Shown here piece by piece: positions 1 to 60,323 of a stretch of 60,323 nucleotides of DNA. The DNA lies in the IMG/VR virus record IMGVR_UViG_3300031555_003801, positions 128,001 to 188,323 of that record; one strand, written 5' to 3'. Made by a program: the position numbers and the translations under genes. The notes beneath the pieces are model-generated. The model worked only from the letters and a program-made list of their open reading frames with translations, was not told the origin of the DNA and did no database searches. The number at the start of each line of letters is the position of its first letter. Position 1 is the stretch's first letter. Origin of the DNA: a virus. Lineage: Duplodnaviria > Heunggongvirae > Uroviricota > Caudoviricetes.

Positions 1-159
1 TATAGTAGGATCAGCAATTAATCCAACAATTAAATAATCACAATATTTTTTACATTCATCAAGCATCAAACAATGTCCTGCGTGTAAAAAATCTCCTACT
101 ACAGAAGTAAAACCAATTATTTTATTTTCTTTTTTTAACTGATTTAATTTATCTTCCAT
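1..159 (-). CDS. Cytidylyltransferase-family nucleotidyltransferase (HxGH), runs off the left end
   Basis: Manual translation MEDKLNQLKKENKIIGFTSVVGDFLHAGHCLMLDECKKYCDYLIVGL matches the GxFDxxHxGH...CDYLIVG pattern of TagD/RfaE-like enzymes. Confidence 0.8.
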   Translation of the reverse strand, partial: MEDKLNQLKKENKIIGFTSVVGDFLHAGHCLMLDECKKYCDYLIVGLIADPTI

Positions 160-1223
160 TTTTGTTCCTTTTCTAAATTATTTAACATCTGTAAAACAAT
201 TTTTCTTTCTTCTTCTTTTTTATATCTATATAATCTAATAATATACATATATTCTAAAATAACTACAATATCATAAATATTATTTATTTTTAAATAATTA
301 TCTAAAATATCTTTATATTCCTAACTTAATTTATTTTTACTAATATTAAAATTATATTCATAATTATCTAATGACATTCTTAATTTAGCAAAATCCATTA
401 AATAAGAAGAAGCATTTATATTAAACTATGGATCTATAAAATATAATAAATTATTATTTTCTATTATATTGCTTAAAATAGTATCTCCATGAGAAAAAGA
501 AGCATTTTTCTATAATAAATCTTCTTTTTCTTTTAATAAATTTTTACAATAATTAATTTTATCTTCAATTAAATTATCTATTAAATTTTTATCTAAAATA
601 TCAAAATGATATTTTAAATTAAAATTATCATATTTTTTATTTTTAAAATTTGAAATTGTTAAAATTAATGTTAATAATTTATCATTAGTAAAATTTTCAT
701 TTAATAACTATCCTTCTATATAATTATAATATATATTATTATCTCTTGTTGCTGAAATAAATTTTGGATAATTACACATATTTTCTGCCTATTGAATCCA
801 ATTTAAAAATTCTTCTAACTTATCTTTATTTTCTAATTGTTTTTTTACAATAGAACCCATTTTATAAATTTGTTGACCGCTACCACCCTTTAAAGGATAA
901 AAACTTTCTTTTTTAAAGTTTTGTATATTCATAGCTTTATCATCAACATATAAATCTGCTAATGGTTTCCCAAAAATCAATTGATGATATTTTACTTTAT
1001 ATCTAGAAAGCCAATCTATTAATATATCTTGATTTTTTTCTTTTATTAAATCAAGATTTTCATTACAAGATAACATTCCTCTTGAAGTATATAAATAAAT
1101 TTCAATACCCTCATTATATAAAGTATTTATTTTTTCAATTACTTCTAAATCTGGAATAGCATTAGCATAATCACCATTTCTACTCCTAGAAATTGTATCA
1201 TCTATATCAAACACTATTCTCAT
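144..1223 (-). CDS. HAD phosphatase (capsule-biosynthesis type) fused to an APH/choline-kinase-like domain; TAG=Gln
   Basis: N-terminal FDIDDT...GKP...YVDDKA. Reading through TAG at 789-791 and later TAGs gives HGDTILSNII...YFIDP...DFAKL, ending at TAA 144-146. Confidence 0.8.
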
Positions 1224-2957
1224 TTAATTCATCAACATCCAATCTTTAGCATTAAAACGTTTCTTTTTCTTCTTATTATCTTCTTCTTGTTTAATATAAT
1301 AAAGTCCATATTCAAAAGCAGAAAATTTATCCTTTTTAATTCCTTTATTAGCCTGCTTTAAGATAATATTTACGCCTTCATTTTCTTCACGTAAATTCAT
1401 CATCTCTTCTTTTAATATGGAAGTTAGAACAAATGGTTTTAAATAATCTGTCCTTTGTTCAGGTTTCATATTTTGACCTTTTGTTGTTCCTAATAATTTT
1501 ACCTTAGCAACTCTTTCATCAATCAACATTTTTACCTTTCCAGAAGATAGTTGAGATTGCGCGTTCGCATGTGCTTCGGTATTAATAGGCGCATTAGCCT
1601 TAATTATATACATAGCATCTTGTTCGCAATTTGGTGTTCTATATTTTTTATATTCTGCGTCACCATCATTATACACACCAAAATCCGGAAAAGTATCCCC
1701 GGTATCTGGATCAATCTATGTTTTAACCATATAATCCACTAAACCAATACCAAGACCATTTCCGTCGATTACAAGTCTTTTTGCTTTATATTTGTAAAAT
1801 AGTCGTTTTAATTCAATAGCCTAATCTTCAAAGTGTTCATTATTAATAGTATAAATATTAACTAAACTCTTAATAGAAGAACCTTGCGGCTAAGGTGTTA
1901 CTTTAAATACACACACTACGGTGTCGCAGCCCTTACGGCCTACGTCCGCAGACAGTATATAAAAACTCGCTTTACTAGCTCTACCAGATGCTTCATATTC
2001 TGGTTGTTTTAATATTCTATTTCTATCAAACATTTCCGCATTAAAGAAGGCATCTTCAACGGAACCAGACCAAATACTTTCATATTCTCTATCAAATGAA
2101 GCTTCATTGAATGTTCCATCCATTTTTAAGTCTTGTACGAATGTCCTAGATTGAAGGCCAACTAATACTGGTATTCTCCAGGTCCCACCCATTACAAATG
2201 ACTTTTCTGGTTTAACAATTTGCCAAATCAGCAATTGAATAAGTTTATCATAAGGATATGTATTTTTCCATCCCGCAGTTGTAATATAGATTTGTGATTT
2301 ATTAAGAGTTTCATTTTCTTGCGTTGTACCATCGGCGCATCTACGGTCGATGTTCATCGTAGGAATAATAACTGCTGATAAAATATCACCATCTACACCA
2401 ACACATTCTTCTATCGCGCCTCCATGTCGACGCTTACCTCTAGAACTTTCTCGGGCCGCAATATTATCTACGAAAGAACCATTTTTAAATACATATTTAC
2501 AATAGTCTTTACCTTCAAGAGTAACACCACGACTCCAGTCAATTTCTTTTTTAAAAGCTGGAATGAGAGTACATATTTCCTAAACTTTTTCTTTTAAAAT
2601 ACCTGCAGCCTGTTCTTTACCTCCAGAAGTAACAAATAGTTTACTTCCAGGATATAATATACAACGAATCATAAGAATCATCATAACTAAAAATGATTTA
2701 GAATACGCACGCGGAAATACCGCATAACAATACTTATGTCTTATGGCCGCACGTAAAAATACTCTTTGATAAAAGTAAAAATGAAATTTCTGCGGGCCAC
2801 CATCAGGTCCGGCAAGAAAATCCACAAATAAATCTGGATACTCTCTCCAAAAGGCAATGTATTTTCTTGCTTCTGGAATTATAGCCCGCACTCTTTCTTC
2901 TGATAATCCAATTTTTTGTCTTTGTGAAGATAGATTTAGTAAGTCATCTAATGCCAT
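1224..2957 (-). CDS. terL: Terminase large subunit, 577 aa, four in-frame TAG=Gln
   Basis: Three track fragments are in one frame joined only by TAGs. Motifs FYQRVFLR, PRAYSKS (Walker A-like), RGKRRHGGAIEE, ITTAG, SADVGR and VIDGNGLGIG. Confidence 0.93.
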
Positions 2958-4157
2958 TTAAATCTCTTGGAGCATCTTTAACAATTGCTCATCTTCCTCA
3001 ATTTGTTCTTCTATAAAATCACCATACTCTGCATAATCTTCATCTGTAAGAGAATTTTCTACTGTTAAAGAATCTAATGTAATTTCTTCTTCATCAATAT
3101 CTTCTTCTGAAGGTTTAGCTTCTTCTCTTGCCATTTGCTTAACTGCATTTTCAATTAAGTTTCCTAAATTCATTTCTTCTGTAACAAGAGAACGAGTATA
3201 GTTTTTCATATCTAATAAAGTTTCATCAACTTTATCCATTGGACCATCAGTATAATATCTTGGAATAAATCCTTCTTTTTCACAAAGAGTTACTAATTCA
3301 CTAATAGAATCTACAAATTCACCTTGCTCTGCTTTATTCTGTTGCGCAGTAAATTTTCCGGATTTCATTAACTAATCATAGACTTTACTCATCTTCTGGA
3401 AACCTTCAACATCACCAATGTCGATCAGTTGATTTGCCTTTAAGGATGTCTTACATAATAATTTTAAGTTATCTATATGTCCGGCAGATTGAATGTCATA
3501 AGATTCCATCATTTCCATATATAATTGTTCTAATCGAACCCATTCTTCGGGTTTATATGATTTTCCCCACTTGAGCCGCAAATACATTTTATCTTCATCG
3601 GTTAAATCAAGTTCATCAGTTTCATCTTCATAACCTCTATCAAAATAATCTTCTGTAGCTAATGGAGCTGGTGCGTGAACAGGTTCAACGAGTTCTCCTT
3701 CGGGCACTGTAAAAGTTGCCTTGTCTATTGCTTCTGCAATTTGAACTGCATCATAACCTTGACGCTTCATTGTTTCTTCAATTTTTTTATTTGCAATTTC
3801 TTGTAAATGTTCAGTATGTTCCCAACGATAATCTCGCCATTGTTTTAATTTCATCTTAGAAAGATATCTACCAAGAATTGTCATTCCTGTTAATTTAGAT
3901 TTATCTTTTCCATATGAAGCAAGTAATTTATTCCATTCATCGGGAATATAAGGAACATCACATTCCTATAAAATCCATAAATAAGTATCTGGATTAAAAT
4001 TGTCCACATGCGCACTAATACATTTTTTACATTGGCGCAGTTTTCCTTCTTCTGGATACTTTTCTAAATTATTAGACGAATAAAATTCATCGCCACGCAT
4101 GGTTTTATTACATCGTTCACAATAATAAACTTTATTCGCAGTATCAATTGCTGCCAT
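2958..4157 (-). CDS. Zn-finger protein immediately upstream of terL (candidate small terminase/packaging accessory); two TAG=Gln
   Basis: Fragments 3966-4157, 3372-3884 and 2958-3368 share a frame and are separated by TAG only. N-terminal CERC...CKKC and acidic C-terminus. Confidence 0.75.
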
Positions 4158-4171
4158 TAATTATCACTCCT

Positions 4172-5218
4172 TTATTTTTTCGCATTTCGACATTTTTTAC
4201 AAATACTATAAAATCCATCTTTTGATGTTTTATTCTTCGAAAAATACTTATTATGAGCTAATTTAATTTGACCGCAACGACTACACTTCTTATATCTACC
4301 TTTTTCAATATTTAAATAATAATTATCTAACCATTGGTCTTCCGCAGTTGAAGCTATTAATTTTGGAATTTTATTTCGCCATAAACTTGAAATATATTCT
4401 AAACTATGTGTTATTCCAAATTCCTATTCCAAAAGATCTTGAATTTCAATGTTTTGTAATCCATCAATTTTATACTAAACAATTCTTTCATACATAGGAA
4501 ATTCTTTTAAAGCCTGGTCGCAAAGTTCATCAAAATCATACATTACATGCCAAGTATCACTTGCTAACTAATCCCAACTATCTTGTTTTAAACGAGAATA
4601 ATTACATAATATCATTGAAACAACTTTGGGATTTAACATTGAAACTCCTTTTGGAATCGGCAATCCCTTATCATCAAATTCATGTGTAGTATCTTCCAAT
4701 TGATGATAATGTTTGGACCGCACTAAATGCATAATACCATTTGGTTTTCGATAAGCATTTTTAATTATATATTGATCTTTACGCATTTCAATTAATGCGC
4801 GTTTTATAATAAAGGCATCTTTTCCTTCTGTCTATTTTAATTTTGTTTCCCATAGATTTATGGTTTCTCTTAACTATTTTAAAAACGGTATTTCTTCTAC
4901 ATCTTTTTTTGTTATTGATATTTTAGGTTGAAAAATTATCTATTTATTATCTGTCATTAAATTATATATGCCATCTTCGCCATTTTCTAACTGGGAAACA
5001 AGACCTTCAAAAGAAGTTTCACGCTTATTAATTGTGACGCCCCTGTTATCTGTGAGAATTTTCTTCTCTTTCTTTTCTTGTTTCTCCATACAAAGAACGA
5101 GATAATCAGTTAAAATTTCTAAATACTTTTCATTTGGTTCTGGGTTTTCTTTTAAAATCTATTTAACTAGCTCGTTTCTTTCTTCTGGAGATTCTAATGA
5201 ATAATCTAATTTAATCAA
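4172..5218 (-). CDS. Putative regulator with sigma-region-4-like HTH and C-terminal Zn ribbon; TAG=Gln
   Basis: TTG start after GGAGG. Open to TAA 4172 if TAG is sense. Contains YKIDGLQNIEIQDLLEQEFGITHSLEYISSLW and KCSRCGQIK...CKKC. Confidence 0.65.
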
Positions 5219-5247
5219 TCATTTATACCTCCATTTTTCCTACTTAA

Positions 5248-5309
5248 ATATTACCAAAATTTTTGTGAAAAGTCAAAGAATTGACAAAAAAATTTTTTTA
5301 TGTTATAAT
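5248..5309. promoter_or_regulatory. Back-to-back sigma-A promoters (leftward terL operon, rightward prfB operon)
   Basis: Plus strand: TTGACA 5281-5286, 17 bp, TG-TATAAT 5304-5309. Minus strand: TTGACT 5276-5271, 17 bp, TAATAT 5253-5248. Confidence 0.75.
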
Positions 5310-5339
5310 AAATTATAATAAAAAGTTATGGGAGGAATT

Positions 5340-6392
5340 ATGGAATTAAAAAATAAGTGGGAAGAATTGTATGATTTCTCCCAGGATGAAGAAAGATATG
5401 ATGAACTTTGCGCAGAACAGTGTTATGGGAACACCAATCGGCAAATTGAAATCGCAAAAGAATTAAGTAGATTAAATAATAAATTAGCATTTAAATTAAC
5501 AATCGAAAAAGCATTTGAAGCATTAGAAGTTCTTGAAGAATTAAAAGATGAAGATAAAGATTTTGAAGAAGAATATAATTTATTATTTAAAGATTTAGAA
5601 AATAAAATAAATAAATTTGAAACTGAATTATTATTAAATGGTAAATATGATAATAATAATGCTATTTTAACTCTTCATGCGGGTGAAGGTGGAGTTGAGG
5701 CGCAAGATTGGACTGAAATGTTATACAGAATGTATTGCCGATGGGCCGATTCGAGAGGATTTAGGGTTAGCCTCGTGGATCTCTTGAACGGCGAAACCGC
5801 AGGATTAAAGTCGGTCAGCATGCTCATTGAAGGTGAAAACGCATACGGATTATTAAAAAGTGAACATGGAGTTCATAGATTAGTAAGAGTATCACCTTTT
5901 GATGCGAAAGGCAGGCGGCATACTTCTTTCTCAGCAGCGGAAGTTATTCCAGAATTAAATGATGACACGCAGATTGAATTACGTCCAGAAGACCTTGAAT
6001 ATCAGACTTTTAGATCTGGAGGAGCAGGTGGTCAGTATCAAAACACTACCGAGTCCGGCATCAGAGTCATTCATAAGCCTACTGGATTAATTGCGGAAAG
6101 TCGTCAAGAGCGTTCGCAAATCCAAAACCGCAATACTTGTTTAAAGGTATTAAGAGGTAAATTAGCAGAATTAGAATTAGAAAAACAAAGAGAGGAGATT
6201 AATAAAATCAGAGGTATTCAAATGTCCAATGGTTGGGGAAGCCAAATTCGCAGCTATGTATTCATGCCTTATCAGTTGGTTAAGGACGAAAGAACTGGAT
6301 ATGAAACCGCAAAATTAAGTAAGATTATGGATGGAGACCTTGATGATTTTATTAATGCGTATTTAAAATATGAGAAAAATATTAAAATATGA
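5340..6392 (+). CDS. prfB: Peptide chain release factor 2
   Basis: RVSPF peptide anticodon (RF2-type SPF), GGAGGQ catalytic motif, WGSQIRSYV. No internal TAG and no frameshift needed. Confidence 0.95.
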   Translation: MELKNKWEELYDFSQDEERYDELCAEQCYGNTNRQIEIAKELSRLNNKLAFKLTIEKAFEALEVLEELKDEDKDFEEEYNLLFKDLENKINKFETELLLNGKYDNNNAILTLHAGEGGVEAQDWTEMLYRMYCRWADSRGFRVSLVDLLNGETAGLKSVSMLIEGENAYGLLKSEHGVHRLVRVSPFDAKGRRHTSFSAAEVIPELNDDTQIELRPEDLEYQTFRSGGAGGQYQNTTESGIRVIHKPTGLIAESRQERSQIQNRNTCLKVLRGKLAELELEKQREEINKIRGIQMSNGWGSQIRSYVFMPYQLVKDERTGYETAKLSKIMDGDLDDFINAYLKYEKNIKI

Positions 6393-6654
6393 AGTATATC
6401 CCAATGGTGTTCCAGTAAGATATAAAGGACATTTTAAACTTTTTTTAGGAGCAAAAATGTTATCCGATGGCCGCATGTATGTTTGGGTAGAAACAGATGA
6501 TAAAAGCACAGATGAATGGGAAGTAGAATTTATTTCTTTTGGAACTGGTTGGGATATTGATGAAATAGTTTGTGGCGAAATTATGGGTTATATTGGAACC
6601 ATAGAAGATATGGATGGATATGTTTGGCATATCTACGTTAGAGAGGTATGTTAA
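6370..6654 (+). CDS. Hypothetical protein
   Basis: ORF overlapping the prfB stop and coupled to the folD start (TAATG). Confidence 0.65.
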   Translation: MRKILKYEVYPNGVPVRYKGHFKLFLGAKMLSDGRMYVWVETDDKSTDEWEVEFISFGTGWDIDEIVCGEIMGYIGTIEDMDGYVWHIYVREVC

Positions 6655-7409
6655 TGGATATAAAAGAATTTTGTCAATAGTGGAAAAATGAACTGCGGGA
6701 CAAAGCTAATGCGCTCGCAAAACCAAAGCATTTAGGAATTATAGGGCATAAAGATTTACCTTATGTAAAGGGAATTGTAAAAGACTGTACGCAAATCGGT
6801 ATTCATACAAAAGTTTATGATTATGAAGAAGATATTAATTTTGCGGACTATATGAAAATAGTATATTGTGCAGAACGATATAATGATTATATTATCCTGC
6901 AAACCCCACTCCCCCCTACAATTGATGTAGAAGAATTAAAAAAATGTATTGATCCGCAAAAAGATATTGATAATATAAGTGGTAAATCCAATCATTTTCA
7001 TAATACACCGCTTGGAATTATTAAATACTTAGATGCATGTAATTTCGATTATTGCGGCGCAGACGCAGTAATCATTGGTAGAAGTGATGTGGTTGGCAAA
7101 CCAATGGCGAAAATGCTTCTTGATAAGAATTGTACAGTAACAATTTGTCATAGTAAAACAGAATATTTAGCACATTATACTGAATGGGCAGATTTAGTAG
7201 TTGTTGCTGTTGGAAAACCAGAATGGTTTGATCCAGAATTAGCAAAAAGCGCAAAGATAATTATTGATGTAGGTATTAATTTTAAAGATGGCAAAATTGT
7301 TGGTGATGTTCAAAGTCAATACGGGAGCGAAGCGAACCGCATTACTCCTGTTCCTGGTGGAGTGGGATTACTTACAAGATGTGCATTATTGGAGCAAATT
7401 ATAAAATGA
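6654..7409 (+). CDS. folD: Methylenetetrahydrofolate dehydrogenase/cyclohydrolase; TAG=Gln at codon 9
   Basis: LQTPLP, KDID, IGRSDVVGKP, TVTICHSKT, IDVGIN, TPVPGGVG. The N-terminus is restored by reading TAG 6678-6680. Confidence 0.9.
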
Positions 7410-8590
7410 TAACGCAAGAAAAAATTGATAAATATAAATATATGAATAAAGCTTCTAATGGTATTATAATGATTAAACCTGAAGAAGATTTAAAAAAACA
7501 TGAAGATAATAAACAATATAGATCTTTAGAGGATGTATTATATAATATTGATGATATTGCTGATAATTGTGAAATAATTGGTATTGGGGTAGATCCGTAC
7601 TCTGGAGAAGTATTTAATACAGATGCTTTAGCTTATCCGCATTTAGTAGAAGTATTAAAATATATTGAAAAAAAATATATTAATATCCCAGTTGTAATTA
7701 GTGCTACAGTAGATTCTATTTTAAATTATGAACAAACTTATTATAATTTATCTTTAAATATTGATTTATATAATATTGATAATTTAAATGAATTAAAAAA
7801 TAAAATTTTACCAAATATTAATTGTTTTTATATACCTTATCCGCAAAATTCGCAAATTAATTTTGATGAATTAGATTTATTATATCCAAATATTTATTAT
7901 TTTTATTGTTGTGAAAAAAGAAATAAATATGAATATTTAGGATATATTGATGAAATGAATAAACGTAATAATATTATTTTTTCACAATTAGAAAATGTAT
8001 ATAAAGATGTATATTGTAAAATTATTAAAATAAATAATAAATAGGAAGTTTATTTTCATAATAATGATTTAATTATAGCAATAAATGATTTTATTAAAGT
8101 AATGAATAATAATATGTTATTGCAATATTTATATAATTTTGAAGGATGTTGTAATTTTAGAGTATTAAGAAATAATAAAGAAATGTTTGTTGAGTGTTTT
8201 AATAAAAAAGATTTTTTAAATAATATTCATTTAAGTAAACATCTTGTAGAGAATTATGATTTATTAAGAGAATTATCAAACTTATATAAGGATAATAGTT
8301 TAATTTTATATCCAGATTATAATTTAGATATATTAACAACTCAATTATTAAATTTAAATATATCAATTAAAACAGAAGCTATTATTACAAAAGATATATT
8401 TGAAGAAAAAAATATTACTTTAAAAGATTGTGAACAAGCTTTAGAAAAATATAGAAAACAATATCCAAATAAATTAATTAATATTTTATTTATTCCTACT
8501 AGAATTATTCAAAATATTTTAAATAATGAAAAAAATATTGACTTAGAAAAATTTCAACAAAAAACAATGACATTTATCGTGGGGTTTTAA
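7406..8590 (+). CDS. Hypothetical protein, possibly a degenerate radical SAM-like partner; one TAG=Gln
   Basis: 7379-8044 and 8102-8590 are in frame across TAG 8042-8044. ATGA overlap with folD. No CxxxCxxC; weak resemblance to the next gene. Confidence 0.6.
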
Positions 8591-8591
8591 T

Positions 8592-9965
8592 ATGAATAAT
8601 GAACAAATAAAAAAATATATTTCAATGAGAATGGCATTATGGGGTAATTTATTAACTTCTGATATTTGTGGTAATAAATGTTTATTTTGCAGTAATAATC
8701 ATAATCCTGAAGAAGTAAATGTTATTAAAGTTGGAAACCGTAAAAAAGAAGATTTATTTGATGAAATTAAATTTTTTCCAAAAAATATTAAACGTATTCA
8801 TATGGGTGAAACTACTTTTAATACTACTGAAGGAGATATTTTAGAATATCCATATTTTAAAGAATTAATTTTAGAAATAAAAAAACAAAGGCCTTCAGCA
8901 AAAATTATTTTAACAACTGGAGGAAATTCATTAACAGATGATGTTATATATTTCTTAAAAGAAAATAATATTTCATTAATTATTTCAATTCACTCTATTA
9001 ACCCTGAAATACGAGCAAAAATTACAGGAAATACATTAGAAAGAGCAAATATTGCTATTAATGGTTTAAAAAAATGTTTACAAGAAAAAATTAAAATTGA
9101 AGCAATTAGATTAGTACCAATGGCTTTTATGCCAAATGAAGATATTTACAATACTTTAAAATTTTTAATTGAAAATAATATTGAATGTGTTGATATATGG
9201 GTTGCATCTTTTTCAAAATTTGCAAAAAAAGAAGAAATTACAAATTTAAAAGATGAATGTGATAGAATTGCAAAAATTATTTTAACTTTAAAAGATATTT
9301 TTAAAATATCAAAATCTAATACTATAATTAGATTATATCCATTTGGAGATTTTAATAAAATTCAAAATGTTTTTTCAAATTCATATGCGGAAGATATAGG
9401 TTTACAAATTGGTGATGAAATTATAGAAATTAATAATACATTAATTATTAATGGAGATCACGCAATGAATTTATTATATAATACTATTTTTATTGAAAAA
9501 ATGATTGTTAAAAGAGATAATACTTTTATTTTATTAAAAAATTTAAATGGACCAATGATTGCAGAAAATATTTTTATTAATTGTATTGTTGAACATGGTA
9601 TTATTCAAGATATATATAATAATATTAAACAAGATATGACTCATTCTTTAGTAATTACTTCTGAAGCAAGTTATCCAATTATTAAACAATCTTTAGAACG
9701 TATGGGATTGTTTGAAAATAATAATATAAATTTAGTTTGTGCAAAAAATGAAAGTTTTGGAGGGAATATTTGTGTAAATGGTTTAATCACTATTGAAGAT
9801 TATTTAAAAACTTTAAATAAATATAGAGAAAAACATCCAAATACTCATATAACTAAAATTATTATTGCTTGTACTGGATTTAGAATGGGTAGAGAACGAG
9901 ATGTAACTGGTAGATCATTACAGGATTTGCGGACCGAGGGTTGCGTAGATGTTATATTAGTATAA
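8592..9965 (+). CDS. Radical SAM protein with PDZ-like and DUF512-like regions
   Basis: CGNKCLFC; GLQIGDEIIEINN (PDZ-like); NESFGGNICVNGLITIED (DUF512-like). Confidence 0.8.
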   Translation: MNNEQIKKYISMRMALWGNLLTSDICGNKCLFCSNNHNPEEVNVIKVGNRKKEDLFDEIKFFPKNIKRIHMGETTFNTTEGDILEYPYFKELILEIKKQRPSAKIILTTGGNSLTDDVIYFLKENNISLIISIHSINPEIRAKITGNTLERANIAINGLKKCLQEKIKIEAIRLVPMAFMPNEDIYNTLKFLIENNIECVDIWVASFSKFAKKEEITNLKDECDRIAKIILTLKDIFKISKSNTIIRLYPFGDFNKIQNVFSNSYAEDIGLQIGDEIIEINNTLIINGDHAMNLLYNTIFIEKMIVKRDNTFILLKNLNGPMIAENIFINCIVEHGIIQDIYNNIKQDMTHSLVITSEASYPIIKQSLERMGLFENNNINLVCAKNESFGGNICVNGLITIEDYLKTLNKYREKHPNTHITKIIIACTGFRMGRERDVTGRSLQDLRTEGCVDVILV

Positions 9966-9993
9966 AATAGAGTTCTATTGAACTCTATTTTTT
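9965..9993 (+). terminator. Intrinsic terminator
   Basis: AAAATAGAGTTC-TATT-GAACTCTATTTTTTT hairpin plus T tract. Confidence 0.8.
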
Positions 9994-10067
9994 TCGTTAT
10001 TTGAAATTGAAAATTGACTTGGTGGGAATTTCGTTATTTGAAATTGAAAATTGACTTGGTGGGAATT
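9994..10067. repeat. Perfect tandem duplication, 2 x 37 bp
   Basis: TCGTTATTTGAAATTGAAAATTGACTTGGTGGGAATT at 9994-10030 and 10031-10067. Confidence 0.9.
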
Positions 10068-10360
10068 GTTACGTGGGAAAACGATTTTAGAACATGCGTT
10101 CTTTAATGTCCCATAACACGGGCCCGGGCGTTTCCTAACAAGTCTATTGCAGGACTTCCTACAGGCTGTCAAATGATCAGCCTTTACACCCCTATCAGTT
10201 AGTCAACACTAATTACGCAATAAAAAAAATTTAAAAAAGTTGAAAAAAGTGCTTGAAATGTGTTTTCACCTGTGCTATAATTTAAAATGTAAAAAGGGAA
10301 CGGAGCCGTAAACAAAAGGCTCAAGGTTAAACGTTCCAAATACAGGAAGGTAGGTATAAA

Positions 10361-10654
10361 ATGAAGGCTATTATTATTAAGAGTTTTAAAAGTGATGATA
10401 CTTGTGTAGAAATTAAGCACCATGATTATAAAGTAGCATTGACAGAATTATGTCAGCTTATGGATTATGTGGGAAGTAATCACTATGGATTAAAAATTTA
10501 CTGCATAGACTCAAATGCTTGCAAATTCTATATTGACGGCACTGATATTGCAGACGCTACTAGCAAAATGCTGTTAGAAGAATACGGCGCGGAATGTATC
10601 CATAGTCATACCGAAGAAAATGGTCGCGTATGCATTGCAGAATTTGAATGGTAA
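10361..10654 (+). CDS. Hypothetical early protein
   Basis: ORF with RBS downstream of a TTGAAA..TATAAT promoter. Confidence 0.65.
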   Translation: MKAIIIKSFKSDDTCVEIKHHDYKVALTELCQLMDYVGSNHYGLKIYCIDSNACKFYIDGTDIADATSKMLLEEYGAECIHSHTEENGRVCIAEFEW

Positions 10655-10719
10655 ATAAAACTATAAGGCAAGGGGCTATAAAGTCCCTTGCCACTCCAAG
10701 AGAATAAGGAAAGAAATAG

Positions 10720-11046
10720 GTGAATATAATGATGAACTTTAAATACACAATCAAGAACGATATAGACGGCTTAAATATTGAGTTTGCGCTCCAATGGGCA
10801 GACTATGAAGAAGAAGAAAATATTATTGAAGAATTATGCACTCGCATAGCAGAGGCAGCAGATGCTTGTTACTGCAATGCATATGCAAGAGCAGATTATG
10901 ACGCTGTTGATATGTGCATACCACCAGACCAGGCGACTTTTGATGAAGTAATGTCTCTCATAGAGTTTGAGATTAAGGAATACGGCTTACAGTATAACAA
11001 GACACGCAAATATGCAGATACTTACATCTACGAGGTGGTAGCATAA
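10720..11046 (+). CDS. Hypothetical acidic early protein
   Basis: ORF with purine-rich RBS. Confidence 0.65.
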   Translation: MNIMMNFKYTIKNDIDGLNIEFALQWADYEEEENIIEELCTRIAEAADACYCNAYARADYDAVDMCIPPDQATFDEVMSLIEFEIKEYGLQYNKTRKYADTYIYEVVA

Positions 11047-11078
11047 GCTACCACCATAAGGAAAGAGAGGATAATATA

Positions 11079-11234
11079 ATGAAGATATTAAGCAGATTAT
11101 TCACTATTATAATGGTATTATTTTTGGTGTGGTTCGTGGCAAGCTATATGGACATAGTAATGCACAACCTTGATGACGAACCTATGTATAAAGCGTGGAA
11201 CTTATTTGAACTGTTAATCAATATGCGAGGATAA
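11079..11234 (+). CDS. Small membrane protein (paralog of 17691-17855)
   Basis: Hydrophobic N-terminus; shared P.Y.AWNLFE.L motif; GAGAGG RBS. Confidence 0.6.
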   Translation: MKILSRLFTIIMVLFLVWFVASYMDIVMHNLDDEPMYKAWNLFELLINMRG

Positions 11235-11239
11235 GAAAA

Positions 11240-11488
11240 ATGAACGAACTTGAAAAGATGTTGGAACATATAGCCAAAAGAGAGATAAGTGCGGTTGCCG
11301 AATATGCCGCATCCCATAACCTAAACATATGCGTGCGTGATGATGAGAGTGACTGGTTCTGGGAACATAGGCTTTGGCGAGCTTATCCCGAAACCTATTG
11401 GATAAAAGAAAAGATTGACGCTTTTAATGGCAGAGAAATAATTGACATATGGACTGAAAATAAAAGCATCTGCATTGAGGTGAAATAA
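11240..11488 (+). CDS. Hypothetical early protein
   Basis: ORF with GAGG RBS. Confidence 0.65.
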   Translation: MNELEKMLEHIAKREISAVAEYAASHNLNICVRDDESDWFWEHRLWRAYPETYWIKEKIDAFNGREIIDIWTENKSICIEVK

Positions 11489-11748
11489 TTTTTCGCCTCA
11501 ATTTTTTATATGCTTCCTTTGATTTGGGTGGGCCGCGGTGGGACGCCACGGCCCAAGTTGGCGTATAAAAGGGTGTTGCGGTTTTTATGATCACTTTAGT
11601 AGGTTAAAGCATTAACGCATTAAATCCTGAAAGTTACAGTATGATCCTTGTTAAATAATTAACAAAAAATTTTTTATAAAAAACCCTTGACAAATGTTTT
11701 CGGTAATGCTATAATAAGACATAACCAAAAGAAAGAGAGGAAAAGAAA

Positions 11749-11973
11749 ATGATGTATCAAATTATTATTAGAACAGCAAGCAATGAGTATGTAGAACAGC
11801 ACTATGGCTTAATTGAAAGCTTAAACAGAATGTTAGAAATTGCCAAATGTGACAATGTGGAAATAATTGACTGCATGTGTTGTGCTACTGGAGAAATAAT
11901 GGTTACTATTGAATGGGAAGTGGTAACCTATGTAGCAACTGAAACAATTGAAAGATTTTATGAAGAAATGTAA
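11749..11973 (+). CDS. Hypothetical early protein
   Basis: Directly after a TTGACA..TATAAT promoter and RBS. Confidence 0.65.
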   Translation: MMYQIIIRTASNEYVEQHYGLIESLNRMLEIAKCDNVEIIDCMCCATGEIMVTIEWEVVTYVATETIERFYEEM

Positions 11974-11983
11974 AAAAAATTAA

Positions 11984-12021
11984 AAAAGGTGCTTGACAAC
12001 AAGCACCTTTTGTGTTATACT
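11984..12021 (+). promoter_or_regulatory. Sigma-A promoter embedded in an inverted repeat
   Basis: AAAAGGTGCTTG-ACAA-CAAGCACCTTTT contains TTGACA 11993-11998; TATACT 12016-12021. Confidence 0.8.
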
Positions 12022-12053
12022 TAAACCATAGAAAGGAAAGAGAGGTAAATAAA

Positions 12054-12236
12054 ATGAAAACAGTACAGATTGAATACGAAACAATTAGTCCAGCAGTATT
12101 AGAAACAATTATCGTAAAGGCTTTCCCAGGTGCTATGTGCTATTGGAAAGACATCAACGAAGACTATTTCGAGTTTACAGTATTTGGAGTTTTAGACCTG
12201 GCAATGCTTGAAGATGTAATTGCTGAATTTATGTAA
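12054..12236 (+). CDS. Hypothetical early protein
   Basis: ATG after GAGAGG. Confidence 0.65.
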   Translation: MKTVQIEYETISPAVLETIIVKAFPGAMCYWKDINEDYFEFTVFGVLDLAMLEDVIAEFM

Positions 12237-12273
12237 AAAAGGGGTTGACAAAACCCCTTTTATCGTGTATAAT
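12237..12273 (+). promoter_or_regulatory. Sigma-A promoter embedded in an inverted repeat
   Basis: AAAAGGGGTTGACAAAACCCCTTTT then TATAAT 12268-12273 (17-bp spacer). Confidence 0.8.
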
Positions 12274-12304
12274 AAAGATACAAAGAACGAAAGGAGAAAA
12301 GAAA

Positions 12305-12439
12305 ATGAGAAAGATTAGTCCAGAAGAAAGAGAAATGTTAATCGTAGCAGAAAACTTTGGTTGCGTGGCAGAGGTCATTGCGGAACTGGGTATCACAGCC
12401 GAAGAAGCGAGAGAAATAATTTGGGGCGAGGAGGAATAA
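12305..12439 (+). CDS. Small acidic early protein
   Basis: ATG after AAGGAG. Confidence 0.55.
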   Translation: MRKISPEEREMLIVAENFGCVAEVIAELGITAEEAREIIWGEEE

Positions 12440-12782
12440 GAAATGATTAAAATAAAACACTTACCAACATGTTTTATTCTTGAATGTATTGAGAAGAGAG
12501 GAGACACCGCAAAACACTTGTTCGGTCGAATTTGGTGGCATCCCGAAGGAAAATTTTTCATAATTGGAGATAAAAGGCCTACAAAGTAGGTCTTTTAATT
12601 TTGGCCGGCCGCGCGCGAGTGTTGCGGCCGGAATTTCACGCATTAAAGTGCTACAGCAAAAAAGTGTTAAAAAAATAACAAAAAAATTTTCAAAAAAAGT
12701 TTCCCGAAACCTATTGACATTTCTCTTGAAGTATGGTATATTATAATTATAAAAGGGAGCAGAGAAGAAAGGAAGTAAAAAA

Positions 12783-13265
12783 ATGATGAACAAAGAAGTA
12801 GTAAAGGCAATGAACAAGAAAGAAACAAAGACAAGTACAATCCGCAAATGGTGGAATAAGAACGGCTATAAGGTAATGAGAGTTATCCTTTTCCCTATTT
12901 GGTGGGGCATTAAGGCAGAGGAAAAAATCGAAGCACATCTCAATTCCAAGTGTGAATGGAGCGAAGAAAGAGCAGACGAAATTCTTAATTATTACATTCC
13001 TCGCCATGCTGAATGGGATGCAGAAGAAAAAGAATTTTACTTTGCAGACAACGGAATGGGCTGGGGTATGAAGTGCCACAATAAGAAAATCAAAATCAAA
13101 GACCGCAGATGGTGGAGAATACACACAGACCGTTGGGGTGGTGAAGTGAGAGATTACCTCATCAACAAGTTTGAACTTGAAGGCTTTACAAAGGAAGTTG
13201 GCGACTGCTATAACGGTTGGACAGAAATAATTTTCAGAATGATTGAAAATGGGGTTGACAAATAA
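12783..13265 (+). CDS. Hypothetical early protein (Trp-rich)
   Basis: ORF after consensus promoter and AGAAAGGA RBS. Confidence 0.7.
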   Translation: MMNKEVVKAMNKKETKTSTIRKWWNKNGYKVMRVILFPIWWGIKAEEKIEAHLNSKCEWSEERADEILNYYIPRHAEWDAEEKEFYFADNGMGWGMKCHNKKIKIKDRRWWRIHTDRWGGEVRDYLINKFELEGFTKEVGDCYNGWTEIIFRMIENGVDK

Positions 13266-13283
13266 TCAACCCCATGATATAAT
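13249..13283 (+). promoter_or_regulatory. Sigma-A promoter embedded in an inverted repeat
   Basis: ATGGGGTTGA-CAAATAA-TCAACCCCAT; TTGACA 13255-13260, TATAAT 13278-13283. Confidence 0.8.
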
Positions 13284-13312
13284 AAAAGAAAATAAGAAAG
13301 GAATACAAAATT

Positions 13313-13999
13313 ATGAAAATTACAATGTTTGCAACAATGCCGGAAATTAGAATGTTCTGTGCAGAAAGTGGTTATCCATTCCACGATGTAAATTTAGCTC
13401 AAATTTATGCTTTATACGAAATTGCCGGTTGGCGCAGAGCTATGATTGCAGAACACCTCGGCTATGCAGTCTCAACAGTATCTCGTAAAAGACATGACAT
13501 GTGGGATTTTGCATACCTTGCAGAATTACTTTTTACTGACATTCCAATAGTAGAAGAAGAAAAAGAAGAAGAAAAAAAAGAGGAAATCATTCTTGAACCA
13601 ACAACTCTTTATCGTAGATTTAGAGACGGCAGACCTGCGGTAGCTATGGAATTTATGCCGAAATGCGGACCAAACATCAAGAATGAGCAAGCAGTTTATT
13701 TCTTTAAATTCTATAATCCAAATAGTTTAGAATTTAATAAAATCGGCACTTCAACAAGAGATGTGGTGGCAAGATTAAGAGATGAAATTGGCGACTATTC
13801 AAAAAAGTTTGACATTGCAAGAGTTGAAATTCATCGAATCGTAAGTTGTGGTTGTAATCCCGCAGAGGGGGCAGAAAGTGCGTTAAGAGCAGAACTTATT
13901 CAGCAATACCCAACAGCCTTCCGCAAAAATGACAGGTTCTTTGGGGTTGACATTTCACCCGATGTATTTGATGAAATTATAGCCAAATATTTTATTTAA
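13313..13999 (+). CDS. HTH plus T5orf172/GIY-YIG-like domain protein
   Basis: IAEHLGYAVSTVSR (HTH); VYFFK...KIGTSTRDVVARL...AESALR. Confidence 0.6.
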   Translation: MKITMFATMPEIRMFCAESGYPFHDVNLAQIYALYEIAGWRRAMIAEHLGYAVSTVSRKRHDMWDFAYLAELLFTDIPIVEEEKEEEKKEEIILEPTTLYRRFRDGRPAVAMEFMPKCGPNIKNEQAVYFFKFYNPNSLEFNKIGTSTRDVVARLRDEIGDYSKKFDIARVEIHRIVSCGCNPAEGAESALRAELIQQYPTAFRKNDRFFGVDISPDVFDEIIAKYFI

Positions 14000-14224
14000 A
14001 ATAGGATTGAAAAATCCTATTTTTTTATTCTTTTTTTGTTTGGCGGCGCGCTGGCGATTGTAGCGCGCCGAGTTTCGCGTGTTAAATGTGTAGCACTTTT
14101 ATTCGTTAAAGCGCTTGCTTTCACACGGTAAAGTATTAAATCCTGAAAGTATTGTACTAAAATAAAAACATAATTATTTTTAAAAAAACTATTGACTTTT
14201 TCCATATTTGTGGTATACTATAAT

Positions 14225-14295
14225 CAAGAAGTGAGTAGTGCGAACCTGACACAGGTGGTACCCCGACGGGTCAGCTCTCCACGAAAACTTCTTAA
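14225..14295 (+). ncRNA. Candidate small structured RNA
   Basis: Own promoter (TTGACT..TATACT, ~14192-14219), no ORF, closing stem AAGAAGT/ACTTCTT and inner stem CTGAC/GTCAG. Confidence 0.4.
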
Positions 14296-14509
14296 AAAAA
14301 GTTAAAAAAAGTGCTTGACAAATGGCTCAAGCGATGCTATAATTAGGTATAATCAAAATTAAGAAAGAGGTACAGAAAAATGACAAGAGAAGAATTATTG
14401 CTTACAGGAATACTCAATATTGCAAAATGTTTCTTTACAGATGAAGAATTAGCAGAAATCGTAATGGAAGTTGCAGAAGAAATCAAGGAAGAAAAGGGAG
14501 AAAAATAAA

Positions 14510-14956
14510 ATGAAAAGAAAGATTTGCTTAGACATGGACGGCACATTTGTTGACTTATATGGAGTAGAAAACTGGCTCCCAATGATAAGAAACGAAATGA
14601 CATTTCCATATACACACGCAAAACCATTAGTAAACCTTAGCCTTATGGCAAGATACTTAAACAAGTTGCAGAAAGAGGGTTACACTTTAACAATTATCAG
14701 CTGGACTGCAAAGAATGGCACGGATGAATATAACCACAGAGTAGCGCAAGCTAAGATGAAGTGGTTAGCAAGACATCTAAAAAGCGTAAACTTTGATGAA
14801 ATCCATATTGTAAAATATGGCACACCAAAGGAAATTTTTGGAAATGAAACAGATATTCTCTTTGATGATGAAATTCAGAACAGAGAAAACTGGAATGGCA
14901 CAGCCTATGATGTAGAAAATATTTTAGAAAACTTAAAAAATCTGCTTGACAAATAG
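14510..14956 (+). CDS. HAD-family 5'(3')-deoxyribonucleotidase-like protein
   Basis: LDMDGT, ISW, K, LFDDE motifs; ends in TAG. Confidence 0.75.
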   Translation: MKRKICLDMDGTFVDLYGVENWLPMIRNEMTFPYTHAKPLVNLSLMARYLNKLQKEGYTLTIISWTAKNGTDEYNHRVAQAKMKWLARHLKSVNFDEIHIVKYGTPKEIFGNETDILFDDEIQNRENWNGTAYDVENILENLKNLLDK

Positions 14957-14980
14957 CACAAACCATATTATAATAAATAC

Positions 14981-15208
14981 ATAAAGAGGGAGAGAGAGTG
15001 AGGTTTCCTGTTCTCCTTAACTCACTCTCTCAAGACCTCAATAATATGGGTGTAGAAGTATGGCCGGTGCAACTCCGACAACACCCTACCTACCTTTCTT
15101 TTGGCTGGTCATGCGGAGAGACCTTAGACTCCGCTCTCCTTTCGCAATTATCAAAGTTCATTTTATACCTTTCTTTCAGAAGAGGCTCCCAAAACTGGGA
15201 GCTTTTTC
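14981..15208 (+). ncRNA. Candidate multi-hairpin ncRNA containing a tRNA-like minihelix
   Basis: Lies between a consensus promoter (TTGACA ~14946) and the terminator GGCTCCCA-AAAC-TGGGAGCTTTTT. Hairpins GAGAGAGTGAG/CTCACTCTCTC, GGGTGT...GGTGCAACTCC...ACACCC and GCGGAG/CTCCGC. Confidence 0.45.
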
Positions 15209-15438
15209 ATTTGGCGCGCCGCCCTGGACCGGGGCGACGCGTTTTACCGCATTAAAGTGTTAAAGCAAAAAAGCGATTGAAAGTGGCGCTTTACCGCATT
15301 AAAGTGCTAAATCCCGAAAGCACTTTACTGATCTAAAGCGTTAAAGGATTGTATTAAAATAAAAACATGAAAAAAGTGCTTGACAAAATTACTAAGTGTA
15401 TGCTATAATAAGGTATAAGTTAAATAAAGAAAGGATTG

Positions 15439-16134
15439 ATGAAGATGAACAAAATCGACCGCCGTATCAGTTATAAACTGGTACTTGACACAGAAACTTG
15501 TCCACTGGATAGAACATTGGAAGAAGTAAACCCTTATAATATGTTCACCTATGACATAGGCTGGGCAGTTGTAGACAAAAGGGGCAATGTATATAAGACC
15601 CGTTCCTATATCGTTGCTGATATATTCTTCTATGAAGATGAACTGATGAACTCTGCATACTATGCAAATAAAATTCCTCGCTATATGGAAGATATTAAGT
15701 CCGGCAAGCGAATTGTTGCAAAGTGGAAAACCATTGTTAATAGACTGCATGAAGACATGGAAGAATATGGTATTACTGAAGTGTTCGCTCACAATATGCG
15801 TTTTGATTATGGCACGACAGTAACCACCCAGCGATGGCTTACAAAATCAAAATACCGGTATGTTTTCCCATACGGCACTGAAATTTGCGACACTCTCAAA
15901 ATGGCAAGAGATGTAATCGGCAAAATGCCAACATACCGCCTATTTTGTGAAACATATGGTTTGTTTACAAAAAATGGTAGATTATCCATGACAGCTGAAA
16001 ACCTTTACAGATTCATAATCAACGACCCCGAATATGTTGAAGAACACACAGCACTTGAAGATGTGATGATAGAAAAGGAAATCCTAGCTTACTGCTACAA
16101 ACAGCATAAAAAAATGGATAAAAAACTTTGGTAA
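15439..16134 (+). CDS. DEDDh 3'-5' exonuclease (DnaQ-like)
   Basis: VLDTET, AHNMRFD, HTALED motifs. Confidence 0.85.
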   Translation: MKMNKIDRRISYKLVLDTETCPLDRTLEEVNPYNMFTYDIGWAVVDKRGNVYKTRSYIVADIFFYEDELMNSAYYANKIPRYMEDIKSGKRIVAKWKTIVNRLHEDMEEYGITEVFAHNMRFDYGTTVTTQRWLTKSKYRYVFPYGTEICDTLKMARDVIGKMPTYRLFCETYGLFTKNGRLSMTAENLYRFIINDPEYVEEHTALEDVMIEKEILAYCYKQHKKMDKKLW

Positions 16135-16144
16135 AAGTTAAAAA

Positions 16145-16180
16145 TAGGGGTTGACAAAACCTCAACCCCTATGGTATAAT
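16145..16180 (+). promoter_or_regulatory. Sigma-A promoter embedded in an inverted repeat
   Basis: ATAGGGGTTGA-CAAAACC-TCAACCCCTAT, TG-GTATAAT. Confidence 0.8.
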
Positions 16181-16226
16181 AAAGCATAAGTTAAAACAAA
16201 TAAAAAATTTGAAAGGAATTGATACT

Positions 16227-16577
16227 ATGGAAAAAATGACAAATGCAAAGGCTATCGCTTACGTAATCGAAAACTGCACAGTGCCAAAGGACGTTGCTGA
16301 AAAGCTCGAAAAGATTTTAGCATCTTATGAAAAGAAAGCTAGTGCTGAAAGAAAGCCAACAGCAACACAGATTGCTAATGAACACTTAAAGGATGTAATT
16401 TTAGGCGTGCTGACAGAGGCAACCAAGCCAATGACAGTCTCCGAAATCATCAAGGCACATGCTGAACTTGCTACACTCAGCACGCAGAAAATATCTCCAC
16501 AGCTTACAAAGTTAGTGGATGAAAAGAAAATCGTAAAAACAGTTGAAAAGAGAAAGTCTTACTTCTCTATCGCCTAA
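16227..16577 (+). CDS. Putative winged-helix DNA-binding protein, family A copy 1
   Basis: ERKPTATQIANE...MTVSEII...LSTQKISPQL...VEKRKSY shared with 19730-20089. Confidence 0.7.
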   Translation: MEKMTNAKAIAYVIENCTVPKDVAEKLEKILASYEKKASAERKPTATQIANEHLKDVILGVLTEATKPMTVSEIIKAHAELATLSTQKISPQLTKLVDEKKIVKTVEKRKSYFSIA

Positions 16578-16692
16578 TTCCCAAAGAGGGGTTGACAGAA
16601 AATGTCAGCCCCTCGATTAAAGAATTCCCTATTGACAAATAATTAAAATTATGTTATAATTATTATAGAAAATAGGAAAGGAAAGTGATAAC

Positions 16693-17055
16693 ATGGATAA
16701 AGAAAGAATTGAAAAGATGATGAAAAATTTAGACCTCACCAGAGAAGAAGCCATTGAATTGATTAAGGCTGATGAAGAAGTAGACAAAATGACATCATCA
16801 AAGCAGTGGGATTCTGACTTAACAGAAGAACAGAAAAAGGTTATCAAAGACACCAAGAAAACAGGAAGAAAGATTTCTACAACTCCAACCAAAAGGGAAA
16901 AGAAAGTTGACAACACAAAGAAAATGCTAATTGAAACTTTGAAAAACTCCCTTGAAATGGCAACAGATTTTGAAATCTTAAATGATGAAAGAGAATTTAC
17001 ATTTACTGTAAATGGTGAAAAATACAAAGTGGTGTTGTCAAAGCCAAGGAAGTAA
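16693..17055 (+). CDS. Hypothetical protein, family B copy 1
   Basis: TREEAIELIKAD...LTEEQK...EREFTF...Y; paralog of 20139-20480. Confidence 0.7.
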   Translation: MDKERIEKMMKNLDLTREEAIELIKADEEVDKMTSSKQWDSDLTEEQKKVIKDTKKTGRKISTTPTKREKKVDNTKKMLIETLKNSLEMATDFEILNDEREFTFTVNGEKYKVVLSKPRK

Positions 17056-17088
17056 AAAAGGAAAATGGAAACATTTTCCTTTTATTTT
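17056..17088. terminator. Bidirectional intrinsic terminator
   Basis: AAAAAGGAAAATG-GAAA-CATTTTCCTTTT with A/T tracts on both sides. Confidence 0.7.
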
Positions 17089-17145
17089 TCAGTGCGGGCC
17101 GGCCTTTGAGCTGGCCGCCCACGTGCGTAGGTGGCCAGAATTTCC

Positions 17146-17174
17146 ATTATACCACAGTCCCGCAAATTTGTCAA
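17146..17174 (-). promoter_or_regulatory. Leftward consensus sigma-A promoter with no downstream ORF
   Basis: Reverse complement TTGACA-17 bp-TATAAT with extended TG. Confidence 0.8.
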
Positions 17175-17284
17175 GCGATTTTCCGCAAATAAATTAAAAA
17201 AATAATTTTCCTAAAACTATTGACTTTTCTATTGGCTCATGCTATAATTAGGTATAATCAAAAATAAGAAAGGAAGTAAAAATT

Positions 17285-17608
17285 ATGTTAAAATTAAATC
17301 AGAATAGTGGAAAAAATTGGTTCACAATTATGGATGATTCAGGTTGTACAGTATCTGGCACAAAAGAAGAATTAAATGGACTGTATCAGCAGTTAGTTAG
17401 AGTTAAAGGTGGTTTACCTAATACTCCTCAAAATACAGAAAGAGTTCACAACATTTTGTTAGAAAATACCTGTGATTGTGAGAAAGTTCAATTAAGAGTT
17501 TCAGATTCAGCTTTAAGATTTTTGAATTTCTTACTTGAGTATAATTGGATGGATGATGATGACATTCAGTATACAACATTAGAAGATTCAGATTATGAAT
17601 TTATCTAA
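17285..17608 (+). CDS. Hypothetical early protein
   Basis: Promoter plus AGAAAGGA RBS. Confidence 0.65.
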   Translation: MLKLNQNSGKNWFTIMDDSGCTVSGTKEELNGLYQQLVRVKGGLPNTPQNTERVHNILLENTCDCEKVQLRVSDSALRFLNFLLEYNWMDDDDIQYTTLEDSDYEFI

Positions 17609-17690
17609 AAAAAATAAAAATAGGGGGTTGACAATATCAACCCCTTGTGTTATAATAAAGACAAGAAATAAGAAAGGAAAGGTAAGAGAA

Positions 17691-17855
17691 ATGATGAAGA
17701 ATTTAGGTAAATTATTTACAGTAATTATAGTATTATTTCAAGTATGGTTTATAATAAGTTGGTTTGAGGTTGTATTATTCAATACAAGTGGTGACCCACA
17801 GTACAGTGCTTGGAATTTATTTGAAGTTTTAATAAATTGGGGGTTGACAAATTAA
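17691..17855 (+). CDS. Small membrane protein (paralog of 11079-11234)
   Basis: TM helix plus PQYSAWNLFEVL. Confidence 0.6.
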   Translation: MMKNLGKLFTVIIVLFQVWFIISWFEVVLFNTSGDPQYSAWNLFEVLINWGLTN

Positions 17856-17982
17856 ATCCCCTGTGTTATAATAGAACCATAGAAAGGAGATAGAAACTAT
17901 GGAAACTATGAAAGCAGTAGGTTTACTAATGAGTGTAAGTTTAATCTTAGGAATATTTTATCTGTTAAGTGAGGTGTTTTAA

Positions 17983-18225
17983 ATGGCAGTTAAAGACGCA
18001 TACATGGAAGTTTTAACGGATATTATCAATAATGGTCCGGCAATGTTTATTGGTGAGTATGACGCAAGAAATGATAATACAGGATTTATGTATGGTATTT
18101 CTACCTTAATGGAATGGATTGCCTACAAAACTGAAGATGAAGATGCAATCAATTTTATTGATGAAGAGTTTATGAAAAATATGATAAAAAGTAAAAAAAA
18201 GGCTTTGAAAGGACTGGTGAAATAA
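17983..18225 (+). CDS. Hypothetical protein
   Basis: GAGGTG RBS. Confidence 0.65.
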   Translation: MAVKDAYMEVLTDIINNGPAMFIGEYDARNDNTGFMYGISTLMEWIAYKTEDEDAINFIDEEFMKNMIKSKKKALKGLVK

Positions 18226-18753
18226 ATGAAAGAAATCTTAATTATTTTTACAGCATTAACAATTATCAATGTGGTATTATCCACAGCAAAATCTTTAATC
18301 ACCATTAAGGGTGGAATGTGGGCAGCTGCATTTATGAACGCTTTTACCTATGGAGTGTATACCTATTTAGTATTCTTCACAGCAGATGATACATTAACAC
18401 TGTGGCAGAAAGCAGTAATTACTTTTATCTGTAACTTTGTAGGTGTATTATTAGTTAAATGGGTTGAACAGAAAGCAACTAAAGACAAGTTATGGGTATT
18501 CCTTGCAACTGCCAAAACTGATTTAGCAGAATTACACAAAGTTGATGACATGTTAAAGCAGGCAGGTATTAAACTGTTATACAATGAAGTTGTGAAAGAT
18601 GAATTATACAGTTTACAGATTTTCAGCAACACACAGAAAGAATCTAAAATGATTGAAAGTGTATTGGAAAACTTTAACATCAATTACTGTGCAGTAGAAA
18701 CTAAAATGAAAAAAGAAAGTGAAAAAAAGGTATTGACAACTGAGCAGTTTTAA
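18226..18753 (+). CDS. Membrane protein (three TM helices plus soluble C-terminal domain, UPF0316-like layout)
   Basis: Hydrophobic N-terminal 80 aa; abuts previous stop. Confidence 0.6.
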   Translation: MKEILIIFTALTIINVVLSTAKSLITIKGGMWAAAFMNAFTYGVYTYLVFFTADDTLTLWQKAVITFICNFVGVLLVKWVEQKATKDKLWVFLATAKTDLAELHKVDDMLKQAGIKLLYNEVVKDELYSLQIFSNTQKESKMIESVLENFNINYCAVETKMKKESEKKVLTTEQF

Positions 18754-18792
18754 TGTATAATAGAAGTATAAATAAGAAAGGAAATTGATACT

Positions 18793-19008
18793 ATGTTAAG
18801 AACAGCAGAAAAATATGTTTTGGAAGAAATGGGTGTGGAAATGCCAAAGGGTGAAATCTCTGGGGCATGGTTTGCTGAACAAGGTCTACCAATGATTGTA
18901 GAATGTACTGAATGTGGAATGACTATGGCATTGCCAAGTGCTTTAGTTGATGATAATGGACATTGCTACTGTCATGGTTGTGTTAGTGAAGAATTTATAA
19001 GGAGATGA
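18793..19008 (+). CDS. Small Zn-finger protein
   Basis: CTECG...CYCHGC. Confidence 0.65.
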   Translation: MLRTAEKYVLEEMGVEMPKGEISGAWFAEQGLPMIVECTECGMTMALPSALVDDNGHCYCHGCVSEEFIRR

Positions 19009-19471
19009 TACAATGATTAAAAATTATATAAATAAAGAAGGTAAAATTATTAGTGATAAAGAGTTTGAAAAATTACTTAAAAAAAAACTCAAGAATGGAT
19101 AGAAGATAATGTCTGGTTTGAAGATTGGCTTCACATGAACAATTATTATATTTCAAATATATTCTTTTTATCAGATGAAGATAAAAAAGAAGTATGGGAA
19201 AAGTTTGAAAAAGACTGTTTACATGAGGCTAGATGGGAGCTTTTGGAAGTCTATGGCTGGGCTCCATGTGAGTAAAGGAGTTGATACTATGATGTATATT
19301 GAATGGTGGGATTCTGTTTACAGAGAATGGAAATTAAGTAAAATGATTTTTTGGAAAGCAATTCTTTGTGTATTACTAAATGAAGATTGTCATTTTGCCA
19401 AGGTGGTTTATGATTAAATCACCTTTTTAATTTGCACGCCGCGCTGACCATCGAGTCAGCGCGAATTTTCC

Positions 19472-19500
19472 ATTATACCACACCCAGCACTTTTTGTCAA
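19472..19500 (-). promoter_or_regulatory. Leftward consensus sigma-A promoter with no downstream ORF
   Basis: Reverse complement TTGACA-17 bp-TATAAT; same context as 17146-17174. Confidence 0.8.
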
Positions 19501-19729
19501 GACTTTTTTCGAAAATTTTTTAAAAAATTATTTTCCCAAAACCTATTGACTTTCCCCTACCGCTATGTTATAATGAGTTATCAGTTAAAGGAAAACACTT
19601 CCTCACACTGAAAAAACTTTTTTCAAGAAATTGAAAAAAAGTGCTTGACAAATAGCATACCAAATGCTATAATAAGGTATAAGTTAAATCAAGGGTCGCC
19701 ACCTAATAGCGAGAAAGAGAGTTGATACT

Positions 19730-20089
19730 ATGACTAAGAAGATGACTAAGAAAGAAATGTTTGCACAGCTGATTGAAAAGTATGCACTGACAGCAGAAGA
19801 AAGAGCATTTTGTGAGCATGAAATTGAACTGCTCAACAAGAAGTCTACAGGCGAAAGAAAGCCGACTGCTACACAGGTAGCAAATGAGGGCTTAAAGGTT
19901 GGTATCCTTGCCTATATGGCAAATGAACCAAACAGACTGTTCTCCATTTCCGAGTTGATTAAGGAAGTGCCAGAACTGGCAGGACTTTCCACTCAGAAAG
20001 TTTCTCCTCTGATGTCCGCACTCGAAAAGGCTGAAAAGGTTGTAAAGATTGTGGAAAAGAGAAAATCTCTCTATAAGTTAGCGGAGTAA
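19730..20089 (+). CDS. Putative winged-helix DNA-binding protein, family A copy 2
   Basis: Clear paralog of 16227-16577 and 44896-45300. Confidence 0.7.
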   Translation: MTKKMTKKEMFAQLIEKYALTAEERAFCEHEIELLNKKSTGERKPTATQVANEGLKVGILAYMANEPNRLFSISELIKEVPELAGLSTQKVSPLMSALEKAEKVVKIVEKRKSLYKLAE

Positions 20090-20138
20090 TCCACAGGGCA
20101 GGGCATAGACCCTGCCCCCTATAAAAGGGGGTTGTTAA

Positions 20139-20480
20139 ATGGTTAACAAGTTAATGACAAAGCTGGGCTGCACCGAGGAAGAGGCTCTTGACATTATCGC
20201 TCAAGATAAAGCCATAGACCGAGGAGCAGACCCGTTTCCATTATCTGCCGAACAAAAACAAGCAGAAAAGAAAATGAGAGCCACAGGTTCAAGAGCAAAA
20301 ACTGAAAGTAAGCCACGCACACGCAAGGCAGACACAGAAAAAGCCGAAATAATTGCTAAAATTGCCGAATTTTTACAAGAAGATGTAGAAAATTTGGAAA
20401 TTATTAACAAAGAAAGACAAATTTTCTTTAAAATGGGAGAAAATTCCTATGAATTGACCCTTACAAAGAAGAGAAAATGA
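20139..20480 (+). CDS. Hypothetical protein, family B copy 2
   Basis: Paralog of 16693-17055. Confidence 0.7.
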   Translation: MVNKLMTKLGCTEEEALDIIAQDKAIDRGADPFPLSAEQKQAEKKMRATGSRAKTESKPRTRKADTEKAEIIAKIAEFLQEDVENLEIINKERQIFFKMGENSYELTLTKKRK

Positions 20481-21191
20481 TAAAAACTCCCATTTTTGGG
20501 AGTTTTTTTGACTTTTTTCAAAAAAAATGTTATAATATTTATATAAAGATAGGAAAAAATGTAAAAAATTGGTTTGGCGGCCCGCCTTTGGGCGAGTCAG
20601 GCCGAATTTCCAGATTTTTCCAGTAATGGGAATTTTTTCCAGCTTTTCCAGCATCTTCCACCTATCCCACATTTTCCCATAACCAGTGGATCATATGCTG
20701 GCTTTTGTATCACATATGGCCAGGCTCTGAAGTTCAAGTGGCCGCGCCTGGCCTCATATGGCCACACTCCCTTTCTTTTTAAATTATCTTTAGTTAGGTG
20801 TCGGCGCGCCTAACGCCTCCCGGGTAGGGCTCCATATGTTGAGCCCTACTTTTTTCATACTCTTTGCGGATCTAGCATATGCGAGCGCGCCTTTGATTTT
20901 TATAAAAAAATATGTTATAATATAAAAAAAAGACTTTTTTAAAAACGCAATTAAATTTGCCACGATTATTTTTTTATGGAGAACGTTCCAGGAGAGGTAA
21001 TAAATTAGGCCCTGAATTAACGATAGCATAGTTCAGTAAAAGCATTTTTAATAACCCCTCTGCGCAAATTTTTTAATGAAATGTGAGAAATTCTACTTGA
21101 AATTTTTCAAAAAAAATGTTATAATATAGTATAATAAAAAATAAAAAATATATTTTATGAGGTTTGACTCTTACAGAGTCAAGGAGGTAAA

Positions 21192-21659
21192 ATGACAAAA
21201 GAAAATATTTTAGAACGTCTGCGCGCAGGTGAAGATCCAACAGTAATTGGAAATGAACTGGTGGCTATTCTGAACGAAGCGATCGCAGATAAGAAGGCTG
21301 AAGATGAGGCCAAGAGAAAAGAAGAAGAAGCAAAGGCATGGCAGATGAAGGATGCGGAACTGCTTGCGGAAGTAATGAATGATTACTTTAAGAAGTATTG
21401 CGGCGCAACTGAAGATAAGGTAACTGCCGAAGGTTTGGTTCTGGCCGCCGATGACGTAGCTAAGATGCTGAATGTGATCGATAAGGTGATTGAGACTGCC
21501 AATGAAGTTGGCAATAGCGTTAATGAAATTAAGGCTACTGTAAAGCAGTCTGTAAAGACACCTGATGGTAAGGTTAAGACAACTGTTAAGACTGGTCAGG
21601 AAGCAGAAAACTGGATAGAAGAAGTGTTTGCGGAATTCTTTAAAGATTTTCATATTTAA
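21192..21659 (+). CDS. Hypothetical protein
   Basis: AAGGAGG RBS and upstream promoter. Confidence 0.75.
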   Translation: MTKENILERLRAGEDPTVIGNELVAILNEAIADKKAEDEAKRKEEEAKAWQMKDAELLAEVMNDYFKKYCGATEDKVTAEGLVLAADDVAKMLNVIDKVIETANEVGNSVNEIKATVKQSVKTPDGKVKTTVKTGQEAENWIEEVFAEFFKDFHI

Positions 21660-21886
21660 TTAAATAAGGGTAACGGAGACGAGGAAAAAGTGGTGAGTGG
21701 TCTGGCCCAGGGGAGGCCACCACTCATCCTCCAAAACATATTAAAACTTTACAATTTTATTCTACTAAAATATTCTAAATTATATAATTCTTTTCTGGAT
21801 TGTTTCTTAATTATATAATTTATATCTCCCCTATACGCGGCAGTTAGCAAAAACCTCAAAAAATCTTTTCCCTCTCTCTTTATCGT

Positions 21887-21918
21887 AGGAGCTATTATTA
21901 CAATAGCTCCTTTTTTTG
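21887..21918 (+). terminator. Intrinsic terminator
   Basis: AGGAGCTATT...AATAGCTCCT followed by T tract. Confidence 0.7.
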
Positions 21919-22212
21919 ATCTTTCGCTACGCTCAAGCTCAACTTTTAAACTGAAACTTTCTCTAGTTCCTTTATGAGATTTTCGATTGAATTTTCCTCT
22001 GGTTCCTTTTGATCCTCTGCGAGGCTCAAAGAGTTTTTAATTTCATTTTTTGAAATCAATTCTTGAATCTATCCAGAGTTGCATCTTATAAATTGAACCG
22101 GAACCTATGAGCCCGCAGGGATCATAACTGATATTTTTTCTTGCTTCATTTATTACTTCCTCCCAACAATTTTTTAAGTTTTGTTCCACTAACATATCTA
22201 TTAATTCTAATA

Positions 22213-22440
22213 TCATCCCCAACTACTTATCCTTCCTGGTATTACTTCAATATTTTTTCTTAATTCTCTTAATACATACTCATTAATTTCCTTTTGATTT
22301 TTCTAATATATTATATCTTCCATACTTTTTTCATCTTTATTTACAAAATATATTACATTATCTTTTAAATATATATCAACCTATTTAGCATCAGAAGGAA
22401 CCTATTCTTTTAATGCTTTAACAAATTCTATATTGCTCAC
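22213..22440 (-). CDS. Hypothetical protein with three in-frame TAG
   Basis: GTG start after GAGGAGAG; open to TGA 22213 only if TAG is sense. Confidence 0.45.
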
Positions 22441-22663
22441 TTTTTTCTCTCTCCTCAATTAACATATCAATAACATCATCTTTATTAAAATATTCTGATC
22501 TTAACACTTCTTTTAATAACATATTATAGTCTTTTTTATTTAAATGAATTGCTATTTTACACATTAAACACTCATAAGCATCTAATAGATTCTTAAAATC
22601 TTTATTTAATCTTTCTATTTCATTTTTTAATTCATCTATTGTATATCCATCATAGTATGCCAC
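22418..22663 (-). CDS. Hypothetical protein
   Basis: ORF with GGAGG RBS. Confidence 0.6.
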   Translation of the reverse strand: MAYYDGYTIDELKNEIERLNKDFKNLLDAYECLMCKIAIHLNKKDYNMLLKEVLRSEYFNKDDVIDMLIEEREKSEQYRIC

Positions 22664-22668
22664 TTTTA

Positions 22669-22935
22669 TTATACCTCCCGGTAATAGCGATCTAAAACAC
22701 TTTGTAATATACTCATAGGAATATATCCATTATAAAAAGCTAAAACTAACATTTCAATAGCTTCTTGATATTTTCCATCTAATATATATTTAATAGTATC
22801 TTCTATTACATCTAATTTTTCTGCTTTATCTTTCTTTTCATAATAATATCCAGCATCCATTGCTAAATATAAATCTATTATTTGATCTTTTGTAAATTGT
22901 TCTAATTCTTTTCTTGTTATTTCTTTATCATTCAT
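22669..22935 (-). CDS. Hypothetical protein
   Basis: ORF with AGGAG RBS. Confidence 0.6.
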   Translation of the reverse strand: MNDKEITRKELEQFTKDQIIDLYLAMDAGYYYEKKDKAEKLDVIEDTIKYILDGKYQEAIEMLVLAFYNGYIPMSILQSVLDRYYREV

Positions 22936-23084
22936 TACATTACTCCTATTACTTTTAAATATTTTAAAACATATCTATCTTCTATTGATTCAAATATTCT
23001 ATCTCTTAATTCTAATATTTCTATTAGTTCTTCTTTACTATACTTATCATATTTCATTTTATATATTACCTCCTTTATCTCTTT

Positions 23085-23428
23085 AAGCCCCGAAGGGGCC
23101 ATTAAATTTTTATGAGTGCGTAAGCACTCTAAAAATTATTATAATTCTCATTTTCATTATCATTCTCATTGTTTTAGATTTTTTGGATTTATGGTATTTT
23201 TTTAGATTTCTAAAAATTTCACTTTTAGATTTTTTAGATTTTATCTACTTTTTTAAATAATTTTTAGATTTTTTCGTCTAAATGGTATCCACATTTTTAG
23301 ATTTTTTCGTCTAAAAATTTTGAATAAAATCCAAAAATCCAAAATTAGATTTTTTAGATTTCTAAAAAATTCCAAAAAATCTAAAATCCAAAAAATCCAA
23401 TTTAGACTTTTAGATTTTTAGATTTTAA
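23085..23428. repeat. Iteron-like TTTTAGAT/TTTTGGAT repeat field plus two hairpins; candidate replication origin
   Basis: More than a dozen direct and inverted TTTT(A/G)GA(T/C) units at 23172-23426. Hairpins GCCCC-GAA-GGGGC and GAGTGC-GTAA-GCACTC at 23087-23130. Confidence 0.65.
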
Positions 23429-23923
23429 TTAAAAAACAAAATTAGGACTGCTATAATCAACTTCTTCTTCAATCATTTCTTGAACTTCTTCTTCTTTCTT
23501 TTTACGCTGCGGTTCATTCAATAATTCTGGATACTCAGATCTAATAATACCCATACGATAACTAACAGTTTTCTCATTTATTTTTAATTTTTTAGCAATC
23601 TCCTTTTGTTTATAACCTTCATTATATAATTTAGCAATATCATCAAGACATAATTTATCTTTTCTTTTGTCTAAATCTCTACTAACCTTTTCATTATAAT
23701 TATTAACGTCTTTATCAATAACAGGAACCACGGGTTGTAAAAATATTTCCATATAAGGATCATCAGAACTCATTTCACCTGTTAATATATATTCAATTGC
23801 ACTAATAGCAAGCTCTCCTGCTTTTTCTGGTGCTTGTTTATGTAATTTTTTAATTTGTTCGAATACTCCGCTATAAATTACGCCTGACTGACGAACGGAG
23901 CTATCTTTGAATTTAGTAATCAT
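23429..23923 (-). CDS. HTH protein, candidate replication initiator
   Basis: N-terminus resembles phage initiator domains (SGVIYSGVFEQI...AIEYILTG); HTH GYKQKEIAKKLKINEKTVSYR; directly upstream of the repeat field. Confidence 0.55.
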   Translation of the reverse strand: MITKFKDSSVRQSGVIYSGVFEQIKKLHKQAPEKAGELAISAIEYILTGEMSSDDPYMEIFLQPVVPVIDKDVNNYNEKVSRDLDKRKDKLCLDDIAKLYNEGYKQKEIAKKLKINEKTVSYRMGIIRSEYPELLNEPQRKKKEEEVQEMIEEEVDYSSPNFVF

Positions 23924-23943
23924 TTAGTATTTAGTCTCCTTTT

Positions 23944-24123
23944 TTAGTCAGATTTCATTTGTTGGATTTCTTTTTCAAGAGCATTCAATAGTTCTTCTGT
24001 TTCTTCAAACAAATAACTAGTTAACCAAGGCTTTTGCGGATTTGGCACAGTCTTAACAATCATAAAACCCTACTAACATAATTTACTGGCTAACTTAGTA
24101 TTATAAACTATTTTAGTTTCCAT
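23944..24123 (-). CDS. Small hypothetical protein with two consecutive TAG=Gln
   Basis: METKIVYNTKLASKLC(Q)(Q)GFMIVKTVPNPQKPWLTSYLFEETEEL; coupled by TAATG. Confidence 0.6.
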
Positions 24124-24260
24124 TAATTACTCCCCTTATCTTTTAAAAATTCTTTAATAGCTTTACGAACTACTTGTGACATAGATAAATCATTTTTATC
24201 AGCATATTCATTTAATAATTCTTTTTCTTTTTCATCTATTCTAATAGAAATAATAACCAT
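24123..24260 (-). CDS. Ribbon-helix-helix (CopG-like) regulator
   Basis: ISIRIDEKEKELLNEYADKNDLSMSQVVRKAIKEFL; AGGAG RBS. Confidence 0.75.
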   Translation of the reverse strand: MVIISIRIDEKEKELLNEYADKNDLSMSQVVRKAIKEFLKDKGSN

Positions 24261-24967
24261 TATTTCACACTCCTTTTAATAATACATAAAAATTATTTTT
24301 AATAGATTTTATTATTTTATCCTACATTTATTATAACAAATTTTAACAATTAGCACAACAATTCCTGCGCGAAGGCCGGTCCCGGGATCTCTTAACCGAA
24401 TGATCCGGCAACCGTAGTCCGACTGGCGTGCGAGCGCGCAGAAGCTAGTTGAAAATTTTCAAAAATTTTGTTATAATATATATACAAACAAAATAAAAAT
24501 TTCAAAAAGGAGAAAAATTTATGGAACTTTATAACAAAATTGAAGAAATATTAGCAATGGCTACAGAAGGGCAGGAAACTGTTACTCTACCAACTGAAGA
24601 TTTTATATCTTTATGTCAATGCTTAATGGGATTTATTTCTGTTGCACTTGAAAATTATGATTATGCAAGAGAACATTTAAAAGAGTTAAATTTAATTTAA
24701 CCTCCCCCTAAATAGGAAAGAGTCTTTACTCTTTCCTATTTAATTGAAAAATATAAAAATATATGTTATAATATTATATAATAAAAAATAAGAAAGGAAT
24801 ACTTAATTATGATTAATTTAATGGATAACATTATTGATAGTTTACCTAGCAATTATTCTTTATATTTACATAATTATGCCGTTGGAGTAATGATTATTAA
24901 AGATGAAAATACTGGCGAAGCATTCCGCATTAATATTCGTCGTGACTTCATTTAAAGAGGAATAGTT

Positions 24968-25252
24968 ATGATTAGAACTATGAACTATGTTAATTTAAGT
25001 GAATTAGGTGCGGCAATTGATGCCAAATACATTACTGATTTCATATTTTTCTGGGACACTGAAAATAGTGAGGGTGCGTTTCTCTCTTGCGATGAAGAAA
25101 AATTAAAAGACTTAATCGAATATGTAGAGTATCTTGAAGAAGCAAACTCTAATCATCACTATCTTCAGAAAGCAAAGAATGAGATTAACGCAATTAATCT
25201 CCTTCGCACAAAGTATGGAATCACCGACAAAATCTTTGTATATTTTGACTAA
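24968..25252 (+). CDS. Acidic ~95-aa protein, family C
   Basis: C-terminal EINAINLLRTKYG motif shared with neighbours. Confidence 0.7.
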   Translation: MIRTMNYVNLSELGAAIDAKYITDFIFFWDTENSEGAFLSCDEEKLKDLIEYVEYLEEANSNHHYLQKAKNEINAINLLRTKYGITDKIFVYFD

Positions 25253-25273
25253 TAAGAAAGGAATGGTTTAGCT

Positions 25274-25564
25274 ATGTTAGTTTTTAATACTAAATTTGTT
25301 TACGCACGTGATTTAAAAGAGGAATTAAATATTTCCCATCTTGATGAATTTAATTTCATCCATGAATGTGGCGAAAATTCTCATGTTTGGTTAGATACTT
25401 CTGATGAAGGTTTACAAGAAGTTATTGACGAATTAAAGTTCGCAATTCAAGAAGATCTATCTGAAGATTACATCACTGCTCTTCAGAACGATATTAAGGC
25501 AATCAAACATTTGCGCAATGTATATTCTCTGAAAGAATCAGTTTTAATTCTCTTTTTCTTATAA
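25274..25564 (+). CDS. Acidic ~95-aa protein, family C
   Basis: DIKAIKHLRNVYS. Confidence 0.7.
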   Translation: MLVFNTKFVYARDLKEELNISHLDEFNFIHECGENSHVWLDTSDEGLQEVIDELKFAIQEDLSEDYITALQNDIKAIKHLRNVYSLKESVLILFFL

Positions 25565-25579
25565 GAAAGGAATGATACA

Positions 25580-25888
25580 ATGTTAAATATTAAACATGAA
25601 CCAATGATCGACATTAAAGAGCTGGCCGCAGAACTCAACCTTAATCCAGATAATTTCTCATTCTGTGATGAACCAACTGATGTATACCTTCTGGACACAA
25701 CTCAGACCGCAATTACTTATCTCGAAAGAGAAATTAAAATTATCGAAGAAGTAGATGATCCAGATGTTGCTTGCGGATATTATTACAATCCAGCATGGAT
25801 TCCTTTGTTCGAAGCAGATATTGCGGCAATTAAATTACTCCGAGAAAAATACGGATTTAATGATCACGTTCTCGTCAGAAAACATTAA
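25580..25888 (+). CDS. Acidic ~100-aa protein, family C
   Basis: DIAAIKLLREKYG. Confidence 0.7.
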   Translation: MLNIKHEPMIDIKELAAELNLNPDNFSFCDEPTDVYLLDTTQTAITYLEREIKIIEEVDDPDVACGYYYNPAWIPLFEADIAAIKLLREKYGFNDHVLVRKH

Positions 25889-25949
25889 ATCTTCGTTGGA
25901 AACCGATTCGTTAGCCAAAGTCTAAAAGTCCAAAAGAGGAGAAAAAACT

Positions 25950-26246
25950 ATGAAGTTAAATAAAGTATATGAAGTTAGTATCCATGAACTCTGCGAAGAA
26001 ATGGGTATCGAGCCTTGGGATCTTCCTTGGCGAGATGGATATGATAATAGTGAATATTTTGACGATATGACTCTTCATTGCGACAATGAAAGCTATCAGT
26101 GGTATCTCGAAAGAGATGAAAAAATGTTTAATGACCCTGAGTCTGATCCGGAAGAATATAGACGCTTCATTAATATGCTTGATGTAATTAAGCATTTGCG
26201 CAACAACTACGGAGTTTATTGTGATGTAATTGTAGGAGAATTTTAG
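25950..26246 (+). CDS. Acidic ~98-aa protein, family C
   Basis: VIKHLRNNYG; ends in TAG. Confidence 0.7.
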   Translation: MKLNKVYEVSIHELCEEMGIEPWDLPWRDGYDNSEYFDDMTLHCDNESYQWYLERDEKMFNDPESDPEEYRRFINMLDVIKHLRNNYGVYCDVIVGEF

Positions 26247-26248
26247 TT

Positions 26249-26464
26249 ATGAAACAGTACGAAATTTTTGCCCCATATATGTATTGGAAATCCGTCGGCA
26301 AAGTTTGGGCGGAAACCGAAGAAGAAGCCATGGAAAAAGCATGGGATGAACTTGAAATCGAAGATAGCGATAGTTTGTGTTATCATTGCGAAGAAGATAT
26401 GCTTGATCATCCTATGATCGATTTTACCGTTGGTTTATCCACAAATTGTCTTGGAGAAGAGTAG
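26249..26464 (+). CDS. Hypothetical acidic protein
   Basis: ORF with AGGAG RBS; ends in TAG. Confidence 0.6.
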   Translation: MKQYEIFAPYMYWKSVGKVWAETEEEAMEKAWDELEIEDSDSLCYHCEEDMLDHPMIDFTVGLSTNCLGEE

Positions 26465-26490
26465 TGGCCAGCAGAGCTGTCCCCTAAGGA

Positions 26491-26841
26491 GTGATTATGA
26501 AAACTATTAAACTCGTTCGTGCCGTAGGACCATTCGGCGATGAAATGTCTAAATATGATGTTATTTTCCCCGATATGACTATTGCGGATTTTATTTTAAT
26601 TGTCGTAAAAGAAAATCCTAGTGAATGGGGAAAAATAAAATTTAATGGTGAAATCGTTTGCGAATATAGCAAAGGTGTAATAACTTGTTTAAAAGCTGAA
26701 ATTAATATCTTAAAAACAACCGTTACTTCTAAAGACGCTTGGGCTCGCGGAGGATGGTCTATGATGGATTACCATTTATATGGTAAAGCATTGCAAAAAG
26801 TTTACCCTGAACCGCAAGAACAACCAAATTTTTTATTTTAA
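26491..26841 (+). CDS. Hypothetical protein
   Basis: AAGGAG RBS. Confidence 0.65.
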   Translation: MIMKTIKLVRAVGPFGDEMSKYDVIFPDMTIADFILIVVKENPSEWGKIKFNGEIVCEYSKGVITCLKAEINILKTTVTSKDAWARGGWSMMDYHLYGKALQKVYPEPQEQPNFLF

Positions 26842-26999
26842 GTTATGATTATGAAATATGAATTTATTAGTTCCGTCATTTGTAGAGACTGCGAAGGTTT
26901 CTGCTTTGATGAAGAAATTCGCCGGCATTATTGTTCTCAAAAATTATGTCTTTGGCGAGATCATAAATTATTACCACAAATATTAGAGGAGGAATAATT

Positions 27000-27794
27000 A
27001 TGCCAATTAACGATGATCTTGGTCGTAGAATGAAAGAAAACTACGAAGAGATTACACAATATAAATTAACACGCCGCACGCCCGTAGTAATTCGCCTTGA
27101 CGGCAGAGCCTTCCATACTTTTACAAAAGGTTTTTCTAAACCATTTGATAGAGAATTAAACAATGCTATGGAACGTACAGCTCTTTATCTTTGTAAAAAT
27201 ATTCAAGGTTGTAAACTCGCATATACTCAGTCTGATGAAATTACCCTTATCCTCACTGACTATGACACTCTTGAAACTAATGCTTGGTTTGATTATAAAC
27301 TTCAAAAGATGTGCTCAATTGCGGCCTCAATGGCAACCATGAAGTTCAATCAAATCTTTGCCGAACTAGCTAATGAATATATAGATTATATAGCCGCAAT
27401 GCAGGATTTTGATATAGAAGAAGAACAAAAACATGTTGCTGCTTATAAGCGCGCATTAGAACAAGGAGCAATGTTTGATGCTCGTTGTTTCAATGTTCCA
27501 AAAGAAGAAGTAGCTAACTTAATCGTTTGGCGATGGATGGACGCAAAACGCAACTCTATTCAAATGATAGGTCAGGCTAACTTCTCTCACAAAGAACTCC
27601 AAGGCAAAACCTGCGCAAATATTATAGAAATGCTTGAAACAGTTGATCCTTGGGATTATTACTGTAAACATTATCTTTATGGCACTATTATTTATAAGTT
27701 TGAAGGCGTCTGGAATTGTTTTGCGGCCCCAGATAACCATGAAGATTTGCGCTTCATAGTAAATAAAGAAATTGGTTATGATGAGGATAAATAA
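27000..27794 (+). CDS. tRNA(His) guanylyltransferase Thg1-like protein (3'-5' RNA polymerase)
   Basis: RMKENYE, IRLDGRAFHTFTK, YTQSDEI, FDARCF motifs. Confidence 0.9.
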   Translation: MPINDDLGRRMKENYEEITQYKLTRRTPVVIRLDGRAFHTFTKGFSKPFDRELNNAMERTALYLCKNIQGCKLAYTQSDEITLILTDYDTLETNAWFDYKLQKMCSIAASMATMKFNQIFAELANEYIDYIAAMQDFDIEEEQKHVAAYKRALEQGAMFDARCFNVPKEEVANLIVWRWMDAKRNSIQMIGQANFSHKELQGKTCANIIEMLETVDPWDYYCKHYLYGTIIYKFEGVWNCFAAPDNHEDLRFIVNKEIGYDEDK

Positions 27795-28025
27795 TATGGC
27801 TACTTGCGAATTAGACTGTTGCGCGCCGACTATGTCATGTGCATATTGCGCTAAAGGTATAGACTGTATATATAATAGGAGGAATATTAATATGGCTATT
27901 TGTTATTTAAAAGAATCTAGTTGTAACTATTGCGTGCCAGGTCCTTGTCCGCACAGAGGCGAAGAAGCTGGAGATGAAGATGCAGGAGTGTTAAAATAAT
28001 TTTTATATTACGGAGAGATAATTAT

Positions 28026-28268
28026 ATGAAATATCACATTTACCAAAAAGTTTATCAACTTATTGACACAAATCGTTTTATTGAAGCAGAAACTAAAAAA
28101 GAAGCTGAACATCTTATTACTGTAAATCCAGAATACAAAGATTTAGTAATTGAAACATCTGAATTGTTAGAAAATGCTAAAATTATTCTAAATGATGGTA
28201 ATGAAATCTATGGTGCTTCTGATTTAGTTTGTTTCCCAGTTATAGAATATCATAAAGGTGACGAATAA
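28026..28268 (+). CDS. Hypothetical protein
   Basis: GGAG RBS; operonic packing. Confidence 0.6.
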   Translation: MKYHIYQKVYQLIDTNRFIEAETKKEAEHLITVNPEYKDLVIETSELLENAKIILNDGNEIYGASDLVCFPVIEYHKGDE

Positions 28269-28468
28269 TGTTTGGATTAAGTAAAACACGCATTTCTCCT
28301 CATGTAGCAGAACTCACCGAAAAACGAATGAAATACTGGAAAGATATGTTTGATCACAAGATTCTCGATACCTATGAAGATATAGATTTTCTTGAAATTG
28401 ATACAAAAGGCACTACTTGGAGGGTCTATGGAACAGACGAAACCAATTTTTACATTATCCAGAAATAA
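28268..28468 (+). CDS. Hypothetical protein
   Basis: TAATG coupling. Confidence 0.55.
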   Translation: MFGLSKTRISPHVAELTEKRMKYWKDMFDHKILDTYEDIDFLEIDTKGTTWRVYGTDETNFYIIQK

Positions 28469-28683
28469 AACCATTGAAATTACCGGTGAAGGATATTTTG
28501 AAGGATTGGCAAATAATAATTATTGGATGTCAAATAATAATTATTGGGCAGCAGATTATGATTATTCTTTATTCGTTTGTTCTGTTTGCGAAGGAATTGC
28601 TATTAAACCTTACAAAACCTGCCCCCACTGTGAAAGTGAAATGACTTACATCGTTCAAAAAGAAGAAGGAGTAGAGGAATCAC

Positions 28684-28878
28684 ATGATTATTAAATGGAT
28701 ATCCTATATAAAAAAATTAAATTATAGCCATTGGATAGTATATCCAAAAGAAAAAATATTCCAATGCGCCGAATGTAAAGAATTTTCTATTATATCTTAT
28801 AAAGTATGTCCTAATTGTAAGCGTAAAATGGATGAAATTTGGGAGGCATCGTATGAAACCTTGGAAAACAACACCTGA
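28684..28878 (+). CDS. Small Zn-ribbon protein
   Basis: CAEC...CPNC..M. Confidence 0.55.
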   Translation: MIIKWISYIKKLNYSHWIVYPKEKIFQCAECKEFSIISYKVCPNCKRKMDEIWEASYETLENNT

Positions 28879-29329
28879 TACTTGCGCGACTTGTGCTTTA
28901 AAGCATCCACAGTCCTTAGCTTGTAGGCGCACAGGACAAAATATCACTCTCGACCATTATTGCGCAGAGTGGACCGATGAATTATTTAATTGTGAAGTAT
29001 GTGGCAATCCAATAGCAATTGAAATGATTTGGGAGAGTGAGTTCACCCATGATCATCATCTAATTTGTCCAGAATGTTTCCGCTCTTTCTCTACTTGCCG
29101 CATGTGCGCGTCAGGGAGGAGCTGTGCTTTCGAGTCTGACACGACCCTTCCGAAGGTTGTTATGAAGACCATTCAGCAAGGAAACATGGTGATACAGACC
29201 CAGGTGCGCAATCCAGACCTCGTAAGTAAGACGTGCGAGGCAGGGTGTAAATGTTATGATAAGATAGGTCAGTATTGCCGGCGTGAAGATGGATATTGTA
29301 TTGAACATGATTTTCAATCTCCTTTCTAA
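28853..29329 (+). CDS. Cys-rich protein
   Basis: Multiple CxxC; GGAGG RBS. Confidence 0.65.
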   Translation: MKPWKTTPDTCATCALKHPQSLACRRTGQNITLDHYCAEWTDELFNCEVCGNPIAIEMIWESEFTHDHHLICPECFRSFSTCRMCASGRSCAFESDTTLPKVVMKTIQQGNMVIQTQVRNPDLVSKTCEAGCKCYDKIGQYCRREDGYCIEHDFQSPF

Positions 29330-29365
29330 TATTATTATATCATATTTTAGATAAAAGATCAACAT

Positions 29366-29581
29366 GTGGAGGATTATACTATGTTAGAAACATTACCAAA
29401 AGAAAAATGGATGAAAGCATTTGCAGCTGCTGTTGATATTGCTATTAGTCAAGATTATTTTTCAGATATATTATTCTTTGACCTTTATCCTGATGCTCCA
29501 AAAGAAACAGCAGAGGATTATGAAGCGCTTTGGAAAAAAGTTGATGAAGCATATAAAGAAATATTTGGCATTAACAGATAG
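29366..29581 (+). CDS. Hypothetical protein
   Basis: ORF ending in TAG just before a terminator. Confidence 0.6.
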   Translation: MEDYTMLETLPKEKWMKAFAAAVDIAISQDYFSDILFFDLYPDAPKETAEDYEALWKKVDEAYKEIFGINR

Positions 29582-29634
29582 AGGTCTAGTTACTAGACAC
29601 CTCTTTTGATTTTTTTATAAAAAAATGTTATAAT
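29580..29634 (+). promoter_or_regulatory. Terminator-promoter cassette (representative of the 29-43 kb class)
   Basis: Hairpin GAGGT..CTAGT/ACTAG..ACCTC; the T tract contains TTGATT 29606-29611, then TG-TTATAAT 29629-29634. Confidence 0.7.
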
Positions 29635-29673
29635 ATATTATAATAAAAAATAAGAAAGGAAAGTGATTAGGAT

Positions 29674-29988
29674 ATGAAAGATAAGTTGTATTTAAAAGCT
29701 GTAATTAAATCTAAGGATTTTGAAAAAGAGATGGCGGGTTTAGGCTATCCACTTCATTGTCATCATCTTCCTTGTTTTGAATTTGAAGAATATGATACTT
29801 ATGTTCCATTTTATATCACTGATGAAGCTATTAAAAATGATTACGAAGCTATCGAATACGCAAAAAATAATGATTGGTTTTATGATGGATACTGTGTAGA
29901 AATCGAAGCGCAGATTGCTATGAGAAGAAATTTGCGGACTTGGGTTAATGATGACGCAGTTTTAGTTTATTATGTACCGGAGGAATAA
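29674..29988 (+). CDS. Hypothetical protein (distant family C-like)
   Basis: AGAAAGGA RBS; similar size and C-terminus to family C. Confidence 0.6.
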   Translation: MKDKLYLKAVIKSKDFEKEMAGLGYPLHCHHLPCFEFEEYDTYVPFYITDEAIKNDYEAIEYAKNNDWFYDGYCVEIEAQIAMRRNLRTWVNDDAVLVYYVPEE

Positions 29989-29989
29989 T

Positions 29990-30226
29990 ATGGCAAAATA
30001 TCCAATCCCAGTTCAGGTAAAGTTCTTTTGTCCTGATACAGAAAATGAAATAAGATTTGAAAATGGTATCGCATATGGCAATGAAATTATCTGCGCATGC
30101 TGCGGAGCTATCTTTGAAATTGATGATGTAATCGCAGATGCTGAATTCTGCGGTATTCCAAGAGAAAAAGCAATCAAGGAATATGGAATGTGGGTTGATT
30201 TTTCAAACTATATAGGAGAATTTTAA
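29990..30226 (+). CDS. Hypothetical protein with GIAY..EIICACCG motif
   Basis: GGAGG RBS. Confidence 0.65.
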   Translation: MAKYPIPVQVKFFCPDTENEIRFENGIAYGNEIICACCGAIFEIDDVIADAEFCGIPREKAIKEYGMWVDFSNYIGEF

Positions 30227-30411
30227 TGGTAAGATATATTACATCAGATATGGATTGCGCAGATTGCTTATGTAGAATTTGCGCTCGTAATGAAGACAAT
30301 GATTCAGTTAATGAATTAATTACGTCACTTGACATACCTTGTCATTGTGATTGTAGCATTGGAGATATATTAACAGAAGAATGTGAATTCTTTTTGCCGG
30401 ATGAGGAGTGA
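30226..30411 (+). CDS. Small Cys-rich protein
   Basis: CADCLCRIC; TAATG coupling. Confidence 0.55.
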   Translation: MVRYITSDMDCADCLCRICARNEDNDSVNELITSLDIPCHCDCSIGDILTEECEFFLPDEE

Positions 30412-30415
30412 GTAT

Positions 30416-30583
30416 ATGAAAACATATGGAGTAAGTTGTACCCTGCTTTTAATGGTGGAAGCAGAGAATGAAGATGCAGCAGTAGCATACGCAGAAGCAA
30501 TGTTAAATGAAACTCATTATTATGCTGAAGATTTTAATGATATTGAACCTAATTTCCTTTATGAAGGAGATGGGTGGAAGTAA
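30416..30583 (+). CDS. Small acidic protein
   Basis: GAGGAG RBS. Confidence 0.55.
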   Translation: MKTYGVSCTLLLMVEAENEDAAVAYAEAMLNETHYYAEDFNDIEPNFLYEGDGWK

Positions 30584-30737
30584 TGAAAAGATATAGCGCC
30601 TATTGCACTATTCCACTTTTTATCGAAGCAAATAATGATGATGAAGCATATGATATAATTAAAGATCTGTTTAATTCAGGTAATATTGATTATAGTTTTG
30701 TAAATACAGTAGATTTATATTGTGAGGAGGAATAAAT

Positions 30738-31160
30738 ATGGGTTTAGATAATGGAATTATATTTCGTCCTCGTAATAACAAAATAAAAGTGCCTAAAAGA
30801 ATTGAAAGACTTCCTCATATTGTGCCAGGCGGCATCTATGAAGTAGCGTATTGGCGCAGATATTGGGCACTTAGAGGCGATATTATGGCATATATGCCAA
30901 AAGAAAAAGAAAAATTAGAAGGCTTTGGTTCCGTATATCGAATTGCGGACAAGGCTAGTCTTGAATCTATCTATAAAATAGTAAAAAATGTATATAAAAA
31001 TCCAAAGAACTTCCGAAAATCTAATACAGATTATTGGTGGTTTGGGACATGGCATTACTTTAAATTTAATATCTGGCAAGGTATTAAAATGATTAGAAAT
31101 ATTAAATGGGCAATTAAGCACTTTGAAGATGTGGAGGTTTTTTTCTATGATTCATATTGA
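30738..31160 (+). CDS. Hypothetical phage protein (MGLD...YWRR...YDSY type)
   Basis: GGAGG RBS. Confidence 0.7.
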   Translation: MGLDNGIIFRPRNNKIKVPKRIERLPHIVPGGIYEVAYWRRYWALRGDIMAYMPKEKEKLEGFGSVYRIADKASLESIYKIVKNVYKNPKNFRKSNTDYWWFGTWHYFKFNIWQGIKMIRNIKWAIKHFEDVEVFFYDSY

Positions 31161-31500
31161 AGATATTTTAATTTTAAAAGGAGTTAAGGGCACTGATAAA
31201 ATTGTTGAATCTTTATGTAGTGACCATTTAAATAACATTGTGTTTTCTTATGCGGCTGCGCCGATTCAGATGCTCCACAATTCTGTGCATGTAAATTCTA
31301 ATAAGCATAAGTCTCTCGCAAACTTTATGGCATACATGGATATTTCTCTAGATGAATTTATCGAAGGCGGTAAGCATTATGATTATTTAATTATCTATAC
31401 ACCAGAACTTCCAGAAGCAAATATTATGGATGCTGTTAAAGATTGGCTGGTTGAAGAAGAATTAAATATTGAACAGGTTATTGTTGTTTGTCAGCCTTAA
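31147..31500 (+). CDS. Hypothetical protein
   Basis: GGAGG RBS. Confidence 0.65.
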   Translation: MIHIEDILILKGVKGTDKIVESLCSDHLNNIVFSYAAAPIQMLHNSVHVNSNKHKSLANFMAYMDISLDEFIEGGKHYDYLIIYTPELPEANIMDAVKDWLVEEELNIEQVIVVCQP

Positions 31501-31514
31501 TAAGGAGTGATTAT

Positions 31515-31880
31515 ATGTATTTGCTTAGTGAAAGTAAAATGCGGGCTTTGGCTCAGAGCGCACTTAAACTAGACGCATTGGAACAGGAAGGCGTGTACGA
31601 ATGGCCTTCTTATTGGGATGCGATGGTTGATTATAATATAATGGAATATGATGAAAAAGAAGATTGTTATGAATACACTTCTAAGGTTGATGAATTGATG
31701 GATACATATAATGTTGAAGTCCCAATTATTAATGACCTTTTGGATTTAATGAGTTTAATCGATCATAAAATTGATATTTATGAGCAGAAGACAACACAAT
31801 TTGCGGATGGGGTACAGTCGGCTCTTATCTTTGTTAAAGTAAAATTGGAGGAGATTGTAAATGGAACTGAATATAAATAA
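31515..31880 (+). CDS. Hypothetical protein
   Basis: AAGGAG RBS. Confidence 0.65.
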   Translation: MYLLSESKMRALAQSALKLDALEQEGVYEWPSYWDAMVDYNIMEYDEKEDCYEYTSKVDELMDTYNVEVPIINDLLDLMSLIDHKIDIYEQKTTQFADGVQSALIFVKVKLEEIVNGTEYK

Positions 31881-32331
31881 AGAATTTGTAGACGCTATTG
31901 CTGAAAAGTTTGGTATGTTCATTGACTGGACTTCCGATAATGTTGTTCCACAAATAATAGATATCTTAATGAGATATAGAACATATGAATTATTTTCTAA
32001 AGGTTTTGTATTAGCTATTTGGCTTTTTCTATTCATTACTGGTTTAATTATTTTAATAAAGATGATTAAAGGTTTTGATGATATTAGTTATGAAGATTTT
32101 CCAGATGGAAAAGCTCGTTATCAATATATTGATAAAGGATATTTTTCTTGGAAAACTGATTATCAAGGAGATATTTATCTTGAAGATATAACCGTTATAG
32201 GATTTGTTCGTTTAATATATGGAGCAGTAGCTACTATATTTGGCGGTGTTGGTTTTACTTGTGTAATTGGCACATTTATTAAATGGATTTTTATCCCAGA
32301 AATTATGTTTTATCAGTTAATAGTGGGGTAA
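31861..32331 (+). CDS. Membrane protein (two TM helices)
   Basis: Hydrophobic segments; GGAGGAG RBS. Confidence 0.65.
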   Translation: MELNINKEFVDAIAEKFGMFIDWTSDNVVPQIIDILMRYRTYELFSKGFVLAIWLFLFITGLIILIKMIKGFDDISYEDFPDGKARYQYIDKGYFSWKTDYQGDIYLEDITVIGFVRLIYGAVATIFGGVGFTCVIGTFIKWIFIPEIMFYQLIVG

Positions 32332-32604
32332 TAATATGAAGTGTCCTTTTAGAAAAATTATTTCAACAACCAAAGAATTAAGAGAAGATGGTATAATAAT
32401 TGACGAAGCAACAACAGAAGTTTTTGCGGAATGTTTAAAAGATGAGTGTCCTGCTTATTATTCGATGGGAACTATTCCTTGTGCATTAATTGAACATAGA
32501 ATAAGACATATTTAAGAGAGATAAAATTATCTCTCTTTTATTTTTTTAAAAAAATATGATATAATATTATATAAAGAAAAATAAATAGAAAGGAATTGAA
32601 TCTT

Positions 32605-32997
32605 ATGATGACACCAGCTGAACAGGTTAACCTATTTTTATCTATTATTGAAGATTATAGAAGAGAGAATCAGAGATTACATGGAGTAATTGATTCTTAT
32701 AAAGAAGAAACAAGTGATTATTACAATGAAAATAATGCTTTATTTAAGGAAAATGTTAATTTAAAGAATCTTAATATTTCTTTAGAAGAAGAAAATGGTG
32801 AATTAAAAAACAAAGTTGAAGGTCTTTTAGATGAAACCTATTCTCTTGAAGCTGAATTAAGAACTTATGAAAGAGATAATCTTGAATATGAAAGCGAAAT
32901 TGCTGAACTGGAATCTGAAATTGTTACTTTAAAAAATATTATTGATGACTTAAATGGTAAGTTAGACGAATATTATAGTGACGAGGAGCTTAAATAA
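32605..32997 (+). CDS. Coiled-coil protein
   Basis: Heptad L/E/N pattern. Confidence 0.7.
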   Translation: MMTPAEQVNLFLSIIEDYRRENQRLHGVIDSYKEETSDYYNENNALFKENVNLKNLNISLEEENGELKNKVEGLLDETYSLEAELRTYERDNLEYESEIAELESEIVTLKNIIDDLNGKLDEYYSDEELK

Positions 32998-32998
32998 A

Positions 32999-33811
32999 AT
33001 GAAGACTGAATATGGTACCGGTGAAATTGTTTTATTACAAACTTTAGATTATTTTCGCCAAAGGACAATAGAACTTGAAGGAGAGCTTTATCAAGCTAAT
33101 GAACTTAATAAATATTATGAAACTCTTCATAAAGATTATGTTCAGAAGTGCGCAGAATATAATGCTTTAAATAAAACTTATGAAGCTTTTAATGAGGATT
33201 TTAATAAAATGTGCAAAGAACGTGATGCTGCAATAACTGAAGCAAATTATTTGCATGAAAATTATAAAAAGTTAGAAGAAGAATATGAAGAATTAGAAAA
33301 AGATTATAACGATCTTCGTAAAAAAGCAAAGAAATTACAGACAGAAAATGATCAGCACGTACGTGAATGGTCTGAACAATATACTGAAAAGAAAATTGCA
33401 GAAAGACTTGCTACCGATATGGAAAATAATTATCAGAATCTTTTAAAAGATTATGATGAATTATATGAAGAAAATATTAAATTAAAACAGGCTCTTGATA
33501 TGAGAATGACTGAATGTGATAAATTAAAGGGTGAAAAAGAAAGTATTGCTTATGAATTATCTTTGTTAAAAAACGACTATGATAAATTATACGAAGAAGA
33601 TGCTAAATTAAAGAAAGAATATGAAGCAACTTGGGTTAAAGTGGATATGTCAAAGATTGCTGATGCGATCGGAGGTCTTAATAAAGCAACAACACTTATT
33701 TCTTCCAAAGAAGCAGATGCTTTAAGATATATGCCTGATTGGGAAAGAGCAGGACATTGCGCATCACCCGCTCAGCAAGAAGTATGGGAAGAAAATCCTT
33801 ACTGGAGATAA
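32999..33811 (+). CDS. Coiled-coil protein
   Basis: Long heptad repeats (YxxLxxx). Confidence 0.7.
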   Translation: MKTEYGTGEIVLLQTLDYFRQRTIELEGELYQANELNKYYETLHKDYVQKCAEYNALNKTYEAFNEDFNKMCKERDAAITEANYLHENYKKLEEEYEELEKDYNDLRKKAKKLQTENDQHVREWSEQYTEKKIAERLATDMENNYQNLLKDYDELYEENIKLKQALDMRMTECDKLKGEKESIAYELSLLKNDYDKLYEEDAKLKKEYEATWVKVDMSKIADAIGGLNKATTLISSKEADALRYMPDWERAGHCASPAQQEVWEENPYWR

Positions 33812-33967
33812 CATGAATTAAAATGTAATATTTTTGTTTCTATTCTTATTACTATAGGTTAGAAGAAAGCAGGTTACTAATGGAATTTATAATAGCTTAT
33901 ATATTAGGAATGTTAATGTCTATTCCTATTTGTTTTTTGATAGATATTAAAAGAAAGGAGTTTTGGG

Positions 33968-34756
33968 ATGATGACAACAGATAAAAGATTTCTTGAGCAT
34001 GTTGAAGAAGCATATTCAATTCATGGTAATAAGGCTTTAATGGTTGCGCTTCAGGGTTCACAGAACTATGGTTTAGCTTATGAAGATTCTGACGTAGATA
34101 CCAAGGCTCTGATTGTTCCTACATTTGAAGACATTGTCTTTAATAAGAGACCTGTTTCTACTACTCATGTAAGAGAAAATGATGAACACATTGATTTCAA
34201 AGATGTGCGGCTCATGGTTCAATCATGGCGCAAGCAGAATATTAACTTCGTAGAAGTGTTATTTACTGATTGGATGTGGGTAAATCCTAAGTATGAGCAG
34301 CCAGTTAAGACTCTTATTGATAATTCTGAATTAGTTGCGAGATATAATCCTTATCTTGCGGTTAAATGTATGAAAGGTATGGCTCTTGAAAAGTATCATG
34401 CTCTTGAACATCCTTACCCAAGCAAGGTAGATGTGCTCGCACAAAATGGATACGACCCAAAACAACTTCATCACATTTTCCGCATGAAAGATTTCTTATG
34501 GAAGTATATTGCCGAAGAATCATATGTTGATTGTTTAAAAGCAACTGATCCAGAGTGGTTAATTGAAGTTAAAAAAGGTAAATACTCTCTTGATGATGCG
34601 AGATTTTTGGCTGCGGAAAATGTAAAAATTATTTCTGATGCCGCAGATATCTATTGCGAAAAGATTGAAAATAAATGTAATCCAGAAGCAGAAGAAATAT
34701 TAAATAATTTTGTTTATGATGTAATGAAGATTGCTATGAAGGAGGAATTAAAGTGA
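33968..34756 (+). CDS. Pol-beta-superfamily nucleotidyltransferase
   Basis: QGSQNYGLAYEDSDVDTK motif; YDPKQLHHIFR. Confidence 0.8.
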   Translation: MMTTDKRFLEHVEEAYSIHGNKALMVALQGSQNYGLAYEDSDVDTKALIVPTFEDIVFNKRPVSTTHVRENDEHIDFKDVRLMVQSWRKQNINFVEVLFTDWMWVNPKYEQPVKTLIDNSELVARYNPYLAVKCMKGMALEKYHALEHPYPSKVDVLAQNGYDPKQLHHIFRMKDFLWKYIAEESYVDCLKATDPEWLIEVKKGKYSLDDARFLAAENVKIISDAADIYCEKIENKCNPEAEEILNNFVYDVMKIAMKEELK

Positions 34757-35580
34757 TAAAAAACTACATAATTACCGGTGATACTCATGGTGTCTTCACT
34801 GATAGGCTTATTCAGATTAGAGAGGCGGGTTATTGGGGTAAAGAAGACGAAACTGCAATCATTGTTCTTGGTGATGCTGGTGTAGATTATTATCTTGATG
34901 GTCGAGATAAAAAATTAAAGAAAGAATTACAAGAATCCGGTTTTACATTTTATTTACTTCGTGGTAATCACGAGGCAAGACCATCTAATATACCAGGAAT
35001 GGTTCAAGAATATGATGGTGAAGTAAATAATATTGTATGGGTTCATCCAGATTATCCCGCAATCAGATATTTCATTGATGGTGAATTATATCTTATTAAA
35101 AATCATTTAGTTCTTACTATTGGCGGCGCTTATTCGGTTGATAAATATTATAGATTATCAAAGGGTTGGAGATGGTTCGAGAATGAACAGTTAAGTCCAG
35201 AAGAAAGAGAGAAGATTGCGGCCAAGGTTGCGAATTTGAGTGTTGATTTTGTTTTCACTCATACCTGTCCTGCGCAATATGAACCTCGTGATTTATTTTT
35301 ACCAATGGTAGATCAGAGCACCGTAGATAAATCTATGGAATTTTGGTTTGATGAAATTATGGATACCTTTGACTGGCATATCTGGCTTTGGGGCCACTAT
35401 CACCAGGATCGTTTAGAGCGTCCGCATATGGAAATGCTTTTTAGAAGATTCTATGAGATTGATGAAATTCATGAACGTCATAGAGATTTGGATTATAGAT
35501 ATATGCTGAAAAGTCCTAATTTCTATATAAATGATTGTTGTTATGGATATAGATTATTACAACAGAAGGGAGTAAAATAA
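34753..35580 (+). CDS. Calcineurin-like metallophosphoesterase
   Basis: GDTHG, LGDAG, RGNHE, THTCP, GHYH. Confidence 0.9.
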   Translation: MIKNYIITGDTHGVFTDRLIQIREAGYWGKEDETAIIVLGDAGVDYYLDGRDKKLKKELQESGFTFYLLRGNHEARPSNIPGMVQEYDGEVNNIVWVHPDYPAIRYFIDGELYLIKNHLVLTIGGAYSVDKYYRLSKGWRWFENEQLSPEEREKIAAKVANLSVDFVFTHTCPAQYEPRDLFLPMVDQSTVDKSMEFWFDEIMDTFDWHIWLWGHYHQDRLERPHMEMLFRRFYEIDEIHERHRDLDYRYMLKSPNFYINDCCYGYRLLQQKGVK

Positions 35581-35829
35581 TGGATATACATGCTATTATT
35601 ATTTCAGTTTTATGGATTCTTTGTGGCGTTATGTATGGTATTCAGCAATATAGAGGAATTGCTCCATCTTGGACTCAGTTGTGGGTATTATATATTTGTT
35701 ATATGATTTCCGTTGTAGTTCCAGTTTGTGCGTCATATTTTATATAATTATGAGAAATTTATATGCGTTAGTATTTTGGTGTTTTATACTTGCGAGCGCA
35801 GGTATAATGCTTTTAAAGGAGAAGATTAA

Positions 35830-36153
35830 ATGTTATCTTATATAATTCTTGCCTATTTTATAACTGACGTTAGTTTTGGTATATCATTTGCTATATTTAC
35901 TGCTACTGATTATTCAGTAGATAAATCAGTATGGCATTATTATTTTCCTATTTTTCATTATTATAAAGATAAAGTATTAGGTCCATTGGGATGGATTTTA
36001 ACATGGAAAGATGTTAATTTCTTTGGAAAGTTATTTCCATTTATTACATTACTTCCTATGTATCCTTTCTATTTTATAGCTTATAGTGCCACATTTTTAA
36101 TATCCTTATTACCAGGTTTATATAAGTGGGTATTTAGAGTAAGGGAAAAATAA
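35830..36153 (+). CDS. Membrane protein
   Basis: Hydrophobic segments; AAGGAG RBS. Confidence 0.6.
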   Translation: MLSYIILAYFITDVSFGISFAIFTATDYSVDKSVWHYYFPIFHYYKDKVLGPLGWILTWKDVNFFGKLFPFITLLPMYPFYFIAYSATFLISLLPGLYKWVFRVREK

Positions 36154-36238
36154 AGTAGAGAAAAAATCTCTACTTTATTTTTTATAAAAAAAATGTTATA
36201 ATATATTATAAAGAAAAATAAGAAAGGAAATAACAAAT

Positions 36239-36493
36239 ATGAAGTACACATTTGCTCCGGTTATTGATATCCGTGAATTAGAAAAGGCATTGGAAACTCA
36301 GTATGATATTGATACTGATGATTTAAGAAGTATCTTATTTGGCGATTATTATTCTAATGATTGCTTTAAGAAATATTATTTCAGATCAAAGTGGGAAAGC
36401 GAAGAAGAAGAACCTATTGAAGTTTGCGTAAAGGCATTCTTACAGGATGTTTTTCCAGATAATGATTATGTTCTAATTGATGTATCTTGGTAA
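36239..36493 (+). CDS. Hypothetical acidic protein (distant family C-like)
   Basis: PVIDIRELE N-terminus; after promoter cassette. Confidence 0.65.
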   Translation: MKYTFAPVIDIRELEKALETQYDIDTDDLRSILFGDYYSNDCFKKYYFRSKWESEEEEPIEVCVKAFLQDVFPDNDYVLIDVSW

Positions 36494-36503
36494 AGGAGTA
36501 AAT

Positions 36504-36764
36504 ATGAAATTAAAAGAAGCGTGTGATATTGGTTATGCTTGCGGACTTAGCACTGTCGATGAAGCAGTTCGAAATATTAAAATTCATTGTTCTAATATTT
36601 TTTCTTATGCAGATATTGCATCAGAAGTATATGAACTTCATGAAGAAGCAAAACCTTATTTAAATAAAAATAAACATATCCTGGAATTATTTCCAGAGTT
36701 AAGAGAGAAGGAGGACGATTTTATTGTATGCACTGACAGCGAGATTTCTGAATCCGAGTGGTAA
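36504..36764 (+). CDS. Hypothetical protein
   Basis: AAGGAG RBS. Confidence 0.65.
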   Translation: MKLKEACDIGYACGLSTVDEAVRNIKIHCSNIFSYADIASEVYELHEEAKPYLNKNKHILELFPELREKEDDFIVCTDSEISESEW

Positions 36765-38106
36765 GTTATCCGAAAAGAGCTACATTTATCGAGTATCAGA
36801 TAAGATTTTTAGTGATATTAATGATACAGAATATTTTGCGGCACGGAACAGAAATGATGGTAAGTGGGTTTATAATTTCCCTACATGGGAAATGACCTGT
36901 GAAAGCAAGAGTAGATATCACAATTTTGTAATATTTACTAATGCAGAAGAAATTTCTGATAGTGCTTATCCGGATAGACCAAAGATTAAGAAAGCAGAAC
37001 TTCGAAATAAGCATAAGATTAATTTCGATGAAGATGATACTCCATTAGAAACTGTTGCAGTAATGGAAGTTAGTGATTTTCTTGATTTTTACTCCTTCGA
37101 TGATATAGTGGAGGATAATAGAAGTATGACACCAGCATGGTTTGGAAAAGGAGCACCATTAACATGTAATTGCGCAAATGAAAGTTCAACTTGGTATGTT
37201 GATGAGGCATATGCAACTGCTAGTTCAGCAGTAGAAAATCCTATCAATTTTTATGGAACGACAGCTACTGAAGTAGATTATAAGTTACCAGAAACAATTT
37301 CAACAAAGATTACAGTAGATCCAGATTCATTAAAAATTTCTTCTGATATAGATCCTTCTGTATTAAAGATTCAAAATGATGGTTTCTGGTCAAATGTAGC
37401 AATATCTGCGGAAACAGCAGCAGATTCAATTAAAGAATTAAAAGAAGCAGTAGATAATTTAAAATTAAGAGAGGAAAAGAGAAATATGAATATGAAGAGT
37501 ATTATGAAGGATTTTAATTTCGGTAAGGCAAGTGGCGTTAAGATGTCTATGTATGGTCCAGCATTCCAGTCTATGGATAATAGTGGCACTTCTGAATGGA
37601 TTGCTCTGGAAAAGAAGACTGGCGACTGGGTAGATGTAACTGCTCTGATGTTTGATATGGATATTCCATTCTACCAGATGCCTGTGCCAAAGGATAAGGT
37701 TACAGTAAATGATTTTATTAAGCACAATGGCACTTGGGTAAGAGTAATCGACTTTGATGAAAATACTGCATATCCTATCGTGGAAGATATCTTTAATAAG
37801 GAACAGAAGACAATTATTCCTACCAAGAGTCCATTCGGTTTTGATTTCTACACAAAGCTGGTTAATATCATGGGCGATATGAGTTTTAATACTTCTAAGG
37901 ATCAGCCATTCGGCAACATGCTGCCTTTCTTAATGCTGAATAATGGCAGTAAGATGACTGATATGCTGCCTATGATGATGCTGATGAATGGTGGTGAAAT
38001 GGATATGTCTAATCCAATGATGATGTTCGCACTGATGGGCGACAATAAGATGAATGATATGCTGCCATTTATGATGATGATGAATATGAATAAGGAAAAG
38101 AAGTAA
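36724..38106 (+). CDS. Hypothetical protein with Met-rich C-terminal repeats
   Basis: 460-aa ORF; tail of MLPFLML/MLPMMML/NPMMM units. Confidence 0.75.
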   Translation: MYALTARFLNPSGKLSEKSYIYRVSDKIFSDINDTEYFAARNRNDGKWVYNFPTWEMTCESKSRYHNFVIFTNAEEISDSAYPDRPKIKKAELRNKHKINFDEDDTPLETVAVMEVSDFLDFYSFDDIVEDNRSMTPAWFGKGAPLTCNCANESSTWYVDEAYATASSAVENPINFYGTTATEVDYKLPETISTKITVDPDSLKISSDIDPSVLKIQNDGFWSNVAISAETAADSIKELKEAVDNLKLREEKRNMNMKSIMKDFNFGKASGVKMSMYGPAFQSMDNSGTSEWIALEKKTGDWVDVTALMFDMDIPFYQMPVPKDKVTVNDFIKHNGTWVRVIDFDENTAYPIVEDIFNKEQKTIIPTKSPFGFDFYTKLVNIMGDMSFNTSKDQPFGNMLPFLMLNNGSKMTDMLPMMMLMNGGEMDMSNPMMMFALMGDNKMNDMLPFMMMMNMNKEKK

Positions 38107-38351
38107 TGTTTATTAGTAAAGATATTGAGTTTCATACACTAATGCGTTTCGGCTCATTAGTGTATGGAGACACATTTTTATTCGATGGCAATGTATATAT
38201 GAAAGCTGGCATTATTGATATGGATGAATTAGGTGAGATTAATTATTATCCTATTGCTATTCAATTAGAAGACGGTATTCAGGAAGAATTTGATGATGAA
38301 GTTGTCGTAGAAGTATTAAATTTAGAACTACATCCAAAGAGGGTTAATTAA
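38106..38351 (+). CDS. Hypothetical protein
   Basis: TAATG coupling. Confidence 0.6.
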   Translation: MFISKDIEFHTLMRFGSLVYGDTFLFDGNVYMKAGIIDMDELGEINYYPIAIQLEDGIQEEFDDEVVVEVLNLELHPKRVN

Positions 38352-38666
38352 ATGAAAATATGGATTGGTGAACCAGATCCGCAGAGTATTGCGTGGGTAT
38401 ATCACCCTTCGGCAAAAACTCAAGAGGATCAAGCAAGTTTAATTAAAATAATAGAGCATTATGGATATAATTCTTTTACAGTGGATCTTTATTCAGTAAA
38501 TGATTTATATTGGGTGAAAGAGCTTCACGCAGGAGCAGCATATCTCAAAAAAGAAACAGATATTCAGTTTCATATCAATGTCCATGTTCATGCGGATCGG
38601 CCAGATGTAATTGAATTTATTAACAATTCACCATATTTAGAATATGTCCCAATCGTAGGAATTTAA
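38352..38666 (+). CDS. Hypothetical protein
   Basis: Abuts previous stop. Confidence 0.6.
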   Translation: MKIWIGEPDPQSIAWVYHPSAKTQEDQASLIKIIEHYGYNSFTVDLYSVNDLYWVKELHAGAAYLKKETDIQFHINVHVHADRPDVIEFINNSPYLEYVPIVGI

Positions 38667-38751
38667 GGAGAGATTAAAAAATCTCTCCTTTATTTTTTTA
38701 TAAAAATATGTTATAATATTATATAAAGAAAAATAAGAGAGGAATTAAAGA

Positions 38752-39180
38752 ATGTCAAGAGTTCATTGGGATTCAAAAAACTATATAGCTCGCATAGAAG
38801 AAAAACTTGATAATGGTCAAACGATTGAATTATCTATGAGTGAATGGTATTGGAATGATGATACAGTTTATTTTAACACTTGTTTATCTTTATATTCCAA
38901 AAGAAAGCAAGCTAGGGAAAATGAAGATGCGATTCGCACTACCGGTAAAGATACATTCCTTACTACTTGGCGATGGACAAAGCAAGCATTTTTTGAATTA
39001 GAAAAATGGATTATCGAACGCTTTGATTATGTAAATATAGTTATTTATGTAAATTGGGCAGATAATAGAAGAAGAGATATTTATTATCATTTCTTATCAA
39101 GACATGGCTATCAGTATGGTAGAGACTTAGATGGTCATAAAGTTATTTATAAAAAGGTGAAAATGAATGGAGAAACTTGA
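38752..39180 (+). CDS. Hypothetical protein
   Basis: After promoter cassette; GAGG RBS. Confidence 0.7.
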   Translation: MSRVHWDSKNYIARIEEKLDNGQTIELSMSEWYWNDDTVYFNTCLSLYSKRKQARENEDAIRTTGKDTFLTTWRWTKQAFFELEKWIIERFDYVNIVIYVNWADNRRRDIYYHFLSRHGYQYGRDLDGHKVIYKKVKMNGET

Positions 39181-39475
39181 TATTTATAAAGGATTAAAAT
39201 GTTGTGCTGAATTTTTATGCGGAGAATGTCCTTATCAAATCTATGATAATGATCATTATAAACTTCGTTGTATTCATAAGTTAATTGTTGATTTAAATAA
39301 TGTTATAGGAGTTGATTAATATGAAAATTAAAGCATACGCAGAATATGGTTGGGTTAATACTAATGATGAATGTATTATTGAAGTAGATGATGATGCTAC
39401 TGACGCAGAAATTGAAGAAGCTGTATGGGAATGGGCTATTGAAAGGGTAGGAACTAATTGGGAAAGGATAGAATA

Positions 39476-39706
39476 ATGTCTAAATGGTATTTTAAAGATA
39501 AAGATAGAATTTTAATGATTCTCTATGTCGAATATGATAAATTTGTTTTTGAAGTAGAGTTTCCCGAAGATTTAATTTTCAGAACTCCATTAGAAGAAAT
39601 TCTTTGTTATGGAATTGAAGAAGCTTTAATGGATCGATGTGAAGACTTTGAAAAGTTTAAGAAATTTTTTATTAATGATTATCATTTTGAAAAGGCGGTA
39701 GAATGA
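39476..39706 (+). CDS. Hypothetical protein (paralog of the next ORF)
   Basis: KWYFKDKD...ILCYGI...FFINDYHFEKAVE. Confidence 0.65.
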   Translation: MSKWYFKDKDRILMILYVEYDKFVFEVEFPEDLIFRTPLEEILCYGIEEALMDRCEDFEKFKKFFINDYHFEKAVE

Positions 39707-39933
39707 TGGAAAAATGGTGGTTTAAAAACAAAGATAAAAAATTAATGTTATTTTATGTTAAAGATAATCAAGTAATTACTTGGGAAGAAGGTCCTGATTA
39801 TCCTTATGAAATCTCTTTATTAAGAATATTATGCTTAGGTATTGGCACCGATTTATATGGTGCTGGAAAACCTTTTACTGAATATAAAGAGTTTTTTATC
39901 GAGGGTTTTCATTTTGAAAAGGTGGTGGAATAA
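39703..39933 (+). CDS. Hypothetical protein (paralog of the previous ORF)
   Basis: KWWFKNKD...ILCLGI...FFIEGFHFEKVVE. Confidence 0.65.
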   Translation: MMEKWWFKNKDKKLMLFYVKDNQVITWEEGPDYPYEISLLRILCLGIGTDLYGAGKPFTEYKEFFIEGFHFEKVVE

Positions 39934-40176
39934 ATGTTAATTAGAGAAATTAATCATTATCCAGAAATGAAAACTAAAAGTGCTACTGTTGAATTAACCT
40001 ATGATGAACTCAGAGATATTTCAAATGCTCTTTATGAATGTAGTAAAACCCATGATAAATATCATCAAACACGAACAAGAATATTTTATTTATTTGAAAT
40101 AGTAAAAAATGGTAATCTTGATTGTTGGGCAATTAAAAAACTTTATGAAATGACTCATCTAGGAGAAGAAGAATGA
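39934..40176 (+). CDS. Hypothetical protein
   Basis: Abuts previous stop. Confidence 0.6.
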   Translation: MLIREINHYPEMKTKSATVELTYDELRDISNALYECSKTHDKYHQTRTRIFYLFEIVKNGNLDCWAIKKLYEMTHLGEEE

Positions 40177-40321
40177 TAGGCGTTGTGATTGCGGAATTGG
40201 CGGTTGTAGGAACCGCATGGATAGTTATAAAAGTAATAAAGTTGGGAGCATAACTTCCAACTTTATTTTTTTATAAAAATATGATATAATATATTATAAT
40301 AAAAAATAAAGAGGTAAATTT

Positions 40322-40564
40322 ATGGTAAGAAGTGTAAAATGTCCGGTATGTGGTATAGAAATTAAGTATGATGATTCTTTAAATATAGAAAATGAATATA
40401 ATGACTATTCTACCACTTTGACTTATGATAACGGAGAAAAGTTAAATATCCATGCCAAGTATGTTCAATGTCCGGAGTGCGCCTCTGATGTAGATGTTGC
40501 CGCACTAAATATTCGTTTAAATCCAGAAGGTAAAAGAATGAGTATGGAGGTTATTTATTACTAA
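40322..40564 (+). CDS. Zn-ribbon protein
   Basis: CPVCG...CPEC. Confidence 0.65.
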   Translation: MVRSVKCPVCGIEIKYDDSLNIENEYNDYSTTLTYDNGEKLNIHAKYVQCPECASDVDVAALNIRLNPEGKRMSMEVIYY

Positions 40565-40694
40565 TGTATTTTTTATTTGAAAAATGTGATGCTGAGAAGG
40601 GTCAGCAATTCGTTATTGCGGAAAATGTTGATGAAGCTGAATATTTATTTGGCGGAATTGATGAAGAAGATGCTATTATGAACGGAGAAGAATA

Positions 40695-41111
40695 ATGTAT
40701 TACACAGCACCATCATTCACTAACTTTGAAAAAGTAAGTGAGCCGTATGAAAAGAATAAGAAAATGTATGTCGATGTGAAGCATCCTAATACTGGGAATG
40801 TGCGCAGCGTGCGACTTTATACTGAAATTGAATTTCGTAAAGCATATGGCGGCAGCGCTGGTTCTGCGAGCGCAGAGGCGCCAAAACGGCATCTTGGTGC
40901 TGTGGACCTCAAAAAGGCCCGCAGATTCTCTGCGGGTCCTATCACTCTTATTACTACGAAAGATAAAGAATTTTTAAGTAAATCAAATGCTCGTTATGCT
41001 TGCGACGTTGGTTGGTATTTTGTATCAACTGAAGAAATCCCCGCACTACCGAGTGACGCAAAAACAAAGTTAATGACTTGGGAGGAATTCAATGGTAAAA
41101 GTAAAATGTAG
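40695..41111 (+). CDS. Hypothetical protein
   Basis: GGAG RBS. Confidence 0.7.
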   Translation: MYYTAPSFTNFEKVSEPYEKNKKMYVDVKHPNTGNVRSVRLYTEIEFRKAYGGSAGSASAEAPKRHLGAVDLKKARRFSAGPITLITTKDKEFLSKSNARYACDVGWYFVSTEEIPALPSDAKTKLMTWEEFNGKSKM

Positions 41112-41382
41112 TTTTTACATGAAAAATGGTATGACGATTTCCGCAATTGCGACTATAGATTCACAAGAAGAACTTGATGAAGAAATTGAAAAAAAGCAAG
41201 AACATTTTGAAAATGTTTGGTTTCATGATAGAAAAGGGATCGTTGGTTGGGGAAATACAACTATTAAATCCGAAGAATGTATTGGATATAATTTTGAAAT
41301 AGTAGAAGAATTTGAAGAAGAAGATTCAATTGAACCAGTTTCTGTTGATGATATTCTGAAAGGAGCATTTTTTAATGGCTAA
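41092..41382 (+). CDS. Hypothetical protein
   Basis: GGAGG RBS. Confidence 0.65.
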   Translation: MVKVKCSFYMKNGMTISAIATIDSQEELDEEIEKKQEHFENVWFHDRKGIVGWGNTTIKSEECIGYNFEIVEEFEEEDSIEPVSVDDILKGAFFNG

Positions 41383-41620
41383 TTTATATTATTTTAAATA
41401 TACAACAATTAATGAACTTGATGAAACTAAAACTATTCAGTTTGCAGGAGTAATTGCTGCTAATTCTTGGGGAGAAGCTACTGAAATTATTGAAGCGCAA
41501 GAAACTGCAAAAGATGGTAGATGTGATTTAATTTGTATTGATCAGTTAGAATGTGGTGAAAATATTACATTTACTGAAGATTTAGAACTTTATGCGAAAT
41601 TATATAAGGAGATGATGTAA
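41375..41620 (+). CDS. Hypothetical protein
   Basis: AAGGAG RBS. Confidence 0.65.
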   Translation: MANLYYFKYTTINELDETKTIQFAGVIAANSWGEATEIIEAQETAKDGRCDLICIDQLECGENITFTEDLELYAKLYKEMM

Positions 41621-41752
41621 TGGATATTTATAAATGCCCTAATTGTGGTGAATTAATTGTCTATGAACCTGGTGATGCGATTCTGGGAGGCTTCCCGCAT
41701 TTCGAATGTCCGGTTTGCGGTGGTATGATTCCAATGTTTTAAGGAGAGGAAA

Positions 41753-41962
41753 ATGGCAAAAGTAATTAAGCATAGATATAAAATATTTGAAGATACTATT
41801 ATTTGTCATAAATGTGAAGCAACTATAAGTTATAATGAAACTGATAAAAGATATAAATTTATTGAAGATGAAGGTGATTATTTTGAGATTCAAAGAATTA
41901 CCTGTCCTGCTTGTAAAAAAGTTATTCCTGTTAAAGTGCGTATTATGACAGAGGATTGGTAA
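41753..41962 (+). CDS. Zn-ribbon protein (tandem paralog)
   Basis: CHKC...ITCPAC. Confidence 0.65.
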   Translation: MAKVIKHRYKIFEDTIICHKCEATISYNETDKRYKFIEDEGDYFEIQRITCPACKKVIPVKVRIMTEDW

Positions 41963-41963
41963 A

Positions 41964-42152
41964 GTGATAAAAATTATACAATATCCAAAAGGAAAAAGAG
42001 TTAGATGTTCAAGATGTCTTTCTCTTTTGCAATATTATAAATGTGATGTAAAATTTCATAAGGCAGACAAAACTTATAATACAAGGAATTATTGGTATAT
42101 TACTTGCCCGATGTGTTATAGGGTAGAGGAGGTGCCTGAATGGCAAGAGTAA
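41964..42152 (+). CDS. Zn-ribbon protein (tandem paralog)
   Basis: CSRC...ITCPMC. Confidence 0.6.
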   Translation: MIKIIQYPKGKRVRCSRCLSLLQYYKCDVKFHKADKTYNTRNYWYITCPMCYRVEEVPEWQE

Positions 42153-42373
42153 TTGAAAAACCTAGTGAATTAATAACAAAATGTCCTCATTGTGGAGCAA
42201 AGATTGGATTTGACAAATCTGATGTAGTTGTGGATATATTATGGCCTTCTATTGATTGCCCAGGATTATATATTGAAGATCAGTGGGCACCAATAATTTA
42301 TCGAAAATTAACTTGTCCATATTGTCAAAAAACTATATATTTAGAAAAAGATTATGATAAGGAGGTCTTTTAA
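42140..42373 (+). CDS. Zn-ribbon protein (tandem paralog)
   Basis: CPHCG...LTCPYC. Confidence 0.65.
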   Translation: MARVIEKPSELITKCPHCGAKIGFDKSDVVVDILWPSIDCPGLYIEDQWAPIIYRKLTCPYCQKTIYLEKDYDKEVF

Positions 42374-42636
42374 TGAAGAAAGTAATTGCGGTAATGCTGA
42401 TCTTGGTTATGGCGCTCGCATTAACGGCGTGCGGCAACCAGAATCTTTTATGGGGTAATTTCACTTATGAGCATGTTCATATTAGTGATGCTATTGGCGG
42501 CCATTGTTTTAATCTTGAACAGTGGAATGAAGATGCTACTGGCATTGAATTAAAGATTGAAGGTGGCTCAACAGTATTCCTTAGTGAAGGTACCTACATG
42601 ATGTTTAGCGATAGCAACGCTTGCCCTTATTGCTAA
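42373..42636 (+). CDS. Lipoprotein
   Basis: MKK + hydrophobic stretch + lipobox LTAC. Confidence 0.75.
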   Translation: MKKVIAVMLILVMALALTACGNQNLLWGNFTYEHVHISDAIGGHCFNLEQWNEDATGIELKIEGGSTVFLSEGTYMMFSDSNACPYC

Positions 42637-42732
42637 ATAAAGAACGGAGGTTTCTAGAAGATAGAAACCTCCTTTGATTTTTTTATTAAAAAATGTTATA
42701 ATATATTATAATAAAAAATAAGAGGTGATTTT

Positions 42733-43020
42733 ATGAATACTATTAGGATTCTTGGTCTAGATGATGATTATCATTCTCCTTTTTATATTTCAGAAAATGG
42801 TGATTGTTTTCCTAATATTAGAGTATTAATAGATTTTTTATCAAAACCACATAAAGAAAATTATGAAGTAAAAGTATTTTCTATTGTAGGAGATTTAAGT
42901 TCTGAAATTTATGAACTTGGAGAAGAAGAAGTTTTTAAAATGTTTAATGAGTTATTAAATAATAATTTTAACTTAATAAGTTTTAATCTTTTTTGGAATT
43001 CTACAAATTGTTTTTGGTAA
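42733..43020 (+). CDS. Hypothetical protein
   Basis: GAGGTG RBS after promoter cassette. Confidence 0.55.
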   Translation: MNTIRILGLDDDYHSPFYISENGDCFPNIRVLIDFLSKPHKENYEVKVFSIVGDLSSEIYELGEEEVFKMFNELLNNNFNLISFNLFWNSTNCFW

Positions 43021-43087
43021 ATAATCTTTAATTGATTTTTTTATAAATATATGATATAATATATTATAAAGAAAATGAGAAAGGAAA

Positions 43088-44809
43088 GTGATAGATATGC
43101 TGTTTGAAAAGCTTCCAGCAGAAGAAGTTGACATTTTAACTAAATATGTTGATGTTTTTTGTACTCAGGAATCTTATAGAGGTATCTCAATGAAAGAATA
43201 CCTGCGATTTTGGGATGCAAATAAGACTCACTTCTTCAATGGAATGTTCAAAGAAAATTTCATTTTAACAAAAAAAATTTCTTTAAAAAAGAGCCACGAA
43301 GAAAAAGAAACTGATATGAGAAATGCTCTTTGGAATGAAAATGGTAAAGAAGGTAGAATGTCTCCTTTTAGACAGAAATATACGGATAAAATTTTTCAGT
43401 TAGAAAATAATAATACTATTAACTATGTTTTAGCTATTAAATTAAGAGAATTAATGAATAGTTCTAGATTAGTTGATAATGTTTATCTTGATGAATCATT
43501 TGAAATTCCTCTGCCAGGAAATAAGAAATATCGAGTGCTGAATGGGCATAAACTTATGAAGATTTTCGCGAAGATAGCTTCTGCTTATGAAATTGAGGGA
43601 TTTGAGGAATTCAGATTGGCTCATTCACAGGTGCTGAATGATTTAGAATTCCACGGTGAATTATGCTTATCTATTCATCCTATGGACTTTTTAACAATGA
43701 GTGATAATAACTGTGATTGGTCTTCTTGTATGTCTATTATAGATAGTGGAGATTATCGTAGAGGTGTTATTGAAATGATGAACTCTGGTTGTGTTGTTAT
43801 GGCTTATTTAAAAAGTTCCACCGATATGAAAATTCCTTATATCGAAGAAGATATCTTCTGGAATAACAAGAAGTGGAGAGAATTATTTATTATCTCTGAT
43901 GAAGCTATTGTAGGCATTAAAGGATATCCATATTGGAATCTTGAATTACAGGAACTTGTAATTAAATGGATTGCGGAGCTGAATGAAGGATATTATGAAG
44001 ATGAAGTAATTCAGTTTGACTATGATGCTTCTGTTCGCATTAGAGACCACAAGTTTATCTTTGAAACTTGCGATATGTATAATGATTTTGTTTATGATAA
44101 GCATGCTATCTGTTTAAAGAAAAATCTTGAACCAAATACATATTACATTAATTATTCTGGTCCAATGGTATGCATTGGCTGCGGGACTGCTACAGGATAT
44201 TATAGTAAGGATGCTTGTAATTTCCTTGCCTGCGAAGATTGTTATAATCCTACTTATTGCGCTGATTGTGGATGCCTTATAAATGATGAAGATGCGGTTT
44301 GGTTTAATGATAGACCTTATTGTAGTTATTGCTTTGGTCAGATTCCTACTTGTTTTGAATGCGAAGAATTAACTGATGATTATACTGTTGTTTCAATTCG
44401 TTTTGATCACGATGATAATCAAATTGCAAGAAACTTTACCATTTCTTTATGTGATGATTGTTATAAAGGTTATGAAGAAAATGGATTGATTAAAATTTGT
44501 AAAAATGTTCGATGGTATGGTGATGTTAGATATATTGATGCTGAATATATCAATGATGAAAAATTCTTTGATTTATTCGGTGTGGATAAAAAAGATAGAG
44601 ATAATATTGAAGATAGATATTATCATCGTCAGGCTATTTATTATGATTTAACTCCCATTCGCACAGAGGTTGCTCCAATCGTGTGGTAGGAAGATTTGGA
44701 AAGAAAATATAAAAGGTTTTCTGAAAAAAAATATAAAATTTTTTCTGACTTAGAGAAAGAATTTCAAACTATTTATGGAAGAATTCATAACTTTGTAAAT
44801 GATTTCTAA
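43088..44809 (+). CDS. Uncharacterised protein with HPxDF..S..WxSC domain and C-terminal Zn ribbons (probable TAG read-through at 44687)
   Basis: 533 aa to TAG, then 39 further sense codons to TAA 44807-44809 filling the gap before the next promoter; paralog of 47327-48679. Confidence 0.7.
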
Positions 44810-44895
44810 TTTGAAAAAATTAAAAAAAAATGTTATAATAAATTATAAGATAAATCATAAAAGATAATTTTTAAGAAAGTTGAGAGGATTTAGAA

Positions 44896-45300
44896 ATGGA
44901 AAAGAAGATTACTAAGAGAGAAATGTTCGTTGCTATCGCTGAAAAGTACGCTCTGACTGAAGAAGAAAGAGAATTCATCGAAAAGGAAATTGCGGCTCTG
45001 GATAGAAAGGCTGAAAAGGCTAAGGAAGCTGCTGCTAAGAAAAAGGAAGAAGTAGATGAACTGATGGAAGCAGTTAAGGCTGTTCTGACTCACGATTTCC
45101 AGACTCTGGGTGATATCGCCGCTCAGATTGAAGGTGAAGATGTATCCGTGGCAAAGATTACTTCCAGAATGAGCAAGCTATATAAGGCTGGCGTAGTAGT
45201 TAAGGAAGATGTTTCCATCGTTGGCGAAGATGGTAAGAAATCTAAGAAGAAAGCATATAAGCTTGCTGAATGTGATTGTGAAGAATGCGTTGAAGCATAA
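44896..45300 (+). CDS. Putative winged-helix DNA-binding protein, family A copy 3
   Basis: KITKREMF..I.EKYALT.EER.F.E.EI..L matches the N-terminus of 19730-20089. Confidence 0.7.
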   Translation: MEKKITKREMFVAIAEKYALTEEEREFIEKEIAALDRKAEKAKEAAAKKKEEVDELMEAVKAVLTHDFQTLGDIAAQIEGEDVSVAKITSRMSKLYKAGVVVKEDVSIVGEDGKKSKKKAYKLAECDCEECVEA

Positions 45301-45315
45301 TAAAACACTCCTCTT

Positions 45316-45347
45316 TAAGGTGGTTCGATAATGAACCACCTTTTTTC
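45316..45347 (+). terminator. Intrinsic terminator
   Basis: AAGGTGGTTC-GATAAT-GAACCACCTTTTTTT. Confidence 0.8.
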
Positions 45348-45497
45348 TTTGTCCAAGAGTAAAGGAAATTACTGGAAAAATTTGCCTGGGCCGCTCACAA
45401 CTGGCCACACCGACACCTGAAACCAAAATCACTCTTCAAAATTTTAGTTGTAAATTGTCAAATTTTATGTTATAATATAATAAAGGAGAGTGAATAT

Positions 45498-46289
45498 ATG
45501 AAATATTGTGTATCTGCGAGACAGCCAAAGGATGTTCTCAAAAAAGCTGATGAAATCAAATTTGATTATAAAGATAGAAAAGGTTTATATAATTTCATTG
45601 AAGATGAAGATTTAAAGAATAAGAAATATATTATGATTATTCCAAAAGAAGATGAAGGCATTGATTGGAAAGAATTAGAAATGTTCGCGGCCAAGGTCGA
45701 TCTGACGCTCGCATTAGCGAATCTGCGCATGGCCAAAGCTTGCCATACTTATAAATTAAAATTCTATTGGGCATATCCAATCACTTCATTCTACGAACTT
45801 CGTGGCTGTGTATATCTTGGAGTTTGCGAACTTTTACTTGGGGCACCGCTATATTTTGATCTTGCTGAAGTGAAGAAACAAGGACTTCCAATTCGATTAG
45901 TTGCGAATTTATGTTTTGATGGATATATTCCAAGACCTAATGGTGTTTGCGGAACATATGTTCGTCCGGAAGATGTGCCTGCATATGAAAAATATGTTGA
46001 AACATTAGAATTTGAAACTAATGATATTAAAAAAGAAGCAGTTTTAATTAAAGTTTATCAAGAAGATAAAAAATGGCCTGGTAATTTAAATCTTATTCTT
46101 ACTAATTTTGGTGAAAATGTTGATAATCGTGCTATTCCAGAACAATTTGGTGAAGCCCGCACTCAATGTCGCCAGAATTGTCAGCGTGGTGGCTCTTGTA
46201 AGCTATGCTTTAACGCAATTCAACTAAGTCAAGCACTTGATAGAGCCAAGGCAGAATGGGTTCCAGGTCTAGGCTTCAAGAAAGCTTAA
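45498..46289 (+). CDS. Divergent peptidase-U32-like (TIM-barrel/Fe-S) protein
   Basis: IRLVANLC...YVRPEDV..YE.Y and C-terminal CRQNC...C..C; resembles 56973-57791. Confidence 0.5.
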   Translation: MKYCVSARQPKDVLKKADEIKFDYKDRKGLYNFIEDEDLKNKKYIMIIPKEDEGIDWKELEMFAAKVDLTLALANLRMAKACHTYKLKFYWAYPITSFYELRGCVYLGVCELLLGAPLYFDLAEVKKQGLPIRLVANLCFDGYIPRPNGVCGTYVRPEDVPAYEKYVETLEFETNDIKKEAVLIKVYQEDKKWPGNLNLILTNFGENVDNRAIPEQFGEARTQCRQNCQRGGSCKLCFNAIQLSQALDRAKAEWVPGLGFKKA

Positions 46290-46357
46290 TTGATTTTTTA
46301 TTAAAAAAGTGTTATAATATATTATAAGATAAAAATAAAATGTGGGGAGAGATGCGA

Positions 46358-47326
46358 ATGAAGGTATTGAGTTATAATGATACGCAGCTTTTTAAACAAA
46401 TTGCCTCAATGGAAGAAAAAGTCTTATTAAAAACATTAGGCACTTTTTTAGAAAAAAGATATGATAAAGTAATTAAGTCAGATAAGTATCTATGCGCGGA
46501 AGGTAATATTCCTATTGCTCTTGTCGCGCATTTAGATACTGTTTTTACTTCACCGCCAGATAATATCTATTACGATGAAAAAGCTGGTATTATGTGGAGT
46601 CCAGAAGGATTAGGAGCTGATGATAGAGCCGGTGTATATGCAATTTTAAAAATTATTAGAGCTGGATATAAACCGCATATTATTTTTACTACTGGTGAAG
46701 AAATCGGTGGCAAGGGCGCACAAGCATTAGCCGCAGATTATCCTATGGGCCCTTTCGAAGATATTAAATATATCATTGAACTTGATCGGCAGGGAAAAAA
46801 TGATTGCGTATTCTATAATTGTAATAATATTCCATTCGTAGAATATGTTGAATCTTTTGGATTTCTTGAAGAATGGGGAACATTCTCTGATATTAGTGTA
46901 CTTTGTCCTTATTGGGGAATTGCCGGAGTTAATCTTTCTATTGGATATAAGAATGAACATACCTATATTGAAACATTAAACATCAACGTTGTATTACAAA
47001 CAATTAAAAGAGTAATAAACATGCTCGAAGATGTTGATAATGTTGAGCAGTTTGAATATATTCCTACATATAAGAGTAGATTTAGTTATATGTGGAATGA
47101 TTATTTATCTGATGAAATTATGAAGTGCGATCATTGCGGACGGGAATTTTTTGAATTTGAATTAGTTCCTGTTAAATCTCGCTCTGGTGGTACTAAATTT
47201 TATTGTCCAGATTGTATTGCTTCTTCAAATATTGCTTGGTGCAGTACCTGCTTTGAAGCATACGAAGTAGAAGGCGATGTAAATAATAGCTTAGAATGTT
47301 ATGACTGTAGAAAGATGAGGGACTAA
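46358..47326 (+). CDS. M20/M28-family zinc peptidase with C-terminal Zn fingers
   Basis: VAHLDTV, GLGADDRAG, GEEIG, ELDR, GYKNEH. Confidence 0.85.
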   Translation: MKVLSYNDTQLFKQIASMEEKVLLKTLGTFLEKRYDKVIKSDKYLCAEGNIPIALVAHLDTVFTSPPDNIYYDEKAGIMWSPEGLGADDRAGVYAILKIIRAGYKPHIIFTTGEEIGGKGAQALAADYPMGPFEDIKYIIELDRQGKNDCVFYNCNNIPFVEYVESFGFLEEWGTFSDISVLCPYWGIAGVNLSIGYKNEHTYIETLNINVVLQTIKRVINMLEDVDNVEQFEYIPTYKSRFSYMWNDYLSDEIMKCDHCGREFFEFELVPVKSRSGGTKFYCPDCIASSNIAWCSTCFEAYEVEGDVNNSLECYDCRKMRD

Positions 47327-48679
47327 ATGTCATTTAAAGAAGATTTTCAGAAAGTTATTACTTATTCTCAGGATATTCCAGAACCAAAAGTAGATGATTT
47401 AATTTTACGTTGGAAAGAAGCAAAAGCAGATTTTCTTCATTTCTTTAATGGGGAAATGATTTATGAATTTCCAGAAACTATTACCTTTGAGTTAGATGAA
47501 TCTGAGAAAAGAAAAAGAATTGGTGCTTTTGAGGATATGATTACTTGGCAGTATCCTAATCCCGAATTGGTCAAATTTATAGAATCTATGTCAGATGGTT
47601 TTTATAATAATATGACACCAGAAGATTATATTTGCGCCGATGGAACAAAAATCCAAAAGGGAACAAAGTTAGTAAAGGCTTTTAAATTCTTTGAAAAGGA
47701 TAAATATGTGCTGGATTTGCTTCAAAGTAAAGCAAGTCAAATTATTCAGGAAGATAAAGTTAGTGGAAAATTATGTTTTTCAGTTCATCCTTTGGATTTT
47801 TTAAGTTTAAGTGAGAATGCTCATAACTGGCGCTCTTGTCATGCTCTTGATGGAGATTATTGTGGGGGGAATCTATCCTATATGCTGGATAGGTCTACTT
47901 TTATTTGTTATTTAAAATCTCCATATGATCAGCAAATTTCTAACTTTCCGGAAGATGTTAAATGGAATTCCAAAAAGTGGCGAGTATTATTATATGCATC
48001 TGATGATTGGAGCATGATTGCAGCTGGTCGGCAGTATCCATTTACTTCTACTATTGGACTTGAAGTTGTTAGAGAAAAATTAAAAGAAGTAATTTTCCCA
48101 TTATCAGGATATTCTTCTTGGACTCCAACAGTAAATAAGTTTGTTGGAGCAAATGAAGAAAAAATTTGGTTAGAGTATCCGCATATTATTGTTGGTGGAG
48201 GTATAAAACCAAAAAGAGATGTAATTATAGATAAAAGTGATTTACATTATAATGATTTATTGAAATCATCTTGTTATGAACCTTTATTTTTATATCGTAG
48301 AAATAATTATTGGTCTGGAAGTAGATATTATGGAATCAGTTCTTTAGCTACTACTATTACAGTTGGTGGAGTGCCGAAATGCTTACGATGTGAAAGTAAT
48401 GATATTACTTCTACTGGAACTATGATGTGTAATTCTTGTGAAGAAGAATATGGTAGTGAAGAAAATGAAAACTTTGCTTATTGTGCTTCTTGCGGACGTA
48501 GAACACATGTAGATAGGACACATTGGATAAACGATGATGAACTTGTTTGTGATGAATGTTTAGAAAATTTGCATAGATGTGAATGTTGTGGTCAATATTT
48601 CTATGAGGATGATATTTATTACAATAGAGATGGCGGATATTATGAATGTTATAATTGTAAACATATGGAGGAATACTAA
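47327..48679 (+). CDS. Uncharacterised protein with HPxDF..S..WxSC domain and C-terminal Zn ribbons
   Basis: LCFSVHPLDFLSLSENAHNWRSCH...WNSKKWR...GRQYP; paralog of 43088. Confidence 0.75.
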   Translation: MSFKEDFQKVITYSQDIPEPKVDDLILRWKEAKADFLHFFNGEMIYEFPETITFELDESEKRKRIGAFEDMITWQYPNPELVKFIESMSDGFYNNMTPEDYICADGTKIQKGTKLVKAFKFFEKDKYVLDLLQSKASQIIQEDKVSGKLCFSVHPLDFLSLSENAHNWRSCHALDGDYCGGNLSYMLDRSTFICYLKSPYDQQISNFPEDVKWNSKKWRVLLYASDDWSMIAAGRQYPFTSTIGLEVVREKLKEVIFPLSGYSSWTPTVNKFVGANEEKIWLEYPHIIVGGGIKPKRDVIIDKSDLHYNDLLKSSCYEPLFLYRRNNYWSGSRYYGISSLATTITVGGVPKCLRCESNDITSTGTMMCNSCEEEYGSEENENFAYCASCGRRTHVDRTHWINDDELVCDECLENLHRCECCGQYFYEDDIYYNRDGGYYECYNCKHMEEY

Positions 48680-48751
48680 TGGCGAAGGCCATTTTTAAAA
48701 AATCTTTTGCCAGAATTTTTCATATATAATTAGAAAGAGGTGAAAAATTTT

Positions 48752-49474
48752 ATGGGTAAAAGACTTGATTTAACAAATCAAAAATTTGGAAGATTAATAG
48801 CATTAGAAAAAGCTCCTAATAAAAATAATAGAACAAGATGGAAATGTTAGTGTGAATGTGGTAAAGAAATAGTCGTTGATACGGCAGATTTACGAAGAGG
48901 TCATACTATTTCTTGTGGATGTTTTTAGAAAGAACAAACTTCAAAAAGTTCATTAAAAGATTTAACTGGAAAATATTTTGGATTTTTAGAAGTTTTAGAA
49001 AGAGATATGAATTTTTATGGAAAACAAATTCCTTCTCATTGGATTTGTTTATGCCATAAATGTAATGAAATTAAATCTATTAGTTCTACTTCATTAAATA
49101 ATGGAACTATTTCTTGTGGTTGCCAAAAATCAAAAGGTGAATTTAAAATTATGGAATTATTAAAAGAAAATTCTATAAGTTTTATTAGTGAGTATAAATT
49201 TTTAGATTATAAAAATAGAAGATTTGATTTTGCTATTTTAGATGAAAATAATAAAGTTATTAGACTAATTGAATTTGATGGAATTTAGCATTATTATAGA
49301 CCTAAGGCTAATCACTGGTCTGCAAATTCTACTTTAGAAGAAACTCAAAAGAGAGATAAAGAAAAAAATGAAATTGCTAAACAATACAATATTCCTTTAG
49401 TTAGAATACCTTATTGGCATCTAAATGATATAACTATTGATATGTTGTTAAATGATGATAAATATATAGTTTAA
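48752..49474 (+). CDS. Free-standing homing-type endonuclease (Zn repeats plus DUF559/Vsr-like nuclease); three TAG=Gln
   Basis: DLTNQKFGRL...WKC(Q)CECG...SCGC; FDFAI...IEFDGI(Q)H...RDKEKN...LVRIPYW. Confidence 0.85.
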
Positions 49475-49484
49475 AGGAGAAAAA

Positions 49485-49775
49485 ATGGCTATAAAAGGTG
49501 CAATTGCGAAAGAATTAGTTGCTAAAAAAATAGCAGAAGCTTTTGGTGAAGATTATCTTGGCGAACAGGATAAGAAAATTTATATTCAAGCATATGAAGG
49601 TGGAGAAAAGGTTCAGGTTGCTATTTCTATGACTTGTCCTAAGAATCCTATTGGTGGAATGAATTTTGAAATGATTCAAACTGTTGATACAGCAATGTCA
49701 CAACAGCCATCAGTTGAAATTAGTGAAAATGAGCAATCTAAAATTAATGAATTAATGAATATGCTTGGAATTTAA
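49485..49775 (+). CDS. Hypothetical protein
   Basis: AAGGAG RBS. Confidence 0.7.
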   Translation: MAIKGAIAKELVAKKIAEAFGEDYLGEQDKKIYIQAYEGGEKVQVAISMTCPKNPIGGMNFEMIQTVDTAMSQQPSVEISENEQSKINELMNMLGI

Positions 49776-49863
49776 GATAATATTTTTAGGGAAAATGTTT
49801 TTGACTTTCCCATTTTTTTTTGATATAATATTTATATAAAATACGAGAAAAAGGAGTTTATAA

Positions 49864-50718
49864 ATGGATAATTATAGTATTGATTTATTTGCTAGATTAG
49901 ATGATTTTAGATTTTTTTATGATAACGATAATATTTATTGTCATTATTTATTATTATTATTTGTAAATGAAATTTTTGTAGAAAATGAAAAAAGTGATGA
50001 AATTTATTTATCTTTACAAGAAAATTTAAAAATAACAATTGATGCAATATTAAATTTTAATAATTTTAATTTAGACGCACCATTTGATGAAACAAAAATA
50101 AATTATGATAATTTTGATATGACTAATATCAAAGATTTATTAAAATTATTAAATGATATTAATTCTGTTTTAAATAAACAAGAAAATTATTTTTTAAGAC
50201 ATCCAATAATTATTAGTCAATTAAATAAAATTTTAGAATATTTTAATACTTTAGAAATTGATTCTAAAACTTTTCCAAAATCTAATAATGTTCATGATAG
50301 TCATAATGATAAAATGATTGAAATAGTTAAAGAATGTAAACAAGATTATTTAAATGAAGGGCAAGAGAAGAATCAAGATATTGATTTTATTGCCTCATTT
50401 TTATCTGAATTAGAAAATAATGAAGTAATTATAGAAGAAGATAAAGAAGAACATAAAACATTAAATTTAATTAATGCTATGAAAGAACATATTTATAAAA
50501 CTGAATCTATTGAAACATTAAAAAATAATAATGAAGAAATAAAAATTTATGATAATATTATTGTTGTACCAGAAAATAAATATAAATGTTCAAAATGTGG
50601 TATTTCAACTTGGAATAATAAACCTATTACTCTTTTAGTAAAATATAGAGATAATAATAAAGATAATATTAATTTAGAAAATTTATATTTTGTTTGTCCT
50701 AATTGTAATTTATCATAA
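49864..50718 (+). CDS. Protein with degenerate HNH-like Zn-binding C-terminus
   Basis: YKCSKCGISTWNNKPITL...NLENLYFVCPNC, lacking the catalytic His residues. Confidence 0.6.
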   Translation: MDNYSIDLFARLDDFRFFYDNDNIYCHYLLLLFVNEIFVENEKSDEIYLSLQENLKITIDAILNFNNFNLDAPFDETKINYDNFDMTNIKDLLKLLNDINSVLNKQENYFLRHPIIISQLNKILEYFNTLEIDSKTFPKSNNVHDSHNDKMIEIVKECKQDYLNEGQEKNQDIDFIASFLSELENNEVIIEEDKEEHKTLNLINAMKEHIYKTESIETLKNNNEEIKIYDNIIVVPENKYKCSKCGISTWNNKPITLLVKYRDNNKDNINLENLYFVCPNCNLS

Positions 50719-50739
50719 TTATAATAATGGGGTTAAAAA

Positions 50740-51504
50740 ATGATTAATCAAGTAATTTCTTTTTTTAAAGCTTATAATATAAATATTGAAAATGATGATA
50801 TTATTATAATTAAAAATGTAAAAATTCCTAATTTTTATAAAAAATATAGTAATAATAAAATAATTTAGTGGGAATTTTGTCATTTATTGTATAAAATATA
50901 TTCTAATTATTTTATAAATGATACTATTTTTTATGAAAATAATTTATATAAAATTTCTAATAAAGATATAATTTTTGATTGTGGAGCTAATATGGGTTTA
51001 TTTTCAGCATATGCAGCTGCATAGGGAGCTCAAGTATATGCATTTGAACCAATGTCTTTTACAAGAAGTTTACTTGAAGAAACTGCTAAATTATATCCTA
51101 ATAATATTCATATTTAGCCTTTTGCATTAAAAAATGAAAAATGTACAAAAATATTTGTTTAGTGCGATAATCTTGGAGCTAGTCATGATTAGCAATTATT
51201 AGTTAATTTTGAAAATAAAATAATATTTTCTGAACAAGTAAATTGTATTTCTTTAGATTATTTTATTCAAAATACAAATATTATTCCAACTTTTTTAAAA
51301 ATTGATGTAGAAGGTTCTGAAGAAGAATTAATTATAGGTGCTGAAAAATTATTGCAAAAATATAAACCTATTTTAAGTATGGGTTTATATCATGAAAATA
51401 ATAATAATAATATTACTTTTTTAATAAAAAATTATAATTTTTTATATAATTTATATTTTTTCTTAGAAAAGAATGGTTAGGGATTATATTTATTTGGTAA
51501 ATAA
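50740..51504 (+). CDS. FkbM-family methyltransferase; six TAG=Gln (absent from the ORF track)
   Basis: IFDCGANMGLFS...VYAFEP...ISLDYF...FLKIDVEGSEEELIIGA. Confidence 0.85.
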
Positions 51505-51521
51505 AAGGAGAATTATTTTAT

Positions 51522-52496
51522 ATGGCTAATATTGCAATTACAAAATATTGTAATTTAAAATGTCCTTATTGCTTTGCAGAGGATATGATGACTGAAAAAG
51601 ATAAAAAAAATATTGATTTAAATATATTAAAAAATATTTTATCTTGGCTAGAAAAAACACCTAGAGAAAGAGTAGGATTAATTGGTGGTGAACCTACACT
51701 ACATCCGCAATTTAAAGAAATTTTATCAATTGTAAATAATCATTGTTCAAAGAATAATACAGATTCTATTTTATTCACAAATGGTATTAATTTACAACCC
51801 TTTTTACAATATATTAGTCCTCAAATGAGTGTTTTAATTAATATAAATTCTCCTAAAAATATGTCCGAAGATTATTTTTTAGCTTTAAATAAAGTATTAA
51901 ATATTCTTTATTTAAAAAATAAACTTAGTGAAGAAAATTCTCAATTTACATGCGGTTGTAATTTATGTTTAGAAATTGAAGATTATTCTTTTTTTTGGGA
52001 TATAATAGATAAATTTAAAATAAAAAGGGTTAGAGTATCTGTTACAGCACCCATGAATTTTGAATATAAACAAAATAAAGAATTATATTATACTAAATTA
52101 AAACCTGTTTTTTTAAATTTTATTTTAAATGCTTATTATAGAAAAGTTAAAGTTGGAATAGATTGTAATCATATTCCTGATTGTTATTTTACAGATTTAG
52201 AATTATCATTAATTAAAAAAGTTACTAATAAAGATATAATAAATGATTTTTGTATTCCTTGTGTTGACATTACAGCAGATTTTAAAGCAAGTCCTTGTTT
52301 TGGTTCTTATGATAGTTTAATTGATTGTAATAAATTTAATAATTGTGAAGAATTAAGAAATTTCTTTTTAAAAGGAGTTATTGTAGATAAAACAAATAAT
52401 AATAATTTTGGAAAGTGTAATGATTGTATAGAATTTAAAAATAAAAAATGTCAAGGCGGTTGTTTAAGCTTTTCTAAACTAAGCAAAAATGATTAA
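51522..52496 (+). CDS. Radical SAM/SPASM protein
   Basis: CNLKCPYC, GGEPTLHP, C-terminal CIPC...PCF...CNDC...CQGGC. Confidence 0.9.
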   Translation: MANIAITKYCNLKCPYCFAEDMMTEKDKKNIDLNILKNILSWLEKTPRERVGLIGGEPTLHPQFKEILSIVNNHCSKNNTDSILFTNGINLQPFLQYISPQMSVLININSPKNMSEDYFLALNKVLNILYLKNKLSEENSQFTCGCNLCLEIEDYSFFWDIIDKFKIKRVRVSVTAPMNFEYKQNKELYYTKLKPVFLNFILNAYYRKVKVGIDCNHIPDCYFTDLELSLIKKVTNKDIINDFCIPCVDITADFKASPCFGSYDSLIDCNKFNNCEELRNFFLKGVIVDKTNNNNFGKCNDCIEFKNKKCQGGCLSFSKLSKND

Positions 52497-52541
52497 TCTA
52501 TTTTTAATATTTTTCCCTTTTATAAAGGGGGATTAATAAAA

Positions 52542-52826
52542 ATGATTAATATTAATAATATTGAATATAATAATGTTAAAGATATATCGTATGAAATTTC
52601 GTTAACACCTAATTTTAAAGCTTATATTTTTATATCTTTTAATGAAGATGAAAATATAGATAATTTATTTGATATTTTTTCAAAATATAGATATTAGAAT
52701 ATAAAAATATTAAGTGATGAATTACCATTATCTTTATATTATATTCAAGGAGTCTTTTTAGAAAAAAATAATAATAAAATAATTTTTTTATTAGGAAAGG
52801 AAAAAAATATAAATGAAACAAATTGA
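52542..52826 (+). CDS. Hypothetical protein; one TAG=Gln
   Basis: GGGGGA RBS; open to TGA 52824 if TAG is sense; overlaps the next start. Confidence 0.55.
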
Positions 52827-53175
52827 ATTAATTTTATCTAATGGAGAAACAAAAGTATATAATTTTGATAATAAAAATTTTTTCATTAGAAAAAATGTAA
52901 CTCTTATTAATCCAGGTGATACTGAGCTTGGACGCGAATGGACTTTCAGATGTCTTGATACTGGTGAAGAAAAAAATGATTTTTTAACTTTCACTGAAGA
53001 AATTATAAAATTAATTTTAGTTAATAATATTACTATTGAAAAAATTAATATTATTTTAAATAGTAATCAATATACTTATGAAAGAGAAGAACTTTCAGAA
53101 GTATATTGTAGAGATTTATATGAACAGAAAGATAATATTGAAACTTTTGAATTTACTATTAAATTAAAAGAATAA
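52813..53175 (+). CDS. Hypothetical protein
   Basis: AAGGA RBS. Confidence 0.65.
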   Translation: MKQIELILSNGETKVYNFDNKNFFIRKNVTLINPGDTELGREWTFRCLDTGEEKNDFLTFTEEIIKLILVNNITIEKINIILNSNQYTYEREELSEVYCRDLYEQKDNIETFEFTIKLKE

Positions 53176-53192
53176 TATAAAAGGAGGTAAAA

Positions 53193-53858
53193 ATGAATTA
53201 GGGAGATAAAATTTTTGCAAATACCCCTTCATCAGGCTCTCCTCTAGGATTCAATACACTATTTGCTAGACTTGAAAATTTAAGATAGACTCATTATAAT
53301 GCTGGCACTTAGATAAATAAATCTAGCATTTCTTCTCCTTTTTCAACAACTGTTGCTTCAGCAGGAAATAAAATTACACAAGCAAATATACAACAATTAC
53401 AAACTAATTTAAATACTTTAAAACGTTCTACTTGGTATTAGACTTGGGCAACATATGGATATAGTACCAGTGATACTTATGTACCTACACAAAGTTTATC
53501 TTCATAGGCGAATTTTACTATACCTAGTGCAGGAGCTTTAATAAAAGCAACAGATTTTAATACATTAGATTCTTAGTTAAAAACTCTTGAAGGTATATGT
53601 CCAGTTTATAGTGGTAAATATACTGTTGCTTATTCTGATGCTTATTTTGGTTTCTATTGGAACGAATATAGCGCACAATATACTTCACAATATAATGGAC
53701 AATATAGTTCACAATATAATGGACAATATAGTTCACAATATAATGGAAATTATGGTTCTAGATATAGTTCACAATACAGTGGAAATTATGGTTCTAGATA
53801 TGGCGCTTATAGTGATAAATATAGTAATAGATATTCATTTGCTTATGAAAAAACATAA
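53193..53858 (+). CDS. 221-aa protein with C-terminal (Y-x-x-x)21 repeat; candidate radical SAM substrate or virion protein; six TAG=Gln
   Basis: Perfect AAGGAGG RBS; open to TAA 53856 under code 15; next RBS overlaps the stop. Confidence 0.85.
53607..53855 (+). repeat. 12/24-bp coding tandem repeat (e.g. CAATATAGTTCACAATATAATGGA)
   Basis: Encodes YSSQ/YNGQ/YGSR units. Confidence 0.9.
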
Positions 53859-53873
53859 GGAGAAAAATAATAT

Positions 53874-55310
53874 ATGTATTCAATTGAACATTTAAATATT
53901 ATAACTTCATCTTTTTGCGATTTAAAATGTTCTTATTGTTTTTTACATAAAAATAGAAGTTTTAGACAATATGATAAATGGATTATTGAGTCTTGGAAAG
54001 ATGGAACATATGTATAGAACATAAAAAAAGTTTTTGAAAAATTAAATTGCGATCCAAAAGAAGTTACAGATCTTTCTTTTTGGGGTGGAGAACCTTTTAT
54101 TCATATTGATAAAATAATTGATGGAATGATAGAACTTATTAAATTTTGTCCAGATATACAAGGCATTGTTGTTCCTACTAACTGGGTTCATACAAATATA
54201 TCTGATTTATGTCAATTATTACAAGTAATTAATGATAATATAACTCCAAGAAAAGAAAATAATCTTTTGCATTTCCATGTTCAAATGTCTATCGATGGTA
54301 CTGAAGGAGATATATTTATTCAAGATGGTCATACTGCAAGTTGGAAATAGTATCATCGTAATTGTTATGAATTATATGAACAATTAGAAGAAATGTATTT
54401 ACCAAATATTTCAGTACATTTTTGTGTAAGTAGTACAGGAACTCAAAAAAATTTTCTTAAACATTTTTCTAATTTAGATAATATAAAAAAACATATTAAC
54501 TTTTGGGATAAAGAAATTCGTCAATTAATTGAAACTACTAAGAATGCAAAGAATCCTTCTATATTTGTTAATTCTATGATAAATTTTCCAACAATTGCAA
54601 CTCCACAAGAAACATCTTCTACAGAAGGAATGGAAATTGTAAAATTAATTAAAGTAATTGAACAAACTTTATATACAGAAAATGCTTTTCGTAGAACAAA
54701 TGATTAGATTATGAGATTATTTTATAACCATGAATTAGATTGGCCTTTATGTAAATCAAATCATGAATGTCCTGAAGCTTCTTAGAGAGCTGTTACAATT
54801 ATTCCAGATGGAACAATTTGTTAGTGTCCAGATGGATGGATTGAACATACTGAAAAATTTCAAAATGAATTTTTAGAAGAAAAAGACTATAAAAAATATA
54901 AAAAAATGTTAATTGCTAGTCATTAGTTTTATAATCCTTTAACAGCAACTGAAAAAGAGACTGCTGATCATAAATGGTATGATATTATGGGAGGTTTTAA
55001 AGACACTTATTTTCCGTATATTTCTTTAGGATATGCAATGTGTCAAGAATTAGCATTATCTCATCAATTAGATGAAGTATATGTAAAAAGTCCGGAGTTA
55101 TTATATGTTCATTTTATTTCTTCTGGAATGATTAATGAATGTTTTAAAACGTCTTGTTAGGTTACAAGTTTTCCTTATTTATCTGGATAGGATATTATTA
55201 GAAGATGGTTAAATGGTTATTCTCAAACTGCTTATAATTATCATTTAGAAGATTTAAAATGGACTATTAAAGAAAGTATTAGTGATAAAATTCAAAGATT
55301 GGAAGAATAA
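53874..55310 (+). CDS. Radical SAM protein (478 aa) with Cys-containing SPASM/twitch-like region; multiple TAG=Gln
   Basis: CDLKCSYC, FWGGEP, MSIDG, C...IIPDGTIC(Q)C. Joins track fragments 54126-54350 and 54393-54707. Confidence 0.88.
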
Positions 55311-55315
55311 ATTTT

Positions 55316-56569
55316 ATGATATCAGTAAAAGAACAAGATATTTTATTAATTAATGATATATTAAATCGTAATTATTATTATTATTATAAAAAAGGAAATA
55401 CAAAAAATATATCAATTTCTTTTTATAATAATAATGATTATAATAATAGTATATTTATTAAAGAACAAGAAATAAATAATGATATAAATAAAATTATTAA
55501 TAATTTTATATTATTTTTAAATTGGTATAATAATAATAATTTTATTTGCGATTTATATATAGAAGATGATAATTGGTTTTTTAATGATATTTTAAAAGAA
55601 AAAGTTTTTACTTTACTATCTGAAAATTTTTCAGATAGTAAAGTAAATAAAATTATTAATTTTACTTTTGAAATAGAAAAATTAAAAGACCAAGATTTGA
55701 TTTTTTTAGAAGAAAAAATTAAAGAATTTAAATTATATAATTTAGATATAAAAATTAATTTTAATCTTGAAATATCTAAATCTACTCAATGTAATATACA
55801 TAATTTTTTATCATTTTGTAAAGAATATAATTTAAATATTTATAATAGAATTACTCCAGAAAATATAATAGATCAAAAGAATTTCTTTAAGTTTTTAATT
55901 CAAACAATTCCTTATTCTCAAATTCAAATAATTGAACAAGAAAGTGAATTATGGAATGAAGAAAATATTGATATTTATATAGATTTTATAAATTTTTATA
56001 TTGATTATTTTATTCAATTAAAACAAGACAATTTTATAAATTTTTTATTAAATGAAAATTCTATTATTTCTTTGAAAGATAAAGGAATAATAAATAATAC
56101 AGGAACTTGTAAACAAAATTGTAATTTGCATAAAAATTTACATATTATTTTAAATGATTTATCTTTAACAATGTGTAAAAAAATTCAATATGATGATTTA
56201 ACTATAGGATTTTTTGAAGTTGAAAATAATATTATTACTAAATGTATTCCAAATAATATTTCAGCTTTAATTGTATGCGCTCATTCAAAACATAATATGA
56301 CACCTCAATGTGAATATTGTTTTTATATGCCTTTATGTCCAGGTTTTTGTCATGGAGATGCTTATTATAAAGTTTTAAATCCATTAATTCCAATTAGAGA
56401 AACCTGTCAATTAAAAAGAGCTAAATATTCTTTTTTAATATATAAAATATTAAAATTAAATTTATCCGAAAAAATAAAAAATGAAATAACAGAAGAATCT
56501 TATAAACAATATTTTTCTATTTTATGTAATAATTTAATAAATAGTTCACAAACAGGGGGTTTAGTATGA
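55316..56569 (+). CDS. SPASM-domain protein lacking the radical SAM CxxxCxxC motif
   Basis: C-terminal CKQNC...MCKK...IG...CEYC...LCPGFCHG...TC; no N-terminal Cys triad. Confidence 0.75.
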   Translation: MISVKEQDILLINDILNRNYYYYYKKGNTKNISISFYNNNDYNNSIFIKEQEINNDINKIINNFILFLNWYNNNNFICDLYIEDDNWFFNDILKEKVFTLLSENFSDSKVNKIINFTFEIEKLKDQDLIFLEEKIKEFKLYNLDIKINFNLEISKSTQCNIHNFLSFCKEYNLNIYNRITPENIIDQKNFFKFLIQTIPYSQIQIIEQESELWNEENIDIYIDFINFYIDYFIQLKQDNFINFLLNENSIISLKDKGIINNTGTCKQNCNLHKNLHIILNDLSLTMCKKIQYDDLTIGFFEVENNIITKCIPNNISALIVCAHSKHNMTPQCEYCFYMPLCPGFCHGDAYYKVLNPLIPIRETCQLKRAKYSFLIYKILKLNLSEKIKNEITEESYKQYFSILCNNLINSSQTGGLV

Positions 56570-56976
56570 GAGAGTATCCAAATTATACAATGATAAATTT
56601 TTTAATATCAAATACAAAAAATACTTTTCCTCTATTTAATAATGCTGAAGAAGCATTAGAATATTTAAAAATATTAACAAATGAAAATTTTATGTATGAT
56701 AATTCTTTTAATTATGATGCAATTAATTATGAATAGTTAATATATATTGAACAAAATTTTTCAGATAATCAAGAAATAGAAGAAAAATTAAATAAAATAA
56801 AAAAACAAATTTCTGATAATTTTATTTTTAAAAATAAATATTTACAAAGAATTTCTTCTCCAATTATTGATTTGGATCAAGAAAAAAGAATATGTAGTGT
56901 TCACTCAGAAATTCATTTACCTGAAGAATATATAAAAGTATTTCGTGAAAAAGTTAAAGGGGCATATAATATATGA
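56566..56976 (+). CDS. Hypothetical protein; one TAG=Gln
   Basis: ATGA overlaps at both ends under code 15. Confidence 0.7.
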
Positions 56977-57791
56977 CAAAAAAACGGTTATTTGAAATTC
57001 CTTACAATTTTGATATAAAATTAATAGAAAGTTTAAAAATTTTTGATCCAGAAGGATTAACAATTGCTTGTATTTATATACCTCCATTTTATGAAGATTA
57101 TGAAACAATTTTAAGAGGGCATGAATCAAATTTACTTATAAATATATTAACAAGAGATGAATATGAAAAACATATTCATCTCATTAATAGTATGTTTCCA
57201 AATAAATTACAATTATTATTACAAAAACAAGAGCAAATAATGTCAAAAGAAAAATTACAATACTATATAAATTTAGGTTTTTCTAATTTTTGCGTAGGAA
57301 ATTTAGAACAAGCAAAAATTATTAAAAATATTGATTCTAATTTTATTGTAGTTGGTTCTATTTCAATGCGATTAACATTAAAAGAAATAAATAATAATCA
57401 TAATTATGAAAATTATTTTGATTATATAGTTTTACATTTTCCTTTTTGTAGAAATTTAAATGAAATAAAACAATTAACAAAAAAATATAAATATATCTTA
57501 TTAGTAAATGCTTATTGTCATGCTCATTGCGATGGAAAACATCATTGGGAAAGAGAATATAAAACAGAAAATAGTTATTGTCCAGGAAGATTAGGTGGAA
57601 ATTTATTAAAATGGAAATATGCTACAAGAATTAGACCAATGGATTTAGATTTATTTTCTCCATATATAGAAATATTTAAAATACAAGATAGAGGGTGGCC
57701 AACTAGAGATATTTTAAGAGATTATATATTATATTCTAGTGATTATTCTTATTATCCAGAAATAAATTATACAGAAAGGATTTATAATTAA
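56973..57791 (+). CDS. Peptidase-U32-like Fe-S protein
   Basis: LLVNAYCHAHC...H...CP...IRPMDL...FKIQDR pattern. Confidence 0.6.
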   Translation: MTKKRLFEIPYNFDIKLIESLKIFDPEGLTIACIYIPPFYEDYETILRGHESNLLINILTRDEYEKHIHLINSMFPNKLQLLLQKQEQIMSKEKLQYYINLGFSNFCVGNLEQAKIIKNIDSNFIVVGSISMRLTLKEINNNHNYENYFDYIVLHFPFCRNLNEIKQLTKKYKYILLVNAYCHAHCDGKHHWEREYKTENSYCPGRLGGNLLKWKYATRIRPMDLDLFSPYIEIFKIQDRGWPTRDILRDYILYSSDYSYYPEINYTERIYN

Positions 57792-59071
57792 TGAAATATT
57801 CATTTTTAATTGCTATAACTAATAATTGTAATTTAAATTGTAGCGGATGTGCCTGGATGTGTAGTAATATAAATGAAGAAAATAAGTGGTTTATTCCTAA
57901 AAAGGAATTTGAAAATAATTTAAAAATTTTAAAAGAAAAATTACCAAATTTAGATGCAATTGATATTACAGGCGGAGAAACTTTAATACATCCAGATTTT
58001 ATGGATTTAATGGATATATTAATTTCTTTTAAAGAAAAAACTTCACATTTAGTTTGGACGAATGGTTTATTATTAGATAAAATATCAGATGAAGATTTAA
58101 TTAAATTATATAATAATAATATTTATTTTTAGATTGCTATTTATCCTGGAATTTTATAGTATTAGGAAAATTAGAAAAAACGATTTAAAAAATTAAAATT
58201 AAATATACATAGCAATGGTATGCGAATTTTCTTTAATAAACCTAGATATAATTTAAATGGCCATATGGATATAGAAGAACAATTTAAAACATGTGAATAT
58301 TTTCATGAACCATATCAATTTATTTTATATAAAAATAAAATTTATTGTTGCCCAACCGAACCCCATATGATTGAAAACTTAAATTTACCAGATGATCCAA
58401 AATGTTATATAAATATCAGTGACTTAAAAAGTGAAGAAGATTTAATGAAATTAGTTTCAGAAGGCCATAATATATGTAAATATTGTAGAGATAAAAATAT
58501 GGGAAATGATGTTTTTCCATGGTCTGCTGGAAATTTTAAAAATAAAAATTATAATTTTAAATCATTAAAAGATTTATATCTATATAATTATGATGAATAT
58601 TTTAATTTACTTAATGATATTAATTCAATTAAATCAATTTCTGAAATTTTAACAAATGCTAATAAATATATTTAGTATATGGGAAGACATCGTGGAAATG
58701 ATTTTTATGCAATTAGAAATTATTATAAAAAAATATTTGGAACTTTAGATATAATTATTCCTTTTTCTGATAAAATAGATAATAAACAAATAAATAAAAT
58801 TAAAGAAATATTAAAAATAAAAAATCGTAATATTAATATGTATTTTATTAGTATAAAAGAAAATAATATAAATATAGAAAATCAAATTTATAATTTATTT
58901 AGACCTGGTAATATGAATCAAAATAATATTTTCTTTTTAAAAACAGAAAATATTACTTTAGAAGAAATAGTAAATAAATATACTTTTAGTAAATATATTT
59001 ATTATTTACCTTTAGATAATAATCAAAATAATGATTATAAAATTATAAAAAGGAGAAAAATAAATGAATAA
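57791..59071 (+). CDS. Radical SAM protein (426 aa) with twitch-like region and extra C-terminal domain; TAG=Gln
   Basis: CNLNCSGC, TGGETLIHP, WTNG; three track fragments in one frame joined only by TAGs. Confidence 0.88.
58736..59050 (+). repeat. 315-bp direct repeat, copy 1
   Basis: Appears identical by eye to 60009-60323 (offset 1273 bp). Confidence 0.9.
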
Positions 59072-60323
59072 TAGTAAATATTCATTTTTAGTAATTATTA
59101 ATACAAAATGTAATTTAAATTGTACTGGCTGTTCTGTTTTATGTTCTACAAAAAACGAAGGGTGGTCTATTTCTAAAGAAGAATTTGAAAATAATATAAA
59201 AATTTTAAAAGAAAAATTACCAAATTTAAGAACAATTGATATTACCGGTGGAGAAACTTTAATACATCCAGATTTTATGGATTTAATGGATATATTAATT
59301 AAATATAATAATACAGCAGCACATACTCAAGTTTGGACAAATGGTTTATTATTAGATAAAATATCAGATGACAATTTAATTAAATTATATAATAATAATA
59401 TTTATTTTCAAAAATCTCTTTATCCAATTTTCCTTGAAAAACATGAAGAATAGGATGAACGTTTTAAAAAATTAAATATTCCATTAAGAGTTTCAGGATT
59501 AAGATTATTTTTTAATAGATTTTTATATAGTAAATTTATTAAACAAGATTATTTATAGGCTTTTAAAAATTGCAGACATTTTAATGAGAAACCATATCAA
59601 TTTATTTTATATAAAAATAAAATTTATTCTTGTTGCACTCTTCCTTATATGATGGAATACTTAAATCTTGAAGAAAATCCAAAATCATATATAAATATAA
59701 ATGATTTAAAAAGTGAAGAAGATTTAATGAAATTAATTTCAGAACCGCTTGAAGATTGTCAATATTGTATCAATGGAAGAGATGATTTTGATAATTTTCC
59801 CTGGCATCCTGAAGTATATCCATATAATTTTACTAAAACTTTACAAGAATTATTTTTATTTGATTATAAAAAATATCATGATTTAAATCATAATGAAATT
59901 GTATTAAATTATTTTCCTTTATTATTAAAAACAGGAAAGTATTTTAAATTTTTAGGCCGAATGAATGGAAATGACTGGTTTAAAATTAAGCCTTATAATA
60001 ATCGTTTTTTTGGAACTTTAGATATAATTATTCCTTTTTCTGATAAAATAGATAATAAACAAATAAATAAAATTAAAGAAATATTAAAAATAAAAAATCG
60101 TAATATTAATATGTATTTTATTAGTATAAAAGAAAATAATATAAATATAGAAAATCAAATTTATAATTTATTTAGACCTGGTAATATGAATCAAAATAAT
60201 ATTTTCTTTTTAAAAACAGAAAATATTACTTTAGAAGAAATAGTAAATAAATATACTTTTAGTAAATATATTTATTATTTACCTTTAGATAATAATCAAA
60301 ATAATGATTATAAAATTATAAAA
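59064..60323 (+). CDS. Radical SAM protein, tandem paralog of 57791-59071, runs off the right end; TAG=Gln
   Basis: CNLNCTGC, TGGETLIHP; continues past TAG 59451. Confidence 0.88.
60009..60323 (+). repeat. 315-bp direct repeat, copy 2
   Basis: Appears identical by eye to 58736-59050; ends at the window edge. Confidence 0.9.

Follow-up and report, generated by a model that had tools for sequence, protein, structure and literature searches.

The phage genome analysed here very probably uses TAG as a glutamine codon in its late genes and in several accessory genes, with TAA and TGA retained as stops. The window, a stretch of 60,323 nucleotides, forms the final 60 kb of the genome, which belongs to a tailed phage, is 188,323 bp long and has direct terminal repeats. 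Under table 11 the genes for terminase, portal and tail, along with many accessory genes, are fragmented, and the whole genome, or at least its late block, needs to be translated with table 15. PHROGs holds two fragment families of this terminase, phrog_15503 and phrog_24618. A large clade, with 227 portal relatives in IMG/VR and including Firmicute-type TAG-recoded phages, thereby gains a complete genome of 188 kb that has terminal repeats. The hosts are probably gut or rumen Clostridia; the one ground for this is the release factor 2 (RF2) of the phage, which is about 50–55% identical to that of Oscillospiraceae and Ruminococcus.

Reading frames with TAG as a sense codon

Read with the standard code (code 11), the leftmost 8.6 kb of the window falls apart into short open reading frames (ORFs) that are joined once TAG is read. 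In the comparison of coding density suggested by the original prediction, ORFs of at least 250 amino acids cover 0.13 of positions 1-8590 under code 11, 0.95 when TAG is read and 0.22 when TGA is read. The seven genes of this region contain 20 in-frame TAG codons, no TAA and no TGA, whereas each off-frame of each gene contains 10-47 TAA. The original prediction held that terL and many other genes are interrupted by TAG only, and that gene overlaps fit once it is read through; both observations hold. Essential genes are affected, with four in-frame TAG in the large terminase subunit (TerL) and seven in the portal gene. With TAG read, the junctions at positions 1-8590 include two TAAATG abutments and one 1-nt spacer, and genome-wide there are 14 four-nucleotide overlaps, 12 one-nucleotide overlaps and 6 abutments, gene starts being those of the longest ORFs throughout.

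Across the whole genome, the coverage by stop-to-stop ORFs of at least 200 amino acids is 0.43 both under code 11 and with TGA read, and rises to 0.71 with TAG read. Greedy gene calling with TAG read yielded 240 genes, 112 of which share 426 in-frame TAG. These genes end in TAA (194) or TGA (45), 239 in total, and the remaining one is cut off by the end of the contig.

Recoding is uneven and falls chiefly on late genes. The codon abounds in late and structural genes (packaging, head and tail) and is rare in early ones: per 1000 codons there are 11.8 TAG in the late block, at genome 68-133 kb, versus 2.6 in its early counterpart. Outside the late block, in genes with no more than two TAG and ignoring the first 20% of each ORF, 13 of 31 TAG fall within the last 15 codons, versus 2.9 expected (binomial p = 2e-6); the late block has 9 of 185 in this position, versus 6.8 expected. 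Where an early-block gene has a single TAG, it mostly falls either within the initial 21% of the longest ORF, and then probably precedes the true start, or within the last 7%. Given the C-terminal clustering in TAG-poor non-late genes, TAG may still terminate some early genes. The phage would then not be uniformly code 15: TAG would be glutamine in late and some accessory genes and a stop in some early or small genes expressed ahead of the build-up of the suppressor, and these genes would receive short read-through tails late in infection. We consider the odds of such a mixed arrangement to be even. The available text of Borges et al. (10.1101/2021.08.26.457843), in which early genes are said to suit the standard code, agrees with it. 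On the other side, three of the C-terminal cases end, once read through, in a 4-nt start/stop overlap with the following gene (ATGA or GTGA type), which suits read-through equally well. For the gene at 43088-44809 of the window, homology in five relatives ends ahead of the TAG, short of the tail.

The amino acid encoded by TAG

We compared 54 TAG columns across 80 related phage contigs, giving 2778 cells, 2118 of them non-TAG. Glutamine accounts for 1128 cells, followed by TAG itself (660), glutamate (287), lysine (152) and serine (102), with fewer of the others (leucine 15, tyrosine 6). Setting TAG aside, glutamine is the most frequent residue in 31 of the 54 columns, and this per-column count is the safer figure, as the contigs are phylogenetically related and their cells are not independent. 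Under empirical substitution profiles, the mean log-likelihood per cell is -1.86 for a glutamine model and -3.19 for the next best, glutamate; the glutamine model fits far better than each of the 19 other amino-acid models. The TAG columns align to glutamine and not to random residues, and from these alignments we infer that TAG is read as glutamine in late genes, the assignment to glutamine (code 15) being that of the original prediction. The signal is weak in four distant cultured phages whose annotation uses ordinary codes: glutamine and lysine are tied as commonest with 33 cells each, about 12.5% of 263, followed by glutamate (28) and leucine (25).

It is very improbable that TAG encodes another amino acid, namely serine, tyrosine or leucine, whose tRNAs are long-arm types, or pyrrolysine, the label given by ARAGORN. 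Serine is the commonest residue in 4 of the 54 columns, but the serine, tyrosine and leucine models score -3.82, -5.49 and -5.57, and lysine-like columns, a possible sign of pyrrolysine, are a minority, comprising the 152 lysine cells.

Even less credible, to the point of being negligible, is the notion that the TAGs are untranslated and mark pseudogenes, split genes, or CAG codons misread in sequencing or assembly. The only point in favour of this explanation is that the contig was assembled from a metagenome. Against it, the 660 cells with TAG in the same column come from independent contigs and many samples, in-frame TAG of relatives is found a further 653 times opposite a glutamine of this phage, and no in-frame TAA or TGA is present in any aligned stretch of the homologues. 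The glutamines that face TAG are encoded by CAA (817) more often than by CAG (311), so a C-to-T error at CAG offers no explanation. The restriction of interruptions to TAG in essential genes such as TerL and portal, and the presence of a matching tRNA(CUA) and RF2 in the genome, also argue against untranslated TAGs.

Within the window, TerL is encoded on the minus strand at 1224-2957 (577 aa), and tblastn matches it, at 51.5% identity over 96% of its length, to the terminase large subunit annotated in Enterococcus phage H1. Its TAG codons are at 2580-2582, 1890-1892, 1821-1823 and 1716-1718. The corresponding columns have glutamine in 42 of 69 sequences at aa 126, glutamine in 52 and TAG in 21 of 78 at aa 356, and glutamine in 47 and TAG in 18 of 66 at aa 414. 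The column at aa 379, one of several in the comparison with nothing but glutamine and TAG, has glutamine in 44 and TAG in 34 of 78.

Three further minus-strand genes are also interrupted by TAG. The gene at 144-1223 (phrog_1238, 359 aa), with a HAD/phosphatase-like N-terminal part, has five TAG (aa 145, 172, 238, 266 and 301) and contributed no column to the tally. A conserved phage protein of unknown function at 2958-4157 (phrog_3314, 399 aa) has two, at aa 64, where the column is glutamine in 53 of 66, and at aa 262, a variable column with serine in 44 of 67. The third gene, at 4172-5218 (phrog_5767, 348 aa), encodes a sigma-factor-like protein with a Cys-rich C-terminal tail and has seven in-frame TAG; the column at aa 115 consists of glutamine (34) and TAG (21) in 55 sequences, and the remaining TAG columns are variable.

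On the plus strand, the gene at 6648-7409 encodes FolD, a methylene-THF dehydrogenase/cyclohydrolase (PF02882, 1.6e-44; PF00763; PDB FolD matches to 6e-40). Its one in-frame TAG (6678-6680) lies within a poorly conserved N-terminus and is uninformative on the amino acid, the column holding lysine in one PDB alignment and D (5), N (2) and Q (1) in relatives. The plus-strand ORF of unknown function at 7379-8590 (403 aa, one TAG at 8042-8044) could be one gene or two and has no relative among five related genomes. An HNH/homing-type endonuclease (phrog_374 and phrog_559) occupies the plus-strand ORF 48707-49474, with a likely coding sequence at 48752-49474 and TAG at 48848-48850, 48926-48928 and 49286-49288. 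Both motifs on which the original assignment to glutamine drew are present, RWKC-TAG-CECG (aa 48 of the ORF) and IEFDGI-TAG-HY (aa 194), and the TAG at aa 194 is opposite a glutamine (CAA) in the homologue of Enterococcus phage H1 (EVNGEQHY). Finally, a plus-strand tandem pair of paralogous genes at 57791-60323, about 1.28 kb each and 64% identical overall, has five and two in-frame TAG. The residues facing TAG in the pair are Q, E, H, K and E, and one column is TAG in both.

Suppressor tRNA, release factor 2 and proposed glutamine loading

The original prediction had pointed to a tRNA with a CUA anticodon and a GlnRS as genes to look for in the rest of the genome. The former is located at genome 11061-11151, outside the window, at the end of a tRNA array (91 nt; ARAGORN; Rfam tRNA, 51.2 bits), with a terminator directly 3' of it. 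The latter was not recovered, as the whole phage genome has no identifiable GlnRS/GluRS catalytic domain (PF00749). No tRNA genes were found inside the window.

This sole tRNA(CUA) has a long variable-region stem-loop, and the tip of this extra arm displays a glutamine anticodon, CUG or UUG. Of 12 unique long CUA tRNAs, 11 carry the heptamer Y-U-(C/U)UG-N-R in this arm; none of the 57 unique long Leu, Tyr, Ser and Asn tRNAs from the same phages does. The cloverleaf has 22 predicted pairs among 10 unique sequences, 7 of them with compensatory changes, including the extra-arm stem. Aligned CUA tRNAs always have A.C or U.U at 1:72 (A.C here, U.U in relatives) and G at position 73, and the D arm has a 4-bp stem and an 8-nt loop.

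Some of these features are those expected if TAG encoded another amino acid. The length, the stem-loop in the variable region and the discriminator G are as in bacterial tRNA-Ser, and in relatives the CUA gene adjoins tRNA-Tyr(GUA). The mean identity of tRNA(CUA) is highest to the Tyr tRNAs of the phages, 0.65 versus 0.55 for Gln, by a measure that is biased by the difference in length. The unpaired 1:72, the D arm and an extra arm with a glutamine anticodon, unlike a plain Ser, Leu or Tyr arm, argue the other way. We rejected tRNA(CUA) as a type II (Ser, Leu, Tyr) decoder: the long arm is there, but the three residues fill 102, 15 and 6 of the 2118 non-TAG cells and the motif is absent from their tRNAs. 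As for pyrrolysine, tRNA-Pyl has a very short variable loop.

The bacterial glutamine identity set comprises G73, U1-A72, G2-C71, G3-C70, G10, U34, U35, G36, A37 and U38, and an amber tRNA-Ser was turned into a glutamine acceptor through changes at 1-72 and 3-70, according to the available part of PMC9976931. In its acceptor stem and core, the phage tRNA(CUA) has G73, G2-C71 and G10; it differs from the E. coli set in having C-G at 3:70 and a mismatch, not U-A, at 1:72. The main anticodon loop, C-U-CUA-A-A, retains U35 and A37 and lacks G36 and U38 (position 38 is A). The (C/U)UG triplet in an anticodon-loop context sits in the extra arm, not in the main loop. In a related lineage (L216) the full U1-A72, G2-C71, G3-C70 and G73 set is present; the suppressor tRNA of the clade has at least two designs, and the extra arm with a glutamine anticodon occurs in at least two acceptor-stem lineages.

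The extra arm may supply the anticodon signal that is absent from the CUA anticodon. A bolder proposal, to which we give somewhat less than even chances, is that it functionally mimics the anticodon stem-loop of tRNA-Gln and is read by host GlnRS or by a non-discriminating GluRS together with GatCAB. The host enzyme reads the anticodon as an identity mark, which CUA does not carry, so the tRNA would offer a second arm with CUG or UUG; the CUA arm would read UAG on the ribosome while the other faced the synthetase. If so, this would represent a novel means of determining tRNA identity and would explain how the stop-codon reader of a phage is loaded with glutamine without a synthetase of its own. 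The literature passages covered gave no description of a suppressor tRNA with a glutamine anticodon on its extra arm. The arm offers a testable lead on how host enzymes correctly load a tRNA that reads a stop codon.

The RF2 gene (prfB) is located in the window at 5328-6392 on the plus strand, in one frame with no in-frame TAG and a TGA stop. It scores 426.7 bits with TIGR00020 (cut-off 370) and matches the RF-1 domain (E 8e-34), while models for RF1 give 247 and 239 bits, under their cut-offs of 400 and 423. The SPF tripeptide marks RF2, and the translation contains both SPF and GGQ motifs. Just upstream, at 5281-5309 on the same strand, is a predicted host-type promoter with the sigma-70 consensus (TTGACA, 17 nt, TG, TATAAT; 12/12 match). 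RF2 is optional in this clade and no fixed part of the kit: the RF-1 domain turned up in just 2 of 25 related contigs, and in 2 of the 16 with a completeness of at least 90%.

Gene content suggests the following course of infection. Early on, the host would use the standard code to read RF2, the tRNA array and the early genes, in which TAG is almost absent. The tRNA(CUA) would then accumulate and receive glutamine from host enzymes, making the TAG-containing late genes translatable. Loading could proceed directly by host GlnRS, or by a non-discriminating GluRS followed by GatCAB; GlnRS was above cut-off in two of five host-like genomes (Oscillospiraceae/Ruminococcus type) and GatB was detected in four of five, leaving both routes in play. 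The additional RF2 would keep termination at TAA and TGA efficient and would add no factor that reads TAG.

Comparison with known recoded phages and suppressors

The phage is another code-15 phage, of a kind known from Lak, crAss-like, Agate and phAss-1, and the original prediction was right that recoding of TAG to glutamine has precedent. Code-15 phages have proteomic validation, as reported in the available text of PMC9523058. Suppressor tRNAs and RF2 occur together in TAG-recoded Lak (six) and Agate (two) phages, with late genes recoded, according to the accessible part of 10.1101/2021.08.26.457843. As in the Lak, crAss-like and gemstone clades described there, TAG in this phage is found mostly in structural and late genes, the phage has its own tRNA(CUA) and no dedicated synthetase, and the predicted host uses the standard code. 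Unlike Lak and crAss phages, its terminase groups with those of the large Firmicute siphovirus-like phages Enterococcus H1, Geobacillus E3 and Bacillus FADO. The extra arm with a glutamine anticodon was not found in the code-15 descriptions in the available text of Borges et al.

By description, there is also a likeness to Agate phages in the Firmicutes host, the genome size and RF2 in TAG-recoded members. The same portion of 10.1101/2021.08.26.457843 reports that Agate phages infect Firmicutes, have a mean genome of 154 +/- 27 kb and include standard, TGA-recoded and TAG-recoded members mixed together, and that homing endonucleases in their early genes are strongly recoded; here the HNH gene has three TAG. 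The 188-kb genome is larger than this Agate mean.

Phage phAss-1 (OQ749652; proposed Phassvirus; 'Caudoviricetes code 15 clade' at NCBI) has a TerL homologue with 44.5% identity over 94%, which is too low to place the two phages in one genus. Of the 85 TAG columns that align with phAss-1 sequence, 15 have glutamine there and 7 have TAG. Both phages encode glutamine as TAG in TerL, portal and tail genes and have a suppressor tRNA (tRNA-Sup-CTA in phAss-1) and no synthetase, and the hosts of phAss-1 are predicted among Clostridia (PMC10607447). The words 'release factor' and 'variable' have no occurrence in the text of that paper. The genome of phAss-1 is 136 kb with three suppressor tRNAs, as opposed to 188 kb and one tRNA(CUA) here.

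Glutamine amber suppressors of E. coli are named supE/glnV. In laboratory glutamine suppressors (E. coli tRNA-Gln(CUA) and the converted amber tRNA-Ser), a tRNA that combines CUA with G73 and a 1:72 pair that is weak or open is accepted as glutamine, and the phage tRNA resembles them in these traits; a long-variable-arm body can be switched to glutamine identity via its acceptor end, as stated in the available part of PMC9976931. Unlike these suppressors, the phage tRNA is natural, has C3-G70, and bears an extra arm with CUG or UUG in an anticodon-loop context, not a plain type II arm.

Reading frames and the amino acid at TAG

Under translation table 11 the left 8.6 kb of the window breaks into fragments, and reading TAG as sense yields ORFs of 359, 577, 399, 348 and 403 aa. 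Coding density under codes 11 and 15 bears this out: ORFs of at least 250 aa occupy 0.13 of positions 1-8590 with code 11, 0.95 when TAG is read and 0.22 when TGA is, and genome-wide the coverage by ORFs of at least 200 aa is 0.43, 0.71 and 0.43, respectively. Frames also open when TAA is read through (0.66 genome-wide), but at 30% G+C this would happen anyway and is no evidence; for this reason the homologue tally described below weighs more than coverage. The original prediction that genes are interrupted by TAG and never by TAA or TGA holds, as the seven genes in 1-8590 contain 20 in-frame TAG, 0 TAA and 0 TGA, with TAA the commonest out-of-frame stop triplet. Greedy gene calling with TAG read gave 240 genes that together cover 0.93 of the genome, and 112 of these contain in-frame TAG, 426 in all; 194 genes end at TAA and 45 at TGA (239 together), and one runs off the contig end. 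Gene junctions also fit once TAG is read, as had been proposed, with 14 four-nucleotide overlaps, 12 one-nucleotide overlaps and six abutments genome-wide, including two TAAATG abutments that flank the terminase gene. The two motifs quoted earlier from the endonuclease at 48752-49474 are present, and the residues in question are encoded by TAG.

To identify the amino acid, 37 genes from genome positions 100-142 kb, with X at TAG, were compared by tBLASTn with 80 related loci (1.42 Mb, 1098 HSPs), and the subject codon beneath each aligned query codon was read. HSPs above 97% identity, which came from a near-identical contig, were left out, as were cells in which fewer than four of the eight flanking residues matched. 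The 54 TAG columns hold 2778 cells, chiefly CAA (817), TAG (660), CAG (311), GAA (242) and AAA (116); by residue these are Q 1128, TAG 660, E 287, K 152, S 102, N 89, D 63 and T 61, with fewer of the rest. With TAG set aside, glutamine leads in 31 of the 54 columns, E in six, S in four, K in three, M and D in two each, and G, C, L, N, V and I in one each. When fit was scored against the substitution profile of each of the 20 amino acids in the same alignments, Gln was best, at a log-likelihood per TAG cell of −1.86 (E −3.19, K −3.56, S −3.82). Glutamine makes up 53% of non-TAG cells in these columns, compared with 60% conservation at true Gln codons, and two columns, TerL aa 379 (Q 44, TAG 34) and portal aa 285 (Q 52, TAG 27), contain only Q and TAG. 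The excess of CAA over CAG opposite TAG implies that neither C-to-T error nor mutational nearness explains the pattern.

Recoding extends to the relatives: of their own in-frame TAGs, 653 align with Q in our genome, 152 with E and 145 with K, and no in-frame TAA or TGA occurs in any aligned stretch. In a comparison with four distant cultured phages whose annotations use ordinary codes, the signal is weaker but has the same direction (Q 33, K 33, E 28, L 25 and N 22 of 263 cells), and well-conserved contexts (TerL aa 356, aa 379 and the GEQHY motif) give Q. As a comparison with cellular proteins, FolD says nothing about its TAG at 6678-6680, which lies in a poorly conserved stretch; PDB alignments begin after it or place K there. 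On this comparative evidence, we consider the reading of TAG as glutamine, with TAA and TGA as stops, right and solid. TAG-to-Gln recoding as a phenomenon is already known.

Two tandem paralogous genes of ~1.28 kb each occupy 57791-60323 (71-91% DNA and 64% protein identity). Both hold in-frame TAG, the residues opposite TAG in the pair being Q, E, H, K and E, and the second copy enters the terminal repeat.

The phage and its relatives

The window covers bases 128001-188323 of a single record of 188,323 bp, with a G+C content of 29.7%. IMG/VR assigns direct terminal repeats to this record, whose two ends share an identical 117 bases. A tBLASTn search of IMG/VR with the portal protein returned 227 relatives, the best 80 of which are 59-72% identical, plus one at 99%, many on contigs of 150-200 kb. 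TerL (1224-2957) matched nothing among Pfam, NCBIfam and PDB sequences, and its identity comes from tblastn matches to annotated phage terminases. The large terminase annotated in Enterococcus phage H1 matches it at 51.5% identity; for the terminases of Geobacillus virus E3, Alicyclobacillus phage KKP_3916, Brevibacillus phage Sundance and many Bacillus phages the figure is 31-51%. Identity to the terminase of phage phAss-1, filed by NCBI under "Caudoviricetes code 15 clade", is 44.5%. Two PHROGs families of unknown function, phrog_15503 (E 7e-65) and phrog_24618 (E 7e-50), match the N- and C-terminal halves of TerL, respectively, and are probably fragments from table-11 gene calling of recoded phages.

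Among cellular RF2 genes, the nearest to that of the phage (~50-55% identity) belong to Oscillospiraceae, Ruminococcus and other gut or rumen Clostridia. The Firmicute relationships of the terminase and the tentative host assignments for phAss-1 (PMC10607447) agree with this.

One relative, the 402-kb contig IMGVR_UViG_3300032167_000002 (G015; loci L021, L044, L216 and L232), has two different portal loci, with 65% and 62% identity to our portal, and no fewer than four distinct tRNA(CUA) genes; two phages may have been joined in it. Within the window, most genes in the 30 kb at 12000-42000 are small (50-160 aa), lie on the plus strand and hold few TAG; the G+C content of this stretch (0.29-0.36) is slightly above that of the window ends (0.20-0.28).

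The suppressor tRNA and its extra arm

The window itself contains no tRNA and no Rfam match at gathering scores. Elsewhere in the genome, where the original prediction had suggested a search, ARAGORN identified 21 tRNA genes at 1.8-11.2 kb, one of them with anticodon CUA (genome 11061-11151; Rfam tRNA 51.2 bits). It is followed directly by a terminator with a 12-bp stem and then by an 11/12 promoter leading into the early genes. The companion search for GlnRS was negative: no GlnRS/GluRS catalytic domain was found in the genome, with the control detected in 14 of 14 genomes.

Other RNAs share this region. A full-length ROOL RNA (Rfam RF03087, 337 bits; gathering score 99) lies within the tRNA array at genome 5099-5707, and a phage tmRNA (Rfam RF00023, 102.6 bits; tag peptide AKPYRLAA according to ARAGORN) lies at genome 10465-10814, ~250 bases upstream of tRNA(CUA). 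A tRNA-like gene at genome 3599-3671 (Rfam tRNA 46.9 bits), uncalled by ARAGORN, has an anticodon arm of 16 rather than 17 bases, and its anticodon is unreadable. Between tRNA genes, genome 6264-6363 weakly matches YrlA (Y RNA-like; 35 bits against a gathering score of 69). No HDV-like (theta) ribozyme of the kind found beside a tRNA in PMC10879173 was matched by Rfam at E ≤0.01 in genome 1-13000.

The tRNA(CUA) is 91 nt long, with a stem-loop in the variable region and a discriminator G, features that first suggested a Ser-type tRNA; decoding as Ser, Tyr or Leu, raised by the same features, is ruled out by the column tallies. A recent copy of the neighbouring tRNA-Tyr was also rejected, since identity is just 0.63-0.69 and no higher to Tyr than to Lys, Ser or Leu tRNAs. 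A search with a 23-base pattern taken from the 3' half of tRNA(CUA) recovered 15 IMG/VR stretches, 12 of which carry a homologous tRNA(CUA) of 89-95 nt. The ten unique long sequences fold into one cloverleaf of 22 pairs, seven with compensatory changes, including in the extra-arm stem. All ten have an unpaired 1:72 (A.C or U.U), G73, G-C at 2:71 and G10, with a D arm of 4 bp and an 8-nt loop. Classical su+3 tRNA-Tyr mutants are charged with Gln. The bacterial Gln set, as listed in the review PMC9976931, comprises G73, U1-A72, G2-C71, G3-C70, G10, U34, U35, G36, A37 and U38; the phage tRNA shares part of it and departs at 3:70, 36 and 38. That review also describes an amber tRNA-Ser whose identity became Gln when 1-72 and 3-70 were altered, and indicates that the first base pair matters for both routes of loading. 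Among five Oscillospiraceae/Ruminococcus-type genomes, GlnRS exceeded the cut-off in two and GatB in four, and the tRNA could be loaded either by GlnRS directly or in two steps through GluRS and GatCAB.

The tip of the extra arm reads Y-U-(C/U)UG-N-R in all ten unique sequences (CUCUGAA, CUUUGAA, UUCUGAG, UUCUGCA), its triplet being CUG in some and UUG in others, each a Gln anticodon, on stems that vary. With two further lineages from a covariance-model search of 25 relatives, the motif occurs in 11 of 12 unique long CUA tRNAs; none of the 57 unique long tRNAs for Leu, Tyr, Ser and Asn in the same phages carries it. In the remaining CUA tRNA the arm reads CUCUGAC, with a stem of 5 bp and a loop of 7 nt, and the acceptor end is the full U1-A72, G2-C71, G3-C70 and G73. 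In minimum-energy folds the extra-arm loop is often shorter than 7 nt. As a rule, class I synthetases leave the variable loop facing solvent. The covariance model scored above 90 bits in only four of the 25 relatives, and others have ordinary 72-75-nt tRNA(CUA) genes (those whose ends were read have U1, G73 and a mostly unpaired 1:72), so the clade has at least two tRNA(CUA) designs. Our literature search found no published description of the extra-arm design; the supplementary tRNA tables of Borges et al. and PMC10607447, which lay outside its reach, may already show long-arm tRNAs. The Borges preprint (10.1101/2021.08.26.457843) remarks only that such tRNAs might have non-canonical structures.

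A relative with a long tRNA(CUA) (G021) carries, in addition, a tRNA-like gene of 80 nt whose anticodon is UCA (locus L213, 147-226; also L117), labelled tRNA-SeC by ARAGORN, which could be a TGA reader.

TAG distribution, release factor 2 and other recoded phages

In-frame TAG is unevenly distributed. The late block (minus strand, genome 68-133 kb, to window 5218) has 11.8 TAG per 1000 codons, compared with 2.6 per 1000 in the early/replication block (plus strand, 11-68 kb); of the Gln-plus-TAG codons in the late block, 29% are TAG. Single TAGs in the early block lie mostly in the first fifth of the longest ORF, where they probably precede the true start, or within a few codons of its end. 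In genes outside the late block that hold no more than two TAG, 13 of 31 TAGs are among the final 15 codons (2.9 expected, p = 2e-6), compared with 9 of 185 in the late block (6.8 expected; no excess). Some early genes may thus still end at TAG, a hint that comes from this positional statistic. In three C-terminal cases, read-through gives a tidy 4-nt overlap with the next gene. For window 43088-44809, none of five pattern matches from the search for related loci was confirmed as a relative, and homology to its homologues in five relatives stops before the TAG; window 7379-8590 had no match in five relatives. This hint and the Gln-anticodon arm of the suppressor tRNA are the observations worth carrying forward.

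A release factor gene lies at window 5328-6392 on the plus strand, divergent from the TAG-rich packaging operon. It matches the release factor 2 model TIGR00020 at 426.7 bits (cut-off 370), with both RF1 models under their cut-offs, and has SPF and GGQ motifs in a single frame without TAG. A promoter with 12/12 consensus (TTGACA-17-TG-TATAAT) lies 19 nt upstream. The RF-1 domain occurs in only two of 25 related contigs, which makes RF2 accessory in this clade; the recoding kit is the phage tRNA(CUA) plus an optional RF2.

Two early-block genes are TAG-rich exceptions, genome 30301-31560 and 42210-43160, with seven TAG each, and the HNH endonuclease in the window is likewise TAG-rich. Six of the seven TAGs in genome 30301-31560 are bunched at aa 158-184. 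Together with the HNH gene, these early genes recall the recoded homing endonucleases of Agate phages noted in the Borges et al. preprint (10.1101/2021.08.26.457843). The same preprint places RF2 in six Lak and two Agate phages, that is, in some members of those groups, and it is likewise non-universal here.

Follow-up and report, generated by a model that had tools for sequence, protein, structure and literature searches.

Uniform action on short motifs that recur along a protein (WPR, TVGG, and HxS) is known for several radical SAM enzymes, which work together with small chaperone proteins (PMC11851443, PMC9062424, PMC13128918). WPR motifs are modified with the small chaperone WprC (PMC11851443), and TVGG repeats are modified by TvgB (PMC11002830). 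Triceptides carry aromatic-x-x units cross-linked from residue i to residue i+2, with Tyr-Asp links made by YxdB, Tyr-Arg links by YhhB, and Phe-Ser links by MscB (PMC11002830). The cyclophane links introduced by radical SAM/SPASM enzymes are typically to C3 of the tyrosine (PMC10114670). Tyrosine is also the key residue of the Xaa-Tyr-Gly splice motif in spliceotides (PMC11002830). Here, we describe a phage protein of 221 amino acids ending in 21 tyrosine-initiated units, the gene of which is followed directly by that of a dedicated radical SAM enzyme. Genes for a modified peptide on a large phage of Bacillota are known from the sublancin cluster of the Bacillus prophage SPbeta; sublancin is a glycocin, and its enzymes and precursor are unrelated to the repeat module presented here.

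The stretch of DNA analysed (60,323 nucleotides, hereafter the window) makes up the final 60 kb of a 188,323-bp IMG/VR record (IMGVR_UViG_3300031555_003801), which has terminal repeats and is rated as 100% complete by CheckV. The phage is a large one of gut type. Its large terminase shares 50-52% identity with the counterparts in Enterococcus phages H1, VRE9_4, and EF1 and in Geobacillus virus E3, and 61% with that of a human faecal phage fragment. It also gives YonF-type matches, from which we take the terminase to be related to the SPbeta group. The host is probably a low-GC member of Bacillota.

The 221-aa protein (P0001) is encoded at window positions 53193-53858 on the plus strand, with TAG read as Gln and TAA as the stop codon. 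The translation matches exactly the sequence quoted in a preliminary description of this DNA, which was made from the letters alone and had called the protein hidden. The label is fair, since translation table 11 gives no open reading frame of at least 25 aa in the true frame, and the sole long table-11 reading frame at the locus is an out-of-frame artefact of the repeat. All six TAG codons (codons 3, 32, 40, 83, 105, and 128) precede the tail, as had been stated. The gene is present as a single copy, with no second copy in its own genome. Its features are as follows.

53180..53187, plus strand: Shine-Dalgarno-like aaaggagg, 5 nt upstream of the ATG, read from the sequence
53193..53606, plus strand: N-terminal domain, residues 1-138, a triplicated three-helix bundle (AF2, hhalign, 77 relatives)
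53199, 53286, 53310, 53439, 53505, 53574, plus strand: in-frame TAG codons
53607..53855, plus strand: tail, residues 139-221 (83 aa), 21 Y-x-x-x units; putative multi-site core
about 53665..53801, plus strand: DNA tandem repeat with a 24-bp unit, about 93% alike (Tandem Repeats Finder, 12/24/36/48-bp periods)

The reading of TAG as Gln is supported by comparisons with related sequences. TAG codons 32 and 40 align with CAA-encoded Gln in the homologue of locus L001, and Q40 is invariant in an alignment of seven homologues. The L001 homologue in turn has TAG at positions within its tail where the window has CAA. It carries three such in-tail TAG codons, so the placement of all TAG codons before the repeat is not a rule of the family. 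In proteins shared with Enterococcus phage H1, the residue opposite 54 TAG positions is Gln in 10 cases, followed by E (7), N (7), and K (5). Coverage of the genome by open reading frames of at least 100 aa amounts to 58% under table 11 versus 84% with TAG as a sense codon. The genome encodes 20 tRNAs, including one with the anticodon CUA, plus a tmRNA, and a release-factor-like gene is located at window positions 5328-6392. The whole operon would need suppression of TAG by the phage for its translation. The CUA tRNA has a long variable arm, which is odd for a Gln tRNA. Ser, Leu, and Tyr were considered as readings of TAG on account of this arm, and the alignments favour Gln.

The 21 tyrosines of the 83-residue tail are spaced by four residues 16 times, once by three, and again by four three times, so that 19 of the 20 intervals measure exactly four residues. 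In 100,000 shuffles that preserved the composition of the tail, 19 spacings of four were never reached. The tyrosine period spans positions 53607-53849, whereas the DNA repeat is confined to about 53665-53801. The periodicity thus extends past the recognisable repeat, which bears out the earlier remark that it outlasts the repetition of the DNA. The closest homologue (P0002, 96% identical) equals P0001 minus one 8-residue (24-bp) unit, indicating that the repeat number varies by slippage. When P0001 was aligned with six closer homologues (about 42-96% identity), every aligned Tyr column was invariant, and the non-Tyr positions of the tail were just 18-43% identical between subclades. Within one subclade, the N-terminal domains share 84-89% identity versus 52-64% for the non-Tyr tail positions. 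Selection on the aromatic position, put forward in the preliminary description as selection on the spacing of tyrosines, is supported by the exact retention of this position while the spacers drift, but neither Tyr nor the period of four is kept in distant relatives. What these alignments show to be conserved is a regular succession of aromatic rings with small polar residues in between, and not Tyr at period four itself. Two positions after the tyrosine (+2), 15 of the 21 units of P0001 have S, D, N, A, V, F, or K, and the other six have Gly. Across the family, tails with Tyr have mostly Ser, Asn, Asp, Thr, or Ala at +2 (Gly 16%), and tails with Phe have Ser in 44%. Tyr-Gly units account for three of the 21 in P0001 and for 22% family-wide. 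The residue preceding each Tyr is almost always long and polar (Q, R, K, or N).

The N-terminal domain could be modelled with AlphaFold from 66 sequences (pLDDT 84, pTM 0.81); a model of the full 221-aa protein from only seven sequences was unusable (pLDDT 41). The model of the domain comprises helices at residues 20-35, 63-77, and 119-133, each preceded by an extended segment. Three copies of a G-x-x-I-x-A...N-x-L motif had been noticed in this part of the protein. Profile-profile alignment (hhalign) places the three segments in register with probabilities of 60-77%, which confirms an internal triplication, and each copy corresponds to one extended-segment-plus-helix unit of the model. The domain ends in a conserved E-x-I-C-P-x-Y-S junction with a near-universal Cys136. 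A Foldseek search of the domain against the PDB returned nothing at E <= 0.001, and a profile search of the PDB gave no convincing relative. The wide VIA-align search found generic helical bundles (best Z 6.9), and an atlas of predicted structures returned viral hypothetical clusters only, with TM scores of 0.53-0.59. P0001 matched no family in Pfam, PHROGs, or NCBIfam, and neither P0001 nor any of the 66 members gave a match to a leader family such as NHLP or Nif11 (NCBIfam/Pfam, E <= 0.01).

A word-indexed search found seven homologues with 35-96% identity, and an exhaustive HMM search with the N-terminal domain against 1.84 billion representatives yielded 77 cluster representatives at E < 1e-3, with lengths of 41-341 aa apart from one 615-aa repeat protein. 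The full-length members share a common plan, in which an N-terminal domain of about 120-135 residues leads, via a junction where a Cys is near-universal (E-x-I-C-P-x-Y-S or C-A-N-C-S), to a low-complexity tail of periodic aromatic residues. The tail is hypervariable and rich in S, N, and G. The commonest aromatic spacing is four in 29, three in 17, and nine in six of the 66 members, and Phe takes the place of Tyr in about half of them. Homologues lacking the tyrosine periodicity had been named as evidence that would speak against the protein; among the 66 members, aromatic periodicity is kept throughout, but Tyr and the period of four are not universal. Five of the 66 representatives have a Hint/intein-type domain straight after the tail, and locus L015 provides a further example. 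In view of the known chemistry of Hint domains, this arrangement suggests that the C-terminal end of the tail could be released by self-cleavage in some lineages. Searches with tblastn (P0001, P0056, and the 478-aa enzyme described below) found no relatives in 50,697 GenBank phages, and megablast of the module gave no match. A scan of IMG/VR with the alignment of close homologues confirmed no relative, and single-protein scans of IMG/VR returned the already known contig plus one weak low-complexity match and nothing else. Our literature searches found no description of the family. On these comparisons, the protein belongs to a real, conserved, and previously undescribed phage protein family.

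The gene for the 221-aa protein sits in a tightly packed run of co-oriented genes. The cluster and the associated genes elsewhere in the genome are listed below; the last three entries carry coordinates of the whole genome, the others of the window.

46340-47326: M28-like peptidase gene, conserved upstream in L001 and L002
50740-51504, plus strand: FkbM-family methyltransferase, conserved in the close clade and L014-L016
51522-52496, plus strand: 324-aa enzyme of the radical SAM/SPASM type, with the same conservation as the methyltransferase
52542..53175, plus strand: pair of small genes for 94 and 120 aa, immediately preceding the 221-aa gene
53874..55310, plus strand: dedicated radical SAM enzyme, 478 aa, with CDLKCSYC, GGEP, and eight TAG codons, starting 15 nt after the stop of the 221-aa gene
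55316..56569, plus strand: SPASM-domain partner, 417 aa, with C-x2-C-x5-C-x3-C kept and CxxxCxxC lost
56566-57791, plus strand: proteins of 136 aa and 272 aa
57791-60323, plus strand: two tandem radical SAM paralogues, the second running off the contig end
134-1709 of the genome, just past the contig junction: two further cluster homologues
8944-9672 of the genome, past the contig junction: ThiF-family E1-like enzyme, 101 bits (cut-off 28.1)
12217-14004 of the genome, past the contig junction: YcaO, PF02624, 104.5 bits (cut-off 25.7)

This neighbourhood recurs in relatives. An orthologue of the 478-aa enzyme lies directly 3' of the repeat gene in each of the 12 loci for which downstream DNA exists; nine are independent loci found via the repeat protein, and three were picked via the enzyme. 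The relatives with a repeat gene followed by the orthologue are L001-L007 and L009, and the gene after it encodes the SPASM partner wherever the DNA reaches far enough. The linkage holds across three genetic codes, namely TAG=Gln, TGA=Trp (L003 and L007), and the standard code (L009), and down to 23% protein identity. The association is reciprocal: the family of the 478-aa enzyme is closed, comprising 41 clusters that all score E < 1e-131 with nothing else down to 1e-3, and the three loci chosen via the enzyme all have a gene for an N-terminal domain plus aromatic tail directly upstream. In L014-L016, the YcaO, the FkbM methyltransferase, and the 324-aa enzyme are located inside the cluster, and ThiF-like and further radical SAM genes also occur in the clusters of relatives. 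Such a linkage is guilt by association, and it would also fit a structural protein that becomes modified.

As for the enzymes themselves, six orthologues of the 478-aa enzyme agree fully in CDLKCSYC (residues 15-22) and GGEP. The 478-aa enzyme scores 23.7 bits against PF13353 (above the cut-off of 22) and 23.1 bits against PF04055 (below the cut-off of 29.5). Its resemblance to known peptide maturases is confined to the generic core of radical SAM enzymes, with scores far under every curated cut-off, and our searches found no solved relative beyond that core. In the 417-aa partner, seven Cys are invariant in six orthologues, and TIGR04085 is matched at 17.7 bits, under the cut-off of 27. Its orthologues in L007 and L009 retain CxxxCxxC, suggesting that the clade of the window lost the motif secondarily. 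The radical SAM cores of the cluster contain CxxxCxxC with matches to Pfam PF04055/PF13353, and the 324-aa enzyme gives a full-length but weak match to the PapB model. The two small genes upstream have positional analogues of 79-148 aa in most loci, with barely detectable sequence similarity; their products are possible chaperone or recognition proteins. A U32-like assignment of the 272-aa protein was dropped, as Pfam, NCBIfam, and PHROG gave no support at E <= 0.05. The YcaO and ThiF genes are interleaved with the tRNA array, and the YcaO gene is about 14 kb from the module, beyond the array and the contig junction. Sigma-70-like sites were no more numerous than in shuffled sequences; one strong promoter-like site at 49801-49829 may start the operon. 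No plus-strand terminator was found in the 49.5-60.3 kb region. We identified no exporter, leader peptidase, or RiPP recognition element belonging to a known type.

Among the described systems, triceptides (XncB, OscB, MscB/Fxs, YxdB, and YhhB) are comparable in having a radical SAM/SPASM enzyme beside a precursor with repeated aromatic-x-x motifs, with Tyr, Phe, His, and Trp each found at the key position. The Ser at +2 in the Phe tails (44%) reproduces the F-x-S arrangement of the Phe-Ser link made by MscB, and Tyr-x-Asp, Tyr-x-Asn, and Tyr-x-Ser units are present in the phage tails (PMC11002830). Unlike triceptide precursors, however, the phage-borne protein has 221 residues, a folded 138-aa domain, and 21 units, six of them with Gly at +2, and the 478-aa enzyme scores 21.4 bits against the YhhB model NF041707 (cut-off 445) and 12.3 bits against the FxsB model TIGR04269 (cut-off 370), with only the N-terminal core aligning. 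Proteusins of the polytheonamide type and spliceotides (PlpA/PlpX/PlpY) share with the locus a large leader, a long core, several radical SAM enzymes with a methyltransferase, and the pairing of an active radical SAM enzyme with an accessory protein. In contrast to proteusins, the phage family lacks an NHLP or Nif11 leader (no NCBIfam match among 66 members), and in contrast to spliceotides, Tyr-Gly is scarce in P0001, and the presence of Phe for Tyr in about half of the family is at odds with tyramine excision.

The WprA/B/C, TvgA/B, and HxsA-D systems resemble the pathway proposed below in that a single enzyme works on all copies of a short motif. WprC is a required accessory protein of about 100 aa without similarity to PqqD (PMC11851443), comparable to the small proteins encoded upstream here, and the Hxs system pairs two radical SAM proteins. 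These systems are bacterial, with other motifs and enzymes and without a significant sequence relationship to the phage proteins; the phage protein has no HxS repeats, and the HxsB/HxsC models match only the radical SAM cores of the other cluster enzymes, at 26-31 bits against cut-offs of 268-370. A YcaO and a ThiF-family enzyme, located in the cluster in relatives, recall TOMM-type pathways, as do tails rich in Ser, Thr, and Cys, e.g., the YSTC units in L014. The YcaO nevertheless scores 43.8 bits against the SagD-family cut-off of 219, no dehydrogenase was identified, and the gene is distant from the module in this genome. By sequence, the phage enzymes fall into none of the curated maturase families, and the system is neither a triceptide nor a proteusin RiPP.

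A conserved N-terminal domain, a fast-varying tail, one exactly conserved residue type per unit, reciprocal linkage to a dedicated radical SAM pair irrespective of the genetic code, and the presence of tailoring enzymes together follow the logic of a RiPP precursor with a multi-site core. We consider the protein most likely a substrate of a dedicated pathway centred on radical SAM enzymes. With moderate confidence, we further propose that it is the precursor of a RiPP-like phage pathway, with a leader-like domain and a multi-site core modified at each aromatic unit much as in triceptides or proteusins. The preliminary description had offered either a leader or a virion-attachment domain for the N-terminus; the leader is the better supported of the two, given the conserved domain, the hypervariable tail, and the enzyme linkage, and virion attachment found no positive evidence. 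A folded "leader" of 138 residues with a core of 83 residues is large for a RiPP.

In the proposed pathway, the three-helix domain would serve as the handle by which the enzymes hold the precursor, as a leader does, and the tail would be the multi-site core. The 478-aa enzyme and its SPASM partner would abstract a hydrogen at each aromatic unit and thereby bring about a local covalent change, for which a cyclophane-type C-C cross-link between ring and side chain, repeated up to 21 times, appears the likeliest candidate. Further changes might be introduced by the second radical SAM/SPASM enzyme, the FkbM methyltransferase, the two additional radical SAM paralogues, the ThiF-like enzyme, and the YcaO, for example azolines on the abundant Ser, Thr, or Cys. 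Since Gly occupies +2 in six of the 21 units of P0001, a uniform i to i+2 cross-link at the C-beta could not cover every unit. The long polar residue before nearly every Tyr makes a -1/+3 link an alternative that would fit all units. The interchange of Tyr and Phe suggests that the ring or the backbone matters and not the hydroxyl group; this counts against a shared step that yields DOPA, dityrosine ethers, or O-linked groups, and likewise against the excision of tyramine. The chemistry is therefore likely to take place at the aromatic ring or the backbone rather than at the phenol.

The strongest competitor is a structural protein of the virion, with the N-terminal domain anchored to the particle and the tail forming a fibre or an adhesive tip that the radical SAM enzymes may weld, so that the product stays in the virion as a protein. 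As to modification, this overlaps with the precursor reading, and the difference is in the role. Periodic low-complexity tails are typical of fibrous proteins, and a TAG-rich gene must be translated when suppression is on, which would suit such a role. Single members among the 66 also gave weak matches to the collagen-like-repeat preface domain NF033172 (E 0.002) and to gp37_trimer (E 0.009), and Fibritin appeared at E 0.17 in the PDB profile search. These matches are at chance level for 66 queries; we took the NF033172 match, which was seen for a single member and for none on the genome studied here, as such and set it aside. The genome location argues against a fibre as well. The terminase-to-tail block, syntenic with Enterococcus phage H1, occupies about 107-131 kb of the genome on the minus strand, whereas the repeat module lies about 50 kb away on the plus strand, among enzymes and homing endonucleases rather than structural genes. 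Moreover, no structural family of PHROG or Pfam matches the protein, and the model of its N-terminal domain shows a single chain folded into a self-contained three-helix bundle rather than anything readily recognised as a module for trimerisation. We thus consider a virion fibre unlikely.

The precursor might instead act as a scaffold releasing many copies of a small Tyr-derived molecule or a short cross-linked peptide, in the manner of mycofactocin/PQQ or of WprA cut by WprP, which would be a sub-case of the precursor reading. In favour of this, the precursor consists of a run of units of identical type, the L001 cluster includes glycosyltransferase-like and PIG-L genes, and both L001 and L002 keep the M28-like peptidase gene upstream. 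A precursor made of repeats that is cleaved uniformly also has a precedent (PMC12957482). However, the peptidase gene is set apart by 6 kb on the upstream side, with two homing endonuclease genes in between, and the distant loci do not have it. There is also no conserved cleavage motif between the units, the sequences of which are not uniform. We judge release of this kind to be quite improbable.

An unmodified tail, suggested earlier as a Tyr ladder or a prion-like domain, would act as a FUS-like phase-separating or amyloid scaffold with an incidental or regulatory link to the radical SAM enzymes, and the tail does have a composition (S 20%, Y 12%, N 11%, G 10%, and F 9% when pooled over the family) that we take to resemble prion-like and SYGQ-rich low-complexity domains, as well as a pLDDT of about 30 in the full-length AF2 model, but the strict linkage to dedicated enzymes across all 12 loci and three codes, the exactly kept aromatic position amid drifting spacers, and the Hint autoprocessing domains, which point to processing chemistry, make it very unlikely.

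Returning to the precursor with a multi-site core, we tentatively envisage a protein-sized class of product that has not been described, although we hold this extended picture to be somewhat doubtful. A three-helix leader of a new fold would present about 10-30 aromatic units, each to be stapled covalently by the dedicated, very divergent radical SAM pair and tailored by the YcaO, the methyltransferase, and others, into a rigid aromatic "ladder" polymer for late infection, e.g., against competitors or host defences, with the Hint variants adding self-cleavage at the end of the tail.

The recoding of TAG accounts for the failure of standard gene callers to detect the 221-aa gene. If the tail is modified as proposed, the locus would represent a phage-borne RiPP-like pathway with a new leader fold and an unusually long, repetitive core. 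It would also imply an enzyme family without a characterised relative and the commitment of a large share of a 188-kb genome to the pathway, and phages with alternative genetic codes would count as a further source of modified peptides and new radical SAM chemistry.

Two genes resembling HNH or homing endonucleases separate the block of the M28-like peptidase from the modification cluster, and a close relative carrying the repeat gene (L001) has other genes at this spot:
window 48707-49474, HNH/homing-endonuclease-like gene
window 49864-50718, HNH/homing-endonuclease-like gene

At the other end, the modification cluster extends over the contig junction into the start of the whole record (G000), outside the window, where an array of 20 tRNAs and a tmRNA lie in among its genes:
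G000 134-14004, two cluster-protein homologues (one with weak similarity to glycosyltransferases), a ThiF-family enzyme, two proteins weakly resembling HipA_C, and a YcaO protein

The two ends of the contig overlap by 117 bp (G000 1-117). This overlap falls within the tandem radical SAM duplication (window 57791-60323), and the first 40 bases of G000 are found again at 186933 and 188206. Assembly effects may explain both the "direct terminal repeat" and the number of tandem radical SAM paralogues.

An amber-suppressor tRNA with the anticodon CUA, 91 nt in length, lies at G000 11061-11151 (genome coordinates, outside the window). Its long variable arm and the A-C mismatch atop the acceptor stem give it a build resembling Ser, Leu or Tyr tRNAs more closely than a Gln tRNA. 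Despite this un-Gln-like build, the alignments indicate that TAG is read as Gln. A release-factor-like gene, with a gene for a phage sigma factor beside it, possibly belongs to the recoding machinery:
window 5328-6392, minus strand, release-factor-like gene with RF-1 domain matches in PHROG
window 4172-5218, minus strand, phage sigma factor gene

The SPASM partner (window 55316-56569) has lost the radical SAM motif CxxxCxxC in the window's clade and carries an Asn-rich stretch in its place. Since the motif is intact in the SPASM partner of the Phe-tail lineages (L007:12197-13612 and L009:11963-13405), it follows that two radical SAM enzymes were active in the ancestral module. The first of these lineages, the 175-kb phage L007 (IMGVR_UViG_3300028048_000052), reads TGA as Trp, with five in-frame TGAs within its SPASM partner gene; it was listed as standard code in the look-up because its repeat-protein gene has none.

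The repeat proteins of several relatives (P0008, P0010, P0011, P0015, P0019 and L015:5019-5990) bear a Hint/intein-type domain that adjoins the end of the aromatic tail, starting with Cys and ending with His-Asn, followed by a stub of 5–9 residues. Because only one member has a nucleophile at the +1 position, cleavage rather than splicing seems likely. The tail of L014:5362-5988 consists of Y-S-T-C and Y-x-x-C units, and a YcaO protein is encoded in the same cluster, making this the member of the family in which azoline-type chemistry on a tail would most clearly make sense.
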